From Laetmonice hystrix (taxonomy: Eukaryota): a stretch of DNA of 64,000 nucleotides. Made by a program: the position numbers and the translations under genes. Location of the stretch: positions 17,300,001 through 17,364,000 of the forward strand of contig OZ249436.1 in NCBI GenBank assembly GCA_965235115.1. The letters are read 5' to 3'. The stretch's first letter is position 1, and every line of letters begins with the position of its first letter. This document shows, piece after piece, positions 1 to 64,000 of this stretch. Below the pieces are notes generated by a model. That model was not told the DNA's origin and did no database searches. It saw only the letters and a list, made by a program, of their open reading frames with translations.

Positions 1-297
1 CGTTTTCTTTGTACAGGACGCCCCGGAACGCTAGTTCCATCAACAGGATGCCTCCAGGAAGTTAACCCAAAGTGTTTTCACTTGTTGATTTTTCATAGTT
101 TAGGAAACTGACTCCGCTCAATTTCATTTCATCACTTTCGTCAAAATTTAATGAAAATGAGAAAACCAAAACTGCATCAATAACTGCAATCTAAACTTTT
201 GGAAAAGTAGCACCTTTTGTAATTTCCCCAGCCCCCCCCCCCCCCTCCCAGGTTACAGGTATAGACTGAGTACATATATTAAGGTGTGATGTCCTTA

Positions 298-4136
<3,839 letters not shown>

Positions 4137-4614
4137 CGTCTCGAGTTTACGAACCGGATGTATCACCTCTACAAGGAACAAAAAGGAAGAAAGAGAATGA
4201 TGAAGAGTGAAATATCCGGCTACAGGACAGACCTAGGGTCTATAAAAAGGTCCCTTGACAAAGTCGTTCTCTACGCACATGTAGGCCTATAGAGTCTACA
4301 ATTACAATTGACAACGCAAATGTAAAAATGGTAACTCGGGTCTAGCCCTACAACTGAGTAGGCCAGTCCGTCAGCCTAAAAATGTAGGTAGACCTACTAA
4401 CCAAATATGATGTCCTGTATATGGGCTTCCTTCACGTTGGAGCGATTGTAGGAGAATGGATACTCTCTCTTTGGCTTTCGTTACTTATATACATGTATAG
4501 GCCTACCTCACCTTGCTTAGAGAGAGCCCCTTATTAATCCTCTCTAGCCTGTATAATCCTTGTGATAATCGGTATACCACTCTTAAACCGATTGGTGTCC
4601 CTTAGGCTTAGAGC

Positions 4615-4642
4615 GTCTCTAAGAGCAACCTCGCCTAGCAAC
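4615..4642. promoter_or_regulatory. tandem RFX X-box-like motifs upstream of tektin
   Basis: GTCTCTAAGAGCAAC and CTCGCCTAGCAAC lie about 110 bp upstream of a minus-strand donor AAG|GTGAGG at 4511/4512. Confidence 0.5.
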
Positions 4643-5574
4643 TTGCGAGTTTTCATTCACAAATTTCATTTCATCGCTTGGTTCGTTGTCAAGGGCGCGA
4701 TGCGATGAGCGGGTGTTGTGTACACACAACCGCAGTTCGGCCTTTAATATATCTGTGCGGTCAAAATGTGACGTGAAACGGTCTGTTCCGCCACTAGTGT
4801 CAACATCTCTGCTGGCACATCCACCTGTAGCTATAAGTCTGCAACTGAGAGGAACTACAGCTGCATGGGCGGGTTGCATGCCTCGACCATATGCCCTACC
4901 ACTTGTTCGTGAAATAACTTGGCCTGCATAAGAATTAGATTGAAGGTCGCCAAGTGAGCGGGCGTAGTTTGCTGCCGACCCGGGAGAGGGCGCGCTGTCA
5001 GCGTCCGCCTGCCAGGACCACATCGATCATCGATCGGTTCGGAACCTTTGATTGGCATGGTCTTTGACAAGATCACTGCCGTGCTGGCAGTCTCCGTATC
5101 AATAATGGATGGACAACAATGGACGAAGTGTAAAGAGCCAATCACAGGCGCGGCGACGTTTGATTCCCGGCAGCGTGATTACTGAATCGATGAATCAATG
5201 ACCTGTGGTTCGATTGGGTGATCGATGATGATTTCACGACCCAAATCATCAAGTGAAGTATTCCGTGACCCTTACCTGGACAACTGGACATCCACAAAGT
5301 CAAACTACGAGGTAAAGATGGGTGTGTGTATAAATTACGCGTAGGCCTAGATCTTGGCCTACTCTATACAGGTAGGCCTAATATATATTTACGATACTGC
5401 CGTATTGGCCTATAGGCCTATTGGCGTCCAAATGAATATAAAACCATAGGCTAAGAGATAATAGGAGTTTTAAAACTCTCCGCCACCATCTACCGAGCGG
5501 TTGAGGTCAGACAGTTGACCCGAGGTCACACTGGCCGACGGTGACTTTTAATTTTATGGTTGACAAACTCCCGC

Positions 5575-5587
5575 GTTGCGTGGAAAC
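5575..5587. promoter_or_regulatory. RFX X-box-like motif
   Basis: GTTGCGTGGAAAC, upstream of a minus-strand donor CAG|GTAAGG at 5275/5276. Confidence 0.45.
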
Positions 5588-6329
5588 GAGGCCGTGGCGC
5601 GCGTCCCACTCCGTTCTGAACCGATCTGTACCGAGCTGTAGAACGAACGCCGAGTGACATGTATCCACAATGTTATCAATGACCGGCATATAGGAAACCA
5701 ATTCAGTGATACGAATTCAGGCGTCAACAAAAAAACACAGCTCTTTCGTCTCCTCATATTGCACTTACGCCTTGTAGCGTTGTAGAGGCCTATATTTTCA
5801 GGTTATACAGGCGGAGATCTATAGTTCTGAAATTTAGGGCCATAAAAAAACCAGAGATACTTCAGCAAGATTGAATTGTCATTGATTCACAGATCGATAC
5901 GCGAGTAAGTCACATTCTAAAGCACTTTTCCAAATTGCACTTGTGACTTTCCAATTGTACTTCCCAAAATTGCACTTTGAGCTCATAATTATGCATTATA
6001 TATTTAACGGCCTGCTCCCGCCAGCACTCGCAGAGAAAAAGTACCGTTTTATATAACAATTAAGGGCCCGGTTTCCCGATACTTATATTGAACTCTTGAC
6101 GAAGACCAGCCTATCGGTGGTATTTAGCTTCAGTTTCCGCAAAAACCGGGGCCTTGTGCCTTTTAATCTTACCAATGGTTAACCTCATTAAGGAAAAAAG
6201 TATGAGAATAGGTATGTATTTGCTGTCCGGATAGTCCTGTTCTGTACGTAAATATAATTTTATGTTGAAAATAAAAAAAATATTAATAAAAAAAACAACA
6301 AAAAACATCCACGTCAAAAACATAGGGAC

Positions 6330-6960
6330 ATCTTTGTTCTCAGTAAGGTTTTAGTATCTCCTGCTTTGTTCAGTGAGGTGTTAGAATATGTATCTCCCTA
6401 TCTTTGTTCTCAGTGTGGTGTTAGAATAGATTCCCTATCGTTGTTCTCAGTGAGGTGTTAGAATAGACCTGTATGTATCTTCCTATCTTTGTTCTCAGTA
6501 AGGTGTTAGAATAGATACATGTATCTCCCTATCGTTGTTCTCAGTGAGGTATTAGAATAGGTATGTATCGCCCTATCTTTGTTCTCAGTGAGGTATTAGA
6601 ATTGGTATGTATCTCCCTATCTTTGTTCTCAGTGAGGTGTTAGAATAGATACATGTACCTCCCTATCGTTGTTCCCAGTGAGGTATTAAAATAGGTATCT
6701 CCCTGTCTTTGTTCTGAACGAGGTGTTAGAATAGGTATGTATCTCCCTATCTTTATTCTCAGTGAGGTGTTAGAATAGATACATGTATCTCCCTATCGTT
6801 CTCAGTGAGGTGTTGGAATAGGTATATGTATCTCCCTATCGTTCTCAGTGAGGTGTTAGAATAGGCCTAGATACATGTATCTCCCTATCGTTGTTCTCAG
6901 TGAGGTGTTAGAATAGATACATCTATGTCCCTATCGTTGTTCTTAGTAAGATGGTAGAAT
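6330..6960. repeat. minisatellite, ~40-45 bp unit
   Basis: repeats of atctccctatc(t/g)ttgttctcagtgaggtgttagaatag... Confidence 0.9.
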
Positions 6961-9438
6961 CGGCGCTGAAAATTCGAGTGGGCCTTAGCACGGCCTATAA
7001 CGATATCACCGGTGTAGATACGGTACTTAATGTCAACAGTCCTGAGAACGAAGGTACCGTATAAATGCATGTTAACAATTTTTGAACCGGGTAGAAGTGT
7101 CGCAAGTCCTCTCCCACTTCAACCCCCAGGTGTCGCCCAATAAAAAACCGTTCAGGACGAGATATCGAAGTTCAAGTTGCCCTCCCAGTCTACTGGTATA
7201 ATACGTCGGCTAGTGTTTCAGGATGCCTGACATAGACAACACCTCTAACTGCATGAGAAGCTTTCGTCGGTATACGGACGCAATTAGCGGACAACATGAA
7301 GGAGTCACTCCGCTGGATGTACCAGAAATCTGCCTCAGGTCGAATACACACGAGGTCTATAAAGTCCACCTCAGATCACACCGAAACAATTCCACAAAAC
7401 AATGCTTGGACTTAAACACAAAGTTATCTCAAGTAGGCCTACAATATCTCACGTGTGGGTGTCACTGTATGTGTGTATTCTACATTACAAAGAACTCACG
7501 ACCTACCCTTTCTCTGTGTAACTGCAGGACGTGTGGATGACAATATCCCGGCAATCGCTCGATCCACTCTACTTTCTGTCCTGCCAGTCGGCTGCCTTTT
7601 GTAAATAGGGGTGTCTGTTGTCGCTACCCTTGGTTACGAGACGCCAAGGCGACCATAGCGAGGCTCGATCACTAACGGCGCGCGGCGGGCGGTGGGCTGG
7701 GCCCATGTTAACGATCTGACTTTATTAAAGCGACCCGGGCATGAATATTTGATCACTAATACCCATGATTGGCGTGTCAGAATCCGGCTACCGGAGCGCT
7801 GCCGGCTCGGGCGGGGATTGGATCATCTGTTGCTGAGAAACACTACTAGCAGCGACCCTTACTGAAACCGATACAAACCTATCACAGTTGTTTCAGGGTC
7901 ACACAATATTTGGTTTGGATATAGTGTAGACCTATCACAGCCCGATACCACTTCACTGATATCGTTATCCTATAGGTGTTATACCAGGCAGTGCGTGTCA
8001 GCGTGATACATAGGCCTATAGGTGCGATACATGGTGTAGGATACACGGGTTAACTGGGATGTGTATTACATCTGTTTATGGGATCCGTATATATTTCTTG
8101 TTATAGTCCTGGACATTGTAGTCCCGGTATAGACTCTATAATATAAGTTAATCTATAGTGTCGACTGCGCACGGTAGTTAATATAACTCGGGGATAATGT
8201 GGTCTACAGGAGTAAGCCGTAATACAAGGAATTAAACGAGGTTGGCGAGGTCAGGAACTGAACACCACACAACGATCAAAGTTCTCGGCGTTCCTGTCGG
8301 TCGGCAGAACATGAAGTATCACACCGCCAGGGGGCGCGGACAGGGACCTGAATCACGAGTACGCGCTATCTGTCTCTGTATGGGTCCAACAAGTCCAACG
8401 TTAAGTCTGTCGGCGTGGCGTGTGGCAAGTTGTGAGGTACACACGCTTGAATTCATGTCGGCAAGCGAGCGTTTAGATTGACGTTATCTGACGTAAGTAG
8501 TCTACCGACATATAGCTATGGCCCCTTACGCGACGTATACGTTATGTCGAATGATTGCGTTCATACAAGAACAATTAAGCCTCCAATGACAATGTGGAAC
8601 AAGCTTCCAATGTGAACGCGGGGTTAGCCATAGTGCGACCGATCTGATTACCAGTACGATAATTTACAACTCATTCGAGCGGCAATTAATAATGGGTATT
8701 TGATTAAAGCCTCCAAGAAATGACATTCACTCACCCCATTTTTTCTCGCATATTTGTATAGATAGACTATAGTATCTTTAGAATCGTTATGCCCTGTTTC
8801 TGGTACTATTAAGCCTACAGTACAGTGTAAGTCACTCCCCGCAAAGAGCCGTGGGCGCCAGAACGGAATCAAGACTGGAATAACTTTATAGCATTAGCAA
8901 GGGTGACTGGTCCCTGGGCAGTCATGAGTTCCCCATAAAATCTCCAAAGGTGCACAAAAAGTAGGCCCAGATGTTCAGGGGGCCCTTGCTAGGCAGAACC
9001 CAAGACACTTTCTCAAGTTTCTGTGTTGCCCTTTTTCTGCATGCATCACCCTTTACAAATTTTGGACCTACTTGTATCTCAGGCTGAAAAAGAAGCGCCT
9101 TCCCGTCCAAATTCAAGCCCCCCCCCCCCCCCCCAAGACCATGACCATGGCTCAAGTGGCAAGCCCCCTCACCCCACCCACCCCCAGGCCGTTCAACCAG
9201 GCAAGGCCATGGCTCAAGTGGCAAGCCCCCCCCCCCCCCCAACCAGGCAATGCCATGGACATGGCTCAAGTGGCAAGCCCGAGATTTCACTCTCTCACGT
9301 GATGGAGGGGGTGCAGATCGATCCACATGTAGGCCTAGGCCCAAACCCATGCGGCCAAGCCGCCATGGATCCTCAATTTTAATTAACTAGAAAAAAAGAT
9401 ACACGTACCATTTTGACCAATCTGATACCATTACCATT

Positions 9439-9587
9439 ACAGTACTCCTACTATCTCGCCATGTTTAGGCCTAATAATTATAATCAACTGGAATAAACTT
9501 TTACTTGAATCAGTGATTCAAGTAAAAGTTTATTCCAGTTGATTATAATTATTAGGCCTAAACATGGCGAGATAGTAGGAGTACTGT
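9439..9587. repeat. perfect 149 bp palindrome (74 bp arms, 1 nt spacer)
   Basis: acagtactcc...ttgaatca G tgattcaa...ggagtactgt, centre at 9513. Confidence 0.92.
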
Positions 9588-10559
9588 GTAGTGTAATGGT
9601 AGCTCTGTTAATATTATTGATACTCTAACGTTATGCCTTCATCAATATTTTATCGGGGCCAGTGCGCCAGTGGCGGATCAAGGGGGTGGGGTGGGTTCCG
9701 GACCCCCTCAAATTTCCCCACGTTCCCTTTTTACAACCATAATGTCTTCTTTTTACAACACTGCAACAGTCACAGTGGCCCCCGTTTCTATTTTACAATG
9801 GACCCCCCCCCCCCCCACCGAATAAAACGTTAGAGCTCTCGATTTGCCCTTTTGATGCTCCCCCCCCCCCCCACGAAACGCCTAGATCCGCTTACCTTTG
9901 CTTAAATTATCTTTATTAAAGTTATACTAGCCTAACTAGGCAGGGCCGTGCCGGGGGGGGGGGGTGGGGTCTGTACCCCCCCCCCCCCCCTGGGTGCCAA
10001 AGATTTTTGGGGACTTTTAACTAACACTTAATTAGATCCGCCCACTGTAACTCCCCCCCCCCCCCCCCCTGCACCAATGGCAATGCAATGGCAATGGCCC
10101 CCGGACTGCCTAGGCCTACTGCCTGGGGGCGCTGGATTAGCCTATGTTCTGTTCAACTAGGTGGAGGTTTCCTACTGTAGAACAGTTACACTAGATTACA
10201 GACATTACTCAGTAGTCTAGATCTACACTACAGGCAGCAACTCAGACTACCCAGGGCTAGGTGGTCGTACTTCATCAAGTTCATGCACACTTTTCTTTTT
10301 CGTTGAGTGATCTCTACTTTCGGCAAAACAAAAGCTACAAATAAATAAAATAACGTATTGCCTAGGGCTAGGCATATATATTATATAATGTATAGTATCT
10401 TACCACCGAGGTGTTTTCTGACATCTTTAAGTGCCCCCGTACATGTCAAGCAGGCCATGTCGATGATGATGAGAACTCCGTCCACAAGTTATAAACTCTA
10501 AATCGATGTCGTTTGTTGACAGTCGCCGCCGCTGATGTCACGATTCCAAGCGACGTTTG

Positions 10560-10650
10560 TTGGCGCGAAACGTCAACCTTCCCGGAATGCTCTGCGGTGA
10601 ACCAGTGGAACTCTTCATAGGAGGCGCGTTCTCGGCCGGAAGTAAACAAC
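10560..10650. promoter_or_regulatory. CpG-rich NUBP1 promoter/5'UTR, possibly bidirectional
   Basis: E2F-like TTGGCGCGAAA (10560), ETS CCGGAAGT (10636) and forkhead GTAAACAA (10642) sit just before the ATG at 10651. A minus-strand donor GTG|GTAAGA lies at 10403/10404. Confidence 0.55.
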
Positions 10651-10681
10651 ATGGAGGACGTTCCAGCTGATGCACCCGAAC
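10651..10681 (+). CDS. NUBP1: NUBP1 exon 1
   Basis: [10 protein letters not shown]; |gtgagt, phase 1 fits exon 2. Confidence 0.85.
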
Positions 10682-13600
10682 GTGAGTTTTGGATCAATAC
10701 TTCTTCTGTTTTTAGGCTATTTCCATCCATATAAGCTTATACTGAATGTGAAGCACAGTTAACAAGGTTGTTTTCAAAAGAAACGGGTAATTTTGTGACA
10801 GTAAGTTAAGTGACAGCTGAGTACCGCGATTAGATGACTCGACGTCGACAACACTCAGTCCTACACAGTTGCACCATGACCATGTGTACCGTAGAATTCC
10901 CAAGAATCTAAATTGAGAGATGCTGTAACCTGTAGGCTAGGCATACTGTAACCTGTGCTGTAGCCTAGGCCAGTTGTCAGACTCCATATTCCAGACGCGC
11001 CATGTCCCACTCGGGCGGCAGTCCGTGAGTTCGCCCATGTTCCCGATACGATCATACGGGAGTCCACAGGCCAGGTGTATACAGGGTGTCAGGTGAAAAC
11101 GTCCCCATCCAAAGACGTCCCTAAGGCTAAGTGAAACCGTCCCCAATGTGAAACGTCCCCATTACTATGGCTACGCCTATGTATTGTTCCTATATCTCAC
11201 TTAGACTCTATTTGTGAATTGTGTGTTACATGTTAGTGTGATACCATGTTACAGGCCTTATCAAGTTATGTGAGATTAAGAGAATGCCCAACCAGTGGAT
11301 CAGCGGGAGCATGCCGAGGTGTGGACATATGACCGGTGGTGGTTGGGGACGTTTTCACTTAGGGATGTCCTTGCATGGGGACGTTATCACTGGCATTCGT
11401 ATACAGCCGTCCGTTTTCTCGGCGGTCTGAAATCTCCGGGAGGTGGGCTGCAGAGTCGTGTGTATTTGTATTGTTCTCGCTAAACTATCCGAAATATCAG
11501 GTCTGAATTCAGTCTCACGTAATAACCCCTTTCTCCTCTGTCAGTTTTGGTCCACAATTTGCCTATTCAGGCTGTCGTTTATTACTGTTTGGAAGAAAAC
11601 TCCACCGCCCATCAGCTAGCAGACGACCAGAGGTGTGAGTCCACCTAGGACACGCGCGTGCTCACCACGTCTGGGACGGCCTCTAAACAATAGGAAACCA
11701 TGCACCCGGAGATTACAGACCGGCAGAGAAAATGGACTGTGACACCGGTCTTTAGATGGGGCCAGACTTGCCAATGTGGTCGATCCACATCATGGCGAAA
11801 ACCTCTTACCGAGCACTTAAAGTGGCACTATTTCTTCGCCCCAGGAAGTTGACCCCTCCCATATGGATCCCCTGCACTTATCGTAATAAATTTGAGTGGA
11901 ACCAACCCGATTTACTGTGAGAACCGACGATGTACCATGATAGTATCATGCCTGCGTCTCCGCGCCATTTTGCCATGTTGCCTCGGCTGGGTAACGGGGG
12001 AATTCCGTCGATGCGCGCGCATAACCACGTGACTGCATCTACTTCCCGAGAGGAGCACGCGGAAAATGGCGGACAGCGAAGAGGAGGTTAGGCATGTTAG
12101 GGGAACGGGCTCCGGGCCCCCTACTGCGGTCCCTACACACACAGACACCCCCCACCCCGGCCCTCGCCACCTCGCCTGCCGAACGTGTCACTGAGTCAGT
12201 GAGTGCCAGCCCGACGAACGGCGGTGCTCTGAGAGGGACGGCGGCGTCACGGTTCGCCCCGCGGGTGGGAAGGCTGCCGCTGGCACACACTCATTTTGAA
12301 CTCGCGATTTTTCATGAACTACGCTACGCATCGTTATCAGACTTAGACTAGAGTCTACAACATAGAAATATTATATGCTAGTGTAAAGTTCGAGTAAATA
12401 GCACCCCTCCTTATGCGCGTGTTAACGGGCACCGGGGCCTCGGCAGCTCGGCTGAGTCGCGTAGCACAGAACGAGTAGCACACCGAGCACACTCCTCGCG
12501 TAGCAGACTCCTCTGGCAACCGTTTTAGTGTAGCCACTACAACAAGCCCCGTTTTCTCAGCAGAGGATGAGCGATGAATATTTTATCTTAGTATATAGTC
12601 TATAGCCAATACTAGTACTAGTTTGCTCCTCCACGTACCGAGGTGCGAGCATCGACTGAAATGGCCCAGCATGTGTTGCGGGGCGTGGGGCGGTGGGGCA
12701 TTCCCCGGAAGCGGCCTAGCGGGGTATTATGGGATGGTTGATGCAATGACGTCAGTCATAGCGCCATTTGTCGACCGCGGCAGATTTGAACTCAACAACA
12801 ATAACATGGACAGTGTTTACTCGGGACCCCGGCTGGAGCACACTTTCACGGTTTTCTCGACATTGCAGCGCCTGTGAGACATCATATTTCACATGTGGGT
12901 ACACATTGACTAACTGGAACGGGGGGAGAGTAACTTGGGGACCTTTAAAATTGCAGGAATTCGTCCCAATAACCGTTGACTAATAAAACGATTGCTCAAT
13001 AGAGAAATGGAGAATGAAAAGTACACTTAATTGGGACATGGAGTCTCACATACTGGGACATGCCACATGGCGTGTATGGAACATAGTCTCTCTCCCATCA
13101 CTTCAGCAGGTTAATGTTGGCTGTGTTGGACCCGTGAGAACTAATTTTTTTTTAACCCCGCCCAATGACTGGGTCTGTGGGTATTAAATATAGCAGACGT
13201 GTGATAAAGTAGAGATTTATTTTTCAGATTGTCCTGGCACTGGCAGTGAGAGTGCTGGCAAAGCCTCAGCCTGTGCAGGATGCCCTAACCAGCAGATCTG
13301 TGCCTCGGCCAAACCTCAACAACCAGACCCAGGTCAGTAACCATCCCATGTCAACAGAAACTAAGGTCATTCTTCAATCTTCAGAACCAAGTCATGATCC
13401 AGAATCAGTGACCAGACTCAGGTTATTTTAATCAGACCCAGTTTATTTATCAGAATCAGATCAGCTACAAAATATTGTGAGGAAAGTGCTATCTAATATG
13501 GCTATCGTTGTCAGAAAGTTAGCACATACATGTACGGTATATGGATTCTGCTAACCACCTCTGACCATCTAAAGATGGAATTTGTACTTTGTAAGAAATT

Positions 13601-16600
13601 TTCATAAATTGTAGAACATCTATTTTGAATGTTTTGGCTGATATTTTTTTCAGCTATGGCTGAGATCAGCGTGCGCATGTTGTCAGTCAAACACAAGGTC
13701 CTAGTGTTGTCAGGGAAAGGTGGAGTTGGGAAAAGCACATTTACAGCTCATCTGGCTCATGGCATCGCAGCTGATAAAAATAAAGAGGTGAGAGAGCATT
13801 ATTTACTCCAAAAACAAAGATGGGAGAGTATGATAGTTATAAAAAGTAAAGAGCTGAGAAAGAGTCAATTACCTCGAAAAACTAAGAGATGAGGGCATTC
13901 ATTGCCATAAAACAAAGGGCCGATATAGCCTCGGGAAGTTACCCAGCTTAAAAGCAGAGGTGAGAGAGAATAAGCGAATTTAGCATCTCAGCCGTGCAGT
14001 GCATTGTGAGATGGGTAGTTGGTTTTGGCTACCAAACAAAGCATCCAAGATGGCAGAAGTTAACATTGTCATGCCGGAGTTAAAGTTGAAATAACATGTA
14101 GGCCTATAGTGCGATTGATTGCTCAAACATCTAACTAACAGAAGTTGCTTTATGATATGAATCTAGGCCCTATATCTGAGGGAACCATGAACTCGGACAA
14201 CCTGGCTGTAAAGAAATTCAGAATGACACAGTATCGCTACCAATCCTGCAATGCCAATGCCTGCTTAAAACACCACCAGTCCACCACCCTCAAATTCAAA
14301 GCACATTTCTTTATTACATGTATTAGGACCAGCCGTTTTGAGGAATCGTGACTCCACTTACGATCTTCAATGATCGAGCGACTGCTATAGTCTCACTACT
14401 AGATCAGTAGATGAAGGCTGACAAATCTAACCTTAGACTTAGACTTGATGTACGGTCATCATCGTTTGAAATTTGGTGCAAGTAACACCCTACATGTATC
14501 TACAGCACTAAGCCATTGGTCTCACTCCCAAATTGTAATAAGTCTGGTTTGTCAATATTCTTACAGAGGTAAAATGGAATGGCATGGAATCTTACAATTT
14601 AATCCACCTTCTTCTACGTGGCTCTGGGTCTTTCTTTAGAGTCGCCTACGTGGAAAAAACGGTGCCTTCACTGGTAGGCTACCGGCGGTAGATCTATCAG
14701 TGAGTGACTGCTCACAGTGCCGTGCCTTCCACCTTTCCAACCTATACAGGCCGTTTGTACAACCAAAAATGTTCACCAGGCATGATAACACGGATGTAGG
14801 AGCCTAAACAAAATGTGTGACTGCAGTGGCTAAGCTGTAATAGCACAGAGCGTATAGGGCTAACATGTGTCTAATCTGACGGGGGACCTGTGTTTTAATT
14901 ACTGTAAAACAAAGGCTGAGATTGCCTTGGGAAGTTACCCAGCGTAAAAACAGGCGAGAGGGCATTAATTACCGTAAAACAACGGGGTAAGGTACTGTAG
15001 TGTATAGTGTTCTGTTCCTCTGGGCTCTACACAATGTAGACCTGTGAACAACTGATCTCGGTAGCTCCCCGGTAAGGGACTGATAAAACACTGATCTGAG
15101 TAACTCCCCAGTAAGGGACTGGTAAAACACTGATCTGAGTAACTTCCCAGTAAGGGACTTTTAAAAGACTGATCTAGGTGACTCCCCTGTAAGGGACTGA
15201 TAAAAGACTGATCTAGGTAACTCCCCGGTAAGGGACTGTTAAAAGACTGATCTAGGTGACTCCCCGGTAAGGGACTGATAAAAGACTGATCTAGGTAACT
15301 CCCCGGTAAGGGACTGATAAAAGACTGATCTAGGTAACTCCCCGGTAAGGGACTGATAATAGACTGATCTAGGTAACTCCCCGGTAAGGGACTGATAATA
15401 GACTGATCTAGGTAACTCCCCAGTAAGGGACTGGTAAAACAGACTCATCTAGGTAACTTCCCGGTAAGGGACTGATAAAAGACTGATCTAGGTAACTCCC
15501 CGGTAAGGGACTGATAATAGACTGATCTAGGTAACTCCCCGACCCCGGTAAGGGACTGATAAAAGACTGATCTAGGTAACTCCCCGGTAAGGGACTGGTA
15601 AAAGACTAGGTAACTCCCCGGTAAAGGAATGGTAAAAGACTGATCTCTGTAACTCCATTGTAAGAGACTGGTAAAAGACGTATTTCGGTAACTTCCCGGT
15701 AAGGGACTGGTAAAAGACTAGGTAACTAGGGACTGGTAAAAGACTGATCTAGGTAACGTCCCGGTAAGTGGAAAGAACAGGCGCTGCCTTATCCGCTGCC
15801 AGGGTAAAAATTGTGAATAAAAAAAGAACACAAGGGACTGGTGAAAGCCTAGAAAGTTGCAGTTGGCCCATATCCTTATTGTGTTCCATTCTGTAATGCA
15901 CTGAAACGACTTTCCGAAATTGGAATGAATTTTTTGCAGTATTTTTTTCACAGAAATATACATCTATCATGGGGGAATAACCCGATTTTAAGGTGTCCTA
16001 GAATAAAGTCTCCTGAGAGAGATTGTCTAGTGTTCTTCCCATGAAATTTATACCATCTTTCAACAACAGTTGAGTATCTGAGGATGATAAATTTTGAATG
16101 GGATCATTTGAAGTGGGTGAGACTAATCCCTTAGTGGCGTGTGTCGAAGGTTGGCAGGGGGGAGGTAGACCGCCTACTTACATCCGTCAAATTTAGGTGA
16201 GAAAATGTACAAATCTATCATTAGTCCTAAAACTAACCCTGACGCTTATGTCTGACCTAACTCTGCCAATTATCTCTGACCTATCCCTGCCACTTATCTA
16301 TGACCTGACCCTGACACTTATCTCTGACTTACCCTTAACATGTATCTCTGACCTACCCCTGACATATACTGTATCTCTGACCTAACTCTGCCATTTTTCT
16401 CTGACCTGACCCCACCACTTATCTCTAACATGTATCTCTGACCTAACCCTGACACTTATCTCTGACCTACTCTGACATGTATCTCTGACCTAGCCCTGAC
16501 AATTTTCTCTGACCTTACCCTGACAGTTATCTCTGACCTGGCCCTGACAGTTATCTCTGACCTGACCCTGACACTTATCTCTGACATGTATCTCTGACCT

Positions 16601-19600
16601 AACCCTGACACTTATCTCTGACCTGGCCCTGACACTTATCTCTGACCTGACCCTGACACTTATCTCTGACCTCACCCTGACACTTATAGTACTCTGACCT
16701 ACTCTGACATGTATCTCTGACCCAACCCTGACAGTTATCTCTGACCTTACCCTGAAGGTTATCTCTGACCTGGCCCTGACAGTTATCTCTGACCTAACCC
16801 TGACACTTATCTCTGACCTTCACCTGACACTTATCTTTGACCTGACCCTGACCCTTATCTCTGACCCACCCCTGACACTTATCTCTGACCTGACCCAGAC
16901 ACTTATCTCTGACCGACCCTGAATGTATCTCGTACCTAACCTGACACTTATCTCGGACCTGACCCTGACACTAATCTCTGAACTGACCCTGACACTTATC
17001 TCGGACCTGACCCAGACATTATAAATCTCCGACCGACCCTGGATGTATCTCGTACCTAACCCTGACACTTATCTCGGACCTGACCCTGACACTAATCTCT
17101 GAACTGACCCTGACACTTATCTCGGACCTACCCATGAATGTATCTCGTACCTAACCCTGACACTTATCTCTGACCTGACCCTGACACTTATCTCGGGCCT
17201 TACTTACCCTGACAGTTATCGCGGACCTGACCCTGACATATATATTGGATCCTAATACCTCAACAAACCATATCCCTGCCCCTATCCCGAACTCGTACCC
17301 CAACATTTCGCGGGGATTTTACCCTGGTAATACTGACCAGTATATCATGCCTTTCGACTCTAACACCCGCTGCTGACTACCCTAGCTCACTCTTGGTAAA
17401 CCTGTGGACCAGCCAGGGAGAAATATTCAACTCCTACCGTCGTGAGGCAGACTGCATCATTCATGTGCCATGCCTGGCATGCCCCAGTATGTCCGACATG
17501 TAACAAGTGTACATTTAATTCTCAAATCACCACATACCCGAAAATATCGGGTGGATAAAAAAAAACGCCCCGAACTTTAAACTCCAATATTTCAAAAAGT
17601 TTTGATTGTAATTCAATGAAATTTTTCTTACTATCACTTTATGATGTTGTCTCTTAGTTGCTAATGTTACAACTCAATAGCTTGAATAATATTTCCGTAG
17701 CGCTGAAAACAAAAATCATTGTACAAAAGCGCAATGCCGGCCTAAAGCGAGTGGTAGTCGCACCAGAGTCCCTGGCCTCACACTAGAGTAGGTGGTCAAT
17801 CGGTCCCCCGTTTTCACTTCATACTGCTCTCAGTCTCTTTTTACATCGCCAAAGCACTTTCTGATCTATGATAGGGAATTATCTTCCCATTATTGGGAAA
17901 TAAGCAGCGTTCTGAACGTGTTGCTAAACGTGATAATGATACGATTTCCCTTAAACTTCTGCTTACAGTCATATCGTCCTAATGTTGCAGTGTCTCTGTA
18001 GGGTTTGGCACATTAAACATCTGGGTTTCTCTAGAAGTACTAGGAATAGGACATAATTTATTATATCTAGTGGTTCACAACATTATACATATTGTAAAAC
18101 ATGCAAAAACTAAATATTGAAAATGTTTTTACCCAAAGTACAATGCGGTGCATCAAACAGGTATCAAATTGGACACCTGGCAGCTGCATGATATTTGACC
18201 TAATTCCGGCATTGTGTTTTTAGACACTGATTTTTGTTTTTAGCGCCACGGGATTAATATCAAAGCTATTGAGCGGAAACTTTAACATACAAGAGATAAT
18301 ATCATGAAGTTATATTAAGAGAAATTTTATTGAATTATAATGCAAAGTTATTGAAATATTAAAGTTTAAAGTTCGGGGCGTTTTTTTTATCCACCCGATA
18401 TAAAAGAGCTTTGAGCTGTGGCTTCATTAATCAAGGGGAATCGTGTTGATTGATTATGGAGAGATTCTTTTGTTTATCGAGTGGAAAATGGTAGGCCTAC
18501 AGGTGTTCGTTAGAGATGAAGAAGTTCTTGTAAGAACTTATTTTACATCCTGGGTAACATGCACGTTATAACCTATAATTTGGCTCCACTTGCCATAAAC
18601 AAAGCAATAATAGATAACTCAATTTAAAGGTTGTTAGTAGTAATGTGTACAGCGCCTTTACAATAACTTTAGAGTTAGTGTACTGTCAGAACTCCTCCCT
18701 GTACGGTCACAGCTCCCCGTGTACTGTCAGAACTCCACCCTGTACGGTCACAGCTCCCCGTGTACTGTCAGAACTCCTCCCTGTATGGTCACAGCTCCCC
18801 GTGTACTGTCAGAACTCCTCCCTGTACGGTCACAGCTCCCCGTGTACTGTCAGGACTCCTCCCTGTATGGTCACAGCTCCCCGTGTACTGTCAGAACTCC
18901 TCCCTGTACGGTCACAGCTCCCCGTGTACTGTCAGAACTCCTCCCTGTACGGTCACAGCTCCCCGTGTACTGTCAGAACTCCTCCCTGTATGGTCACAGC
19001 TCCCCGTGTACTGTCAGAACTCCTCCCTGTACGGTCACAGCTCCCCGTGTACTGTCAGAACTCCTCCCTGTATGGTCACAGCTCCCCGTGTACTGTCAGA
19101 ACTCCTCCCTGTATGGACACAGCTGCCCGTGTACTGTCAGAACTCCTCCCTGTATGGACACAGCTGCCCCGTGTACTGTCAGAACTCCTCCCTGTACGGT
19201 CACAGCTCCCCGTGTACTGTCAGAACTCCTCCCTGTACGGTCACAGCTCCCCGTGCACTGTCAGAACTCCTCCCTGTACGGTCACAGCTCCCCGTGTACT
19301 GTCAGAACTCCTCCCTGTACGGTCACAGCTCCCCGTGTACTGTGTCAGAACTCCTCCCTGTACGGTCACAGCTCCCCGTGTACTGTCAGAACTCCTCCCT
19401 GTACGGTCACAGCTCCCCGTGTACTGTCAGAACTCCTCCCTGTACGGTCACAGCTCCCCGTGTACTGTGTCAGAACTCCTCCCTGTATGGTCACAGCTCC
19501 CCGTGTACTGTCAGAACTCCTCCCTGTACGGTCACAGCTCCCCGTGTACTGTGTCAGAACTCCTCCCTGTACGGTTACAGCTCCCCGTGTACTGTCAGAA

Positions 19601-22600
19601 CTCCTCCCTGTACGGTCACAGCTCCCCGTGTACTGCAGGACTCCTCCCTGTATGGTCACAGCTCCCCGTGTACTGTCAGAACTCCTCCCTGTACGGTCAC
19701 AGCTCCCCGTGTACTGTGTCAGAACTCCTCCCTGTACGGTCACAGCTCCCCGTGTACTGTCAGAACTCCTCCCTGTACGGTCACAGCTCCCCGTGTACTG
19801 TCAGAACTCCTCCCTGTACGGTCACAGCTCCCCGTGTACTGTGTCAGAAGTCCTCCCTGTATGGTCACAGCTCCCCGTGTACTGTCAGAACTCCTCCCTG
19901 TACGGTCACAGCTCCCCGTGTACTGTCAGAACTCCTCCCTGTATGGTCACAGCTCCCCGTGTACTGTCAGAACTCCTCCCTGTATGGTCACAGCTGCCCC
20001 GTGTACGCGTACGTAATCTATGTGGGTGAAGTGTGAGTTGAGTCAATCTAAGAATTTTCTGTCGTCTCTGGGAGAACTAGGAATGCTGTGATATAAAATA
20101 TCGTCAGTCGGCCCGATGTACTCGATGAAACGTCTGGGTGAAGTGGATAAGGAGAACAGCACAGGGTTTGATACAGACCAAGACGCAGCACCTCACCGCT
20201 TGTTTGTGTTATATTGTTCATGTTATATTGTTCATGTTATATTGCCCATGTTATATTGGCTGTGTTATATCGACCATGTTATATTGGCTGTGTTATGTAT
20301 TTCAGGTTGCAGTGTTAGACATTGACATATGCGGCCCTTCCATTCCGCGAGTGATGGGACTGGAGGGAGAGCAGGTAAGATTCCACTCAGCCAGTCAATT
20401 ACACCTGCACACTCCAGCCAACCAGAGATATTTAATGATTTCTTGTTTTTGTTGTTGTTTTTATTTATTTCCACAACAATCGCCTAGCATGGCGTTCTTC
20501 CTTGAGTGGTTAAAGGAAGTGTAACAGAAATCAGCGTAGTTAAGTAAACATTAAGGCACTTTCTTCACTTCTTGTATATGGTATATGGTACTGGTACTGA
20601 AGACTCTTTATTTGATAAATACCAGCAATTTCGAGTAGAGTAAAAATATCGATTTTTATCAAATAATTACTTGTTTACTGGTAATGTTTTGTTCAATTTT
20701 TTAGGTCCACCAAAGTGCCTCAGGGTGGTCGCCAGTGGTATGAATTATTTGTTTATCTTATTTATCAGGGATGAGAATTTTTGGGCGGACATTGAGGCTA
20801 GGGGCCCGGGTTTAGAGCCCGGGTTTAGGAATAACAATAGATTTTTAGTTCCTTCCCCGCTCTAGGACAGGTGCGAGCTGATAGGATCATGGACACTAAA
20901 AAATTTACTTGTTCTTGAAATAATGGCAGGTACATAGATAGAGGACATTCAAAGACAATTATTATGAAGGACCTCACTCTGACGTATTGTGATTGAAACG
21001 TACGTGATTGACAGCCCGATGATTGACAGCCAAGTGATTGACAGCTATGTATGTCTACATGTTGGCAGTATGTGACGGAGAACCTGGGTGTGATGTCGGT
21101 TGGTTTCTTGCTCGGGAGTCTTGATGATGCTGTCATCTGGCGGGGACCCAAGAAAAACGGTATGTACCGTAAGGCAGTCAGTTAGAAAAAGGGTCGGTGC
21201 GAAAGGTGGTCAGTTGGAAAGGCAGTCAAACGGTGGCAAGAAATTGACAAGTATTGATGTACAGTAAGTGTAAGACCTGTTGTTTGTATTGATGTGTAAG
21301 ACCTGTTGTTTGTATTGATGTACAGTAAGTGTAAGACCTGTTGTTTGTATTGATGTACAGTAAGTGTAAGACCTGTTGTTTGTATTGATGTACAGTAAGT
21401 GTAAGACCTGTTGTTTGTATTGTGTACAGTTAGTGTAAGACCTGTTGTTTGTATTGATGTACAGTAAGTGTAAGACCTGTTGTTTGTATTGATGTGTAAG
21501 ACCTGTTGTTTGTATTGATGTACAGTAAGTGTAGGACCTGTTGTTTGTATTGATGTACAGTAAGTGTAAGACCTGTTGTTTGTATTGATGTACAGTAAGT
21601 GTAAGACCTGTTGTTTGTATTGATGTACAGTCAGTGTAAGACCTGTTGTTTGTATTGATGTGTAAGACCTGTTGTTTGTATTGATGTGTAAGACCTGTTG
21701 TTTGTATTGATGTACAGTAAGTGTAAGACTTGTTTGTATTGATGTACAGTAAGTGTAAGACCTGTTGTTTGTATTGATGTACAGTAAGTGTAAGACCTGT
21801 TGTTTGTATTGATGTACAGTAAGTGTAAGACCTGTTGTTTGTATTGATGTACAGTCAGTGTAAGACCTGTTGTTTGTATTGATGTGTAAGACCTGTTGTT
21901 TGTATTGATGTGTAAGACCTGTTGTTTGTATTGATGTACAGTAAGTGTAAGACCTGTTGTTTGTATTGATGTGTAAGACCTGTTGTTTGTATTGATGTAC
22001 AGTAAGTGTAAGACCTGTTGTCTGTATTGATGTACAGTAAGTGTAAGACCTGTTGGTATTGATGTACAGTAAGTGTAAGACCTGTTGATGATGTTCCAGG
22101 TATGATCAAACAGTTCTTACGGGACGTTGACTGGGGTGGACAGGTAGATTACCTGGTGATCGATACCCCACCTGGAACATCTGATGAACACTTGTCTGCC
22201 GTACAGTATCTGAGTACCTCCAACGTGGACGGAGCCATCATCATCACCACCCCACAGGTAGGTAGGGAGGTGGACTGGTGGGAGGTTACAGGTGTGGTGG
22301 GAGGTTACAGGTGTGGTGGGAGGTCACAGGTGTGGTGGGAGGTCACAGGTGTGGTGGAAGGTTACAGGTGTGGTGGGAGGTTACAGGTGTGGTGGGAGGT
22401 TACAGGTGTGGTGGGAGGTCACAGGTGTGGTGGGAGGTCACAGGTGTGGTGGGAGGTTACAGGTGTGGTGGGAGGTTACAGGTGTGGTGGGAGGTTACAG
22501 GTGTGGTGGGAGGTTACAGGTGTGGTGGGAGGTCACAGGTGTGGTGGGAGGTCACAGGTGTGGTGGGAGGTTACAGGTGTGGTGGGAGGTTACAGGTGTG

Positions 22601-24350
22601 GTGGGAGGTTACAGGTGTGGTAGGAGGTTACAGGTGTGGTGGGAGGTTACAGGTGTGGTGGGAGGTTACAGGTGTGGTGGCAGGTTACAGGTGTGGTGGG
22701 AGGTCACAGGTGTGGTGGGAGGTCACAGGTGTGGTGGCAGGTTACAGGTGTGGTGGCAGGTTACACACTAGAATTGAATAAACTGAAGATTGTGGCCCTG
22801 TCATACATGTGGTTCCTGTTTTTGGCAGGAGGTGTCGCTGCTTGATGCACGGAAGGAGATCAACTTCTGCCGGAAGGTCAAGATGCCCATTATCGGGGTG
22901 GTAGAAAACATGAGTAGTTTCGTCTGCCCACACTGTAAGGTAAGGTTTGATCCTACAGTAGAGGAGTATAGATTTTCCGAGATCTTCGTTATCTATGGTT
23001 TACCGCCATAACAGGGCCCCTCACCCCCGGGTTTCATTCCGTTTCCTGCATCATTAGAAAGTTTATCAGTTACTTTCTTTTCACTGGGGCTCGGGTTTGT
23101 TGCAACACTATAACCGAACCGATTGGGTCGGTATTACCCTGGTTGTAAAACTCGGATCACAATGCCAGTCCATTATCAGTAATCTGCAGTACCTGTCGAG
23201 GTCGGCGGAACCCCCACGTTCGCCGGTTAATCGCCAGGTGGCAGTAGTAGCCCGGCGGGTGGTTCCGTTTCGGTGCCGAGATCAGCGATCGATTCCGTTT
23301 TCTTGCAGGGATCGTCCGAGATTTTCCCGCCAACCACGGGCGGTGCCGAGAAGATGTGTGGCGACCTTGACGTGGCATTCCTTGGACGAGTTCCGCTCGA
23401 CCCAAGAATAGGTCAGTGTCAAGGTCAACAAGAAGTTTATAGATTTTTATTGGAAAGAACTCCAGAGTTATGAAAACAAAATGATGATCCTTGCTTAAAA
23501 ATGTTACTAATAATCCCTATGATAGAAAAATATCTGCTGCTGTATAACTAGGTATCAATTAGCGACCATTCAACTCCCTGGCCGCCTGGGATAAACTCCA
23601 TCTCGAGAATTGCCATCAATAGAGCGTAAATTGGTGCGGTAGCTGCTCGATGAACATCCCCTTGGTTTCTGTTGTAAGGTCAATGTTGTGACGAGGGGAA
23701 GTCGTTCCTAGCCGAGGTCCCAGACTCACCGGCCGCGCACGCCTTCACGCAGGTCTTACACAGTAAGTCAGTCACATCCGGTAATCGTCCGTCCCATGAC
23801 AAGAGTGTAGCCAGGGGGTTTACGGGTTGCCCGGAACCCCCCCCCCCCCCGCCATCTCAGTTCTGCCTACACCTCTGCATGAGGTCACAAATGCTTCTTC
23901 TTCTTCCTGTCCGTATTCTTCTTCCTGGTGTTTGTCAGAATCATCTTCTCCTTCTTCATCTGTCCAGGAATAACGGCAATGTCGGTCGGAGATGTTTAAC
24001 CCAAAGACTATGAAAGGTGAAACGTCGCGAGTTCAGACTGAGCCCTGGCCCGATTTTTAGTTCGTCATTTTACCAATCCTAAGACTGGAATTTGAAGAAT
24101 GACTTGTGTTATGGGCTCTCATTGGGTAACTTCATTTGAAGGACCAATCAGAAGCGCTGAAACAAGAGTTCAGTCTTAAGGTTTGAATCTTAAGCCTCGG
24201 TTTGCAAACTAAAAATCGGGGCCTGGTCAGATTGTGGTCGGTCGCGGTGTCCTGATTCTGATTGGACGTTTTCTTTCAGAAATACGGGAACATTGCGATC
24301 AGAAGCCGGTTCCCATGGAAGTAGAGGTTGATACGGGGGAGACCGTCTAA
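10651..24350 (+). CDS. NUBP1: Cytosolic Fe-S cluster assembly factor NUBP1 (Nbp35), 11 exons, 329 aa
   Basis: Eleven exons totalling 990 nt splice in frame from ATG to TAA. The product has the N-terminal CPG..C..CPNQ..C Fe-S motif, deviant Walker [48 protein letters not shown] and PLDPRIG. Confidence 0.96.
11085..11398. mobile_element. MITE with ACGTCCCC subterminal repeats
   Basis: Inverted arrays of (aa)acgtcccc / ggggacgtt at the two ends, flanked by direct repeat GTATACAG (11077-11084, 11399-11406). Confidence 0.6.
13228..13332 (+). CDS. NUBP1: NUBP1 exon 2
   Basis: [35 protein letters not shown]. Confidence 0.93.
13654..13787 (+). CDS. NUBP1: NUBP1 exon 3
   Basis: [19 protein letters not shown] (P-loop). 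Confidence 0.95.
15049..15770. repeat. minisatellite, 39 bp unit (NUBP1 intron 3)
   Basis: gactgatctaggtaactccccggtaagggactgataaaa. Confidence 0.92.
16236..17240. repeat. minisatellite, ~24 bp unit (NUBP1 intron 3)
   Basis: ccctgacacttatctctgacct(g/a)a. Confidence 0.92.
17547..18398. mobile_element. non-autonomous Tc1/mariner-like DNA transposon
   Basis: TA|TCGGGTGGATAAAAAAAAACGCCCCGAACTTTAAAC ... GTTTAAAGTTCGGGGCGTTTTTTTTATCCACCCGA|TA. Imperfect inverted repeats extend about 190 bp. A similar terminus occurs near 53668. Confidence 0.8.
18678..20004. repeat. homogeneous minisatellite, 41 bp unit
   Basis: gtgtactgtcagaactcctccctgtacggtcacagctcccc, about 32 copies. Confidence 0.97.
20306..20374 (+). 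CDS. NUBP1: NUBP1 exon 4
   Basis: [23 protein letters not shown]. Confidence 0.95.
20705..20737 (+). CDS. NUBP1: NUBP1 exon 5 (33 nt)
   Basis: [11 protein letters not shown]. Confidence 0.92.
21069..21159 (+). CDS. NUBP1: NUBP1 exon 6
   Basis: [30 protein letters not shown]. Confidence 0.95.
21252..22087. repeat. minisatellite, 35/26 bp units (NUBP1 intron 6)
   Basis: gtattgatgt[acagtaagt]gtaagacctgttgttt. Confidence 0.95.
22100..22257 (+). CDS. NUBP1: NUBP1 exon 7
   Basis: [33 protein letters not shown]...TTPQ. Confidence 0.95.
22276..22764. repeat. minisatellite, 19 bp unit (NUBP1 intron 7)
   Basis: ggaggt(t/c)acaggtgtggtg. Confidence 0.95.
22829..22939 (+). CDS. NUBP1: NUBP1 exon 8
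   Basis: [37 protein letters not shown]. Confidence 0.95.
23309..23411 (+). CDS. NUBP1: NUBP1 exon 9
   Basis: [34 protein letters not shown]. Confidence 0.95.
23679..23762 (+). CDS. NUBP1: NUBP1 exon 10
   Basis: [31 protein letters not shown] acceptor, |gtaagt. Confidence 0.9.
24044..24226. mobile_element. short MITE in last NUBP1 intron
   Basis: CCTGGCCCGATTTTTAGTT ... AACTAAAAATCGGGGCCTGG inverted termini. Confidence 0.5.
24280..24350 (+). CDS. NUBP1: NUBP1 exon 11 (terminal)
   Basis: ttctttcag|; [23 protein letters not shown]. Confidence 0.75.
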
Positions 24351-24777
24351 CACGTCAGCGACAACTAATCCAAATATATCGGGATGGTGATAATGGTGAC
24401 GTCACGTCGCGGTGGTTGCTGGAGAGTGACGTAACAGGCCGCCAATGAAGGTCAGCGACAAGAATCAGGGCCTAGCTTGACATGTCCAGGGAATGTCAGA
24501 TGTAAAGTTATGATTCAGGAAAGAAAAGTGTAAATTACTGGGATTGGTGAATTGATGAAATAAGAGATTGAGCCTGGAGAGTTATGGGATAAACTTGTGA
24601 ACTGTCACATCGAAGGTCTTGAAATTGGCGCTGGTGACCAGGGATTGAGAAGAGTGTGGATAGGGGAGTAATTACTCACTGTACTCAGGTTGGTCAGAGT
24701 GGGTGGGTATGCAGCGAGGGCGGAGGCACGGGCGGGGGCTGAACAAATGAATTATAAGTCACCTTTCATACATATTA

Positions 24778-24832
24778 AATAAATTATATTTTATTTTGTT
24801 CTTTGTGAATATGCATTGTGTTCGTGAATAAA
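24778..24832 (+). terminator. candidate NUBP1 polyadenylation signals
   Basis: AATAAA at 24778 and 24827, with T/GT-rich sequence nearby, about 430 nt after the stop codon. Confidence 0.55.
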
Positions 24833-25672
24833 GGTTTGACCCTCGAAGTCGACTGCTCTGTTCAGTGTCCGTGGAATTGACGTTAAGAAAAAATAAAAGT
24901 TTGTCGAAACTGTTGAATTGAGTTGGCCCCATGCATATGATACTGATTTAATTAATCTTCAAAAGATGGATTGAAGCAAGTGGTCACAGTTTTTCTCGTG
25001 TATATTTTTAGTATAGAAATGATTAAAACCGCTATTTATTAAGACATCCTATGTCTTAAGCTGGTGCTACACGATGCGATTCAACAGGCGATTTGCTTGC
25101 GACGACCCCTCGCAATGCCGGGGGGAGGGCAGTCTCGGTAACGCCAGACTCTCAGATAAGAGAGTCTGGGAGATTTCCGATCTTTCATTGTTACCGCATG
25201 GTGGCGCGTCGAACGTTTAGGAACATAAGCGGCCCGAGGAGGCCAGAGAAAAACAAAACAACCGACCTTTTCGCTTCACGAAAATTCGCTCGACAAGACT
25301 ACGTTTTACTAAGAAAAAGTCGTCATCATGTGTAAAATATGACTCTAGGACTAGGCCCCCTATTTTGGCTATAGGCCTATAGGCCGACTGATTGCATTGT
25401 GCGGTGTAGAGCGAACGTACACCTGTGTGTGCATGTCAATTGTCAGTTGAAATTTGAAAAATCCTTAATACTATCTTACTCAGTTCCTAAAGTTCTATGG
25501 TTCATACAATAAAGTTAATTGCTTATAAAACGACATATACTAGTCTATATATATATGTAGGTGACCGATTAAACAGACGCTGTCTCAGGTTTGGAAATAT
25601 GGCAGTGATCTATGACTATGGGCCCCTATGCCGTGCTGGGCAGTGCGCCGCGGGGGTAGGCCGGCGCTTACT

Positions 25673-26168
25673 TATGAAGACCATAAGGTGACATCACCCG
25701 CTACTCGCCCCGCCACTCGCCACTCGCCCCGCTACTCGCCCTGCTACCCGCCGGTTAGGGTTAAGGTGGGTATTTGGGGTTTTACGCCTTGCAACAGCCA
25801 GGGTCATATCACGGCGGTGAAGATGATGATGAAAGTCAGTTTTTCTTGGTGGAGGAAACCGGAGTGCCCGGAGGAAACCACCGACCTTCGGGAAGGAACT
25901 GACTGACAAACCTTTCACACATGCAGCCCTGGCCGGGGATCGAACCCGGACCGCAGCGGTGTGAGGCGATGGTCCTAGGTGTCATGAGCCAGCACCTTTG
26001 ACCACTCGGCCACCCGAGGCCCCAGGGTTAAGGTTAGGGTTAGGGATAGCGTTGGCGGGGCGAGGGGCGAGTAGCGGGGCGAGTAGCGGGCCAAGTGGCG
26101 AGTAGCGTGGCGAGTGGCGGGGCGAGTAGCGGGGCGAGTGGCGGGTATGTCACCTTATGGTCTTCATA
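25673..26168. mobile_element. MITE with 6 bp TSD and TTAGGG-rich core
   Basis: TIR TATGAAGACCATAAGGTGACA / TGTCACCTTATGGTCTTCATA; TSD CTTACT (25667-25672, 26169-26174); inverted ctactcgccc subrepeats. Confidence 0.85.
25768..26023 (-). mobile_element. tRNA-derived SINE (Meta/V-SINE-like core)
   Basis: On the minus strand: A box TGGCCGAGTGG, B box GGTTCGATCCC, core GGTTTCCTCCGGGCACTCCGGTTTCCTCCACC. TSD AGGGTTAAGGT at 25757-25767 and 26024-26034. Confidence 0.85.
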
Positions 26169-28597
26169 CTTACTGGCTCACCCGCCAGGAGCGACCGGTG
26201 GGGGCCAGGGGCAGGGGAGCGAGGCGGCAGGCAGGCAGGACGCCAGAGTCCATGCAAGCAGGGATGATGCCGCCCTTGCAAAACGTCTCTAGACTAGAAT
26301 GTAAAACACCCATTCCGCCCAATAGCGCTCCAATATTAGTTACGGGTTTTCCTATTAAACCGAGGCTGTCTCAGGCTTGAAAATATGGCAGATGCCGCAC
26401 TGAGCAGCAGACTGCAGAAGGTCGGACTTTCAGGCTCACCCCGGCGGGAGTGACCGAGCCCGGGCATTCGGAAAACCTCGGCCCAACTTCCGGTCGCTTC
26501 GCTAGTTGTGGACTCGGACGTCGCAAGCCGTAGAGATATGACAGTGATTCCACGGGTTTGGGTACATCACAACTCGCGTAGTGCGCAACGGCGCAAAGTA
26601 GTTCATAGAATGTCGGTGTTCGGCCTAAAGCGGGATTGTTCATCAGGAAAGATGGATAATTTCCGAAGATTTGCAGTCTCGATCGTTCTTAGCAGCCGCG
26701 ACACATTCAGTTTTGCAGTATTTATGAAATCATACGACTTTACTAGCTTGTATCAACATAAGAAATGACGTCATACGCCCAAAGGAATCCCGAGGGAATC
26801 CCAAGTGAGACAGCTCGTCCGTGGGACAAACGTTGACCTCCGTCTGACGATAAACAATGCCAATAGGAATGTCAACATCTAAGAAAATATCTATAGAGAC
26901 CTAAATATATTTTCTCTGACGTCTAATCCACTTGTCAGAGGTATCAAGCGGAGATCTGTTTTTAAACAAGCCAGAAACTGCTTGTCTTTCACCTTTGTCG
27001 GTGTGTCTGCCGTCGCCGTTTTGACCACGTTGTGTCACTTGATCCAACATGGTGACGACTGTGCGAGGGCCGAGAGGATCTGGCCCGGACAGTCCCGAGG
27101 TGTGCCGAATGCGAGCCCGGGGTGGCGGCCGAGGCTGCAGGCGGGGTAGGCCTACCGAAGTCTGTGCATGCATGATGCCGCCGTTGGAGGCTTGTATAAA
27201 ACGTCGCTAGAACGCTAGAACCAGCCGTTGATCAGCATGAGCAGACTTCCGTTAAATTTAACCAATCGGCTGCAAGACGACCGGATGCAGAATTCCTGTA
27301 GCCTACTTTTGAAAGCCGCTTATGTCTCGGAACAACCTCACAAACGGGAGATACAAAAGCTTCCAGACCCTCTGCTAGGGCCGCTGAGGGTCTGGATGAT
27401 CGAGACTGGGGGGAGGGATGCCGGTCGCTCGTCTCTCGCTTCCATCGGCAATGCTGCTAAGGCGATCGAACAGTGGACCGCCCACCCGATTTGCTGCCGC
27501 ATTCCAACCAAGATGGCACGAAATGTGAAATGTGGCAATTTCTACATAGCCTTATTTTTGGGGAGAACGAACCTCAAAAACCAAAACGAACCAGAGTGTT
27601 GGAAAAATAATGGATCTGGGGGTGTACTATCACCTCGTTCAAAAACTTGGAGACTGTGCCTCCTTCATGACCATGTTCAGAATGAGCCATGACGACCTCC
27701 TGTGTTTGGTTGGAAAGGTTCGCCCATATATTCAATGGGAGAACACCCATTTCCGATTCAATATTTCGAAAGAGGAACGTCCATCTGGCATATGACGTCA
27801 CTTCCTGCTATTCGAATATAGGCCTACCCTCGGGTGAATAGACCGTTTTCCGTTGCGGGTTGCTAGTATGCTGCCTCGTTTTGAAACCCGGTGCAAGTGC
27901 CTGCACTCTAAAAACAGATTGGTTGAAAAACTACCAATCTCATTGCCAATACGTTGGTTATTGGGTAACCATTCACATTCGTTGCGTTTTTGTTGCGATG
28001 AACAACCAATGTGATTGGTTACAGAATAACCAGCACTGTGGTCACGTGATGACGCTCACTTGCCCCTTTCTTTGTCTATACCGTACCCCCGAAGTGTCAT
28101 ATACCTGTGATAGTCGGAAACCGTGGGCATAAACTAACAATAATTGAATACAGTCTCTGTGATGGTGAGTAGAGTGTTATGTCAAACAGGGGCCTAATTA
28201 AGTGGGAGTTGACATTGCTCATGAAAACACCATCTTTGGACACTAGAGAACATAATTATTAACTCCTCTGTAAAAGCAGTAGGTCGCAGACGTTTGAATT
28301 TTCCTTCTAAATTTAAAAATGTCCAGGGAAGGACCCCCCCCCCCCATGTTATTGGTAAGCGAGGCTCAGATCTCTAAATGCTTTGAGGAACTTCAGAAAT
28401 TTTATCTCCAGATGCCAGGAAATCGCGTTTTTTTGCCTTCAGAATTCAAAAATTTTATGGAGTCTCACTGCACATGTTATTGACTCCCCCCCCCTAAAAT
28501 TTCATGGCGCCCTTCCTGCCGACCATGAATTCGGACGCTGGTCATTGAATAACTTGTTTTGTGCTCCAAAATGCATCAGATTTCACCAAATTTAGGG

Positions 28598-29178
28598 GTT
28601 AGATCCTGGTCGTTGGTGGTCGCCTGACACTCGGCTCACCCACGATTGACTCTATCGCGTCATATCTCGGCTGTACGACGAAGGTCGCCATGCTGGGGGG
28701 TGGGGTGGGTGGGTGGGTAGGTCGGGACCACTGACCCGGATGTAAACAACAAACTCGCGCGCTGCCGCCGTGTCGAAAATGTAGAACTCCCTAGTGTCGG
28801 ACTTTACAAAGTCAGAATATCTGGGTTTCCTCCCAGGTGAAGAAGAGACTGTTTTGTCTCCACGATAGAAAATTCGAGAAGGATAGGTATGCTGAGAAAT
28901 TATATTTGAACTAGGCCTATGTGCCTGTGCGTAGGGGTCGACTATTTACTCTTGTGTTCATGTGCGACCGCTTTACACTACTTTGCACGAAAAACGGGAA
29001 AATGGCCGCTTCATACATCCGAGGCCTGCTTCGCCTCCGGATATGACCTAGAAACAGCCAATCAGAAGTAGCGTCGGTGTTCCGAGTGGGTCGCCTGAGT
29101 GTCTGGTGTCAGGTAATCCTTCCCGAGGGGCGAAGGGTTACCTGACACCAGACACTCCACCAACGACCAGGATCTAAC
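28598..29178. mobile_element. MITE-like element with 22 bp TIRs and subterminal 26 bp hairpin
   Basis: GTTAGATCCTGGTCGTTGGTGG / CCACCAACGACCAGGATCTAAC; stem-loop at 29097-29157; no clear TSD. Confidence 0.65.
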
Positions 29179-30259
29179 GCCTTTATAAACCAAATTTTAG
29201 ACGGAATAAAGCACTTGACACTATATTTACTTGTATTTTTCGCGTTTCTCGACGTGCACACCGCCATTTGGCTTCGGGTCGTCGATTGAAATCCCATAAG
29301 CCAGGCTCAGGGCAAGAGGTCTCTCCCTCGTTCATTCAATTATAAAAATTAAAATAAGGCCATTTTAAAAACTGCATGTCAGGCGTCCTCGGCAGAGTTG
29401 GTCCCGCTGTGTCTGGAACACTTTTTACTTGACTATAGCTGCTACAATTTTCATAGTTTGTCACTGATATTTAGGGTATCATGTTATCTGGTTAATAGCA
29501 TTTTGTGGCAAAAATTTTAGGCAGATAGGCCAAAAACTCTTTATGTAAAAACAAATCAAACATCACATGTCGAAAAATGCAATGCCGGAGAGCCATGTAA
29601 GTGTCACCTACCCATTTCAGTTGAAATGAAAAGGTCATCGATGTGACCCCCATCCTGTCCACTGTTCACACACAGCCCTTAGTCTCTTTTCGAATATCCC
29701 GACTGACTTCCTGACTTCTTCTAGAGTAATTCCCTCCCACCTTTCCCGAATTTTCTCCTTCAGTTCGTTCTCGGCGAATTTTTGTTTGCAACCTTTATAG
29801 GCCTAGACTTTTTCAGACAGGGAATCCCAAATGGTGTAATTCCATGGGGTTTAAGTCGGGACTGGCCACCAGTTTTTGGCAGGGGGCATTTTGTTCATCT
29901 GACGTCACGTCATTCAGACACAGTGGCAACAACCCTGCCGTAATTTGGATACACACCAAGAAAACTAGGTTATTCAACGCGACGGGACTCAGTTTTTCAG
30001 GGCAGTTTCCCGCTTTCAAAGACGTGCGGCTTCACGCTAATGACCCTGGTCCGGCATTGCAATTTCTGATACGAATGTTAAAAAATGGCCATATTTGTAG
30101 ACGTTTTGACCTATTTATCTGGAATTTGTACCACCGACCCCAAATAACCAGATGATATCATGTTCCAAATATTATTACATTACAACAAACAGGTCGAGCT
30201 GAAGCCAGAAACGGCTTATATATGCAAGATACTAAACATTTACAAGTTAACATGATATA

Positions 30260-30459
30260 AGTTGTATCGTCTCTCAGGCTGTACCACCTCCAAGTTGTAT
30301 CACCTGCCAGGTTGTATCATCTCTCAGGTTTTACATATCACCTGCCAATTTGTATGATATCTCAGGCTCTATCACCTGCCAGGTTGTATCATCTCTCAGG
30401 CTGTATCAGCTGCCAGGCTGCATCACCTGCCTGTTGTATCATCTTCCAGGTACATTGTA
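30260..30459. repeat. degenerate short tandem repeat in the guanylyl cyclase 3'UTR
   Basis: ttgtatcatctctcaggctgtatcacctgccagg variants. Confidence 0.7.
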
Positions 30460-30548
30460 TCATAAATCAGTAGAAGACTGCTGCAGGATGTACGGGTTGC
30501 CCTCGTCAGTCTCCGAATCTGTCTTTGTACCACACTTGTCCTCGGCTT
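30460..30548 (-). CDS. NIT-GC terminal exon
   Basis: strong acceptor ttctttctttccag, phase fits; [29 protein letters not shown]. Confidence 0.65.
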
Positions 30549-33500
30549 CTGGAAAGAAAGAACACTTTCTTAGAGCACAGATACATTGTACAATGTCTCC
30601 ACAATATTAGAGAATACATCAAGGTGGGCGTCCACTTTCCCATCTTCATCCGATTTCCCATCCTATAATTAAAAAAATCTATCAAAAATTGTGTTTACAA
30701 CAAATCTTTCCAGTCATAGTATGCCAGAACAATGCACATTTTCACCTATAATTCTTTTAAAAAATATTTTATCTAGAGAGAGATCAGATGAAAATCGCCC
30801 GACGCCCGCTTTTATAGATGCGGGGGGGGGGGGGGGGGGGGTGGACGGTGGGGCGTGGACAGTGGGAGTGTTGAGAGTGGGGTGTGGGGTGTTGAAAGTG
30901 AGATGTGGGGTGTGGACAGGGGGGTGTGGGGTGTTGACAGCGGGGTGTGGGCTGTTGACAGTGGGGTGCGGGGTGTGGACATTGGGGTATGGGGTGTGGA
31001 CAGTGGGTGTTGACAGTGGGGTGCGGGGTGTTGACAGTGGGGTGTGGGGTGTTGACAGTGGGGTGTGGGGTGTTTAGTGGGGTGTTGGCAGTGGGGTGTG
31101 GGGTGTTGAGAGTGCGGTGTGAGGTGTTGACTGTGGAGTGTTGAGAGTGGGGTGTGGGGTGTTGAGAGTGGGGTGCGGGATGTTGAGAATGGGGTGTGGG
31201 GTGTTGAGAGTGGGGTGTGGGGTGTTGAGAGTGGGGTGTGGGGTGTTGAGTGTTGAGTGCGGGGTGTGGACAGTGGATTGTGGGGTGTTGAGAGTGGGGT
31301 GTGGGGTGTTGACTGTGGGGTGCGGTGTGTTGACAGTGGGGTGTGGGGTGTTGACAGTGGGGTGTGGACATTGGGGTATGGGGTGTTGACAGTGGGGTGC
31401 GGTGTGTTGACAGTGGGGTGTGGACAGTGGGGTGTGGGGTGTTGACAGTGGGGTGTGGACAGTGGGGTAGGGGGTGTTGAGAGTGGAGTGTGGGGTGTGG
31501 ACAGTGGGGTGTGGACAGTGGGGTGTGGGGTGTTGACAGTGGGGTGTGGACAGTGGGGTAGGGGGTGTTGAGAGTGGAGTGTGGGGTGTGGACAGTGGGG
31601 TGTGGACAGTGGGGTGTGGACAGTGGGGTAGGGGGTGTTGACAGTGGGGTGTGGGGTGTTGACAGTGGGGTGCGGTGTGTTGACAGTGGGGTGTGGACAG
31701 TGGGGTCTGGGGTGTTGAGAGTGGAGTGTGGGGTGTGGACAGTGGGGTGTGGGGTGTTGAGAGTGGGGTGTGGACAGTGGGGTGTGGGGTGTTGACAGTG
31801 GGGTGTGGACAGTGGGGTGTGGGGTGTTGACAGTGGGGTGTGGACAGTGGGGTCTGGGGTGTTGAGAGTGGAGCGTGGGGTGTGGACAGTGGGGTGTGGA
31901 CAGTGGGGTGTGGACAGTGGGGTAGGGGGTGTTGACAGTGGGGTGTGGACAGTGGGGTAGGGGGTGTTGACAGTGGGGTTTGGGGTGTTGAGAGTGGAGT
32001 GTGGGGTGTGGACAGTGGGGTTTGGGGTGTTGAGAGTGGAGTGTGGGGTGTGGACAGTGGGGTGTGGGGTGTTGACTGCGGGGTGCGGGGTGTTCATAGA
32101 AGGGTACAAGGCTTCATACCGTACAGCATGCTTTCTCCGTAAGACTCGATCGACTCCTCCTCTAGATCATTTTCCTCCATGACGGCGCCCTTCAGTCCCA
32201 GCAACCAGTAGGTGGCGATATCAACCTGTTAAAAAGGTACAATCAACCGTCACGGTATCCATGGTGACACGGTGACCGTGAGACCGCCATGACGCCACGG
32301 TACCCCTGGTGACACGGTGACCGTGAGACCGCCATGACGCCACGGTACCCATGGTGACACGGTGACCGTGAGACCTCCATGACGTCACGGTATCCATGGT
32401 GACACGGTGACCGTGAGACCGCCATGACGTCACGGTACCCATGGTGACACGGTGACCGTGAGACCTCCATGACGTCACGGTATCCATGGTGACCGTGAGA
32501 CCTCCATGACGCCACGGTACCCATGGTGACACGGTGACCGTGAGACCTCCATGACGTCACGGTATCCATGGTGACCGTGAGACCTCCATGACGCCACGGT
32601 ATCCATGGTGACACGGTGACCGTGAGACCTCCATGACGCCACGGTATCCATGGTGACACGGTGACCGTGAGACCGCCATGACGTCACGGTACCCATGGTG
32701 ACACGGTGACCGTGAGACCGCCATGACGCCACGGTACCCATAGTGACACGGTGACCGTGAGACCTCCATGACGTCACGGTACCCCTGGTGACACGGTGAC
32801 CGTGAGACCGCCATGACGCCACGGTACCCATGGTGACACGTTGACCGTGAGACCGCCATGACGTCACGGTACCCATGGTGACACGGTGACCGTGAGACCG
32901 CCATGACGTCACGGTACCCATGGTGACACGGTGACCGTGAGACCGCCATGACGTCACGGTACCCATGGTGACACGGTGACCGTGAGACCGCCATGACGTC
33001 CGTATGAACCAGATCGAGGTTCCTAGATCTTGACCTCTAAAGTAGACATAATGCAGTATAATTGCCAGGCAGGCCTCTTGAAGCGTAACGACTGTAAAAG
33101 GACACCGACCTTCATATTTGGTTTGTCGGCCGTCCTCTGCAGCATTTCGAAGCCACCCAGTTCACTCAGCAAACCATACGTAGTTTCACTTATGTGTATC
33201 CGGTTAGCTGTAAGAGGGAGGCAAGTTAATGACGTCAGTCAAATATTCTGTTCAGGCTATTAGAAGCGATTTTTTCTAGAATTATGGAATTTCCAGGTAT
33301 ATCTTTGTTATCTCTAAATCTGGGCCCTTTAAATCAACTGGTTACCATCCAGCGTCTACGTCAGTGGACACATGGACGTGGTTACAGCGTCTACGTCAGT
33401 GGACACATGGACGTGGTTACAGCGTCTACGTCAGTGGACACATGGACGTGGTTACAGCGTCTACGTCAGCAGACTACATGGACCCGGTTATACAAGCACT

Positions 33501-36500
33501 TAGTAAGCACCGTTTTACATTCTTTGACTTCCGGAAGTGTATCTTACCGCGTCCGCTTGATTCCATCATGGAGGCGATGTTAACCGTCTTACCAAACAGG
33601 CAGTACCTGGGCATCTTGGTTCCCACCACGCCGGCAACAACTGCCCCTACAAAACAAACACAGGGCGGCTTGAACACAGGGTACCTGGGCATCTTAAATG
33701 TCCTTTGGGTTTATAGTCCTTTGAGATATGAAAATATGTGAAAATATGTATGATTCTGGCATATTATGACTGGAAAGATTTTTTGGAAACACAATTTAGA
33801 TTAAAAAAAATATATCGGATAAGAAATCGAATGAAGATCGGGACAGTGTAAGCCCACGTTTGGAAAAACCAGGCTCGGCCATGCCCCGCCCCCCTTCCAA
33901 GAGATCCCTCGGGAATCCCCCGGTTATTTCCGCTCAAAAGTAACCTCGGGGGAATTCAGCGGCATCTTGGGCATTGCATCATGTGTACATTGAGCCAGGA
34001 CTATGATCATGCGAGGGTGATTGGGGTATTTGGTCTGCATCAGGCATGGTAGCAACTGAAATATGGGGTATTTGGTCTGCATCAGGCATGGTAGCAACTG
34101 AAATATGGGGTATTTGGTCTGCATCAGGCATGGTAGCAACTGAAATATAGGTCTAGTGGAGGTTTACCGGAGTGACAGCCGATGCGGAGCCGGAAGTTGG
34201 TGTCCGGAAGGTGCTCAATCTTGATAGTTCCGATAATGGTCATCAGGTCGATTGACATCATGGCGATCTCTGCTGCGTGGCGCTTCCCGTTCCGATGTGG
34301 CAACCCTTGAATTGTCGTTAGGTAGATAATTGAGAAGGTCGACAAGTTCAAAACACAACCTAATGTAACAATAATATAGAAAACTTTATAACTTTTTGAT
34401 ATTTTTACTAAGGAATAATCAATATCCTCGTTTCATGTCCAAACCTGACACTCTGCGCAGGCATACCTCCGACTTTCACGTTCATAATACAAACCTGTTA
34501 AAGCAGAGGTAAAATACCTAACAGAATAATAATACCCGTATGAAATCTATGAAATCATCGACATCCGATCGAGCTATAGTTACAGCTCCACCCTGTGTTG
34601 GGTCTCGTGCTCCGATCATCTTCACAGCGCGAAGATGTCGACATTAGGGGAAAACACGATCGTCTTTTTCAATAGGAGGTGATTTCTTCTGCCGTTTTCA
34701 GTATGTAAACAACATCAAATGAGGTAACTAGTGATGCCGTTGACTATGGACTCTAAGTATCACACAAGTATATTTTTAGAATGTCTGTCTGAAACCTTGA
34801 TCAATTTTTACCTCCACTTTAATGAGCGCTAGGGAATAGGGTTGAAGCAGCAGTACTATGCACCAACAGGTATCAAGGGTTCGTGAAACACCCAGGGTTC
34901 GTGCCCAGCCAGTCGGGTCACTGGGCAGAGAGGCTGGGCAACCCACAAGGAGCTGCTTGTGGCGGCGGTTGAACCCCCACTTGGTCAGCGACTCCCCCCA
35001 ACCCTTCCCACCCACACCACACCTCAACCATACCCCGCCCCCCGGTTTACAGGAGGTCATGCGACCGTACCTGAGGCGACCATGTAGGCGTCACCGATAG
35101 TCTCCACCTTGTAGATGTCGTATTTCTGGATCCTCTTGTCGAACACGGTGTAGAGACCACCAAGCATGGCGACAACTTGAAGCGGAGAGCTTCGAGCCGA
35201 CAGCGACGTGAACCCAACAACGTCCGAGAAAAACAGGGTCGCCTGGAACGGGGCAAATATATCAGTGACACGGGACGGGTACCCTCGAGTGTGAGAAGAT
35301 ATCAGTGACACGGGACGGGTCCCCTGGAGTGGAGGAGAGATATCAGTGACACGGGACGGGTCCCCTGGAGTGTGGGAAGATATCAGTGACACGGGACGGG
35401 TCCCCTGGAGTGGAGGGGAGATATCAGTGACACGGGACGGGTCCCCTGGAGTGGAGGAGATATCAGTGACACGGGACGGGTCCCCTGGAGTGGGGAAAAT
35501 ATCAGTGACACGGGACGGGTCCCCTGGAGTGGAGGAGATATCAGTGACACGGGACGGGTCCCCTGGAGTGTGAGAAGATATCAGTGACACGGGACGGGTC
35601 CCTGGAGTGGGGAAAATATCAGTGACACGGGACGGGTACCCTGGAGTGGAGGAGAGATATCAGTGACACGGGACGGGTCCCCTGGAGTGTGAGAAGATAT
35701 CAGTGACACGGGACGGGTCCCCTGGAGTGTGAGAAGATATCAGTGACACGGGACGGGTACCCTGGAGTGGAGGAGATATCAGTGACACGGGAGGGGTCCC
35801 CTGGAGTGTGAGAAGATATCAGTGACACGGGACGGGTCCCCTGGAGTGTGAGAAGATATCAGTGACACGGGACGGGTCCCCTGGAGTGGAGGAGAGATAT
35901 CAGTGACACGGGACGGGTCCCCTGGAGTGGAGGAGAGATATCAGTGACACGGGACGGGTCCCTGGAGTGTGAGAAGATATCAGTGACACGGGACGGGTCC
36001 CCTGGAGTGTGAGAAGATATCAGTGACACGGGACGGGTACCCTCGAGTGTGAGAAGATATCAGTGACACGGGACGGGTCCCCTGGAGTGTGAGAAGATAT
36101 CAGTGACACGGGACGGGTACCCTGGAGTGGAGGAGATATCAGTGACACGGGACGGGTCCCCTGGAGTGGAGGAGAGATATCAGTGACACGGGACGGGTAC
36201 CCTGGAGTGTGAGAAGATATCAGTGACACGGGACGGGTCCCCTGGAGTGTGAGAAGATATCAGTGACACGGGACGGGTCCCCTGGAGTGTGAGAAGATAT
36301 CAGTGACACGGGACGGGTCCCCTGGAGTGGAGGAGATATCAGTGACACGGGACGGGTCCCCTGGAGTGTGAGAAGATATCAGTGACACGGGACGGGTCCC
36401 CTGGAGTGGAGGAGAGATATCAGTGACACGGGACGGGTCCCTGGAGTGTGAGAAGATATCAGTGACACGGGACGGGTACCCTGGAGTGGAGGAGATATCA

Positions 36501-39500
36501 GTGACACGGGACGGGTACCCTGGAGTGGAGGAGAGATATCAGTAATACGGGACGGGTCCCCTGGAGTGGAGGAGAGATCAGTAACATGGGACGGGTACCC
36601 TGGAGTGGAGGAGAGATATCAGTAACACGGGACGGGTCCCCTCGAGTGGAGGAGAGATATCAGTAACATGGGACGGGTACCCTGGAGTGGAGGAGAGATC
36701 AGTAACATGGGACGGGTACCCTGGAGTGGAGGAGAGATATCAGTAACACGGGACGGGTCCCCTCGAGTGGAGGAGATATCAGTGACACGGGACGGTCCCT
36801 GGAGTGGGAAAGATATCAGTGACACGGGACGGGTACCCTGGAGTGGAGGAGATATCAGTGACACGGGACGGGTCCCCTGGAGTGGAGGAGAGATATCAGT
36901 AACACGGGACGGGTCCCCTGGAGTGGAGGGGAGTGTGACACGGGACGGGTCCCCTGGAGTGGAGGGGAGATATCAGTGACACGGGACGGGTCCCCTGGAG
37001 TGTGAGAAGATATTAGTGACACGGGACGGGTACCCTGGAGTGGAGGGGAGATATCAGTGACACGGGACGGGTCCCCTGGAGTGTGAGAAGATATCAGTGA
37101 CACGGGACGGGTCCCCTGGAGTGGAGGAGATATCAGTGACACGGGACGGGTACCCTGGAGTGTGAGAAGATATCAGTGACACGGGACGGGTCCCCTGGAG
37201 TGTGAGAAGATATCAGTGACACGGGACGGGTCCCCTGGAGTGTGGGAAGATATCAGTGACACGGGACGGGTCCCCTGGAGTGTGGGAAGATATCAGTGAC
37301 ACGGGACGGGTCCCCTGGAGTGTGGGAAGATATCAGTGACACGGGACGGGTCCCCTGGAGTGTGAGAAGATATCAGTGACACGGGACGGGTCCCCTGGAG
37401 TGTGGGAAGATATCAGTAACACGGGACGGGTCCCCTGGAGTGGAGGAGAGATATCAGTAACACGGGACGGGTCCCCTGGAGTGGAGGAGAGATATCAGTA
37501 ACACGGGACGGGTCCCCTGGAGTGGAGGAGAGATATCAGTGACACGGGACGGGTACCCTGGATTGCAGGAGATATCAGTGAAATGGGACGGGTACCCTGG
37601 ACTGGGACAGAGATATTAGCGACACAGGATAGCGCCCCTGCAGTGGGCGAGATACCAGTGACACCGGACAACGTTATACACAGATAAGGAATCATTGCAC
37701 CCCAAGCAGGCCTTTAGGGGTGGGGTAGGTACTTTGGTTACTTACAAACACAGCTAACGACGAGACGTCCCCAGGACGTGACGTCATTATGACGTACCTG
37801 ATCGTAGTTCTCCGCTTCCACCGATTGGTTGCACCGCAGTCGGAGCGCCACCGTCTTGGGCAGAAGTTTGTACACCAGCGTATCTGTACGCTTCTTCTCC
37901 TTGTTTAACTCCTTCGTCCTTCAACAAACATTTTACACACGTTTGGAGAAAAGGGTACCAACCCAGGTGACAAAAAAGGAACCAACAAGGTAAATACCCC
38001 GTATATCTAGAGCAATATATCTAGAGCAATTATGTCAGCGTTTTTAAGCTATTGCCTCTGGAACATTTCTCTGTTCTGGAACAGTTCTCTGTTCTGGAAT
38101 ATTTCTCTGTTCAGAAATTCAATCTACCATATTCTAGGGTTAACGGTTCAGGGGAAAATGCTGGTCGGGGAGAACAATACCCCCCCAGGTTTATCAGATG
38201 AGGGATCCATACCCCTGTAACCCTTGCCCCTGTTACCTTTGGGCGAGGATACCAGAGTATCGCTGGATGTCCGAGGTAAGCACCAACACGGCATTGATAA
38301 TGACCGGGCAGATGAGGATGATAAAACCGAACAAGGCACCAATCAAAGCCGTCGTCTCAAGTTCATTTTTTCGGTTCTTCTCCACCGTCGTTAGAATGCG
38401 TTCCTCCAATAGGTTCTGCTGCAACACGGAGAAACTTTTGACCCGAGCGAAATCTGCGAACCAAGTATCGAAATCGAAGACCCGAATAGCAACATCTGAC
38501 CCAAGGAGCAAACTCTGTTACCCGAGTAGCGAAATTTGTGACCCGAGGATCGAAATCTTCCAGCCGAGAATGTTTGTACACTTCGGCCACAGGTAGTTCT
38601 CTGTGCATTAGAGTCTACGTTTGACCCCCCCCCCCATCCATACCTGATCCCGGCCTCCGGCCTGAATGATATGTTTGTTAATTCCCCAGTTTTCCCAGGC
38701 TACTCACCTGGATATCGAGCAGGGCGTCCATGAGCCAAGTCACGTTTTCATACCACATGGTGCTTTTCGACAAAGATGGCTGGAAGCGGCCGATGCCGTG
38801 CTTTCGTATCTTTTCACGCCATAGTTTGATGTCGTTATATTCAGGCCTTCCCGCCAGCGTCAAGTTGAAAACAGAATACAGCTCGTCCGAGTATTTAAAT
38901 GCATCTTCCAGTGTTGATCTGGCCACGTCCTGGTCCTCGGTGAAGGTGAGAAAATCGTCGCGGCTCTCAAAGCCCCCTTTAGCGTAGAATACAGCGCCAC
39001 GAACGCGCTCCAAGCCGAGCGACTCGCGACTCGAGATGATATGTTGGAGTGCGACGATCTTCTTCCACACGCTACCCGTCTGGATCTCCGTTATCGACTC
39101 GTAGAAGAACTCCACCAACTGATCGATGATTTGCGAGTAGAAAAGCAGCTCTTTGCCGACACTTGGCGGGCTGAGGTCGATGTTATACCGATGGAGGTTG
39201 ACCACGGCCTGTATACCGCCGGCGGTTGTCAGCACTCGCCGGATCGGGGTCTTCATCACAATCCGGGGCAGGGTAGGCACGGAGAACAGGGCATCGTCTG
39301 TCTTGGGGTACACTTTCAGCAGGAACGTCTTCGTCTCGGGGCTGATGGATGATACATAGAGGGCGCTCATGTCGCGCTCCCGCTGGAGGTGGCTCATGAA
39401 TAGTGACAAGTCGACGGAGTTGCGGATCGTTTCGCGGATTCCGCCCGACCTGTAGATCTCATGCAGGCGTAGCCCGAATATGGTACCACCTAGCGCGAGG

Positions 39501-40082
39501 AGTCCGAGTATCGGCACCAGGAATATACCCAGCATCCGAATCAACTGGAGATGTTTTCCACGCCTCGTCAGTGGGTTCCCTGCATCAAGGACGGTCAGGC
39601 GTAACTATGGCGACACGTAAACAGTTGGCGGAAAGACACGGGGGTTAATGAAAAGGGTGGGGGATCGAAATGAGCTTTTAAATCGGAAGTTAAATACCGC
39701 GCTAAGGAGTTTCTGGGGGGGGGGGGGGGCGGATTCACTAATTGAAATTACGTCTCTTCATATTGGACCGGAGAATCAGTACATCTATAATCAGTATGCC
39801 TAATCAGAATCAGTTGAAGACCAAGAGAGTCCGTAACAAACAAATAGGGGCCTATAGCAAGATAGAAAGGACCAACCGACCTTTGCAGTATTTGTCGAGG
39901 CAGAAAGTACCATCGAAGTTATGTTTGGCGAAAATTTCGATGAGGGCTGAGTCCAGTTCCAAGGACGTCGTGGAGTTGGAGTGGAGACTGTCGGACGAGT
40001 GGTTGACATGTTCTGTACCAGGCCCGAAAGAGGGAGCCACTATAGTTTTCTGACCATGCGCCATCTTTCTCAAGAACCACAT
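30460..40082 (-). CDS. NIT-domain transmembrane guanylyl cyclase (NIT-GC), ~682 aa, 10 coding exons
   Basis: Ten exons totalling 2049 nt splice in frame to TGA at 30460. Domains in order: TM1 ([22 protein letters not shown]), NIT motifs [13 protein letters not shown] and [13 protein letters not shown]2 ([21 protein letters not shown]), S-helix [18 protein letters not shown], cyclase [46 protein letters not shown]. Confidence 0.9.
30841..32095. repeat. G-rich compound minisatellite
   Basis: gtggggtgtggacagtggggtgtggggtgttga(c/g)a variants. Confidence 0.95.
32120..32225 (-). CDS. NIT-GC exon 9
   Basis: [35 protein letters not shown]. Confidence 0.8.
32248..33000. repeat. minisatellite, 45 bp unit containing TGACGTCA
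   Basis: ccatgacg(t/c)cacggtacccatggtgacacggtgaccgtgagacc(g/t). Confidence 0.95.
33110..33207 (-). CDS. NIT-GC exon 8
   Basis: [33 protein letters not shown]. Confidence 0.88.
33350..33480. repeat. 35 bp tandem repeat, ~3.5 copies
   Basis: cagcgtctacgtcagtggacacatggacgtggtta. Confidence 0.9.
33548..33646 (-). CDS. NIT-GC exon 7
   Basis: [33 protein letters not shown]. Confidence 0.95.
34023..34148. repeat. 42 bp tandem repeat, 3 copies
   Basis: ggggtatttggtctgcatcaggcatggtagcaactgaaatat. Confidence 0.92.
34168..34305 (-). CDS. NIT-GC exon 6
   Basis: [21 protein letters not shown]...RLRIGCHS. Confidence 0.93.
35071..35242 (-). CDS. NIT-GC exon 5: cyclase
   Basis: [12 protein letters not shown]...[14 protein letters not shown]. 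Confidence 0.95.
35258..37600. repeat. 2.3 kb minisatellite, ~40 bp unit
   Basis: gatatcagtgacacgggacgggtcccctggagtg(tgagaa/gaggaga). Confidence 0.97.
37798..37918 (-). CDS. NIT-GC exon 4: signalling helix
   Basis: [40 protein letters not shown]. Confidence 0.92.
38237..38418 (-). CDS. NIT-GC exon 3: TM2
   Basis: QNLLEERIL...[17 protein letters not shown] acceptor. Confidence 0.88.
38708..39579 (-). CDS. NIT-GC exon 2: TM1 + NIT domain
   Basis: [18 protein letters not shown]...[16 protein letters not shown]; tgcag| ... |gtgagt. Confidence 0.9.
39911..40082 (-). CDS. NIT-GC coding exon 1 (acceptor at 40110; start codon uncertain)
   Basis: [10 protein letters not shown]...FAKHNFD; weak donor G|GTACTT, phase 1 fits the next exon. 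Confidence 0.55.
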
Positions 40083-43000
40083 TAGGCCTATGGGTTTGCC
40101 GTTTTGTGCACTGGAGATAAAAACGGTTTATTTTTGTAATAATACGATAATCGGTTAAATTAATAAGGCACCCTATATATACTGCGGCGACGAGCACATC
40201 GGATAAAGGGCAGATCTCGACAAATTCTAAAGCGAAGCTAGGCCTAATTAGCCATAGGGGGCTATAGGGGCAAGCGGGTCGGGCCTTCCCCTGGAAAAAA
40301 ACAATTTGGAAGGCCAAAAAAACTATATTTCCCGGCATCTGGATATTTATTTTCTGATGGAAATGAGCCTGCCGGACCACTTTGATGTGTCACATTTTCC
40401 GGTGGATCACAGGGGGAGGGGCAGCTATCCCCCTGTATCCCCCGGTCGCTATACAGCTACGGCCCTGTCAAGACACTGATTATTACCAGAGTTTCTTTAT
40501 TAATGAATACATTAAAACTGAATATACCAGGATCAGTGGCGGATCCATGCAGGGAGGGGCGCAGGAGGCGCGAGCCCCATATTTTGGGCAGACTAATCTT
40601 TAAAATCTGGTAGTAGGCCTAAATTAATGGTCATTATCCCATCCCCTACAGGGGGATGGGATCTTCAGATTGTACGGTTTCGTCTTCCCTATTATTATTA
40701 TCCCATCCCCTACGGAGGGGATGGGATTTAGAAATTGTGTGGTTTCGTCTTCTGTATTATTTTTGGCGTCGTAGTTGTAGTAGTAGTAGTAGTAGTAAAC
40801 TTGTATGTCTATCTCAGTCAATTTTCAAAATATCAAAATGAAATTTGGCACACATCTTGACAATGACAAAGTATGGTCAGGCATCGAATCCTGACGTCAT
40901 GTGACGTCACGTCATGACGTGATGACGTCAAACGTCTTATGAAAATTGAAGCCATTTTTAAGCTCATATTGGGAATTTTTTTAAAAAACCCGTCATGCCC
41001 TCATAATGGGCCAAAGGTGCTGCCTCAATTTGAGTCTTGATTTGACCTTTGACCTTTGACCTTAGGGTGAACTGAGTTATTGGTCACAAATCGGTTAAAT
41101 TGCTTCTCCTTCTCTATTTTTTGGTAAAATTCGACAATATTCGGCAAAAACACTCTCTAACGAAAGGTTCACAATACGATTCCAAGGATTAGCGATTTGA
41201 CCTATTTTCGCCGAACCACGTGACTTTGAAGTTTGTCACTTTTGACATTTTTTTCTAAAACTGCTTTAGTCATATAGGAATCGTGTATTTGGTCACTAGA
41301 TATGTGCTGCTATTCACGATTGGTCACTTTGCATATTTCTTTTCATAAATTTACCAATATTTTTTTTATTTATGATGAAATAATGTAATCTGACGTTGAC
41401 AGGCTCTACCTTAAACCTGTTTAAGATAGCCATATACAAATACAACAATTACAAAGTGTATAGATTCAGGTATACCACTGACTGTTTAGTTCTTGTTTTG
41501 GAAAGGTAATATGGCCAGAATTGTAAGTTTTAATGGGTATAGTCTTCACTATAATATTTTTACACTCTGACAGGTGGCATCTCTGAATACACAAATCACC
41601 TGCTGGGAGGCCAGAGCCAGGGTCGGCAGAGGGTTACGTAAGCGCTGGTGATAAGGGCCGGCCAGGCGGCCGGGTCGGCAGGCGGGTTGTGACTCCGCCC
41701 CCTCCCTCCCAGTCAGGGTCGGTTTGGTGGAGGATGATTGTGTATTCAGAACTGACATAACTGAATTAGCTGTGCCTTTGAACTGTAGATATAACTGTCT
41801 AATGCATTTGTTTTTAAATCTTACATAGGAGAGCTGAATAAAACACTAGGCTACTACTGATTGTTGGCTGTGGAGTTCAAGAGACACGGCAAACTTTTGG
41901 CCAGCTGCACTTGGTTTCAGCGTGAGCCAACAGCCTGGTGTGGATGACATTCGCACCTATTGTTCTTGAGTCTGTGAGATTTTTCATGATGCCCGTAACG
42001 GGTATAATCCATATAATCCATAAGGACTATAATATTTCATAATGTCAAAAGGATACTTAGTAACTTCCATGTGAATGGAAATGACGCTATTGTTGGGACA
42101 ATAATTAAATGAGAGAAAAATATAGGTAATGATAGAAAACCATTCGGGAAATGGGACCTACCTGTATTGCTTGGCAATCAGAGTCTCTAGATATAATTAC
42201 GATTTTAATGTATCCTTCCACAATGATTAATATATCAAAATAGGTAGATATACCATGCAGTAGATCTCTATGATCCCTTTCGACATGTCAGGGGCGTATC
42301 TGCACTCTTTCTTTTTGAAGAATTGACATTATTGTTAGGCTAGGTCTAAATACAGCCACGTATCTAGGATTTTCAGCAGGGTGGTCGCCGAAATGTTTTT
42401 TTTTTAAATTAGAAGCCTTTTATGGACCCATTTAGTGCACCATATTTTGTGTAGGCCTATTCATCACTCAACCAGTTTAAAATAGGCAGAAGGCTTTGCA
42501 CCTGTTCGTTCGATGGTGTGCCGCTGAATCTAAGGAAAAATGAATCTATGCTCTGGGGGAGCAGGAGAGGGGGTCCAACCCCCGGACCCCTACATGCGCC
42601 TGAAATACTTTGAGAAACTTCACATCTAGCTCCAGAAGTAACGTTCTTTGACTTTCTAAATTCAATCCCCCCCCCCCGCGCCCATGTTCGCCTTGCACCT
42701 TTGGTGCCCCTCCTTTCTTGCGGTACTGGATCTGAGCCTGCATGAAAGCAGGATCATGACGTATGAGATTATAATGATATTAACATTATTTTCCTAAGCC
42801 TCCAACTCGTAAACGGTGAAAGATTGAGCCATGGTTACTATTGAACAGGAATAGGAAGTCATATATCACGTGACTCCCCGGGGATGGGATCAATTGTGGT
42901 ATCGCCACAACGTGTCTAGTTATCCCATCCCCTACGGAGGGGATGGGATTTAGAAATTGTGTGGTTTCGTCTTCTGTATTATTATCCCATCCCCTACGGA

Positions 43001-46000
43001 GGGGATGGGATTTAGAAATTGTGTGGTTTCGTCTTCTGTATTATTTTTGGCGTCGTAGTTGTAGTAGTAGTAGTAGTAGTAGTAGTAAACTTGTATGTCT
43101 ATCTCAGTCAATTTTCAAAATATCAAAATGAAATTTGGCACACATCTTGAAAATGACAAAGTATGGTCAGGCATCGAATCCTGACGTCATGTAACGTCAC
43201 GTCATGACGTGATGACGTCAAACGTATTATGAAAATTGAAGCCATTTTTAAGTTCATATTGGGAATTTTTTTTAAAAACCCGTCATGCCCTCATAATCGG
43301 CCAAAGGTGCTGCCTCAATTTGAGTCTTGATTTGACCTTTGACCTTTGACCTTAGGGTGAACTGGGTCATTGGTCACAAATCGGATAAATTGCTTCTCCT
43401 TCTCTATTTTTTGGTAAAATTCGACAATATTCGGCAAAAACACTCTCTAACGAAAGGTTCACAATACGATTCCAAGGATTAGCGATTTGACCTATTTTCG
43501 CCGAACCACGTGACTTTGAAGTTTGTCACTTTTGACATTTTTTTCTAAAACTGCTTTAGTCATATAGGAATCGTGTATTTGGTCACTAGATATGTGCTGC
43601 TATTGACGATTGGTCACTTTGCATATTTCTTTTCATAAATTTACCAATATCTTTTTTATTTATGATGAAATAATGTAATCTGACGTTGACAGGCTCTACC
43701 TTAAACCTGTTTAAGATAGCCATATACAAATACAACAATTACAAAGTGTATAGATTCAGGTATACCACTGACTGTTTAGTTCTTGTTTTGGAAAGGTAAT
43801 ATGGCCAGAATTGTAAGTTTTAATGGGTATAGTCTTCACTATAATATTTTTACACTCTGACAGGTGGCATCTCTGAATACACAAATCACCTGCTGGGAGG
43901 CCAGAGCCAGGGTCGGCAGAGGGTTACGTAAGCGCTGGTGATAAGGGCCGGCCAGGCGGCCGGGTCGGCAGGCGGGTTGTGACTCCGCCCCCTCCCTCCC
44001 AGTCAGGGTCGGTTTGGTGGAGGATGATTGTGTATTCAGAACTGACATAACTGAATTAGCTGTGCCTTTGAACTGTAGATATAACTGTCTAATGCATTTG
44101 TTTTTAAATCTTACATAGGAGAGCTGAATAAAACACTAGGCTACTACTGATTGTTGGCTGTGGAGTTCAAGAGACACGGCAAACTTTTGGCCAGCTGCAC
44201 TTGGTTTCAGCGTGAGCCAACAGCCTGGTGTGGATGGCATTCGCACCTATTGTTCTTGAGTCTGTGATATTTGTCATGATGCCCGTAACGGGTATAATCC
44301 ATATAATCCATCAGGACTATAATATTTCATAATGTCAAAAGAATACTCAGTAACTTCCATGTGAATGGAAATGACGCTATTGTTGGGACAATAATTAAAT
44401 GAGAGAAAAATATAGGTAATGATAGAAAACCATTCGGGAAATGGGACCTACCTGTATTGCTTGGCAATCAGAGTCTCTAGATATAATTACGATTATAACG
44501 TATCCTTCCACAATGATTAATATATTAAAATAGGTAGATATACCATGCAGTAGATCCCTTTTGACATGTCAGGGGCGGATCTGCACTCTTTCTTTTTGAA
44601 GAATTGACAAATATTATTGTTAGGCTAAGTCTAAATACAGCCACGTGTCTAGGATTTTCAGCAGGGTGCTCTCTGAAATTTTTTAAAATAAGAAGCTCTT
44701 AGACGCGATTTTTCCACCTTTTATGGACCCTTTTAGTGCATTATATTTTGTGTAGACCCCTATTCATCACTCAACGAGTTTAAAATAGGCGGAATGCTTG
44801 GCACCTGTTCGTTCGATGTTGTTCTGTTGAATCTAAGGGAAAAAGAATCTGTGCTCTGGGGAAGCAGGAGAGGGGGTACAACCCCCGGACCCCTATCGAC
44901 ATGCGCCTGAAATACTTTGAGAAACTTCACATCTCGCTCCAAAAGTAACGTTCTTTGACTTTCTAAATTCAGCCCCCCCCCCGCGCCCATGTTCGCCTTG
45001 CACCTTTGGTGCCCCTCCTTTCTTGCGGTACTGGATCTGAGCCTGCATGAAAGCAGGATCATCACGTATGAGATTATAATGATGTTAACATTATTTTCTT
45101 AAGCCTCCAACTCGTAAACGGTGAAAGATTGAGCCATGGTTACTATTGAACAGGAATAGGAAGTCATATATCACGTGACTCCCCGGGGATGGGATCAATT
45201 GTGGTATCGCCACAACGTGTCTAGTTTTTGGCGTCGTAGTTGTAGTAGTAGTAGTAGTAGTAAACTTGTATGTCTATCTTAGTCAATTTTCAAAATATCG
45301 AAATGAAATTTGGCACACATCTTGACAATGACGAAGTATGGTCAGGCATCGAATCCTGACGTCATGTGACGTCACGTCATAACGTGATGACGTCAAACGT
45401 ATTATGAAAATTGAAGCCATTTTTAAGCTCATATTGGGAATTTTTTTAAAAACCCGTCATGGCCTCATAATCGGCCATAGGTGCTGCCTCAATTTGAGTC
45501 TTGATTTGACCTTTGACCTTTGACCTTAGGGTGAACTGGGTCATTGGTCACAAATCGGTTAAATTGCTTCTCCTTTTCTATTTTTTAGTAAAATTAGACA
45601 ATATTCGGCAGAAACACTCTCTAACGAAAGGTTCACAATACGATTCCAAGGATTAGCGATTTGACCTATTTTCACCGAACCACGTGACTTTGAAGTTTGT
45701 CACTTTTGACATTTTTTTCTAAAACTGCTTTAGTCATATAGGAATCGTGTATTTGGTCAATAGGTATGTGCTGCTATTGACGATTGGTCACTTTGCATAT
45801 TTCTTTTCATAAATTTACCAATATCTTTTTTATTTATGATGAAATAATGTAATCTGACGTTGACAGGCTCTACCTTAAACCTGTTTAAGATAGCCATATA
45901 CAAATACAACAATTACAAAGTGTATAGATTCAGGTATACCACTGGCTGTTTAGTTCTCGTTTTGGAAAGGTAATATGGCCAGAATTGTAAGTTTTAATGG

Positions 46001-46209
46001 GTATAGTCTTCACAATAATATTTTTGCCGTCTGACAGTTGACATCTCTGAATACACAGATCTCCCACTGTGATGCGGCCGCCGGTCCCTGGCCAGGCCGG
46101 GAGAGAGTTACGTAAGTGCTGGTGATAAGGGCCGGCGCCGGCCCGCCGGCCCGCCGGCCGGCCTACTCCCCCCTCCCTCCCAGTGAGGGAGGAATATGAT
46201 TGTGTATTC

Positions 46210-46414
46210 AGGTTCTATCCCCCATGATAACTTTCCACGAAATGTTTGGGCAGGGGTTAGGGTTAATGTCAGGGATAGGGGTAGGGTAGGGATATGTTTT
46301 GGGGAGGTGTAGGAACTGGGGTTAGGGGTTAGGGGTTAGGGATAAGGTCAGGGCCATGGATCTTTCCTTTCCACCAAATTTCGTGGAGTTTAAGTTATCA
46401 TGGGCGATATACCT
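46210..46414. mobile_element. 205 bp MITE with 6 bp TSD, TTAGGG-rich core
   Basis: AGGTTCTATCCCCCATGATAAC / GTTATCATGGGCGATATACCT; TSD GTATTC; empty site visible in the paralogous unit at 41742-41747. Confidence 0.85.
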
Positions 46415-49400
46415 GTATTCAGAACTGACTTAGCTGTGCCTTTGAACTGTAGGTGTAACTGCCTAATGCATTTGTTTTTGAATCTTATGTAGGAGAGCTG
46501 AATAAAACAATACTACTGATTGTTGGTTGTGGAGTTCAAGTGACACGACAAGCTTTTGGTCAGCTGCACTTGGTTTAGCCTGAGCCAACAGTCTGGTGTG
46601 GATGACATTCGCACCTATTGGTAAAGTTTCATGATGTATGACTACGTGTTGGCTAAATGGCGAGAGATAGAAGTGAACGAACGGTGTGCACAGTAGACAG
46701 GTATGCAGTCGTCCTGGCGAGCGGCACACACAATAGATTGCAGCCATCACTTGAGCGGGTCTGCGGAAGGGAGAAGGGGAACGCTCTGTGAGAAATACTT
46801 AAGGACTGTTTATGGAAGATGTACCTTCTCAGTCATATAACATGCCAGCTATCGGGCGGCAGCTCTCAATCAAAGGAGCCGGTCAGGGGGCGGTCAGTTA
46901 ATTGGACGTGGGCCACCGGCCAATGACCAGTGACCATCCTTTAAACTAGGACTGGGGCAAAAACGTGAACGAGGGGATATATAAGAGCACCAAGAGAGAG
47001 AGAGAGAGAGAGACTAGGGGAGAAGGAGCAGAGAAAGGACAGAGATATAGATTTGACTATGAGGAACATATAGACACTGACTGCCTAGTGACATATTGGT
47101 CGAAGCGGGACAACCGTGTGCCTCAGGAATAAAAACTTCAAAACTCAAGCGACGACTCTACTACCAAAAAGAAATGTTAACAAGGGTGAAGAGAAAATTA
47201 GCACTGTAATTAGACACATTGAACTGTTATGTTATGACGCTATCATTTTTGTATAATACTAAAATATATAGGAAAGCACTTGTCAGTGCACATGTCAACT
47301 TGCCATGGGCAGATGCGCCCAGAAAAAAATGAATGCCGGGCGGTAGTTTTGCGCTAGCAGCGAAGGCGCAAGGTTTTCAGTTGGCAAGGGGTGCAGATGG
47401 GGAGATATTTTTTCAGATGATAGGCCTGATAAAAATTCTTGCCGGGCAGCACTTAAACCATTTTAGTTTTGTGCCAGGCGGCTAAAATCGGTGCCGGGTG
47501 GCGCCGCCCGGCGTGGGCACATCCCTCTATACCCCCACTCTTTCTTTTTGAAGAATTGACAAAAAATTATTGTTAGGCTAGCCACGGGTCCAGGATTTTC
47601 AGCAGAGGGGTCTCGGGAAATCTTTAAAAATTAAAAGCTCTTAGAAGCGATTTTCCGCCTTTTAGGGCCATTTTAGGGCATTATATTTTGTGGATTCGTC
47701 ACTCAACCAGTTGAAAATAGCCGGAATGCTTTGCACCTGTTCGTTCCGTGTTGAAGGGAAAAAGAATCTATGTTCTGGCGGAGAATGGGGTCTACCGACA
47801 CGCGCCTTAAATACTTTGAGAAACTTTACATCTATCTCCAGAAATAGCATTTTTTGACCTTCTAAATTCCAGCAAAGAACCTCGATACCATATCGAGGTT
47901 CTCTGATTCAAGTCCCCGCCCACATGTTCGCCTCGCACCTCTGGTGCCCCTCCTTTTGTGCAGTGCTGGATCTGTGCATGCCTGCGGGAGGAGCATGACG
48001 TTATGATGTTATCATTATTTCTTCAGCCTATAACTTGTAAACGGTGCAAGATGGAGCCATGGTTACTATTGAACAGGAATAGGAAGTCATATACATTGTA
48101 TGCTCTTTCAATTGACACCAAGATTTATGATGTAATGTAAGGCCCCTATCATTATTATGTCATAATGATGCCATTGACATCTTCGAAGGTTTCTAAATCC
48201 TAAACCATTCAAGATAGAGCAATGGTTACCATTTAACCCTAATAGGAAGTCATATATGATCTTTCACTTGACATTTTTTTACGTGACTTGACTGGCATCA
48301 TAAGGTGTCATAGGTATTTTTCTCAGGGCTATAACTTGTAAATGGTAGAAGTTAGAGCTATAGTTACTATTAGCCTAAACAGTAATAGGAAGTCATATAG
48401 CCTACATGCTCTTTCATTTGAGACCAAGATTCATTACGCAGTATGACGTGTCACCTCATAATTACGTCATTGGCATCTTCTAAAGCTTATAGGTCATTAA
48501 CTGTGCAAGATCGAGCCATAGTTTACCCTACTCAGAACATGTCATATAGGCCTATCACGTGACTCCCCGGGGATGGGATCAATTGTGGTATCGCCACAAC
48601 GTGTCTAGTTATCCCATCCCCTACGGAGGGGATGGGATTTAGAAATTGTGTGGTTTCGTCTTCTGTATTATTTTTGGCGTCGTAGTTGTAGTAGTAGTAG
48701 TAGTAGTAAACTTGTATGTCTATCTTAGTCAATTTTCAAAATATCGAAATGAAATTTGGCACACATCTTGACAATGACGAAGTATGGTCAGGCATCGAAT
48801 CCTGACGTCATGTGACGTCACGTCATAACGTGATGACGTCAAACGTATTATGAAAATTGAAGCCATTTTTAAGCTCATATTGGGAATTTTTTTAAAAACC
48901 CGTCATGGCCTCATAATCGGCCATAGGTGCTGCCTCAATTTGAGTCTTGATTTGACCTTTGACCTTTGACCTTAGGGTGAACTGGGTCATTGGTCACAAA
49001 TCGGTTAAATTGCTTCTCCTTTTCTATTTTTTAGTAAAATTAGACAATATTCGGCAGAAACACTCTCTAACGAAAGGTTCACAATACGATTCCAAGGATT
49101 AGCGATTTGACCTATTTTCACCGAACCACGTGACTTTGAAGTTTGTCACTTTTGACATTTTTTTCTAAAACTGCTTTAGTCATATAGGAATCGTGTATTT
49201 GGTCAATAGGTATGTGCTGCTATTGACGATTGGTCACTTTGCATATTTCTTTTCATAAATTTACCAATATCTTTTTTATTTATGATGAAATAATGTAATC
49301 TGACGTTGACAGGCTCTACCTTAAACCTGTTTAAGATAGCCATATACAAATACAACAATTACAAAGTGTATAGATTCAGGTATACCACTGGCTGTTTAGT

Positions 49401-49648
49401 TCTCGTTTTGGAAAGGTAATATGGCCAGAATTGTAAGTTTTAATGGGTATAGTCTTCACAATAATATTTTTGCCGTCTGACAGTTGACATCTCTGAATAC
49501 ACAGATCTCCCACTGTGATGCGGCCGCCGGTCCCTGGCCAGGCCGGGAGAGAGTTACGTAAGTGCTGGTGATAAGGGCCGGCCCCCGGCCGGCCTGCCGG
49601 CCTACTCCCCCCTCCCTCCCAGTGAGGGAGGAATATGATTGTGTATTC

Positions 49649-49853
49649 AGGTTCTATCTCCCATGATAACTTTCCACGAAATGTTTGGGCAGGGGTTAGG
49701 GTTAATGTCAGGGATAGGGGTAGGGTAGGGATATGTTTTGGGGAGGTGTAGGAACTGGGGTTAGGGGTTAGGGGTTAGGGATAAGGTCAGGGCCATGGAT
49801 CTTTCCTTTCCACCAAATTTCGTGGAGTTTAAGTTATCATGGGGGATATACCT
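49649..49853. mobile_element. second copy of the 205 bp MITE (duplicated with its host)
   Basis: same termini and GTATTC TSD as 46210-46414. Confidence 0.85.
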
Positions 49854-52706
49854 GTATTCAGAACTGACTTAGCTGTGCCTTTGAACTGTAGGTGTAACTG
49901 CCTAATGCATTTGTTTTTGAATCTTATGTAGGAGAGCTGAATAAAACAATACTACTGATTGTTGGTTGTGGAGTTCAAGTGACACGACAAGCTTTTGGTC
50001 AGCTGCACTTGGTTTAGCCTGAGCCAACAGTCTGGTGTGGATGACATTCGCACCTATTGGTAAAGTTTCATGATGTATGACTACGTGTTGGCTAAATGGC
50101 GAGAGATAGAAGTGAACGAACGGTGTGCACAGTAGACAGGTATGCAGTCGTCCTGGCGAGCGGCACACACAATAGATTGCAGCCATCACTTGAGCGGGTC
50201 TGCGGAAGGGAGAAGGGGAACGCTCTGTGAGAAATACTTAAGGACTGTTTATGGAAGATGTACCTTCTCAGTCATATAACATGCCAGCTATCGGGCGGCA
50301 GCTCTCAATCAAAGGAGCCGGTCAGGGGGCGGTCAGTTAATTGGACGTGGGCCACCGGCCAATGACCAGTGGCCATCCTTTAAACTAGGACTGGGGCAAA
50401 AACGTGAACGAGGGGATATATAAGAGCACCAAGAGAGAGAGAGAGAGAGAGACTAGGGGAGAAGGAGCAGAGAAAGGACAGAGATATAGATTTGACTATG
50501 AGGAACATATAGACACTGACTGCCTAGTGACATATTGGTCGAAGCGGGACAACCGTGTGCCTCAGGAATAAAAACTTCAAAACTCAAGCGACGACTCTAC
50601 TACCAAAAAGAAATGTTAACAAGGGTGAAGAGAAAATTAGCACTGTAATTAGACACATTGAACTGTTATGTTATGATGCTATCATTTTTGTATAATACTA
50701 AAATATATAGGAAAGCACTTGTCAGTGCACATGTCAACTTGCCATGGGCAGATGCGCCCAGAAAAAAATGAATGCCGGGCGGTAGTTTTGCGCTAGCAGC
50801 GAAGGCGCAAGGTTTTCAGTTGGCAAGGGGTGCAGATGGGGAGATATTTTTTTCAGATGATAGGCCTGATAAAAATTCCTGCCGGGCAGCACTTAAACCA
50901 TTTTAGTTTTGTGCCAGGCGGCTAAAATCGGTGCCGGGTGGCGCCGCCCGGCGTGGGCACATCCCTCTATACCCCCACTCTTTCTTTTTGAAGAATTGAC
51001 AAAAAATTATTGTTAGGCTAGCCACGGGTCCAGGATTTTCAGCAGAGGGGTCTCGGGAAATCTTTAAAAATTAAAAGCTCTTAGAAGCGATTTTCCGCCT
51101 TTTAGGGCCATTTTAGGGCATTATATTTTGTGGATTCGTCACTCAACCAGTTGAAAATAGCCGGAATGCTTTGCACCTGTTCGTTCCGTGTTGAAGGGAA
51201 AAAAGAATCTATGTTCTGGCGGAGAATGGGGTCTACCGACACGCGCCTTAAATACTTTGAGAAACTTTACATCTATCTCCAGAAATAGCATTTTTTGACC
51301 TTCTAAATTCCAGCAAAGAACCTCGATACCATATCGAGGTTCTCTGATTCAAGTCCCCGCCCACATGTTCGCCTCGCACCTCTGGTGCCCCTCCTTTTGT
51401 GCAGTGCTGGATCTGTGCATGCCTGCGGGAGGAGCATGACGTTATGATGTTATCATTATTTCTTCAGCCTATAACTTGTAAACGGTGCAAGATGGAGCCA
51501 TGGTTACTATTGAACAGGAATAGGAAGTCATATACATTGTATGCTCTTTCAATTGACACCAAGATTTATGATGTAATGTAAGGCCCCTATCATTATTATG
51601 TCATAATGATGCCATTGACATCTTCGAAGGTTTCTAAATCCTAAACCATTCAAGATAGAGCAATGGTTACCATTTAACCCTAATAGGAAGTCATATATGA
51701 TCTTTCACTTGACATTTTTTTACGTGACTTGACTGGCATCATAAGGTGTCATAGGCATTTTTCTCAGGGCTATAACTTGTAAATGGTAGAAGTTAGAGCT
51801 ATAGTTACTATTAGCCTAAACAGTAATAGGAAGTCATATAGCCTACATGCTCTTTCATTTGAGACCAAGATTCATTACGCAGTATGACGTGTCACCTCAT
51901 AATTACGTCATTGGCATCTTCTAAAGCTTATAGGTCATTAACTGTGCAAGATCGAGCCATAGTTTACCCTACTCAGAACATGTCATATAGGCCTATCACG
52001 TGACTCCCCGGGGATGGGATCAATTGTGGTATCGCCACAACGTGTCTAGTTCTTTGCGTCGTAGTAGTAGTAGTAGTAGTAGTAAACAGTGGCGTCTATC
52101 TCAGTCAGTTTTCAAGATATCTCAATCAAATTTGGCACACATCTTGACCATGACAAGGACTGGTCAGACAATGAGTTGTGACATATCACGTGACGTGACG
52201 TATGACGTCACGTCATGACGTTCATATTGGGAATTTCCAAACCCCATCATGGCGTTTTAATCAGGCAAGGGTCTAGTCTAACATGGACCCTTCATTTGTC
52301 ATTTGACCTTGAACTTTGGGAGAACTGGGTCCTCAGTCACAAATCTCTTAAATCGCTACTCCTTCTTCATTTTTTGGTGAAATTCGACAATATTAGGCAG
52401 ACGGACTCTCTAACATGAGCTTGTCTCAAATCATCAAAAGATAAGCGATTTGACTAATATTCGCTGAATCACGTGACTTTGAAATTTCGAAAAATTGTCA
52501 ATTTTCTAGAACTTGTAAACGGTGCCAGATTTGGCATTGGTTACTATTACACACAGATAAGAAGTCATTATGCTCTTTTATGATATTTTTTTTTTCAGGT
52601 CACGTGACCATTTTTAAAAATTAGAGGGAAAAAACAAAAAGAAAAAGAAACGTGACTCGGCCTGGGATTGAACGCGGGACCCTTCCGGTAGAAGTCCAAA
52701 AAAATA

Positions 52707-52781
52707 GGTGACTCGGCCTGGGATTGAACCGGCGACCCATAGCATATGAGTCAAGACACTTATCGCCAGTGCTACGCCATC
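52707..52781 (-). pseudogene. tRNA-like fragment (CAT at anticodon-like position) or SINE head
   Basis: Minus strand reads ...TTGACTCATATGC..GGTTCAATCCCAGGCCGAGTCACC with a B box. A partial duplicate lies at 52652-52698. The cloverleaf pairs poorly. Confidence 0.4.
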
Positions 52782-54019
52782 TGACAAGCTAATACTGGAT
52801 TGAACTGGTACTGATTACCACAGCCAGTGAACCTATATTTTGTGAGGGCTATAACTTGCTATCACTTGGTATCGTCATCCTTAAGGTCACGTGACCTGTG
52901 ACGTCGTAAAGATGTCATCGATATTTTCTAAGGGATATAACTTGTTAATGCTTGAAGTTAGACCCATAGTTACTATTGAACACGAATAGGAAGTCATGTA
53001 TACTCTTTCGTTTGGCATCATTATTTCTTAGGTCACGTGACCCATGACATAACGATGTCATCGATATTTTCTCAGGGTTTTAACTTGTAAATGGTAGGAG
53101 TTAGACCCATAGTTAGTATTGAATATAAACAGGAAGTCCTCATTATGTTCTTTCAATTGACACCAAGATTTATTCTGTTGTGTGATCTATTACATCCTTA
53201 TGACGTAACTGAGCCCTTCTAAGGATTGGTAGAAGCCTGTAACTAGCAAACGGTGCTAGATACACCTATAGTTATTTTTGAACATGAATAGGAAGTCCAT
53301 TGAGATCAATATTTATGACGTAGCATAAGGTCATAATGACGTAACTTCCATCTTCTAAGGCTCATAAGTCGTCACGGGTGCAAGATAGTACCATAGTTAT
53401 CCCTATTCAGAACATGTTACATGGGACACCCCGGGGATGGGATCCATTGTGGTACTCCACAACGTATCTAGTTAACCATGAAACGGCCCTTATTTCCCGT
53501 ACTGCAACCAGCTCTGAAATCTACAGCAGATACTGTAGCCACAGGGTTAATGTAGGCCTATGTGCATGCACAATATTAATGTAGTGGGCAGTGCTAACAC
53601 TGCAGCCTGGAGTTTAACAGTATAGGGCAGTTGGCTTCCAGGTATCAATGCTATATATAGGCCTATATATCGGGTGGGCCTAAAAATTTTGGAACACTCT
53701 TTTCTGGACTGTAACTTCTATAATTTTTAGCTCAATGTCATAATATTTTTGGAACATGATACCATCTGGTTAATTGGGGCATGTGGTACAAATTTCAGAT
53801 AAATAGGTCAAAATGTCTAAAAATAGGGCCATACGCGTTTCTCGGTACCAAATCTTTGGCCAGGTCTCAATACTTGATGAGGTCTACTGGTAAGTTGACT
53901 TTACCCATTTTTGTTAAAACGGCAGCTTGACCGTCTGCGACGCTACCTATAGTGGCTGTTCTGGGGTGATTCGCTTCTCGACACGCTCTGGTGGATATGG
54001 ACTTTAAAGTGCGTGTTAA

Positions 54020-54678
54020 GGCCTGTACCCACTATCGCGTTTTACCGCTGCGGTCCCCGGTGCGGGAAATCGCGACGCACAACGCCGAAAATTGGCGGCA
54101 AAAAAACCGTCGCCGCTGCGGCCGACGCACAGGGGGAAAATCCGTTGCAAAAATAGCATTCGACGCGATTAACCGCAACGAGGCGTGGGGCATACCATGG
54201 CATGACATCCATAATTTGGGCCAAAATATACAAGAAAATGGAGGTGGTCAGGAGATATGACTCGCCTACCTGCCTTGAACGACCAGGATGGCAGATTTCA
54301 TTGAGAGATTGATAGTATAGAGGTTGAGAAACACCCCAGCCTCTATGATCAACAAATCCATGGCAGAGTACAAGGATGTTGAAAAGTAAGTGATGGTACT
54401 CTCCATACGTTTCTCTCTACCGCAGTAATTCATGAACAGACCTCATGACTTTGCTTTCTCTTCCTTGTTTTGCTATTAGGTATAGGCTAACGCGAAAATA
54501 TCGGTAAAATTCTGACTCTGAGTTCGACATGTCCCCTCAAGAGGAGTGAATGATGACCGGTATGCGCTTTTCTGCCTCAGTGGGAACACGTTACCTAATC
54601 AGGGCCGCCGCGATTTCCCGTCGCGGGAATTCGCAGCGTTTTTGGCTGAGCGACAAAACGCACTAGTGGGTTCAGGCC
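54020..54678 (+). mobile_element. non-autonomous PIF/Harbinger-like element with MADF/Myb remnant
   Basis: TIR GGCCTGTACCCACTA / TAGTGGGTTCAGGCC between TTAA sites; the internal remnant translates EVEKHPSLYD...EYKDVEK (MADF-like). Confidence 0.7.
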
Positions 54679-55049
54679 TTAAGGGTCGCTCAATATGAAC
54701 GCGAGCAGCCGTAAGATCTTATCAGATGTGCCGGACGATTTTGCTCTGGACGAGCAGTGTGAACCCCTCCTTTATCCAGGTATTAGTTGGCATGATTATC
54801 TTTTAAAATCAACTGAAGCATTGATATTTTAGCAGAGGAGGTCAGATGAAAAAGTATATTAAAAGCTACAAACTTTACTTATTATCAAAAGTAAACTTCT
54901 CATTGTTGAAAGAGAAAACTGACCGATCACTCCCGAGATAGAAAGCCGCCTCCTCCCTACTTTCATGTACCTACATTAGATAGAAACGTGTATAAGCTAA
55001 TCTTATTCTTCTTCATATTTCGGACAAGACCCTCTCGCCGCCAAAAACG

Positions 55050-55300
55050 GTTTCGTACGCTGATGTATATAGATGTATATACAACATTGTTGCAGGATGA
55101 TCTGGATGATATCGTGAACACCTGGAATCACCATCTGATCCGACCAACCCACAACTCGTGCATGCCCAGTGGTCGTCCCAATGTAATGTACCTGGTCCCT
55201 GCACTTTATAGGGCAGCAGGGATTATCTGTGCGAGGTACTGCGCGAGGAGGTGGAAATGTGCAAGCAGCAGTGTCTGTTTCGCAAGCCGGTTCCGTGTGA
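55050..55300 (+). pseudogene. integrase-core-type transposase fragment
   Basis: LLQDDLDDIVNTWNHHLIRP....PSGRPNVMY resembles the WNxHxIR C-terminal motif of eukaryotic IS3-like/rve transposases; no start, frameshifted. Confidence 0.55.
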
Positions 55301-57989
55301 CAATTTAGACTAATAATTCCAGCTCCAGTTTGAGACTTGGGTGCCTTACTATTTGATATTTTCGTAACTTTTTTATTGTTATTGTCTTAATTTTTTTCGA
55401 AAGGGGGTCAGGATTGACCTTGGCACAGAAAATAACTATCGATCTAAGTAATGGGAAAGATACCAAAACACCACATGTTTAAAATTTTTTCAGTATGTTG
55501 CCCTCATTTTCTCACTTGTTGTCATTAGCTATGACTTTTCATAATAAAAGATTTTCCATAATTTCCCCGTTTTCACGTGTTCTGTGAGTTCGAAAAGGTA
55601 TGATGCCATACCTTGAGGTTATCTCTACATTTCTGTAGTACTGAACCATGCAGTACTTTTATAATAGAATATGAAACAAATTGGAAGTTCTAATTGTCTT
55701 CACAGATTTGTGGGCTCTTAAATGTCTTGTAGTGCAAGCGAATGTCTACATATAATTTTACGGTTTTGTCCGTAAAACATATTATGGAATATTTCCGTAA
55801 ATTTTCTAAGTATTACGCTTCATCCCTGTTATAGTTTACGGACAATTTCAGTTGCTTATCCAAAAATAACCCGTAATTTCCACGGTTTTGTAATGATGCC
55901 GTATTTAATTCAGATTCAATTACGTTGTGGTCACTTTGCCACAATGGCATTTAGACTCCCAAAGTAAATCCTAGAACCATTGCGTGCGAACGCTACCTCC
56001 CGCCGGGAATCCAGATTGGTTGTTTAAAAACAAAATATAATCTCTACGTCCGTATCTTGTTCTTTTCACAATAAAAGAAAAATTAACGCGTAATTTTACA
56101 CACTGAATAGCTGTTCGTATTACGTGCGAACGATTTGAAGTCGCTAGAAGTTAATTATGACATTTCGCCTAGACTGTGTTTCAGACAGTCTAGGCAAGCT
56201 TCATTTATGACAGCGCCACCTAGCGCCTGCTTGATTTACGTGTTATTTCTGTAAACAGGTTTTTCTTTAAGGTTCAAAACCGTTAGTTTCCTCTACAGGC
56301 AGTTTCCCTAATTCATATCGAGTTTCTACGGTTCATTCCCGTATTTGAATTTACGGGAACATCCTGTCAGGGTTTACGGTCACGGACCGTAGATTTTACG
56401 GAATATTTTTTAGAGTGTAGCTACCTATTGTACTGAATCAGCCACTTTTATTCTGTGATACTTTGTTCCGATTTAAACCTTGATAAACATTTTCATTTGT
56501 ATTTCGAGATTATTTTTTTCCAGTAGTAGGCTACTTCGGTAGCCGTCTTATTTATTCCTTTTGCCTTTGCTGATCAGCGCTCGGACGGCGCAATTGGTCG
56601 GGCAGGTCGGGCACTCGCCCGACCAATAATTTTGGATTTTTAGGCCAATTTCTCATTATGATGTAAAAGGTATCCAGAAGGCACCATTTTACTCTTAGTT
56701 TTAAAAAATTTCCGGGGGCGTGTGCCCCCAAACCCCCCTATAACAGGGATTCGCGCCGATCGGGATTCGCGTCTGTATCATAACGAATTCACATCCATTT
56801 AAGTTGCCCGACCAATCATCTGATCGTTGTGCCGACCCTCAAACACCACAATCATGAAGTTAGTCTATATCATTAACTCATATCTAACACTTTGGACCGA
56901 CTTACCTTCGTTGAGTGTGATCAATTTAAGAAGACCTCGTCCTAGGATGCGGCCAAACGTCCAAACTCTGTCAATCGAGATGCAATACTGAGTCTTGACG
57001 AGAGAAAAGCATCGCAGTGAGACACCACGGTGACACCGAGCGCGTCGCTTGCCACGTCATGCTGCGTCGTCGTTAAGTTGTTGTCAAGGTAACTCGACAC
57101 GCGCCATAAACGTGCAGCACCGTCACTTCCTGGAGACATCAGTATAATTTCAATGGGCCACATGCCCATTCTTTGTAAGAATGGCCACATAGAGTGGCCT
57201 CCTTCGGTAGAGAGGCAATGCCTGGGCCCCGAGCCAACCAGTCATAAGACACCGGATGGACACGAGAGCGGTCGACTTCTAACTGCTGGAGTTTTGGCCT
57301 AATTCTTTTAGAGCAAACATCGATACGTTAGAACTGTTAGTAGTCTAGTAACTTAAAAAGGCCTGTTCAATGTTGAAATGAAAACAATTTTATATGAAAA
57401 TAGAATTTAATCCCCCATAATTTACCTGTCCTATTCCCGAAGTGTATCTTTCACATTTTGAATAGGACATGCATGCTGAGCTGTTTGAAATTTTATGCGC
57501 TAGGGAATAGGACAGGTCTAGGCCTAAGTGGGGAATATATTAATATGTCGGAAGTACACCTCTATGCCTAGGTCACGGTAGTGATTCAATGGAATAATAT
57601 GTTAAATGCATGGCTGTGGCATAGCGGAGCGTGCAGCGTGTTGTCTAGTACATGATGGCTAATCACAGGGCCTATGATCAGCCTTAATTGCTGGCGAGTT
57701 TCCAATTAATTGACACTTTTTCGACCAATCACAATCGAGAAAATATTAATACCCCGCAAGGGCAAAATGACGCCGCCCAGGTTCCCAATTATTAGTACCT
57801 TCCGGTTGATGTGCACTGGTCCCGCCTGACCCAATGGGATACTGAGTCACTCTCCGCCGCAAGATGTGACTGCTGTTTGGATATAACATCTCTGCCACCA
57901 CTTGATTTAAATATTCATGAGCTGACGGCCTACCAATCTCCCATGATTGGTAGGCCTGGTAAATCTGGGCCCTAGGCAATGACCAATCA

Positions 57990-60496
57990 TGGGCAAACTT
58001 CAACCAAAGAATAAACGACCTACGAACCAGACAAGATACCAACATCAGCTACAACGACCTAGAAAAGACCATCAAAGAGGGCCTCAGCAACGACATTGGA
58101 ACCATAACGATAAGAAATACACAAAAACCCAGAGAAACAAAAGAGATAAAGAAGCTAAGACACGACAAAAGAAAGGCAAGAAGCCAGTACGACAAGGCCA
58201 AACTACTAAACCTTGACATCGACACCATAAAAAATACACACAGGAGTTCGTCAATAGCAGGAAAGCACTAAGGGACGCCCTGAAAACTGATGAGGACATC
58301 AGATCCAGAACAAAGATTGCCAAACTGATAAAAACAGGCTTCAACCCCAAAACCTTCTGGAAAGAAAGGAAAAAACTACTAAAAACAAAATCCAACGAAG
58401 CCGACACCCTAGATGACCGCGGGAACCCAATCCTAGACCCAGAACAAGCCAAAGAACATATAGCCAAATACTTCGAAAACCTCTACCAAGCAAGACCCAG
58501 CAAACCTGAATATGCCCAAGAAAACCAGGACATCACAAAAACCACCCAAACACTCAGAGAAACTACCAACCTTGCCACCCACCAACCGTTCACAGAAGAC
58601 AAACTAAATGCAGTCATAAAGAAACTGAAAAAAACAAAAAGCACCAGGACCAGACAGAATACCCAACACAATCTTCACGGAAGCAAACCAGACTACAAAA
58701 AGAATCTACCTTGACGTCTTCAACCACATAGCAGGTACCAAGAAAATACCGACCCAATGGAAAAAAGGCGAAGTGATCCGGATATATAAGGGAAAAGGAA
58801 CAAAAGGCAAATGCAGCAATGAAAGAGGAATAACACTATCCAGTAACGTGGGTAAGGTCTTCGAACGACTACTTAACAATAGAATCCTAGACGTGATAAC
58901 AATTACTGAAAACCAAGCAGGAGGAAGGAAAGGAACATGCACCTCGGACCACATAATGAAAATCAAGGAAATCATTAACAAAAACAAACTAAACAAGAAA
59001 AACACCTACATAACATTCCTAGACGTAACCAAAGCCTACGATAAAGCATGGCTCGAGGGCATTATGTACACGATGGCCAAGAACGGATGCGAAGGAGCAA
59101 CCTGGAACCTAACCGACAAACTCAACCAAAACCTAACAACAAGAATCCAAACCAGACCCATCCACATCAACAACAGCATCAGACAAGGAGGAGTCCTAGC
59201 AGTAACCCAATATGCAACCCTAATGGACGAAATAAACAAAGATATCCAACAGGCAAAAACAGACCCCATGAACAACATAGACCCAGACTCCGACTGCCTC
59301 CTCTGGGTAGACGATGTGGCGACGATAACGAACAACATTAATGACCAACAAACACTCCTCTCCCTAACCAACCAAACTGCCAGCAAATACAGGATTGAAT
59401 TCAGGAAAGAAAAATCCAAACTCCTAACAATTGGGAAACACCAACCCGACATCGAACTGAAACTCGGAGACATGACAATCGACCACACGGACACCTACAA
59501 ATACCTAGGAGAAACCCTCAACTCTAAAAATAACATAGACGACCACATCAAGGAAATCCTAAGGAAAACCGAAGCGGCCCTACAGACAGCCCTATTCATA
59601 GCAGGCGACGACAACTTCAGAGGAATCCAACTAAAAACCATATGGACCCTACTAGAAACCTGCATCATACCAATAATACTGTATGGATCAGAAACATGGG
59701 ACCCTAACGTAAGCCAAACAAAAAGACTCAACCAAATACTGGACAACATCATCAAAAGACTACTTAACCTCCCACAATCAACACCAAGAGAATGCATCTA
59801 CACGGAACTAAACATCCTGGACATCGAACACAGGATCAAAGCCAAACAAGCCAACTATGCCATCCAAACACAAAACAAAATAGACTCTAACACCGACCCA
59901 ACAAGCAGGAACACCGGAATAAAGCCCTGGATTCAAACAACAATAAACAAGATGCAACAAATGGGACTAAACCCAGAGGACCTAAAAAACCAAAGGAAAA
60001 ACACGAGGAAATCAACAATCAAACAAGCAGTGACTGCAGCAATGAGACTAAACACAGAAAAAAACGGAACAGGGAAAAGCAAATACCAATTCCTAAAAGC
60101 AAATAGGCAAGGTAGCAACCTAGGAAAACCATTCTACCTTAACAACCTAACCAAACAAGAGGCAAGGACCATATTTATGACCAGAACCAGAATGCTAAAG
60201 GTGAAAGCCAACTACAAAAACATGTACCCAAACCAGACATGCAGGGGATGTGGCTCCCAACCCGAAACCCAAACCCATGTCCTGGAGGAATGCACGGCGA
60301 TTCACCTAAACACCCTAAAGACCAACATTGACCAACTATTCTCAAACGACCCAACAACAACAAAGAACACGGCAACCAAACTGCAAACAATAACCGACAC
60401 CATCCACAGATGGGAAACAGCGGAGCCGACCCACCCCAACGGGAACGGCGACCTGGAGAACCAGGATTAACGCACGAAGAAAAGAAAAGAAGAAAG
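57990..60496 (+). mobile_element. 5'-truncated LINE, ORF2 reverse transcriptase (open 58773-60470, frameshifted upstream)
   Basis: RGITLSSNVGKVFE, NQAGGRKG, FLDVTKAYD, IRQGGVL, LWVDD, YKYLG and C-terminal CRGC...HVLEEC; strong A/C strand skew; (GAAAA)-type tail. Confidence 0.92.
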
Positions 60497-61660
60497 ATGA
60501 GACATTGTGCGTGGCTTCAGTCTCTGCCACCACTGCCTTTTTACGCGCTGATTATTCACATATCAAACTCTTTATCCAATTTTCTTAATTACTCCTTATG
60601 GGAATACCTAGCTACCCTATCTAATTAGAGAAAGGTCTAAGGAGTCCAACAAATTTATTTACAATTCAGATATACCCCAAATACGGAAGGAACTATTAAA
60701 GGATAGTGGAATTATTTTTTGCGCGAAGTTATCCATTGTTTACGGGTGTAATAGGGTGTTTACTCGGGTTACCAAAACAAGGGGACTTTCCGACATTTCG
60801 CTACTGTGACACAAGATCCACAAGATCAATGCCTCAAGCTTGCTGTATAGTCGCAAAACATGTTAAACTCGACACCTGTCAAGTCTACATATTATTTACT
60901 GAACGATGGTGGGTGTAATTTGCCAGGACTGCCTCGAATCGACAGCGATCACCGCGCCCCGGGTTTTCTGGGTCATCACGAAAAACATGTGATCAATACA
61001 AAATTCAAGAGCCGTTATTGGATGAAATTCAAGTAGGCCGTCAGCTCATGAATATTTAAATCAAGTGGTGGCAGAGATGTTATATCCAGACAGCAGTGAC
61101 ATCTTGCGGCGGAGAGTGACGGCCTACTTGAATTCCATCCAATAACGGCTCTTGGATTTTGTATTTAACACGTGTTTTTTTGTGATGACCCAGAAAACCC
61201 GGGCCGCGGTGATCGCTTTTGACTCGAAGCAATCCCAACAAATTACACTCACCATCGTTCAGTAAATAATATGGAGACTTGACAGGTGTCGAGTTTAACA
61301 TGTTTTGCGACTATACAGCAAGTTTGAGGCATTGATCTTGTGTCACAGTGGCGAAATGGTAACTGATGGAAACTGATATTGCACTCCGCTTCGCGTCGTG
61401 CAATATCAGTTGCCATCGTGCCATAAATTTTCATATTGCACTAAACCAAGTGCCATATTTGTATGATAGTTCCTTCTGTATTTGGGGTATATCTGAATTG
61501 TAAATAAATTTTGTTGGACTCCTTAGTCCTTTCTCGATTCAGATAGGGTAGCTAGGTAATTAAGAAAGTTGGAGAAAGAGTTTGATATGTGAGAAATCAG
61601 CGCGTAAAAAGGCAGTGGTGGCAGAGACTGAAGCTACGCGCAATGTCTCATGGGAGATTG
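60497..61660. mobile_element. foldback element with ~540 bp inverted arms, left terminus split by the LINE
   Basis: 60497-61043 is the imperfect reverse complement of 61117-61651. The left terminus CAATCTCCCATGA is displaced to 57934-57946. Confidence 0.75.
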
Positions 61661-61895
61661 ATACTGGGTCTGGTATCCGGCAACGTATTGGTTATGACTT
61701 AACCAAACTGTTGGTTAAACAACCAATATAGGCCCAACCAATGAGATTGGTAGCTTTTTCAACCAATAGGTTTTAGAGTGCATATATAGAGGGGTGCGTC
61801 CTTCTGAGACTGCGGCGAATACGGCGGCGGCGAATACAGCGCATACTATTACATTTGCTTGTGACCAATCATAGCACCGGTTACAAGGGGGAACC

Positions 61896-62378
61896 AGCTG
61901 GCGCTACACTAGGCGATTCCATTGCGATGACGTTGCGATGATGTTGAAATTTCACGTTCCCACGGTCGCATCGCATAGTGTAGCAGGCTCCGTCGCCCGT
62001 CGCAAGGCCGTCGCAAACTCGTTGCGACCGTGGGAACGTGAAATCGCAAAGAATGAACATGTTCATTCTTTGCGACGACGGTTGCAGCTGAATCGCACCG
62101 TTTTCCTGCTTACTACAAGTGTAGCCATCGCCGTCGCTCGTCGCAATGACGTGTCCACTGGATCAACCAACCAGAAGTCGCTATACTTGTCATGTGATTA
62201 TTTGTACGCATATTGGTTGAAATGAGGCGGCAAATCAGGTGGGCTATCCCCTGTTCGATCGCCAAGTGTAGCAGCATTACCGATGCAACGAGCGAGAGAC
62301 AAGCGACAGGCATCCCCCCGGTGGCGATGGGTTGTTGCAAGCAAATCGCTTGTTGCGTCGCCTAGTGTAGCACCAGCT
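61896..62378. mobile_element. PIF/Harbinger-type MITE
   Basis: TIR AGCTGGCGCTACACTAGGCGA / TCGCCTAGTGTAGCACCAGCT|TTA; homologous to the 25059 element. Confidence 0.75.
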
Positions 62379-62749
62379 TTAGCGATATCGACGGATAAAC
62401 TGCTCCGAGTCGAAGTATGTGACGGGATCTATATATGTGAAAAGAACCGTCGTCTTCTCCCATGACGTTCCATGACAGTTTTCCCTCCCCAAAAAAGATT
62501 TGAGACTTCCAGTGGATTTAACGAACACCTTTCTGCTGGTGTTCATAATTTGCGACAATGAAAAGGGAATAAAGACACCTTGAACGACATCGTCAGAACA
62601 ACGAAAATTTTATGCAACAGATTCTAGAGGTTTTCGGGGTATCGTAACTTACGACACGTCCTAGAACAAGAACGACTTTTTATGCAACGGCTATTGTCGT
62701 TGTTCATGGAAAATTTTATTTTCGTTGATTATGCAACAGGCCCCTGGCA

Positions 62750-63560
62750 GCTGGGGGTTGATTATGTTATCAACCCACTTCAGCACTAGTGATTCAAAAA
62801 CCTTAGCAACGATTGGCGTCATAGATATTGGTCTTAGGCCTAAGTCTTTTTAAACTGCATTCAGGTGGGTGCTTCTTAGGAATCGGAATAATCGTTGCTG
62901 ATTTCCATAACCTAGGTAGAATACCTTCCCAGGCTTAGAGAGCTGCTAAAGATTGCAGTAATTGGTGCAGCCAGCTGTTGGGAAAACTCCTTTAGAATCC
63001 ATGGTGGGGTATTATCAGGACCCATGGCTTTATTCACTTTTATCTTACTGAGAGCGGCCTGTACACTAATGGTGAATTCAGCTGGCACCTCAAATATGGG
63101 ATGAGTCGGTTGTAGTCTTGGTAGGTCATCACTGACCGACGCGAAAAATTCATAAATAGTGTTAGCCAGACAGACCATATCGCCATCGGTGTAGTTATTG
63201 GCCAAGCCCTTCATTACATTACTCCCATTTGTCGACATGGCCATGAGAAATTTCATGTGTTTCACGTGACGATGAATCCTCGGGAGATGCTATCTTCGAC
63301 TGATAGAAATCATGCCTAGTCTGGGTGCAGCCGCGGTTCACCATATTCCGCAATTTCCGGAACTGCCTTAGGTGACATGAGAGCCCGTTGTATTCGTCTC
63401 ACCAGGTTGCGGAAGTTATCCGTAATCCACGTGGGTTATCTGCAGTATGCAGATTTATACGGGAAGCATTCATTAATTAGTTGATCAATGGTTTCATGGA
63501 AAAACTGGAACTGCTCCTCACAGGTGTGCAAATATACTTCCACCTGGTGTGTGACAGCGA
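62750..63560 (-). pseudogene. decayed CR1/L2-type LINE ORF2 fragment
   Basis: FFASVS..., KAMGPDNTPPWILKEFSQQLAAPITAIF, then in shifted frames WKSATIIPIPKK and LRPISMTPIVAKVFE; multiple stops and frameshifts. Confidence 0.8.
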
Positions 63561-64000
63561 TGCCGCAAACATAGTGCGCTCCAGGTATCCACAAACTTCC
63601 AGAGTTAATAGGATCTTGTTGGTGTTTTCAAGCTCAGTTTTCAAGCTATCTTAATGGAGGGAAGGTTTAGCAGGCCAAAGAATACTGATGCCCAGATGCA
63701 TTACGTCATATGACGTAATTTGGGCATTTTATGACGTAATATGGACGTTTTCAGGTGAAATTTGAAAGGCTTTTCTCAATGTTCTGAGAAGATAGACAAA
63801 AAGCACTAATGACATTTGATTTGCATTAAGGCTCCTAAGACTTTTCTACATGAAGTTGACCTCTGACCCTTTCCCTTAGTCCAAATTAGGTCAAAGGTAG
63901 CAAAACGCTCAAAACCCTACTTCTCGCTCAATCTTTTCTGAAATCTCGCCAATTTAAGTGGTTCACAATGACAATCTCCTCAAAGGAAGTTATATGACGT

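Follow-up and report, generated by a model that had tools for sequence, protein, structure and literature searches.

A half-degenerate cyclase domain in a NIT-domain guanylate cyclase of Laetmonice hystrix and its lophotrochozoan relatives

We analyzed a 64,000-nucleotide stretch of Laetmonice hystrix contig OZ249436.1 (the window). It carries an intact gene whose product is a membrane guanylate cyclase with a NIT domain (NIT-GC). As a first-pass annotation had proposed, the cyclase domain is half-degenerate, with an unaltered metal-binding side and changes on the side of the Arg and the hairpin. The encoded protein falls within a lophotrochozoan-wide NIT-GC clade in which the half of the site made of Asn, Arg, and the hairpin is altered and the metal half is kept. 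Judging from the aligned sequences, this change is a subfamily signature, neither private to the window gene nor a product of decay, and the protein plausibly needs a partner cyclase for efficient cGMP synthesis.

Results

The window gene comprises nine coding exons distributed on the minus strand between positions 32094 and 40064. Every border is GT-AG and the 665-aa open reading frame (ORF) is free of frameshifts and stops over the nine exons, which bears out the intact frame and splice sites described earlier. The exons are as follows.

39881..40064, minus strand: coding exon 1, with the ATG at 40062-40064, a cytosolic N-terminus (MAHGQK...DKYCK), and the donor GTCGGT
38708..39579, minus strand: exon 2, first transmembrane (TM) segment and NIT sensor domain
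38237..38418, minus strand: exon 3, end of the NIT region and second TM segment
37798..37918, minus strand: exon 4, signalling helix or linker, C-terminal end of Pfam HNOBA (E 1.6e-05), GT-AG borders
35071..35242, minus strand: exon 5, start of the cyclase domain, Pfam Guanylate_cyc PF00211 (E 6.8e-19)
34168..34305, minus strand: exon 6 of the coding series, cyclase, with the RLRIG Arg at 34184-34186
33548..33646, minus strand: cyclase exon with the NxxxR region, Pfam PF00211 (E 9.9e-12), and PDB alignments
33110..33207, minus strand: cyclase exon before the last, with Lys as its last codon (33110-33112) and the donor GTCGGT
32094..32225, minus strand: last exon, with TYWL not preceded by GKG, ending in ...CTLL and the stop codon

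The ORF of exon 39881-40064 was located by tblastn with the N-termini of relatives, and its junction with exon 38708-39579 is in frame (...CKG/NPLT, compared to CQG/NPIT and CRGNPIT in relatives). Exon 38708-39579 matches the Pfam NIT profile PF08376 over positions 4-230 of 239 (E 6.7e-18; 66.4 bits, cut-off 24.9), and alignment A1, which covers this exon, contains the invariant columns Q, E, R, L, R, Y, G, W, G, and G. An alternative acceptor upstream of exon 38237-38418, at 38514, would add about 32 residues and is also in frame, giving 697 instead of 665 aa; these extra residues are absent in relatives, and TTTCTCCGTGTTGCAG/CAG is the better acceptor. Since a stop codon lies in frame directly upstream of its acceptor, exon 32094-32225 has no 5' extension. 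The overall layout is an N-terminal tail, TM, NIT, TM, signalling helix, and class III cyclase, with two putative TM segments, read from the translation, flanking the NIT domain. Pfam places PF00211 in three exons (exon 34168-34305 scanned alone gives E 2.6e-04 and 21.1 bits, slightly below the family cut-off of 21.9) and finds no kinase-homology domain; between the second TM segment and the cyclase domain lies only the signalling helix, marked by the end of the HNOBA profile.

Opposite the altered stretch of exon 33548-33646, the sequence of solved guanylate cyclases is YCLFGDTVNTASRMES. Aligned with phmmer, the structures of Cyg12 (3et6), ANP receptor 1 (9bcv and others), and GC-C (8fx4) have FGDTVNTASRMES there, and the D>K, T>I, and R>M substitutions of the window protein are therefore real. 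The last of these puts Met (33567-33569) in the place of the transition-state Arg present in 3et6, 9bcv, and 8fx4, in agreement with the first-pass annotation. The D>K substitution (Lys at 33588-33590), also listed there, is present but of little consequence: its site varies within the clade of the window protein (E in 37 of 58 rows, D in 11, and Q, V, N, or K in the remainder) and, on alignment grounds, is a non-catalytic position irrelevant to catalysis. Every residue said to be retained was found, i.e., the two metal aspartates (Asp1 in FFSD, 35222-35224, Asp460 of the 665-aa model; Asp2 in KVETIGDAY, 35090-35092, Asp504), the guanine-recognition Glu (KVET, 35102-35104) and Cys (YCLF, 33600-33602), and the RIG Arg in exon 34168-34305. 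The Asn of NxxxR is kept as well (33579-33581). Among the other best-scoring homologues of exon 33548-33646 in the same genome, 26 of 29 keep N...R, and the departure from it in the window protein is more than chance. A contig of run X2 covers this exon, and its sole listed difference is an intronic G>T at 33672. The run was made from the sample that probably also yielded the assembly, of which it is therefore not independent.

The hairpin was likewise described as having lost its KGKG motif. While GKG is indeed missing, loss of the hairpin Lys depends on gap placement: the first Lys position holds Asn in an ungapped alignment but Lys, the end of exon 33110-33207, if the alignment is anchored on the intron. 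This Lys directly precedes a phase-0 intron, and in canonical paralogues the intron follows the first Lys (VK/GKG); the same intron position is present in paralogues L055, L059-L062, and L066. The range originally assigned to the anomaly, 33110..33646, does contain two cyclase exons, but the hairpin string quoted with it crosses the junction into exon 32094-32225, outside that range.

All of the best 120 profile hits carry PF08376. FastTree recovered a 56-row clade with a support of 100, in which the window protein groups with two Capitella proteins and its own paralogues L052-L055 (98). For a quick IQ-TREE run, the NxxxR and hairpin columns were taken out of a 71-row alignment; a single branch (SH-aLRT 100) then separated the 29 sampled clade rows from the others, and the window protein fell in a 5-row set (98). 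The clade includes molluscs, brachiopods, nemerteans, and annelids. In the 58 rows used to establish its residue pattern (the window protein, 4 of its own paralogues, and 53 database proteins, two of which are near-duplicates of P0003), Asp1, Glu, the RIG Arg, and Cys are each retained in 58/58 and Asp2 in 55/58. Asn and Arg never occur together (0/58; SK in 20, NK in 16, TR in 6, SR in 3, NM in 2, and others in 11), and none of the 42 parsed hairpins is GKG-like. Lys occupies the Arg position in 41 of the 58 rows and is strongly conserved in molluscs, and Met is also found there in P0009 and P0023. Aligning relatives, as had been suggested for R>M, thus revealed an altered site fixed clade-wide, with Lys rather than Met in most members. 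The motif FGETVS[IV]A[AS]KMES and a 32-residue hairpin are tightly conserved over bivalves, gastropods, and chitons, and the Asn/Arg positions drift in an annelid-type subclade (NM, MQ, HS, TR, and IR in the window protein, P0049, P0100, L054, and L055). The long hairpin of the clade (32 residues versus a canonical 24) was not found in the window protein (24) or its paralogue L055 (23), which suggests that it may be specific to the mollusc, nemertean, and brachiopod members.

Outside the clade, N and R occur together in 56 of the 70 rows lettered at both positions (77 rows in total) and GKG in 30 of the 33 parsed. A further 25 of 26 parsed proteins are canonical, cnidarian and placozoan ones among them, and cnidarian, placozoan, and most other NIT-GCs outside the clade are, as aligned, canonical. 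The window protein itself retains 72 of 80 family-wide columns (>=90% conserved); five of its eight deviations are conservative, and three family-invariant columns carry W>L, W>F, and N>G. It ranks 8th lowest among 130 rows in conserved columns kept, and its terminal branch is long (0.81-0.91, versus medians of 0.13-0.34).

The cyclase family is very large in this genome, with at least 78 homologues of exon 33548-33646. No cyclase gene lies beside the window gene, the nearest homologues of this exon on the same contig being megabases away. The genome search for paralogues with an intact NxxxR that the first-pass annotation had suggested yielded seven canonical NIT-GC loci, including L059, L061, L063, L064, and L065/66. 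Other paralogues show the opposite defect, a lost metal ligand with the Arg kept: L060 (Asp2>Glu), L062 (Asp1>Asn), and L052-L054 (Asp2>His or deleted). L052-L054, the closest of these reciprocal paralogues, have lost the Asn too (Thr) and, from their residues, would complement the window protein imperfectly; all five loci could be young pseudogenes. L056 and L057 are clearly degenerate NIT-GCs, keeping 61/73 and 47/70 invariant columns. In other species, the nemertean NIT-GCs P0097 and P0099 combine Asp1>Gly with intact N, R, and GKG, and Asp2>Glu occurs in 12 aligned NIT-GC rows.

Discussion

In each active site of a class III cyclase dimer, one monomer contributes the two Asp and the RIG-type Arg, and its counterpart contributes the Asn, the Arg, the hairpin Lys, and the residues that recognise the base. 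Given this architecture and the R>M substitution, a homodimer of the window protein would have two sites, both without the transition-state Arg. In a heterodimer, the Asp pair of the window protein and the Asn, Arg, and Lys of the partner would together make one complete site, and the second would be a pseudo-site, comparable to those of soluble guanylate cyclase (sGC) alpha/beta and adenylyl cyclase C1/C2. sGC alpha keeps the Asp pair, Glu, and Cys, has its NxxxR Arg replaced, and has no KGKG hairpin. Its site is asymmetric in the same way as that of the window protein, which differs in retaining the Asn, and exon 33548-33646 matches the sGC alpha chains 4ni2_A, 3uvj_A, and 6jt0_A (E 1.6e-07 to 8.6e-07). 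Membership in sGC alpha was nonetheless ruled out, as the protein has no H-NOX/PAS N-terminus, is membrane bound with a NIT domain, and branches inside the NIT-GCs. In mammalian adenylyl cyclase, the Asp pair and the Asn/Arg/Lys set are split between C1 and C2, leaving one active site and one pseudo-site. The same exon matches AC2 C2 (1azs_B, E 5.8e-06); however, the adenylyl cyclase halves are fused and produce cAMP, whereas the window protein has a single cyclase domain per chain and Glu and Cys of the guanine type.

Recognised as a class only recently, NIT-GCs are animal sensors of NO, nitrite, and nitrate; to our knowledge, Platynereis NIT-GC1 is the only one assayed so far. The window protein shares with metazoan NIT-GCs the succession of TM, NIT, TM, helix, and PF00211 without a kinase-homology domain, and it branches inside their tree. 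The family is expanded in this genome too, as reported for molluscs and annelids in two studies (PMC7400543; 10.1101/2023.08.02.551600). Platynereis NIT-GC1 is reported to make cGMP alone in COS-7 cells and to have a highly conserved cyclase domain (10.1101/2023.08.02.551600), whereas the window protein lacks both the Arg and the GKG hairpin. In the portions available of Moroz et al. 2020 (PMC7400543) and of the Platynereis NIT-GC1/NIT-GC2 preprint (10.1101/2023.08.02.551600), we found no comment on catalytic-site degeneracy or subunit pairing and no proposal of a NIT-GC heterodimer, the word "heterodimer" occurring once in the former and not at all in the latter. The idea of a heterodimeric membrane guanylate cyclase is in itself not new. 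In Caenorhabditis elegans, DAF-11 and ODR-1 are described as forming an obligate heterodimer, with essential catalytic residues coming from both monomers (PMC5225109). The logic of one site built from both monomers is the same as that proposed here, but DAF-11 and ODR-1 are nematode kinase-homology-domain receptors whose pairing is supported genetically and biochemically (PMC5225109), while the window protein has a NIT sensor and a pairing that we infer.

We thus tentatively assign the window protein an sGC-alpha-like role, in which it would be the metal-donating subunit and form a heterodimer with a NIT-GC paralogue, either canonical or complementary, and we give this reading slightly less than even weight. 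A half-site pattern fixed in an old clade is what would be expected of a specialised subunit. Nonetheless, the Lys conserved at the Arg position (41/58) could keep this face working, in which case homodimers of the clade may be active and the Met of the window protein would be a further, private change. Platynereis NIT-GC1, which may or may not belong to the degenerate clade, is reported to be active alone. Some of the possible partners also count against a heterodimer, as L052-L054 lack the Asn and these three, L060, and L062 could be young pseudogenes, and so do the lack of a neighboring cyclase gene, the long terminal branch, and the low rank in invariant columns (8th lowest/130). A working homodimeric cyclase with a modified face (Ser/Lys and a remodelled hairpin), producing cGMP perhaps slowly or under different regulation, with Met lowering rather than abolishing activity, is accordingly one alternative, though a rather unlikely one. 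It would draw on the same autonomous activity of NIT-GC1, on the recurrence of Met in P0009 and P0023, on the conserved mollusc motif and 32-residue hairpin, which indicate that the face is selected for some function, and on the guanine-recognising Glu and Cys kept on that face in 58/58 rows. Since sGC alpha keeps Glu and Cys in its pseudo-site, however, their retention is no proof of catalysis. Moreover, all characterised class III active sites that we know of carry Asn and Arg, adenylyl cyclase mutants in these residues lose one to two orders of magnitude in kcat, and the free drift of both positions in the annelid-type subclade looks like a lost catalytic constraint.

We consider it improbable that the protein is a non-catalytic pseudo-cyclase, in which a NIT sensor and a dimerising domain would modulate other cyclases, e.g., through heterodimers of reduced activity, or act allosterically by binding nucleotide. 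The absence of Arg and GKG would fit, and the degenerate L056 and L057, in a family of at least 78 homologues, indicate that non-catalytic paralogues do arise in this genome. Yet the metal Asp and the RIG Arg persist in 55-58 of the 58 clade rows, from molluscs to annelids, which is hard to explain unless they are still part of a catalytic site. Decay or error, be it an incipient pseudogene, relaxed selection, or a misassembled Met codon, is very unlikely: the long terminal branch, the W>L, W>F, and N>G changes at family-invariant columns, and the weak GTCGGT donors of two exons would be in keeping with it, but the 665-aa frame is open over nine exons with GT-AG throughout, 72 of 80 invariant columns are kept and 5 of 8 deviations are conservative, the same half-site pattern is fixed clade-wide, and the X2 contig, weak evidence as it derives from the same sample, has no listed difference within exon 33548-33646.

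Extended to the whole clade, the heterodimer reading is a possibility that we advance with lower confidence. The ancient lophotrochozoan subfamily that includes the window protein would then consist of dedicated alpha-type subunits pairing with canonical or beta-type (metal-Asp-less) NIT-GCs, giving membrane-bound, sGC-like heterodimeric NO/nitrite receptors in which a single catalytic site is accompanied by a pseudo-site, and the alpha/beta division of labour would have been re-invented independently. If members of this subfamily cannot complete a site alone, expressing single genes would produce misleading negatives; the residue table sorts NIT-GCs into canonical, alpha-like, and beta-like before bench work. 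If the proposal is true, how many functional receptors molluscs, annelids, nemerteans, and brachiopods have would depend on which subunits are co-expressed, and NIT-GCs would join sGC and adenylyl cyclase as a second, independent case in which class III dimers that were symmetric became asymmetric pairs of a catalytic site and a pseudo-site.

Gene model and domain architecture of the window NIT-GC

The cyclase segment that a first-pass annotation had placed at 33110-33646 corresponds to two exons of a minus-strand gene for a NIT-domain membrane guanylate cyclase (NIT-GC). A gene model was built from open frames, splice signals, and likeness to relatives, giving nine coding exons separated exclusively by GT-AG introns, with an open frame throughout and a product of 665 amino acids.

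Coding exons of the window NIT-GC gene
39881-40064, minus strand, coding exon 1, ATG at 40062-40064
38708-39579, minus strand, coding exon 2, large exon with the NIT domain
38237-38418, minus strand, coding exon 3
37798-37918, minus strand, coding exon 4, linker exon
35071-35242, minus strand, coding exon 5
34168-34305, minus strand, sixth coding exon in order
33548-33646, minus strand, seventh in order, hereafter exon 6, carrying R>M
33110-33207, minus strand, eighth in order, hereafter exon 7
32094-32225, minus strand, ninth in order, hereafter exon 8, including the stop codon

An upstream acceptor for coding exon 3, at 38514, was rejected since it would add 32-33 residues absent from relatives. 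The preferred acceptor (38415-38421) is a CAGCAG tandem of the NAGNAG type and could yield isoforms that differ by one Gln. According to Pfam, the large exon contains the NIT domain (PF08376, E 6.7e-18), the linker exon corresponds to the end of the HNOBA helix, and three exons match Guanylate_cyc (PF00211). In the translation, the NIT domain is flanked by two hydrophobic segments, one before and one after it, and a kinase-homology domain is absent. This architecture is that of the NIT-GCs described in the text of Moroz et al. 2020 (PMC7400543), and the window gene is a member of the NIT-GC family.

Minisatellites lie in four of the gene's introns and give rise to numerous spurious long ORFs on either strand: 35259-37669 (40 bp, 60.5 copies), 32248-33000 (45 bp, 17 copies), 33350-33490 (35 bp, 4 copies), and 34022-34148 (42 bp, 3 copies). 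A 21/35-bp tandem array of about 1.2 kb (30862-32094) begins right at the stop codon (32094) and holds minus-strand repeat ORFs of up to 460 residues (PHPTVNTP...). The array probably belongs to the 3′ UTR or is flanking satellite. Near-identical ORF sets recur between about 40600 and 51700 (e.g., 41469-41633 and 43759-43923, 45933-46214 and 49379-49774, 46466-46798 and 49905-50237), which suggests that blocks of roughly 2.3 and 3.4 kb have been duplicated in tandem on the upstream side of the gene. The neighboring gene, at 630-4232 on the minus strand, encodes a tektin (Pfam Tektin, E 2.3e-40 and 3.5e-23 in two ORFs).

The Arg side of the catalytic site is altered

When the exon 6 peptide was compared with all solved chains by phmmer, it aligned without gaps to YCLFGDTVNTASRMES of ANP receptor 1 (9bcv and others) and GC-C (8fx4), and to the counterpart FCLFGDTVNTASRMES of Cyg12 (3et6), indicating that the D>K, T>I, and R>M changes are real. 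The Met codon lies at 33567-33569, and the Cys and Asn of exon 6 are retained, as are both metal-binding Asp, the Glu, and the RIG Arg in the preceding cyclase exons. The hairpin, which spans the last intron, is of canonical length (24 residues by parse) and lacks GKG. The observation of the first-pass annotation is confirmed, with two corrections. The D>K position is variable, with E in 37, D in 11, and other residues in 10 of the 58 rows of the clade described below (among the best 120 of 5161 proteins and the genome's own paralogues). As for KGKG, the absence of GKG stands, but loss of the phosphate-binding Lys depends on gap placement because the Lys ending exon 7 directly precedes a phase-0 intron, the same intron that splits VK from GKG in canonical paralogues. 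A missed micro-exon in the hairpin was rejected, since a stop codon blocks upstream extension of exon 8; it is also disfavored by paralogue L055, whose intron lies at this position too and whose hairpin is about as short.

The altered site is shared by a lophotrochozoan subfamily

A profile search gave 5161 protein hits at E <= 1e-10. The best 120 of these, all carrying PF08376, were aligned together with the window protein and with approximate models built for 14 paralogous loci of its own genome. A FastTree phylogeny of 127 rows, leaving out two near-duplicates of protein P0003 and six fragments (P0048, P0068, P0085, P0086, P0102, and P0107), recovered a 56-row clade with a support of 100 that contains bivalve, gastropod, chiton, nemertean (Tubulanus), brachiopod (Lingula), and annelid (Capitella) proteins. 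The window gene groups with two Capitella proteins and its own paralogues L052-L055 (support, 98). In a quick IQ-TREE analysis of 71 rows with the NxxxR (catalytic Asn and transition-state Arg) and hairpin columns removed, the 29 sampled clade rows lay on one side of a branch (SH-aLRT, 100). Residues were then tallied over 58 clade rows, the two near-duplicates being re-added, and 77 other rows, three fragments of which are probably clade members.

Catalytic-site residues in clade and other rows (database rows from the best 120 of 5161)
Metal-binding Asp1: clade 58/58; other rows 73/77
Glu: clade 58/58; other rows 72/77
RIG Arg: clade 58/58; other rows 71/77
Cys: clade 58/58; other rows 67/77
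Metal-binding Asp2: clade 55/58; other rows 62/77
Asn and Arg together: clade 0/58; other rows 56/70 (rows with letters at both positions)
GKG-like hairpin: clade 0/42 parsed; other rows 30/33 parsed

The Asn/Arg positions of the 58 clade rows read SK (20), NK (16), TR (6), SR (3), NM (2), or other combinations (11), and the hairpin is 32 residues long in 34 of the 42 parsed. Among 27 further proteins, cnidarian and placozoan ones included, 25 of the 26 parsed were canonical, so the canonical site is most simply the older state. A profile search with the annelid subclade found no relative closer than about 45% identity. The half-degenerate pattern is a trait of the whole subfamily.

Alpha-like and beta-like paralogues in the genome

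Across the 627-Mb genome, the NIT exon had 21 matches and the exon 6 peptide at least 78. N...R is kept in 26 of the 29 other best exon 6 loci (of at least 78); the other three are a further NIT-GC on contig C11, with Ser and Leu, a receptor cyclase of the kinase-homology type, with Asn and Ser, and an sGC-like gene, with Asn and Lys. Paralogues with intact NxxxR, which are possible partners, are present among the 14 NIT-GC loci examined.

Catalytic sites of NIT-GC paralogues
L059, L061, L063, L064, L065/66: fully canonical
L060: Asp2>Glu, with Asn, Arg, and GKG retained
L062: Asp1>Asn, with Asn and Arg retained
L052-L054 (with L055, the closest paralogues): Asp2>His or removed by a two-residue deletion; Asn>Thr; Arg retained
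L055: Ile...Arg
L058: Tyr...Lys
L056, L057: sites strongly altered

In two nemertean NIT-GCs (among the best 120 of 5161), Asp1>Gly is the one change in an otherwise canonical site, and Asp2>Glu occurs in 12 alignment rows (same 120 plus own paralogues). Together with the paralogue states, these show that NIT-GCs include alpha-like forms, which keep the Asp pair and are altered on the Arg side, as well as beta-like forms, which are altered on the metal side and retain the Arg side.

The closest paralogues are arranged in pairs on contig C30: L054 (plus strand) and L055 (minus strand) are convergent and about 19 kb apart (C30:4723500-4747500), and L052 and L053, with identical models, are about 23.6 kb apart (C30:11278000-11309500). 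L060 (C10:1465500-1475400), L062 (C19:10049000-10058000), L061 (C3), and L059 (C6) are very similar copies on four contigs with terminal branches of 0.008-0.045; L060 and L062 may be either beta-like subunits or pseudogenes of recent origin. L056 and L057 adjoin on C8:10586000-10612800 and have altered cyclase motifs such as HYFLLGETVRMASRIK and YRYFVVGRTVNNAHKLMK. At L069/L070 (C11:26819300-26834000), a NIT-GC outside the degenerate clade reads FGETVSYASLMES, with Asn>Ser, Arg>Leu, and both Asp intact, so this pair of residues has been lost there independently.

Possible working of the window protein

It is established that each site of a class III cyclase dimer is assembled from both monomers (summarized in the text of PMC5225109). 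A window-protein homodimer would accordingly have two sites, each without the transition-state Arg. With a canonical or beta-like NIT-GC as its partner, the protein would supply the Asp pair that completes one site, and the other would be a pseudo-site, the arrangement of sGC alpha/beta; it would work like an sGC alpha, yet it is not an sGC alpha subunit. That the window protein is such a heterodimer subunit is a reading we favor tentatively, just short of calling it probable. A modified but active homodimer seems rather unlikely; its main support is that the Ser/Lys pair and remodeled hairpin are strongly conserved in molluscs and that Platynereis NIT-GC1, which may or may not fall in this clade, is reported in the text on that protein to be active alone. 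A published NIT-GC1 morpholino 25-mer had no match within 2 mismatches in the whole genome searched. We consider a purely regulatory pseudo-cyclase improbable.

Decay or error as the source of the altered site is very doubtful. The window protein matches the family at 72 of the 80 columns conserved at >=90%, and five of the eight mismatches are conservative; the clearly degenerate paralogues L056 and L057 keep 61/73 and 47/70. The window protein ranks 8th lowest among 130 rows in conserved columns kept, and its terminal branch is long (0.81-0.91, annelid-type rows being sparsely sampled). The contig of sequencing run X2 covers exon 6 with no difference listed inside the exon, a weak check against assembly error since all four runs listed, none of them RNA, come from one sample and study. 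Judged by residue conservation, the altered site does not appear to be decay.

The first-pass proposal of an sGC alpha-like heterodimer subunit is partly supported: the half-degenerate site is real, and alpha-like and beta-like forms are present. The membrane heterodimer concept is not new, as obligate heterodimeric membrane cyclases are known from Caenorhabditis elegans (DAF-11/ODR-1, in the text of PMC5225109). No discussion of a degenerate catalytic site or of subunit pairing in NIT-GCs was found in the text of Moroz et al. 2020 (PMC7400543) or of the Platynereis NIT-GC preprint. What is new is that, by alignment and phylogeny, the half-degenerate site defines an old, widespread NIT-GC subfamily, which gives the alpha/beta hypothesis a concrete form that can be tested.

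Follow-up and report, generated by a model that had tools for sequence, protein, structure and literature searches.

The window, by which is meant the whole 64-kb stretch of DNA analysed, contains five same-strand copies of a non-coding element of rolling-circle type stacked in one 12.8-kb block. The features of the stack, with strand and content, are as follows.

40630..40635, + strand: genomic target, its left half reading GTCAT^T; the right flank resumes from 53473 (TAACC)
40634..40699, + strand: head 0, belonging to the outer copy of the 1.49-kb subfamily; TT, 5' subTIR ATCCCATCCCC paired with its inverted repeat (IR) arm (40636-40662), TAT tract, and the opened TT at 40698-40699
40699..42920, + strand: copy 1, a member of the 2.2-kb subfamily; head followed by a (GTA)n microsatellite, a body containing a single core unit, the 3' subTIR at 42880-42890, a 3' stem-loop and CTAG-T
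42921..42982, + strand: head 2a, the head of copy 3, opened at TT 42982-42983; 62-bp period, 100% match
42983..45225, + strand: copy 2, a 2.2-kb subfamily member lying within the head of copy 3; mosaic, 2.4% from copy 1
45226..48609, + strand: body and tail of copy 3 (3.4-kb subfamily), with four ~150-bp core units ahead of the tail
46211..46413, no strand assigned: MITE of 203 bp with terminal inverted repeats and the 8-bp duplication TGTATTCA; second instance in copy 4 at 49650-49852
48610..52050, + strand: copy 4, an intact 3.4-kb element head-to-tail behind copy 3; 99.5% identical to copy 3
52051..53472, + strand: body and tail of the outer copy, pairing with head 0; carries a (GTA)n microsatellite and core units, with the 3' subTIR at 53433-53443, a stem-loop and CTAG-T

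Exact matches to the subTIR motif ATCCCATCCCC lie at 40636, 40700, 42922, 42984 and 48611, and its complement, GGGGATGGGAT, has ten matches, five as arms of head hairpins and five as 3' subTIRs. With up to one mismatch the motif occurs 16 times in the 64 kb, 15 of them inside the stack, against a shuffle mean of 1.6 and with none of 100 shuffles reaching 16. Tail ends (..CTAG) fall at 42919, 45224, 48608, 52049 and 53471. By this motif and junction reading of the 64-kb window, five heads balance five tails in the order H0 H1 B1 H2a H2b B2 B3 H4 B4 B5, which, taken as brackets, allows a single matching and bears out the heads, tails and order of the original prediction. No other copies of the family were found in the remaining 51 kb of the window. 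The stack, whose self site was originally conjectured to be a safe harbour, lies ~550 bp upstream of the likely start codon of a neighbouring guanylate cyclase gene.

The anatomy of the copies is, as read from their sequence, that of a non-autonomous HINE/HLE2 element, in agreement with the HINE/Helentron assignment originally made. The 11-bp subTIRs are present in all five copies, with ATCCCATCCCC after the 5' TT and GGGGATGGGAT starting ~40 nt before the 3' end. In both head types the 5' IR pairs with the 5' subTIR in an 11-12-bp stem (z -5.0 and -5.6, 0/200 shuffles each), the hairpin of head 0 folding at -14.3 kcal/mol (0/200 shuffles as good). A stem-loop with a TTGTGG/CCACAA stem lies between the 3' subTIR and the end in the MFE fold of both tail types, and the whole-tail fold is weakly better than shuffles (11/200 and 38/200 as good). 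All five bodies carry a (GTA)n microsatellite behind the 5' IR; core units are spaced 121-163 bp apart in bodies 3, 4 and 5, and bodies 1 and 2 have one unit each. The 203-bp MITE, which we take to be hAT-like from the rule on 8-bp TSD length, was inherited by copies 3 and 4 and is absent from copies 1 and 2. A single stop-to-stop frame of at least 120 aa occurs in the stack (132 aa) and has no Pfam match, and an Rfam search of the stack gave no match.

A canonical Helitron (HLE1), with a 5' TC, no inverted repeats and a 3' hairpin plus CTRR, was rejected: these copies do have a 3' CTAG, but they begin with TT/TA and carry subTIRs. Statements on published work, here and below, refer to the portions of each source available to us; there, the Helentron in the strict sense is told from Helitron2 by an endonuclease domain in the autonomous transposase (PMC11417382). 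The head pattern, as a mark of an autonomous RepHel partner with the same ends, had no match in prokaryote genomes and one match in metagenome contigs, an unrelated hairpin with neither body nor tail in the 800 bp examined.

Junctions and the shared TT

All eight boundary junctions have one TT in common, to the base. Heads start at ggtca TT ATCCC, ccctattatta TT ATCCC, CTAG TT ATCCC (twice) and gtatta TT ATCCC, and tails exit at CTAG TT tttggcg, CTAG TT ctttgcg and CTAG TT aacc. The outer 1.49-kb copy occupies a genomic T^T, with head and body parted at the TT closing the TAT tract; the equivalent head site of the 3.4-kb copy 3 is occupied by the 2.2-kb copy 2, whose junctions at TT 42982-42983 support the nesting that had been proposed. 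In both subfamilies the cut follows the last TAT unit, at offsets of 62 and 64 from the 5' end, and short 5' termini are duplicated in direct order (H0-H1, 64-bp offset; H2a-H2b, 62-bp offset). Joining both flanks yields GGTCAT^TAACC as the probable empty genomic site, and the uninterrupted heads provide internal empty sites for comparison of the TT. The junctions fit insertion at T^T without a TSD, and fit equally a 2-bp TT duplication or an element of the form TT...CTAG inserted in A^T. The tail site is TAGT^T, unlike the TNAT^T of the three other targets. Each insertion, as the sequence reads, keeps a head and its TT intact, so that the site is reusable and the stack able to go on growing.

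Subfamilies, copy number and the count of insertions

Bodies 3 and 4 differ by nine substitutions and three indels in 3.38 kb (~0.3%); between bodies 1 and 2 there are 52 substitutions and eight indels in 2.17 kb. Of the 31 variable columns without gaps in the first 830 bp, 21 separate copies 1/2 from copies 3/4, and the body at 52051-53472 shares 64-72% identity with the others. Interiors are 70-91% alike from one subfamily to another, and the heads and terminal 56 nt are identical. The stack, on these comparisons, draws on three subfamilies, of 1.49, 2.2 and 3.4 kb, rather than the two originally named, the outer copy constituting a separate one. Copies 1 and 2 are mosaic, with 585 bp free of substitutions (p ~1e-5 under a uniform distribution) adjoining 330 bp at 7.9%, and later recombination or conversion between copies may have edited the sequence.

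Short Logan contigs of four runs, out of six, were placed on 39900-54200, three of the runs (X3, X4 and X6) coming from one sample and the fourth (X1) from an independent marine metagenome. Among the matches listed, the body of the outer copy shows 0/177, 8/727 and 1/484 differences from contigs of the low-coverage run X6 and 0/176 and 1/374 from contigs of X1; contigs of other variants are also present, with 14-23 differences in 125-190 bp. By this comparison the outer copy stands close to the consensus of a 1.49-kb subfamily with multiple copies and is ruled out as a decayed relic. Of the claim that the host copy was older and diverged, what stands is that the self site was used in a different subfamily, at 64-72% identity; the relic status does not. 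Single contigs reach 76-132 times the depth of the unique flank, giving a rough floor of ~100 near-identical copies, a figure taken from single-contig depth, as summed depth is not copy number.

At least seven of the 52 sites at which copies 1 and 2 differ carry the letter of copy 1 among the 40 variant rows listed, and at sites 44628 and 44690 both letters occur at depths far above single copy. A TAT unit is missing or added at 40689-40690 in 12 and 5 contigs, respectively, of X3 and in 9 and 8 of X4, at a mean depth of ~16-47 times the unique flank. Such contigs make sense only if they cross the tract into a next head, and their depth therefore suggests many head-head joints elsewhere in the genome. 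The listing covers 15 joints out of 395, 24 loose ends out of 3472 and 32 pieces out of 28953; among these there was neither a junction-bridging piece, nor an array-spanning piece, nor an empty allele, a result that carries no weight either way.

An assembly artefact, with repeats misjoined or haplotypes placed in tandem, would be most plausible for copies 3 and 4, given their 99.5% identity, and would fit with no contig among those listed spanning the array or bridging its junctions. However, a single rule holds at all junctions to the base, the numbers of heads and tails agree, a T^T is restored when the flanks are joined and every copy is distinct from every other, and a false duplication of copies 3 and 4 would not affect the two nested events. 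We judge such an artefact highly improbable, the least probable of the alternatives considered.

In a token model of the stack, head-head and tail-body junctions are not obtainable by crossover from other junction types. Simple tandem duplication, which cannot yield either joint, was rejected, and repeated targeting, as first proposed, is upheld both by these joints and by the different family-wide variants of copies 1 and 2. Four of five scenarios with two insertions are without a needed junction type, and the fifth requires copies 1 and 2 to be duplicates. In that scenario a 3.4-kb dimer and then a 2.2-kb copy were inserted, after which unequal crossover took place twice, by way of the 62-bp heads and 56-bp tails; the token model does reach the observed order in two rounds, and the 585-bp substitution-free stretch common to copies 1 and 2 is in its favour. 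Copies 1 and 2 would then be younger duplicates than copies 3 and 4, yet the divergence between them is ~10 times greater (2.4%, compared with 0.2-0.3%) and in part involves variants common to many other copies, making the scenario very unlikely.

Since variants present across the family distinguish copies 1 and 2, the stack is likely to have arisen from at least three separate insertions. Two of these were necessarily at the TT behind a head, and the others were there or at a 3' end. Copies 3 and 4 may have come in as a single rolling-circle dimer, or one may be a later duplicate, which brings the number of events needed down from four to three. Placement of copies 1, 3 and 4 at the site of head 0, as originally suggested, accords with the head-to-tail CTAG TT ATCCC joints, but an insertion either behind head 0 or at the 3' end of a resident copy would produce them, the sequence fitting both equally.

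A proposed targeting model for the self site

Our somewhat favoured reading is that at least three rolling-circle insertions entered the TT behind a resident 5' hairpin (or the TT of a 3' end), probably through a transposase that binds the subTIR motif and opens the DNA ~30-36 nt behind it. The 3' arm of the hairpin, GGGGATGGGAT, is identical to the 3' subTIR and on the same strand, and for this reason the head could act as a false right end. The motif lies 29-30 nt from the true 3' end and 33-36 nt from the self site; at the tail-head joints the 30-nt distance is true by construction. An autonomous RepHel encoded elsewhere in the genome would bind the motif and nick the first suitable T^T, and an incoming circle would have its 5' T joined to the 3'-OH of the head, giving a head-head joint; the equivalent reaction at a true right end would give a tail-head joint.

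The other 51 kb offers 475 TNATT, 141 TTATT and 12 TATTATT sites, none with a copy of the family. Given the first nested event, two later events would fall at a head site with a chance of 0.0011 were every TNATT of the stack an equally good target, and of 3.5e-5 window-wide; with TATTATT as the target the same test gives p 0.29 inside the stack and a mild p 0.035 window-wide. A plain sequence preference, in which the transposase favours any (TAT)nT tract and the tract stands behind each hairpin by chance, without tethering to the subTIR, would make the within-stack result expected (p 0.29), and it accords both with the T-rich targets of HINEs (PMC4067079, PMC7492417) and with a cut that tracks the last TAT unit (offsets 62 and 64) as a motif rather than a ruler. 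Against it, TATTATT was used at none of the 12 sites outside the stack and none of the three non-head sites inside, the target of the outer copy, GTCAT^T, is not a TAT repeat, and the nested copies are all on one strand. Plain preference is on balance unlikely, if the most serious of the alternatives.

Tethering has evidence against it as well, as the motif-to-cut offset varies, at 33 and 36 nt compared with 29-30 nt, the TAGT^T of the tail site departs from the TNAT^T of the other targets, and Helraiser (HLE1) made no local hops in 701 events (PMC4778049). No motif lies upstream of the genomic target of the outer copy, so untethered insertion occurs too, and the inference of targeting comes from one locus. 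Likeness of head and tail past the 11-nt motif is weak, with 180/5000 shuffles as good for the young pair and 2930/5000 for the old; extended homology, not being significant, was dropped as support for a false right end.

The stack could also be a composite or concatemer partly built elsewhere, by transposition that started at the outer head and bypassed inner 3' ends, with fewer local events. Multi-head FoHeli copies move as units (PMC5148889), Helraiser is known for end bypass and circles (PMC4778049), copies 3 and 4 are ~0.3% apart, and head-head joints are, judging by contig depth, seemingly multi-copy. Such a unit would measure 5.7-11 kb and require up to three bypasses, and insertion at the self site would still be required somewhere in the family, moving the question rather than removing it; we hold this origin to be decidedly unlikely.

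A broader form of the favoured tethering model is offered tentatively, as doubtful but possible: the 5' hairpin arm of DINE-1/HINE elements, as a copy of the 3' subTIR on the same strand, may be a built-in false right end, behind which RepHel cuts at about one subTIR-to-end distance and pastes circles. If so, each family would have its own reusable homing site common to its subfamilies, one targeting rule would cover the heads that HLE2 elements stack, their arrays in head-to-tail order and their double left ends, and the order of insertion could be read from stacks.

Comparison with known systems

HINE and DINE-1-like non-autonomous Helentrons insert in dispersed T-rich sites and share with the present copies the subTIRs, 5' IR nested with a subTIR, microsatellite, central repeats, 3' stem-loop, T-flanked ends and lack of coding sequence (Thomas et al. 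2014, PMC4067079). The available part of that work describes no stacks at one internal self site, however, and the copies here end in CTAG before T, there an end of proto-Helentrons/Helitrons. Cg_HINE of Crassostrea gigas and DTC84 of Donax, also from marine invertebrates, have the same modular plan, core repeats of ~150 bp and TT (or 'AA TSD') ends (PMC7492417, PMC3879986), but their arrays derive from internal repeats and the elements are dispersed in both orientations, whereas the present block consists of whole elements. The word 'nested' occurs 0 times in the main texts of PMC7492417 and PMC3879986. Target choice by HLE2 (Helitron2/Helentron) is given in the available text only as 'between T and T' (PMC4067079, PMC11417382), and no self-site stack is described in the accessible portions of bioRxiv 10.64898/2026.02.10.705023, PMC13085455 and PMC3630058; Paramecium Helitrons target telomere repeats, nested insertion being merely proposed (PMC13085455).

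The Helitron2-type FoHeli1 of Fusarium oxysporum has stacked 5' ends, up to five, that are put down to self-insertion (Chellapan et al. 2016, PMC5148889; TR4 study PMC13342296), and its 5' target context is TNAT, as at three of three targets here (PMC5148889). The base after TNAT is T in a legend of PMC5148889 and A in its text. FoHeli1 differs in being fungal, in its varying duplicated lengths (31, 65, 73 and 85 nt) and in having several 5' ends per one 3' end (PMC5148889), whereas the stack here keeps both host halves, uses one site across subfamilies 64-72% alike and has balanced heads and tails. A numerical fit between the two (65 nt is close to the sum of the hairpin end and the 51-bp IR-to-end distance) was post hoc, concerned one of four lengths and was not counted. 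Among animals, the HLE2 element HelenXT233 of Xenopus tropicalis has two directly repeated left ends, each of which marks a subfamily (HELIANO, PMC11417382), but it is one double head on an autonomous element, for which the available text of PMC11417382 gives neither a self-targeting explanation nor a stack. The proposed mechanism resembles that of AAV Rep68 at AAVS1, where an HUH protein integrates at a target that mirrors its own binding and nicking sites (PMC11780844); this is an analogy only, involving a virus and a host locus, an SF3 helicase and no transposon.

The element type and self-insertion near the 5' end are thus already known, the latter as proposed for Fusarium Helitron2, and what is new is precision and a testable mechanism rather than a new class. 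A base-precise self site reused by three subfamilies is a natural experiment on enzyme recognition, from which a testable rule (motif plus ~30-36 nt) is offered; it gives whole elements a route to repeat blocks on the 10-kb scale beside genes, and accounts for double left ends that confuse annotation. Beside the related fungal self-insertions, the stack is unusually clean.

Anatomy and boundaries of the nested block

The block at 40634..53472 holds five same-strand copies, each with a head (H: 5' subTIR hairpin, TAT tract and TT), a tail (3' subTIR, stem-loop and CTAG-T) and a body (B), in the order H0 H1 B1 H2a H2b B2 B3 H4 B4 B5. The original prediction of a nested stack of HINE-type rolling-circle copies with five heads and five tails in this order was borne out: the same heads and tails were recovered, the stack is real and clean with HINE/HLE2-type anatomy, and a single TT is common to all eight boundary junctions.

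40699..42920, copy 1
42983..45225, copy 2, nested in the head of copy 3
42921..42982 (head) and 45226..48609 (body), copy 3
48610..52050, copy 4
40634..40699 (head 0) and 52051..53472 (body 5), outer copy

Every copy reads, from 5' to 3', a subTIR paired with an IR arm, a short TAT tract, a (GTA)n microsatellite, the body, with core units of ~150 bp, a 3' subTIR, a small stem-loop and CTAG-T. For each of the two head types, none of 200 shuffles was as stable as the head hairpin. The modular plan is the same as that of DINE-1/Cg_HINE, as described in excerpts of PMC4067079 and PMC7492417, and on their sequence anatomy the stack elements are HINE/HLE2-type. No frame of the stack gave a Pfam match, and the stack gave no Rfam match either. 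Of the 16 matches in 64 kb to the 11-mer ATCCCATCCCC or its complement (at most one mismatch; 1.6 expected), 15 lie in the stack, and one 30-bp weak match aside, no further family copies were found in the rest of the window. Since every target is A-T-T, three parses of the element ends fit equally well: an element T...T in a T^T target, a duplicated TT, or an element TT...CTAG in an A^T target. One contig of an independent marine metagenome (X1) stops at 53473, the TT behind CTAG, which is consistent with the stack's 3' boundary.

Judged by its sequence, the DNA of the window is animal genome. It carries exons that encode Tektin, NIT and guanylate cyclase domains, along with a reverse transcriptase of LINE type (Pfam matches in 4 of the 15 frames tested):

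39881-about 40082, 38678-39579 and 35057-35659, minus strand, NIT-domain guanylate cyclase gene (Pfam; exons inferred from frames and splice signals)
3318-4232, minus strand, Tektin-domain exon (Pfam match)
58629-60470, plus strand, reverse transcriptase frame of 613 aa (domain match), a LINE-type retrotransposon piece

A phase-1 intron after the likely first coding exon of the guanylate cyclase gene gives ...DKYCK-G-NPLT, and ~550 bp separate the likely start codon (40082 or 40064, minus strand) from the stack's 5' end, which lies upstream of it. The nested copies disrupt no fresh host sequence, yet put 11.4 kb beside a probable promoter. The safe-harbour role given to the self site in the original prediction is a conjecture. 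The left half of the window (6300-37700) is unusually rich in intronic and intergenic minisatellites, with periods of 14-48 bp and lengths of up to 2.4 kb.

Subfamilies and number of insertions

Copies 1 and 2 are 2.2 kb long and copies 3 and 4 are 3.4 kb long, with identity between the pairs falling from ~91% in the first kb to ~70% near the 3' end. Despite these interiors, the first 116 nt of copies 1 and 4 are identical, as are the last 56 nt across both subfamilies (42864-42919, 45169-45224, 48553-48608, 51994-52049), where the adjoining sequence is 70% alike. The tail of the 2.2-kb subfamily seems to stem from a deletion that joined the GTCATAT repeat in the first core unit to the one in the last. 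A stretch of ~0.9 kb in the 3.4-kb subfamily (~46621-47535 and 50060-50975), with a (GA)n run and AATAAA, lacks any equivalent in copies 1 and 2. A MITE is likewise present in copies 3 and 4 and absent from copies 1 and 2:

46211-46413 and 49650-49852, MITE of 203 bp with a GGGGTTA-rich interior, terminal inverted repeats and an 8-bp duplication

Contigs from three runs of one sample (X3, X4 and the low-coverage X6) and from X1 were aligned to 39900-54200. Contig depth over the MITE bins is among the highest of the aligned region, so the MITE is probably an abundant family in its own right. Single contigs reach 76-132x the unique-flank depth, where summed depth does not equal copy number; this puts a floor of roughly one hundred on the number of close copies in the element family.

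The outer copy, 1.49 kb long and 64-72% identical to the others, had been described as older and diverged. It was the earliest to arrive, but is no decayed relic: short contigs match it almost exactly, with 0/177, 8/727 and 1/484 differences in X6 and 0/176 and 1/374 in X1 (among 32 of 28953 pieces listed), and X1 has zero cover on the stack's unique left flank. By these matches it belongs to a third multi-copy subfamily and lies near its consensus; it is older in arrival order only. Body 5 carries two short tRNA-like repeats at 52650-52790 (GACTCGGCCTGGGATTGAAC..), and metagenome contigs have loose ends there; the repeats may be what is left of a SINE that the 1.49-kb subfamily picked up.

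Crossover confined to homologous parts makes no new junction types, and four of five two-insertion starts tested lack a required junction type. The fifth, a 3.4-kb dimer whose first head then took in a 2.2-kb copy, attains the observed order after two rounds of crossover. Under this route, however, copies 1 and 2 would be duplicates that postdate copies 3 and 4, yet they are 2.4% apart versus 0.2-0.3%. Moreover, at least 7 of the 52 sites that differ show copy 1's letter in other contigs (among 40 variant rows listed, with 830 more), and at two of those seven both letters far exceed single-copy depth. The divergence and the shared variants make separate donors likely for copies 1 and 2, and with them three or more insertions, two of them necessarily at a head site. 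The claim of repeated targeting is thus retained in that form, but copies 3 and 4 could be part of a single dimer. The one or two insertions that produced the tail|head joints could have gone to the TT restored after head 0 or to a resident 3' end; insertion at the former would place the newest copy next to head 0. Copies 1 and 2 are also mosaic, with 585 substitution-free bp (41361-41946 versus 43651-44236; p ~1e-5) adjoining a 330-bp stretch at 7.9%, which indicates that recombination or conversion also acted, at the locus or among donors.

Use of the self site

The self site is the TT closing the TAT tract behind the head hairpin. With the first nested event taken as given, the probability that two later events both land on head sites within the stack is 4.3e-6 if every TT is eligible, 0.0011 if only TNATT sites are and 0.017 if only TTATT sites are; over the whole window the TNATT and TTATT figures are 3.5e-5 and 4.3e-4. 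With the 7-mer TATTATT as target the probability is 0.29 in the stack and 0.035 window-wide, and a narrow preference for this sequence is therefore a viable explanation at a single locus. However, none of the 12 TATTATT sites outside the stack and none of the three non-head sites inside it were used, and the outer copy's own target is GTCAT^T. All three independent targets read TNAT^T, the same 5' target context as in the Fusarium Helitron2-type elements FoHeli1/2 (excerpts of PMC5148889).

At 40689-40690, one TAT unit fewer or more is seen in 12 and 5 contigs of X3 and in 9 and 8 of X4, where mean depth is 16-47x the unique flank; no such gaps were found in X6 or X1 contigs. We infer that these contigs continue into a next head, since the aligner would open such a gap in no other case, which would lend indirect support for stacked heads genome-wide. 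It is very probable that the nest was built through repeated self-site insertion.

Possible tethering and known systems

The 11-mer of the 3' subTIR recurs, without a change of strand, as the 3' arm of the head hairpin. Counted downstream from this motif, the true 3' end comes after 29-30 nt and the self site after 33 nt (young copies) or 36 nt (outer copy). In Helraiser rolling-circle transposition, the cut right end is joined to the left end to give a circle (excerpts of PMC4778049), and at integration a cut target is likewise joined to the element's left end. RepHel, the transposase of the autonomous partner, may bind a resident motif and open the nearest usable T^T downstream of it; heads would thereby be treated as false right ends, while the true ones would serve as targets too. 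The selection of AAVS1 by AAV Rep, an HUH protein whose target mirrors its own sites, is a precedent (excerpts of PMC11780844). Tethering by the subTIR motif is slightly favoured, whereas its strict false-right-end form is rather unlikely. Against tethering, the motif-to-cut spacing is inexact (33/36 versus 29-30 nt), tail sites do not read TNAT^T, and no local hopping was seen in 701 Helraiser events according to excerpts of PMC4778049. Head-tail likeness beyond the 11-mer is weak (180/5000 and 2930/5000 shuffles as good).

A full-text search of mainly openly available papers found none on a false-right-end rule, and none on animal HINEs that form balanced stacks at a single fixed self site. 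Clustered and tandem insertion has reportedly been seen in maize and centromeric Helitron studies. In the excerpts consulted, self-insertion was proposed for Fusarium Helitron2 elements, leaving stacked 5' ends of 31-85 nt (PMC5148889), Fusarium TR4 strains carry as many as five stacked 5' ends (PMC13342296), and one Xenopus HLE2 element carries a pair of left ends as direct repeats (PMC11417382).
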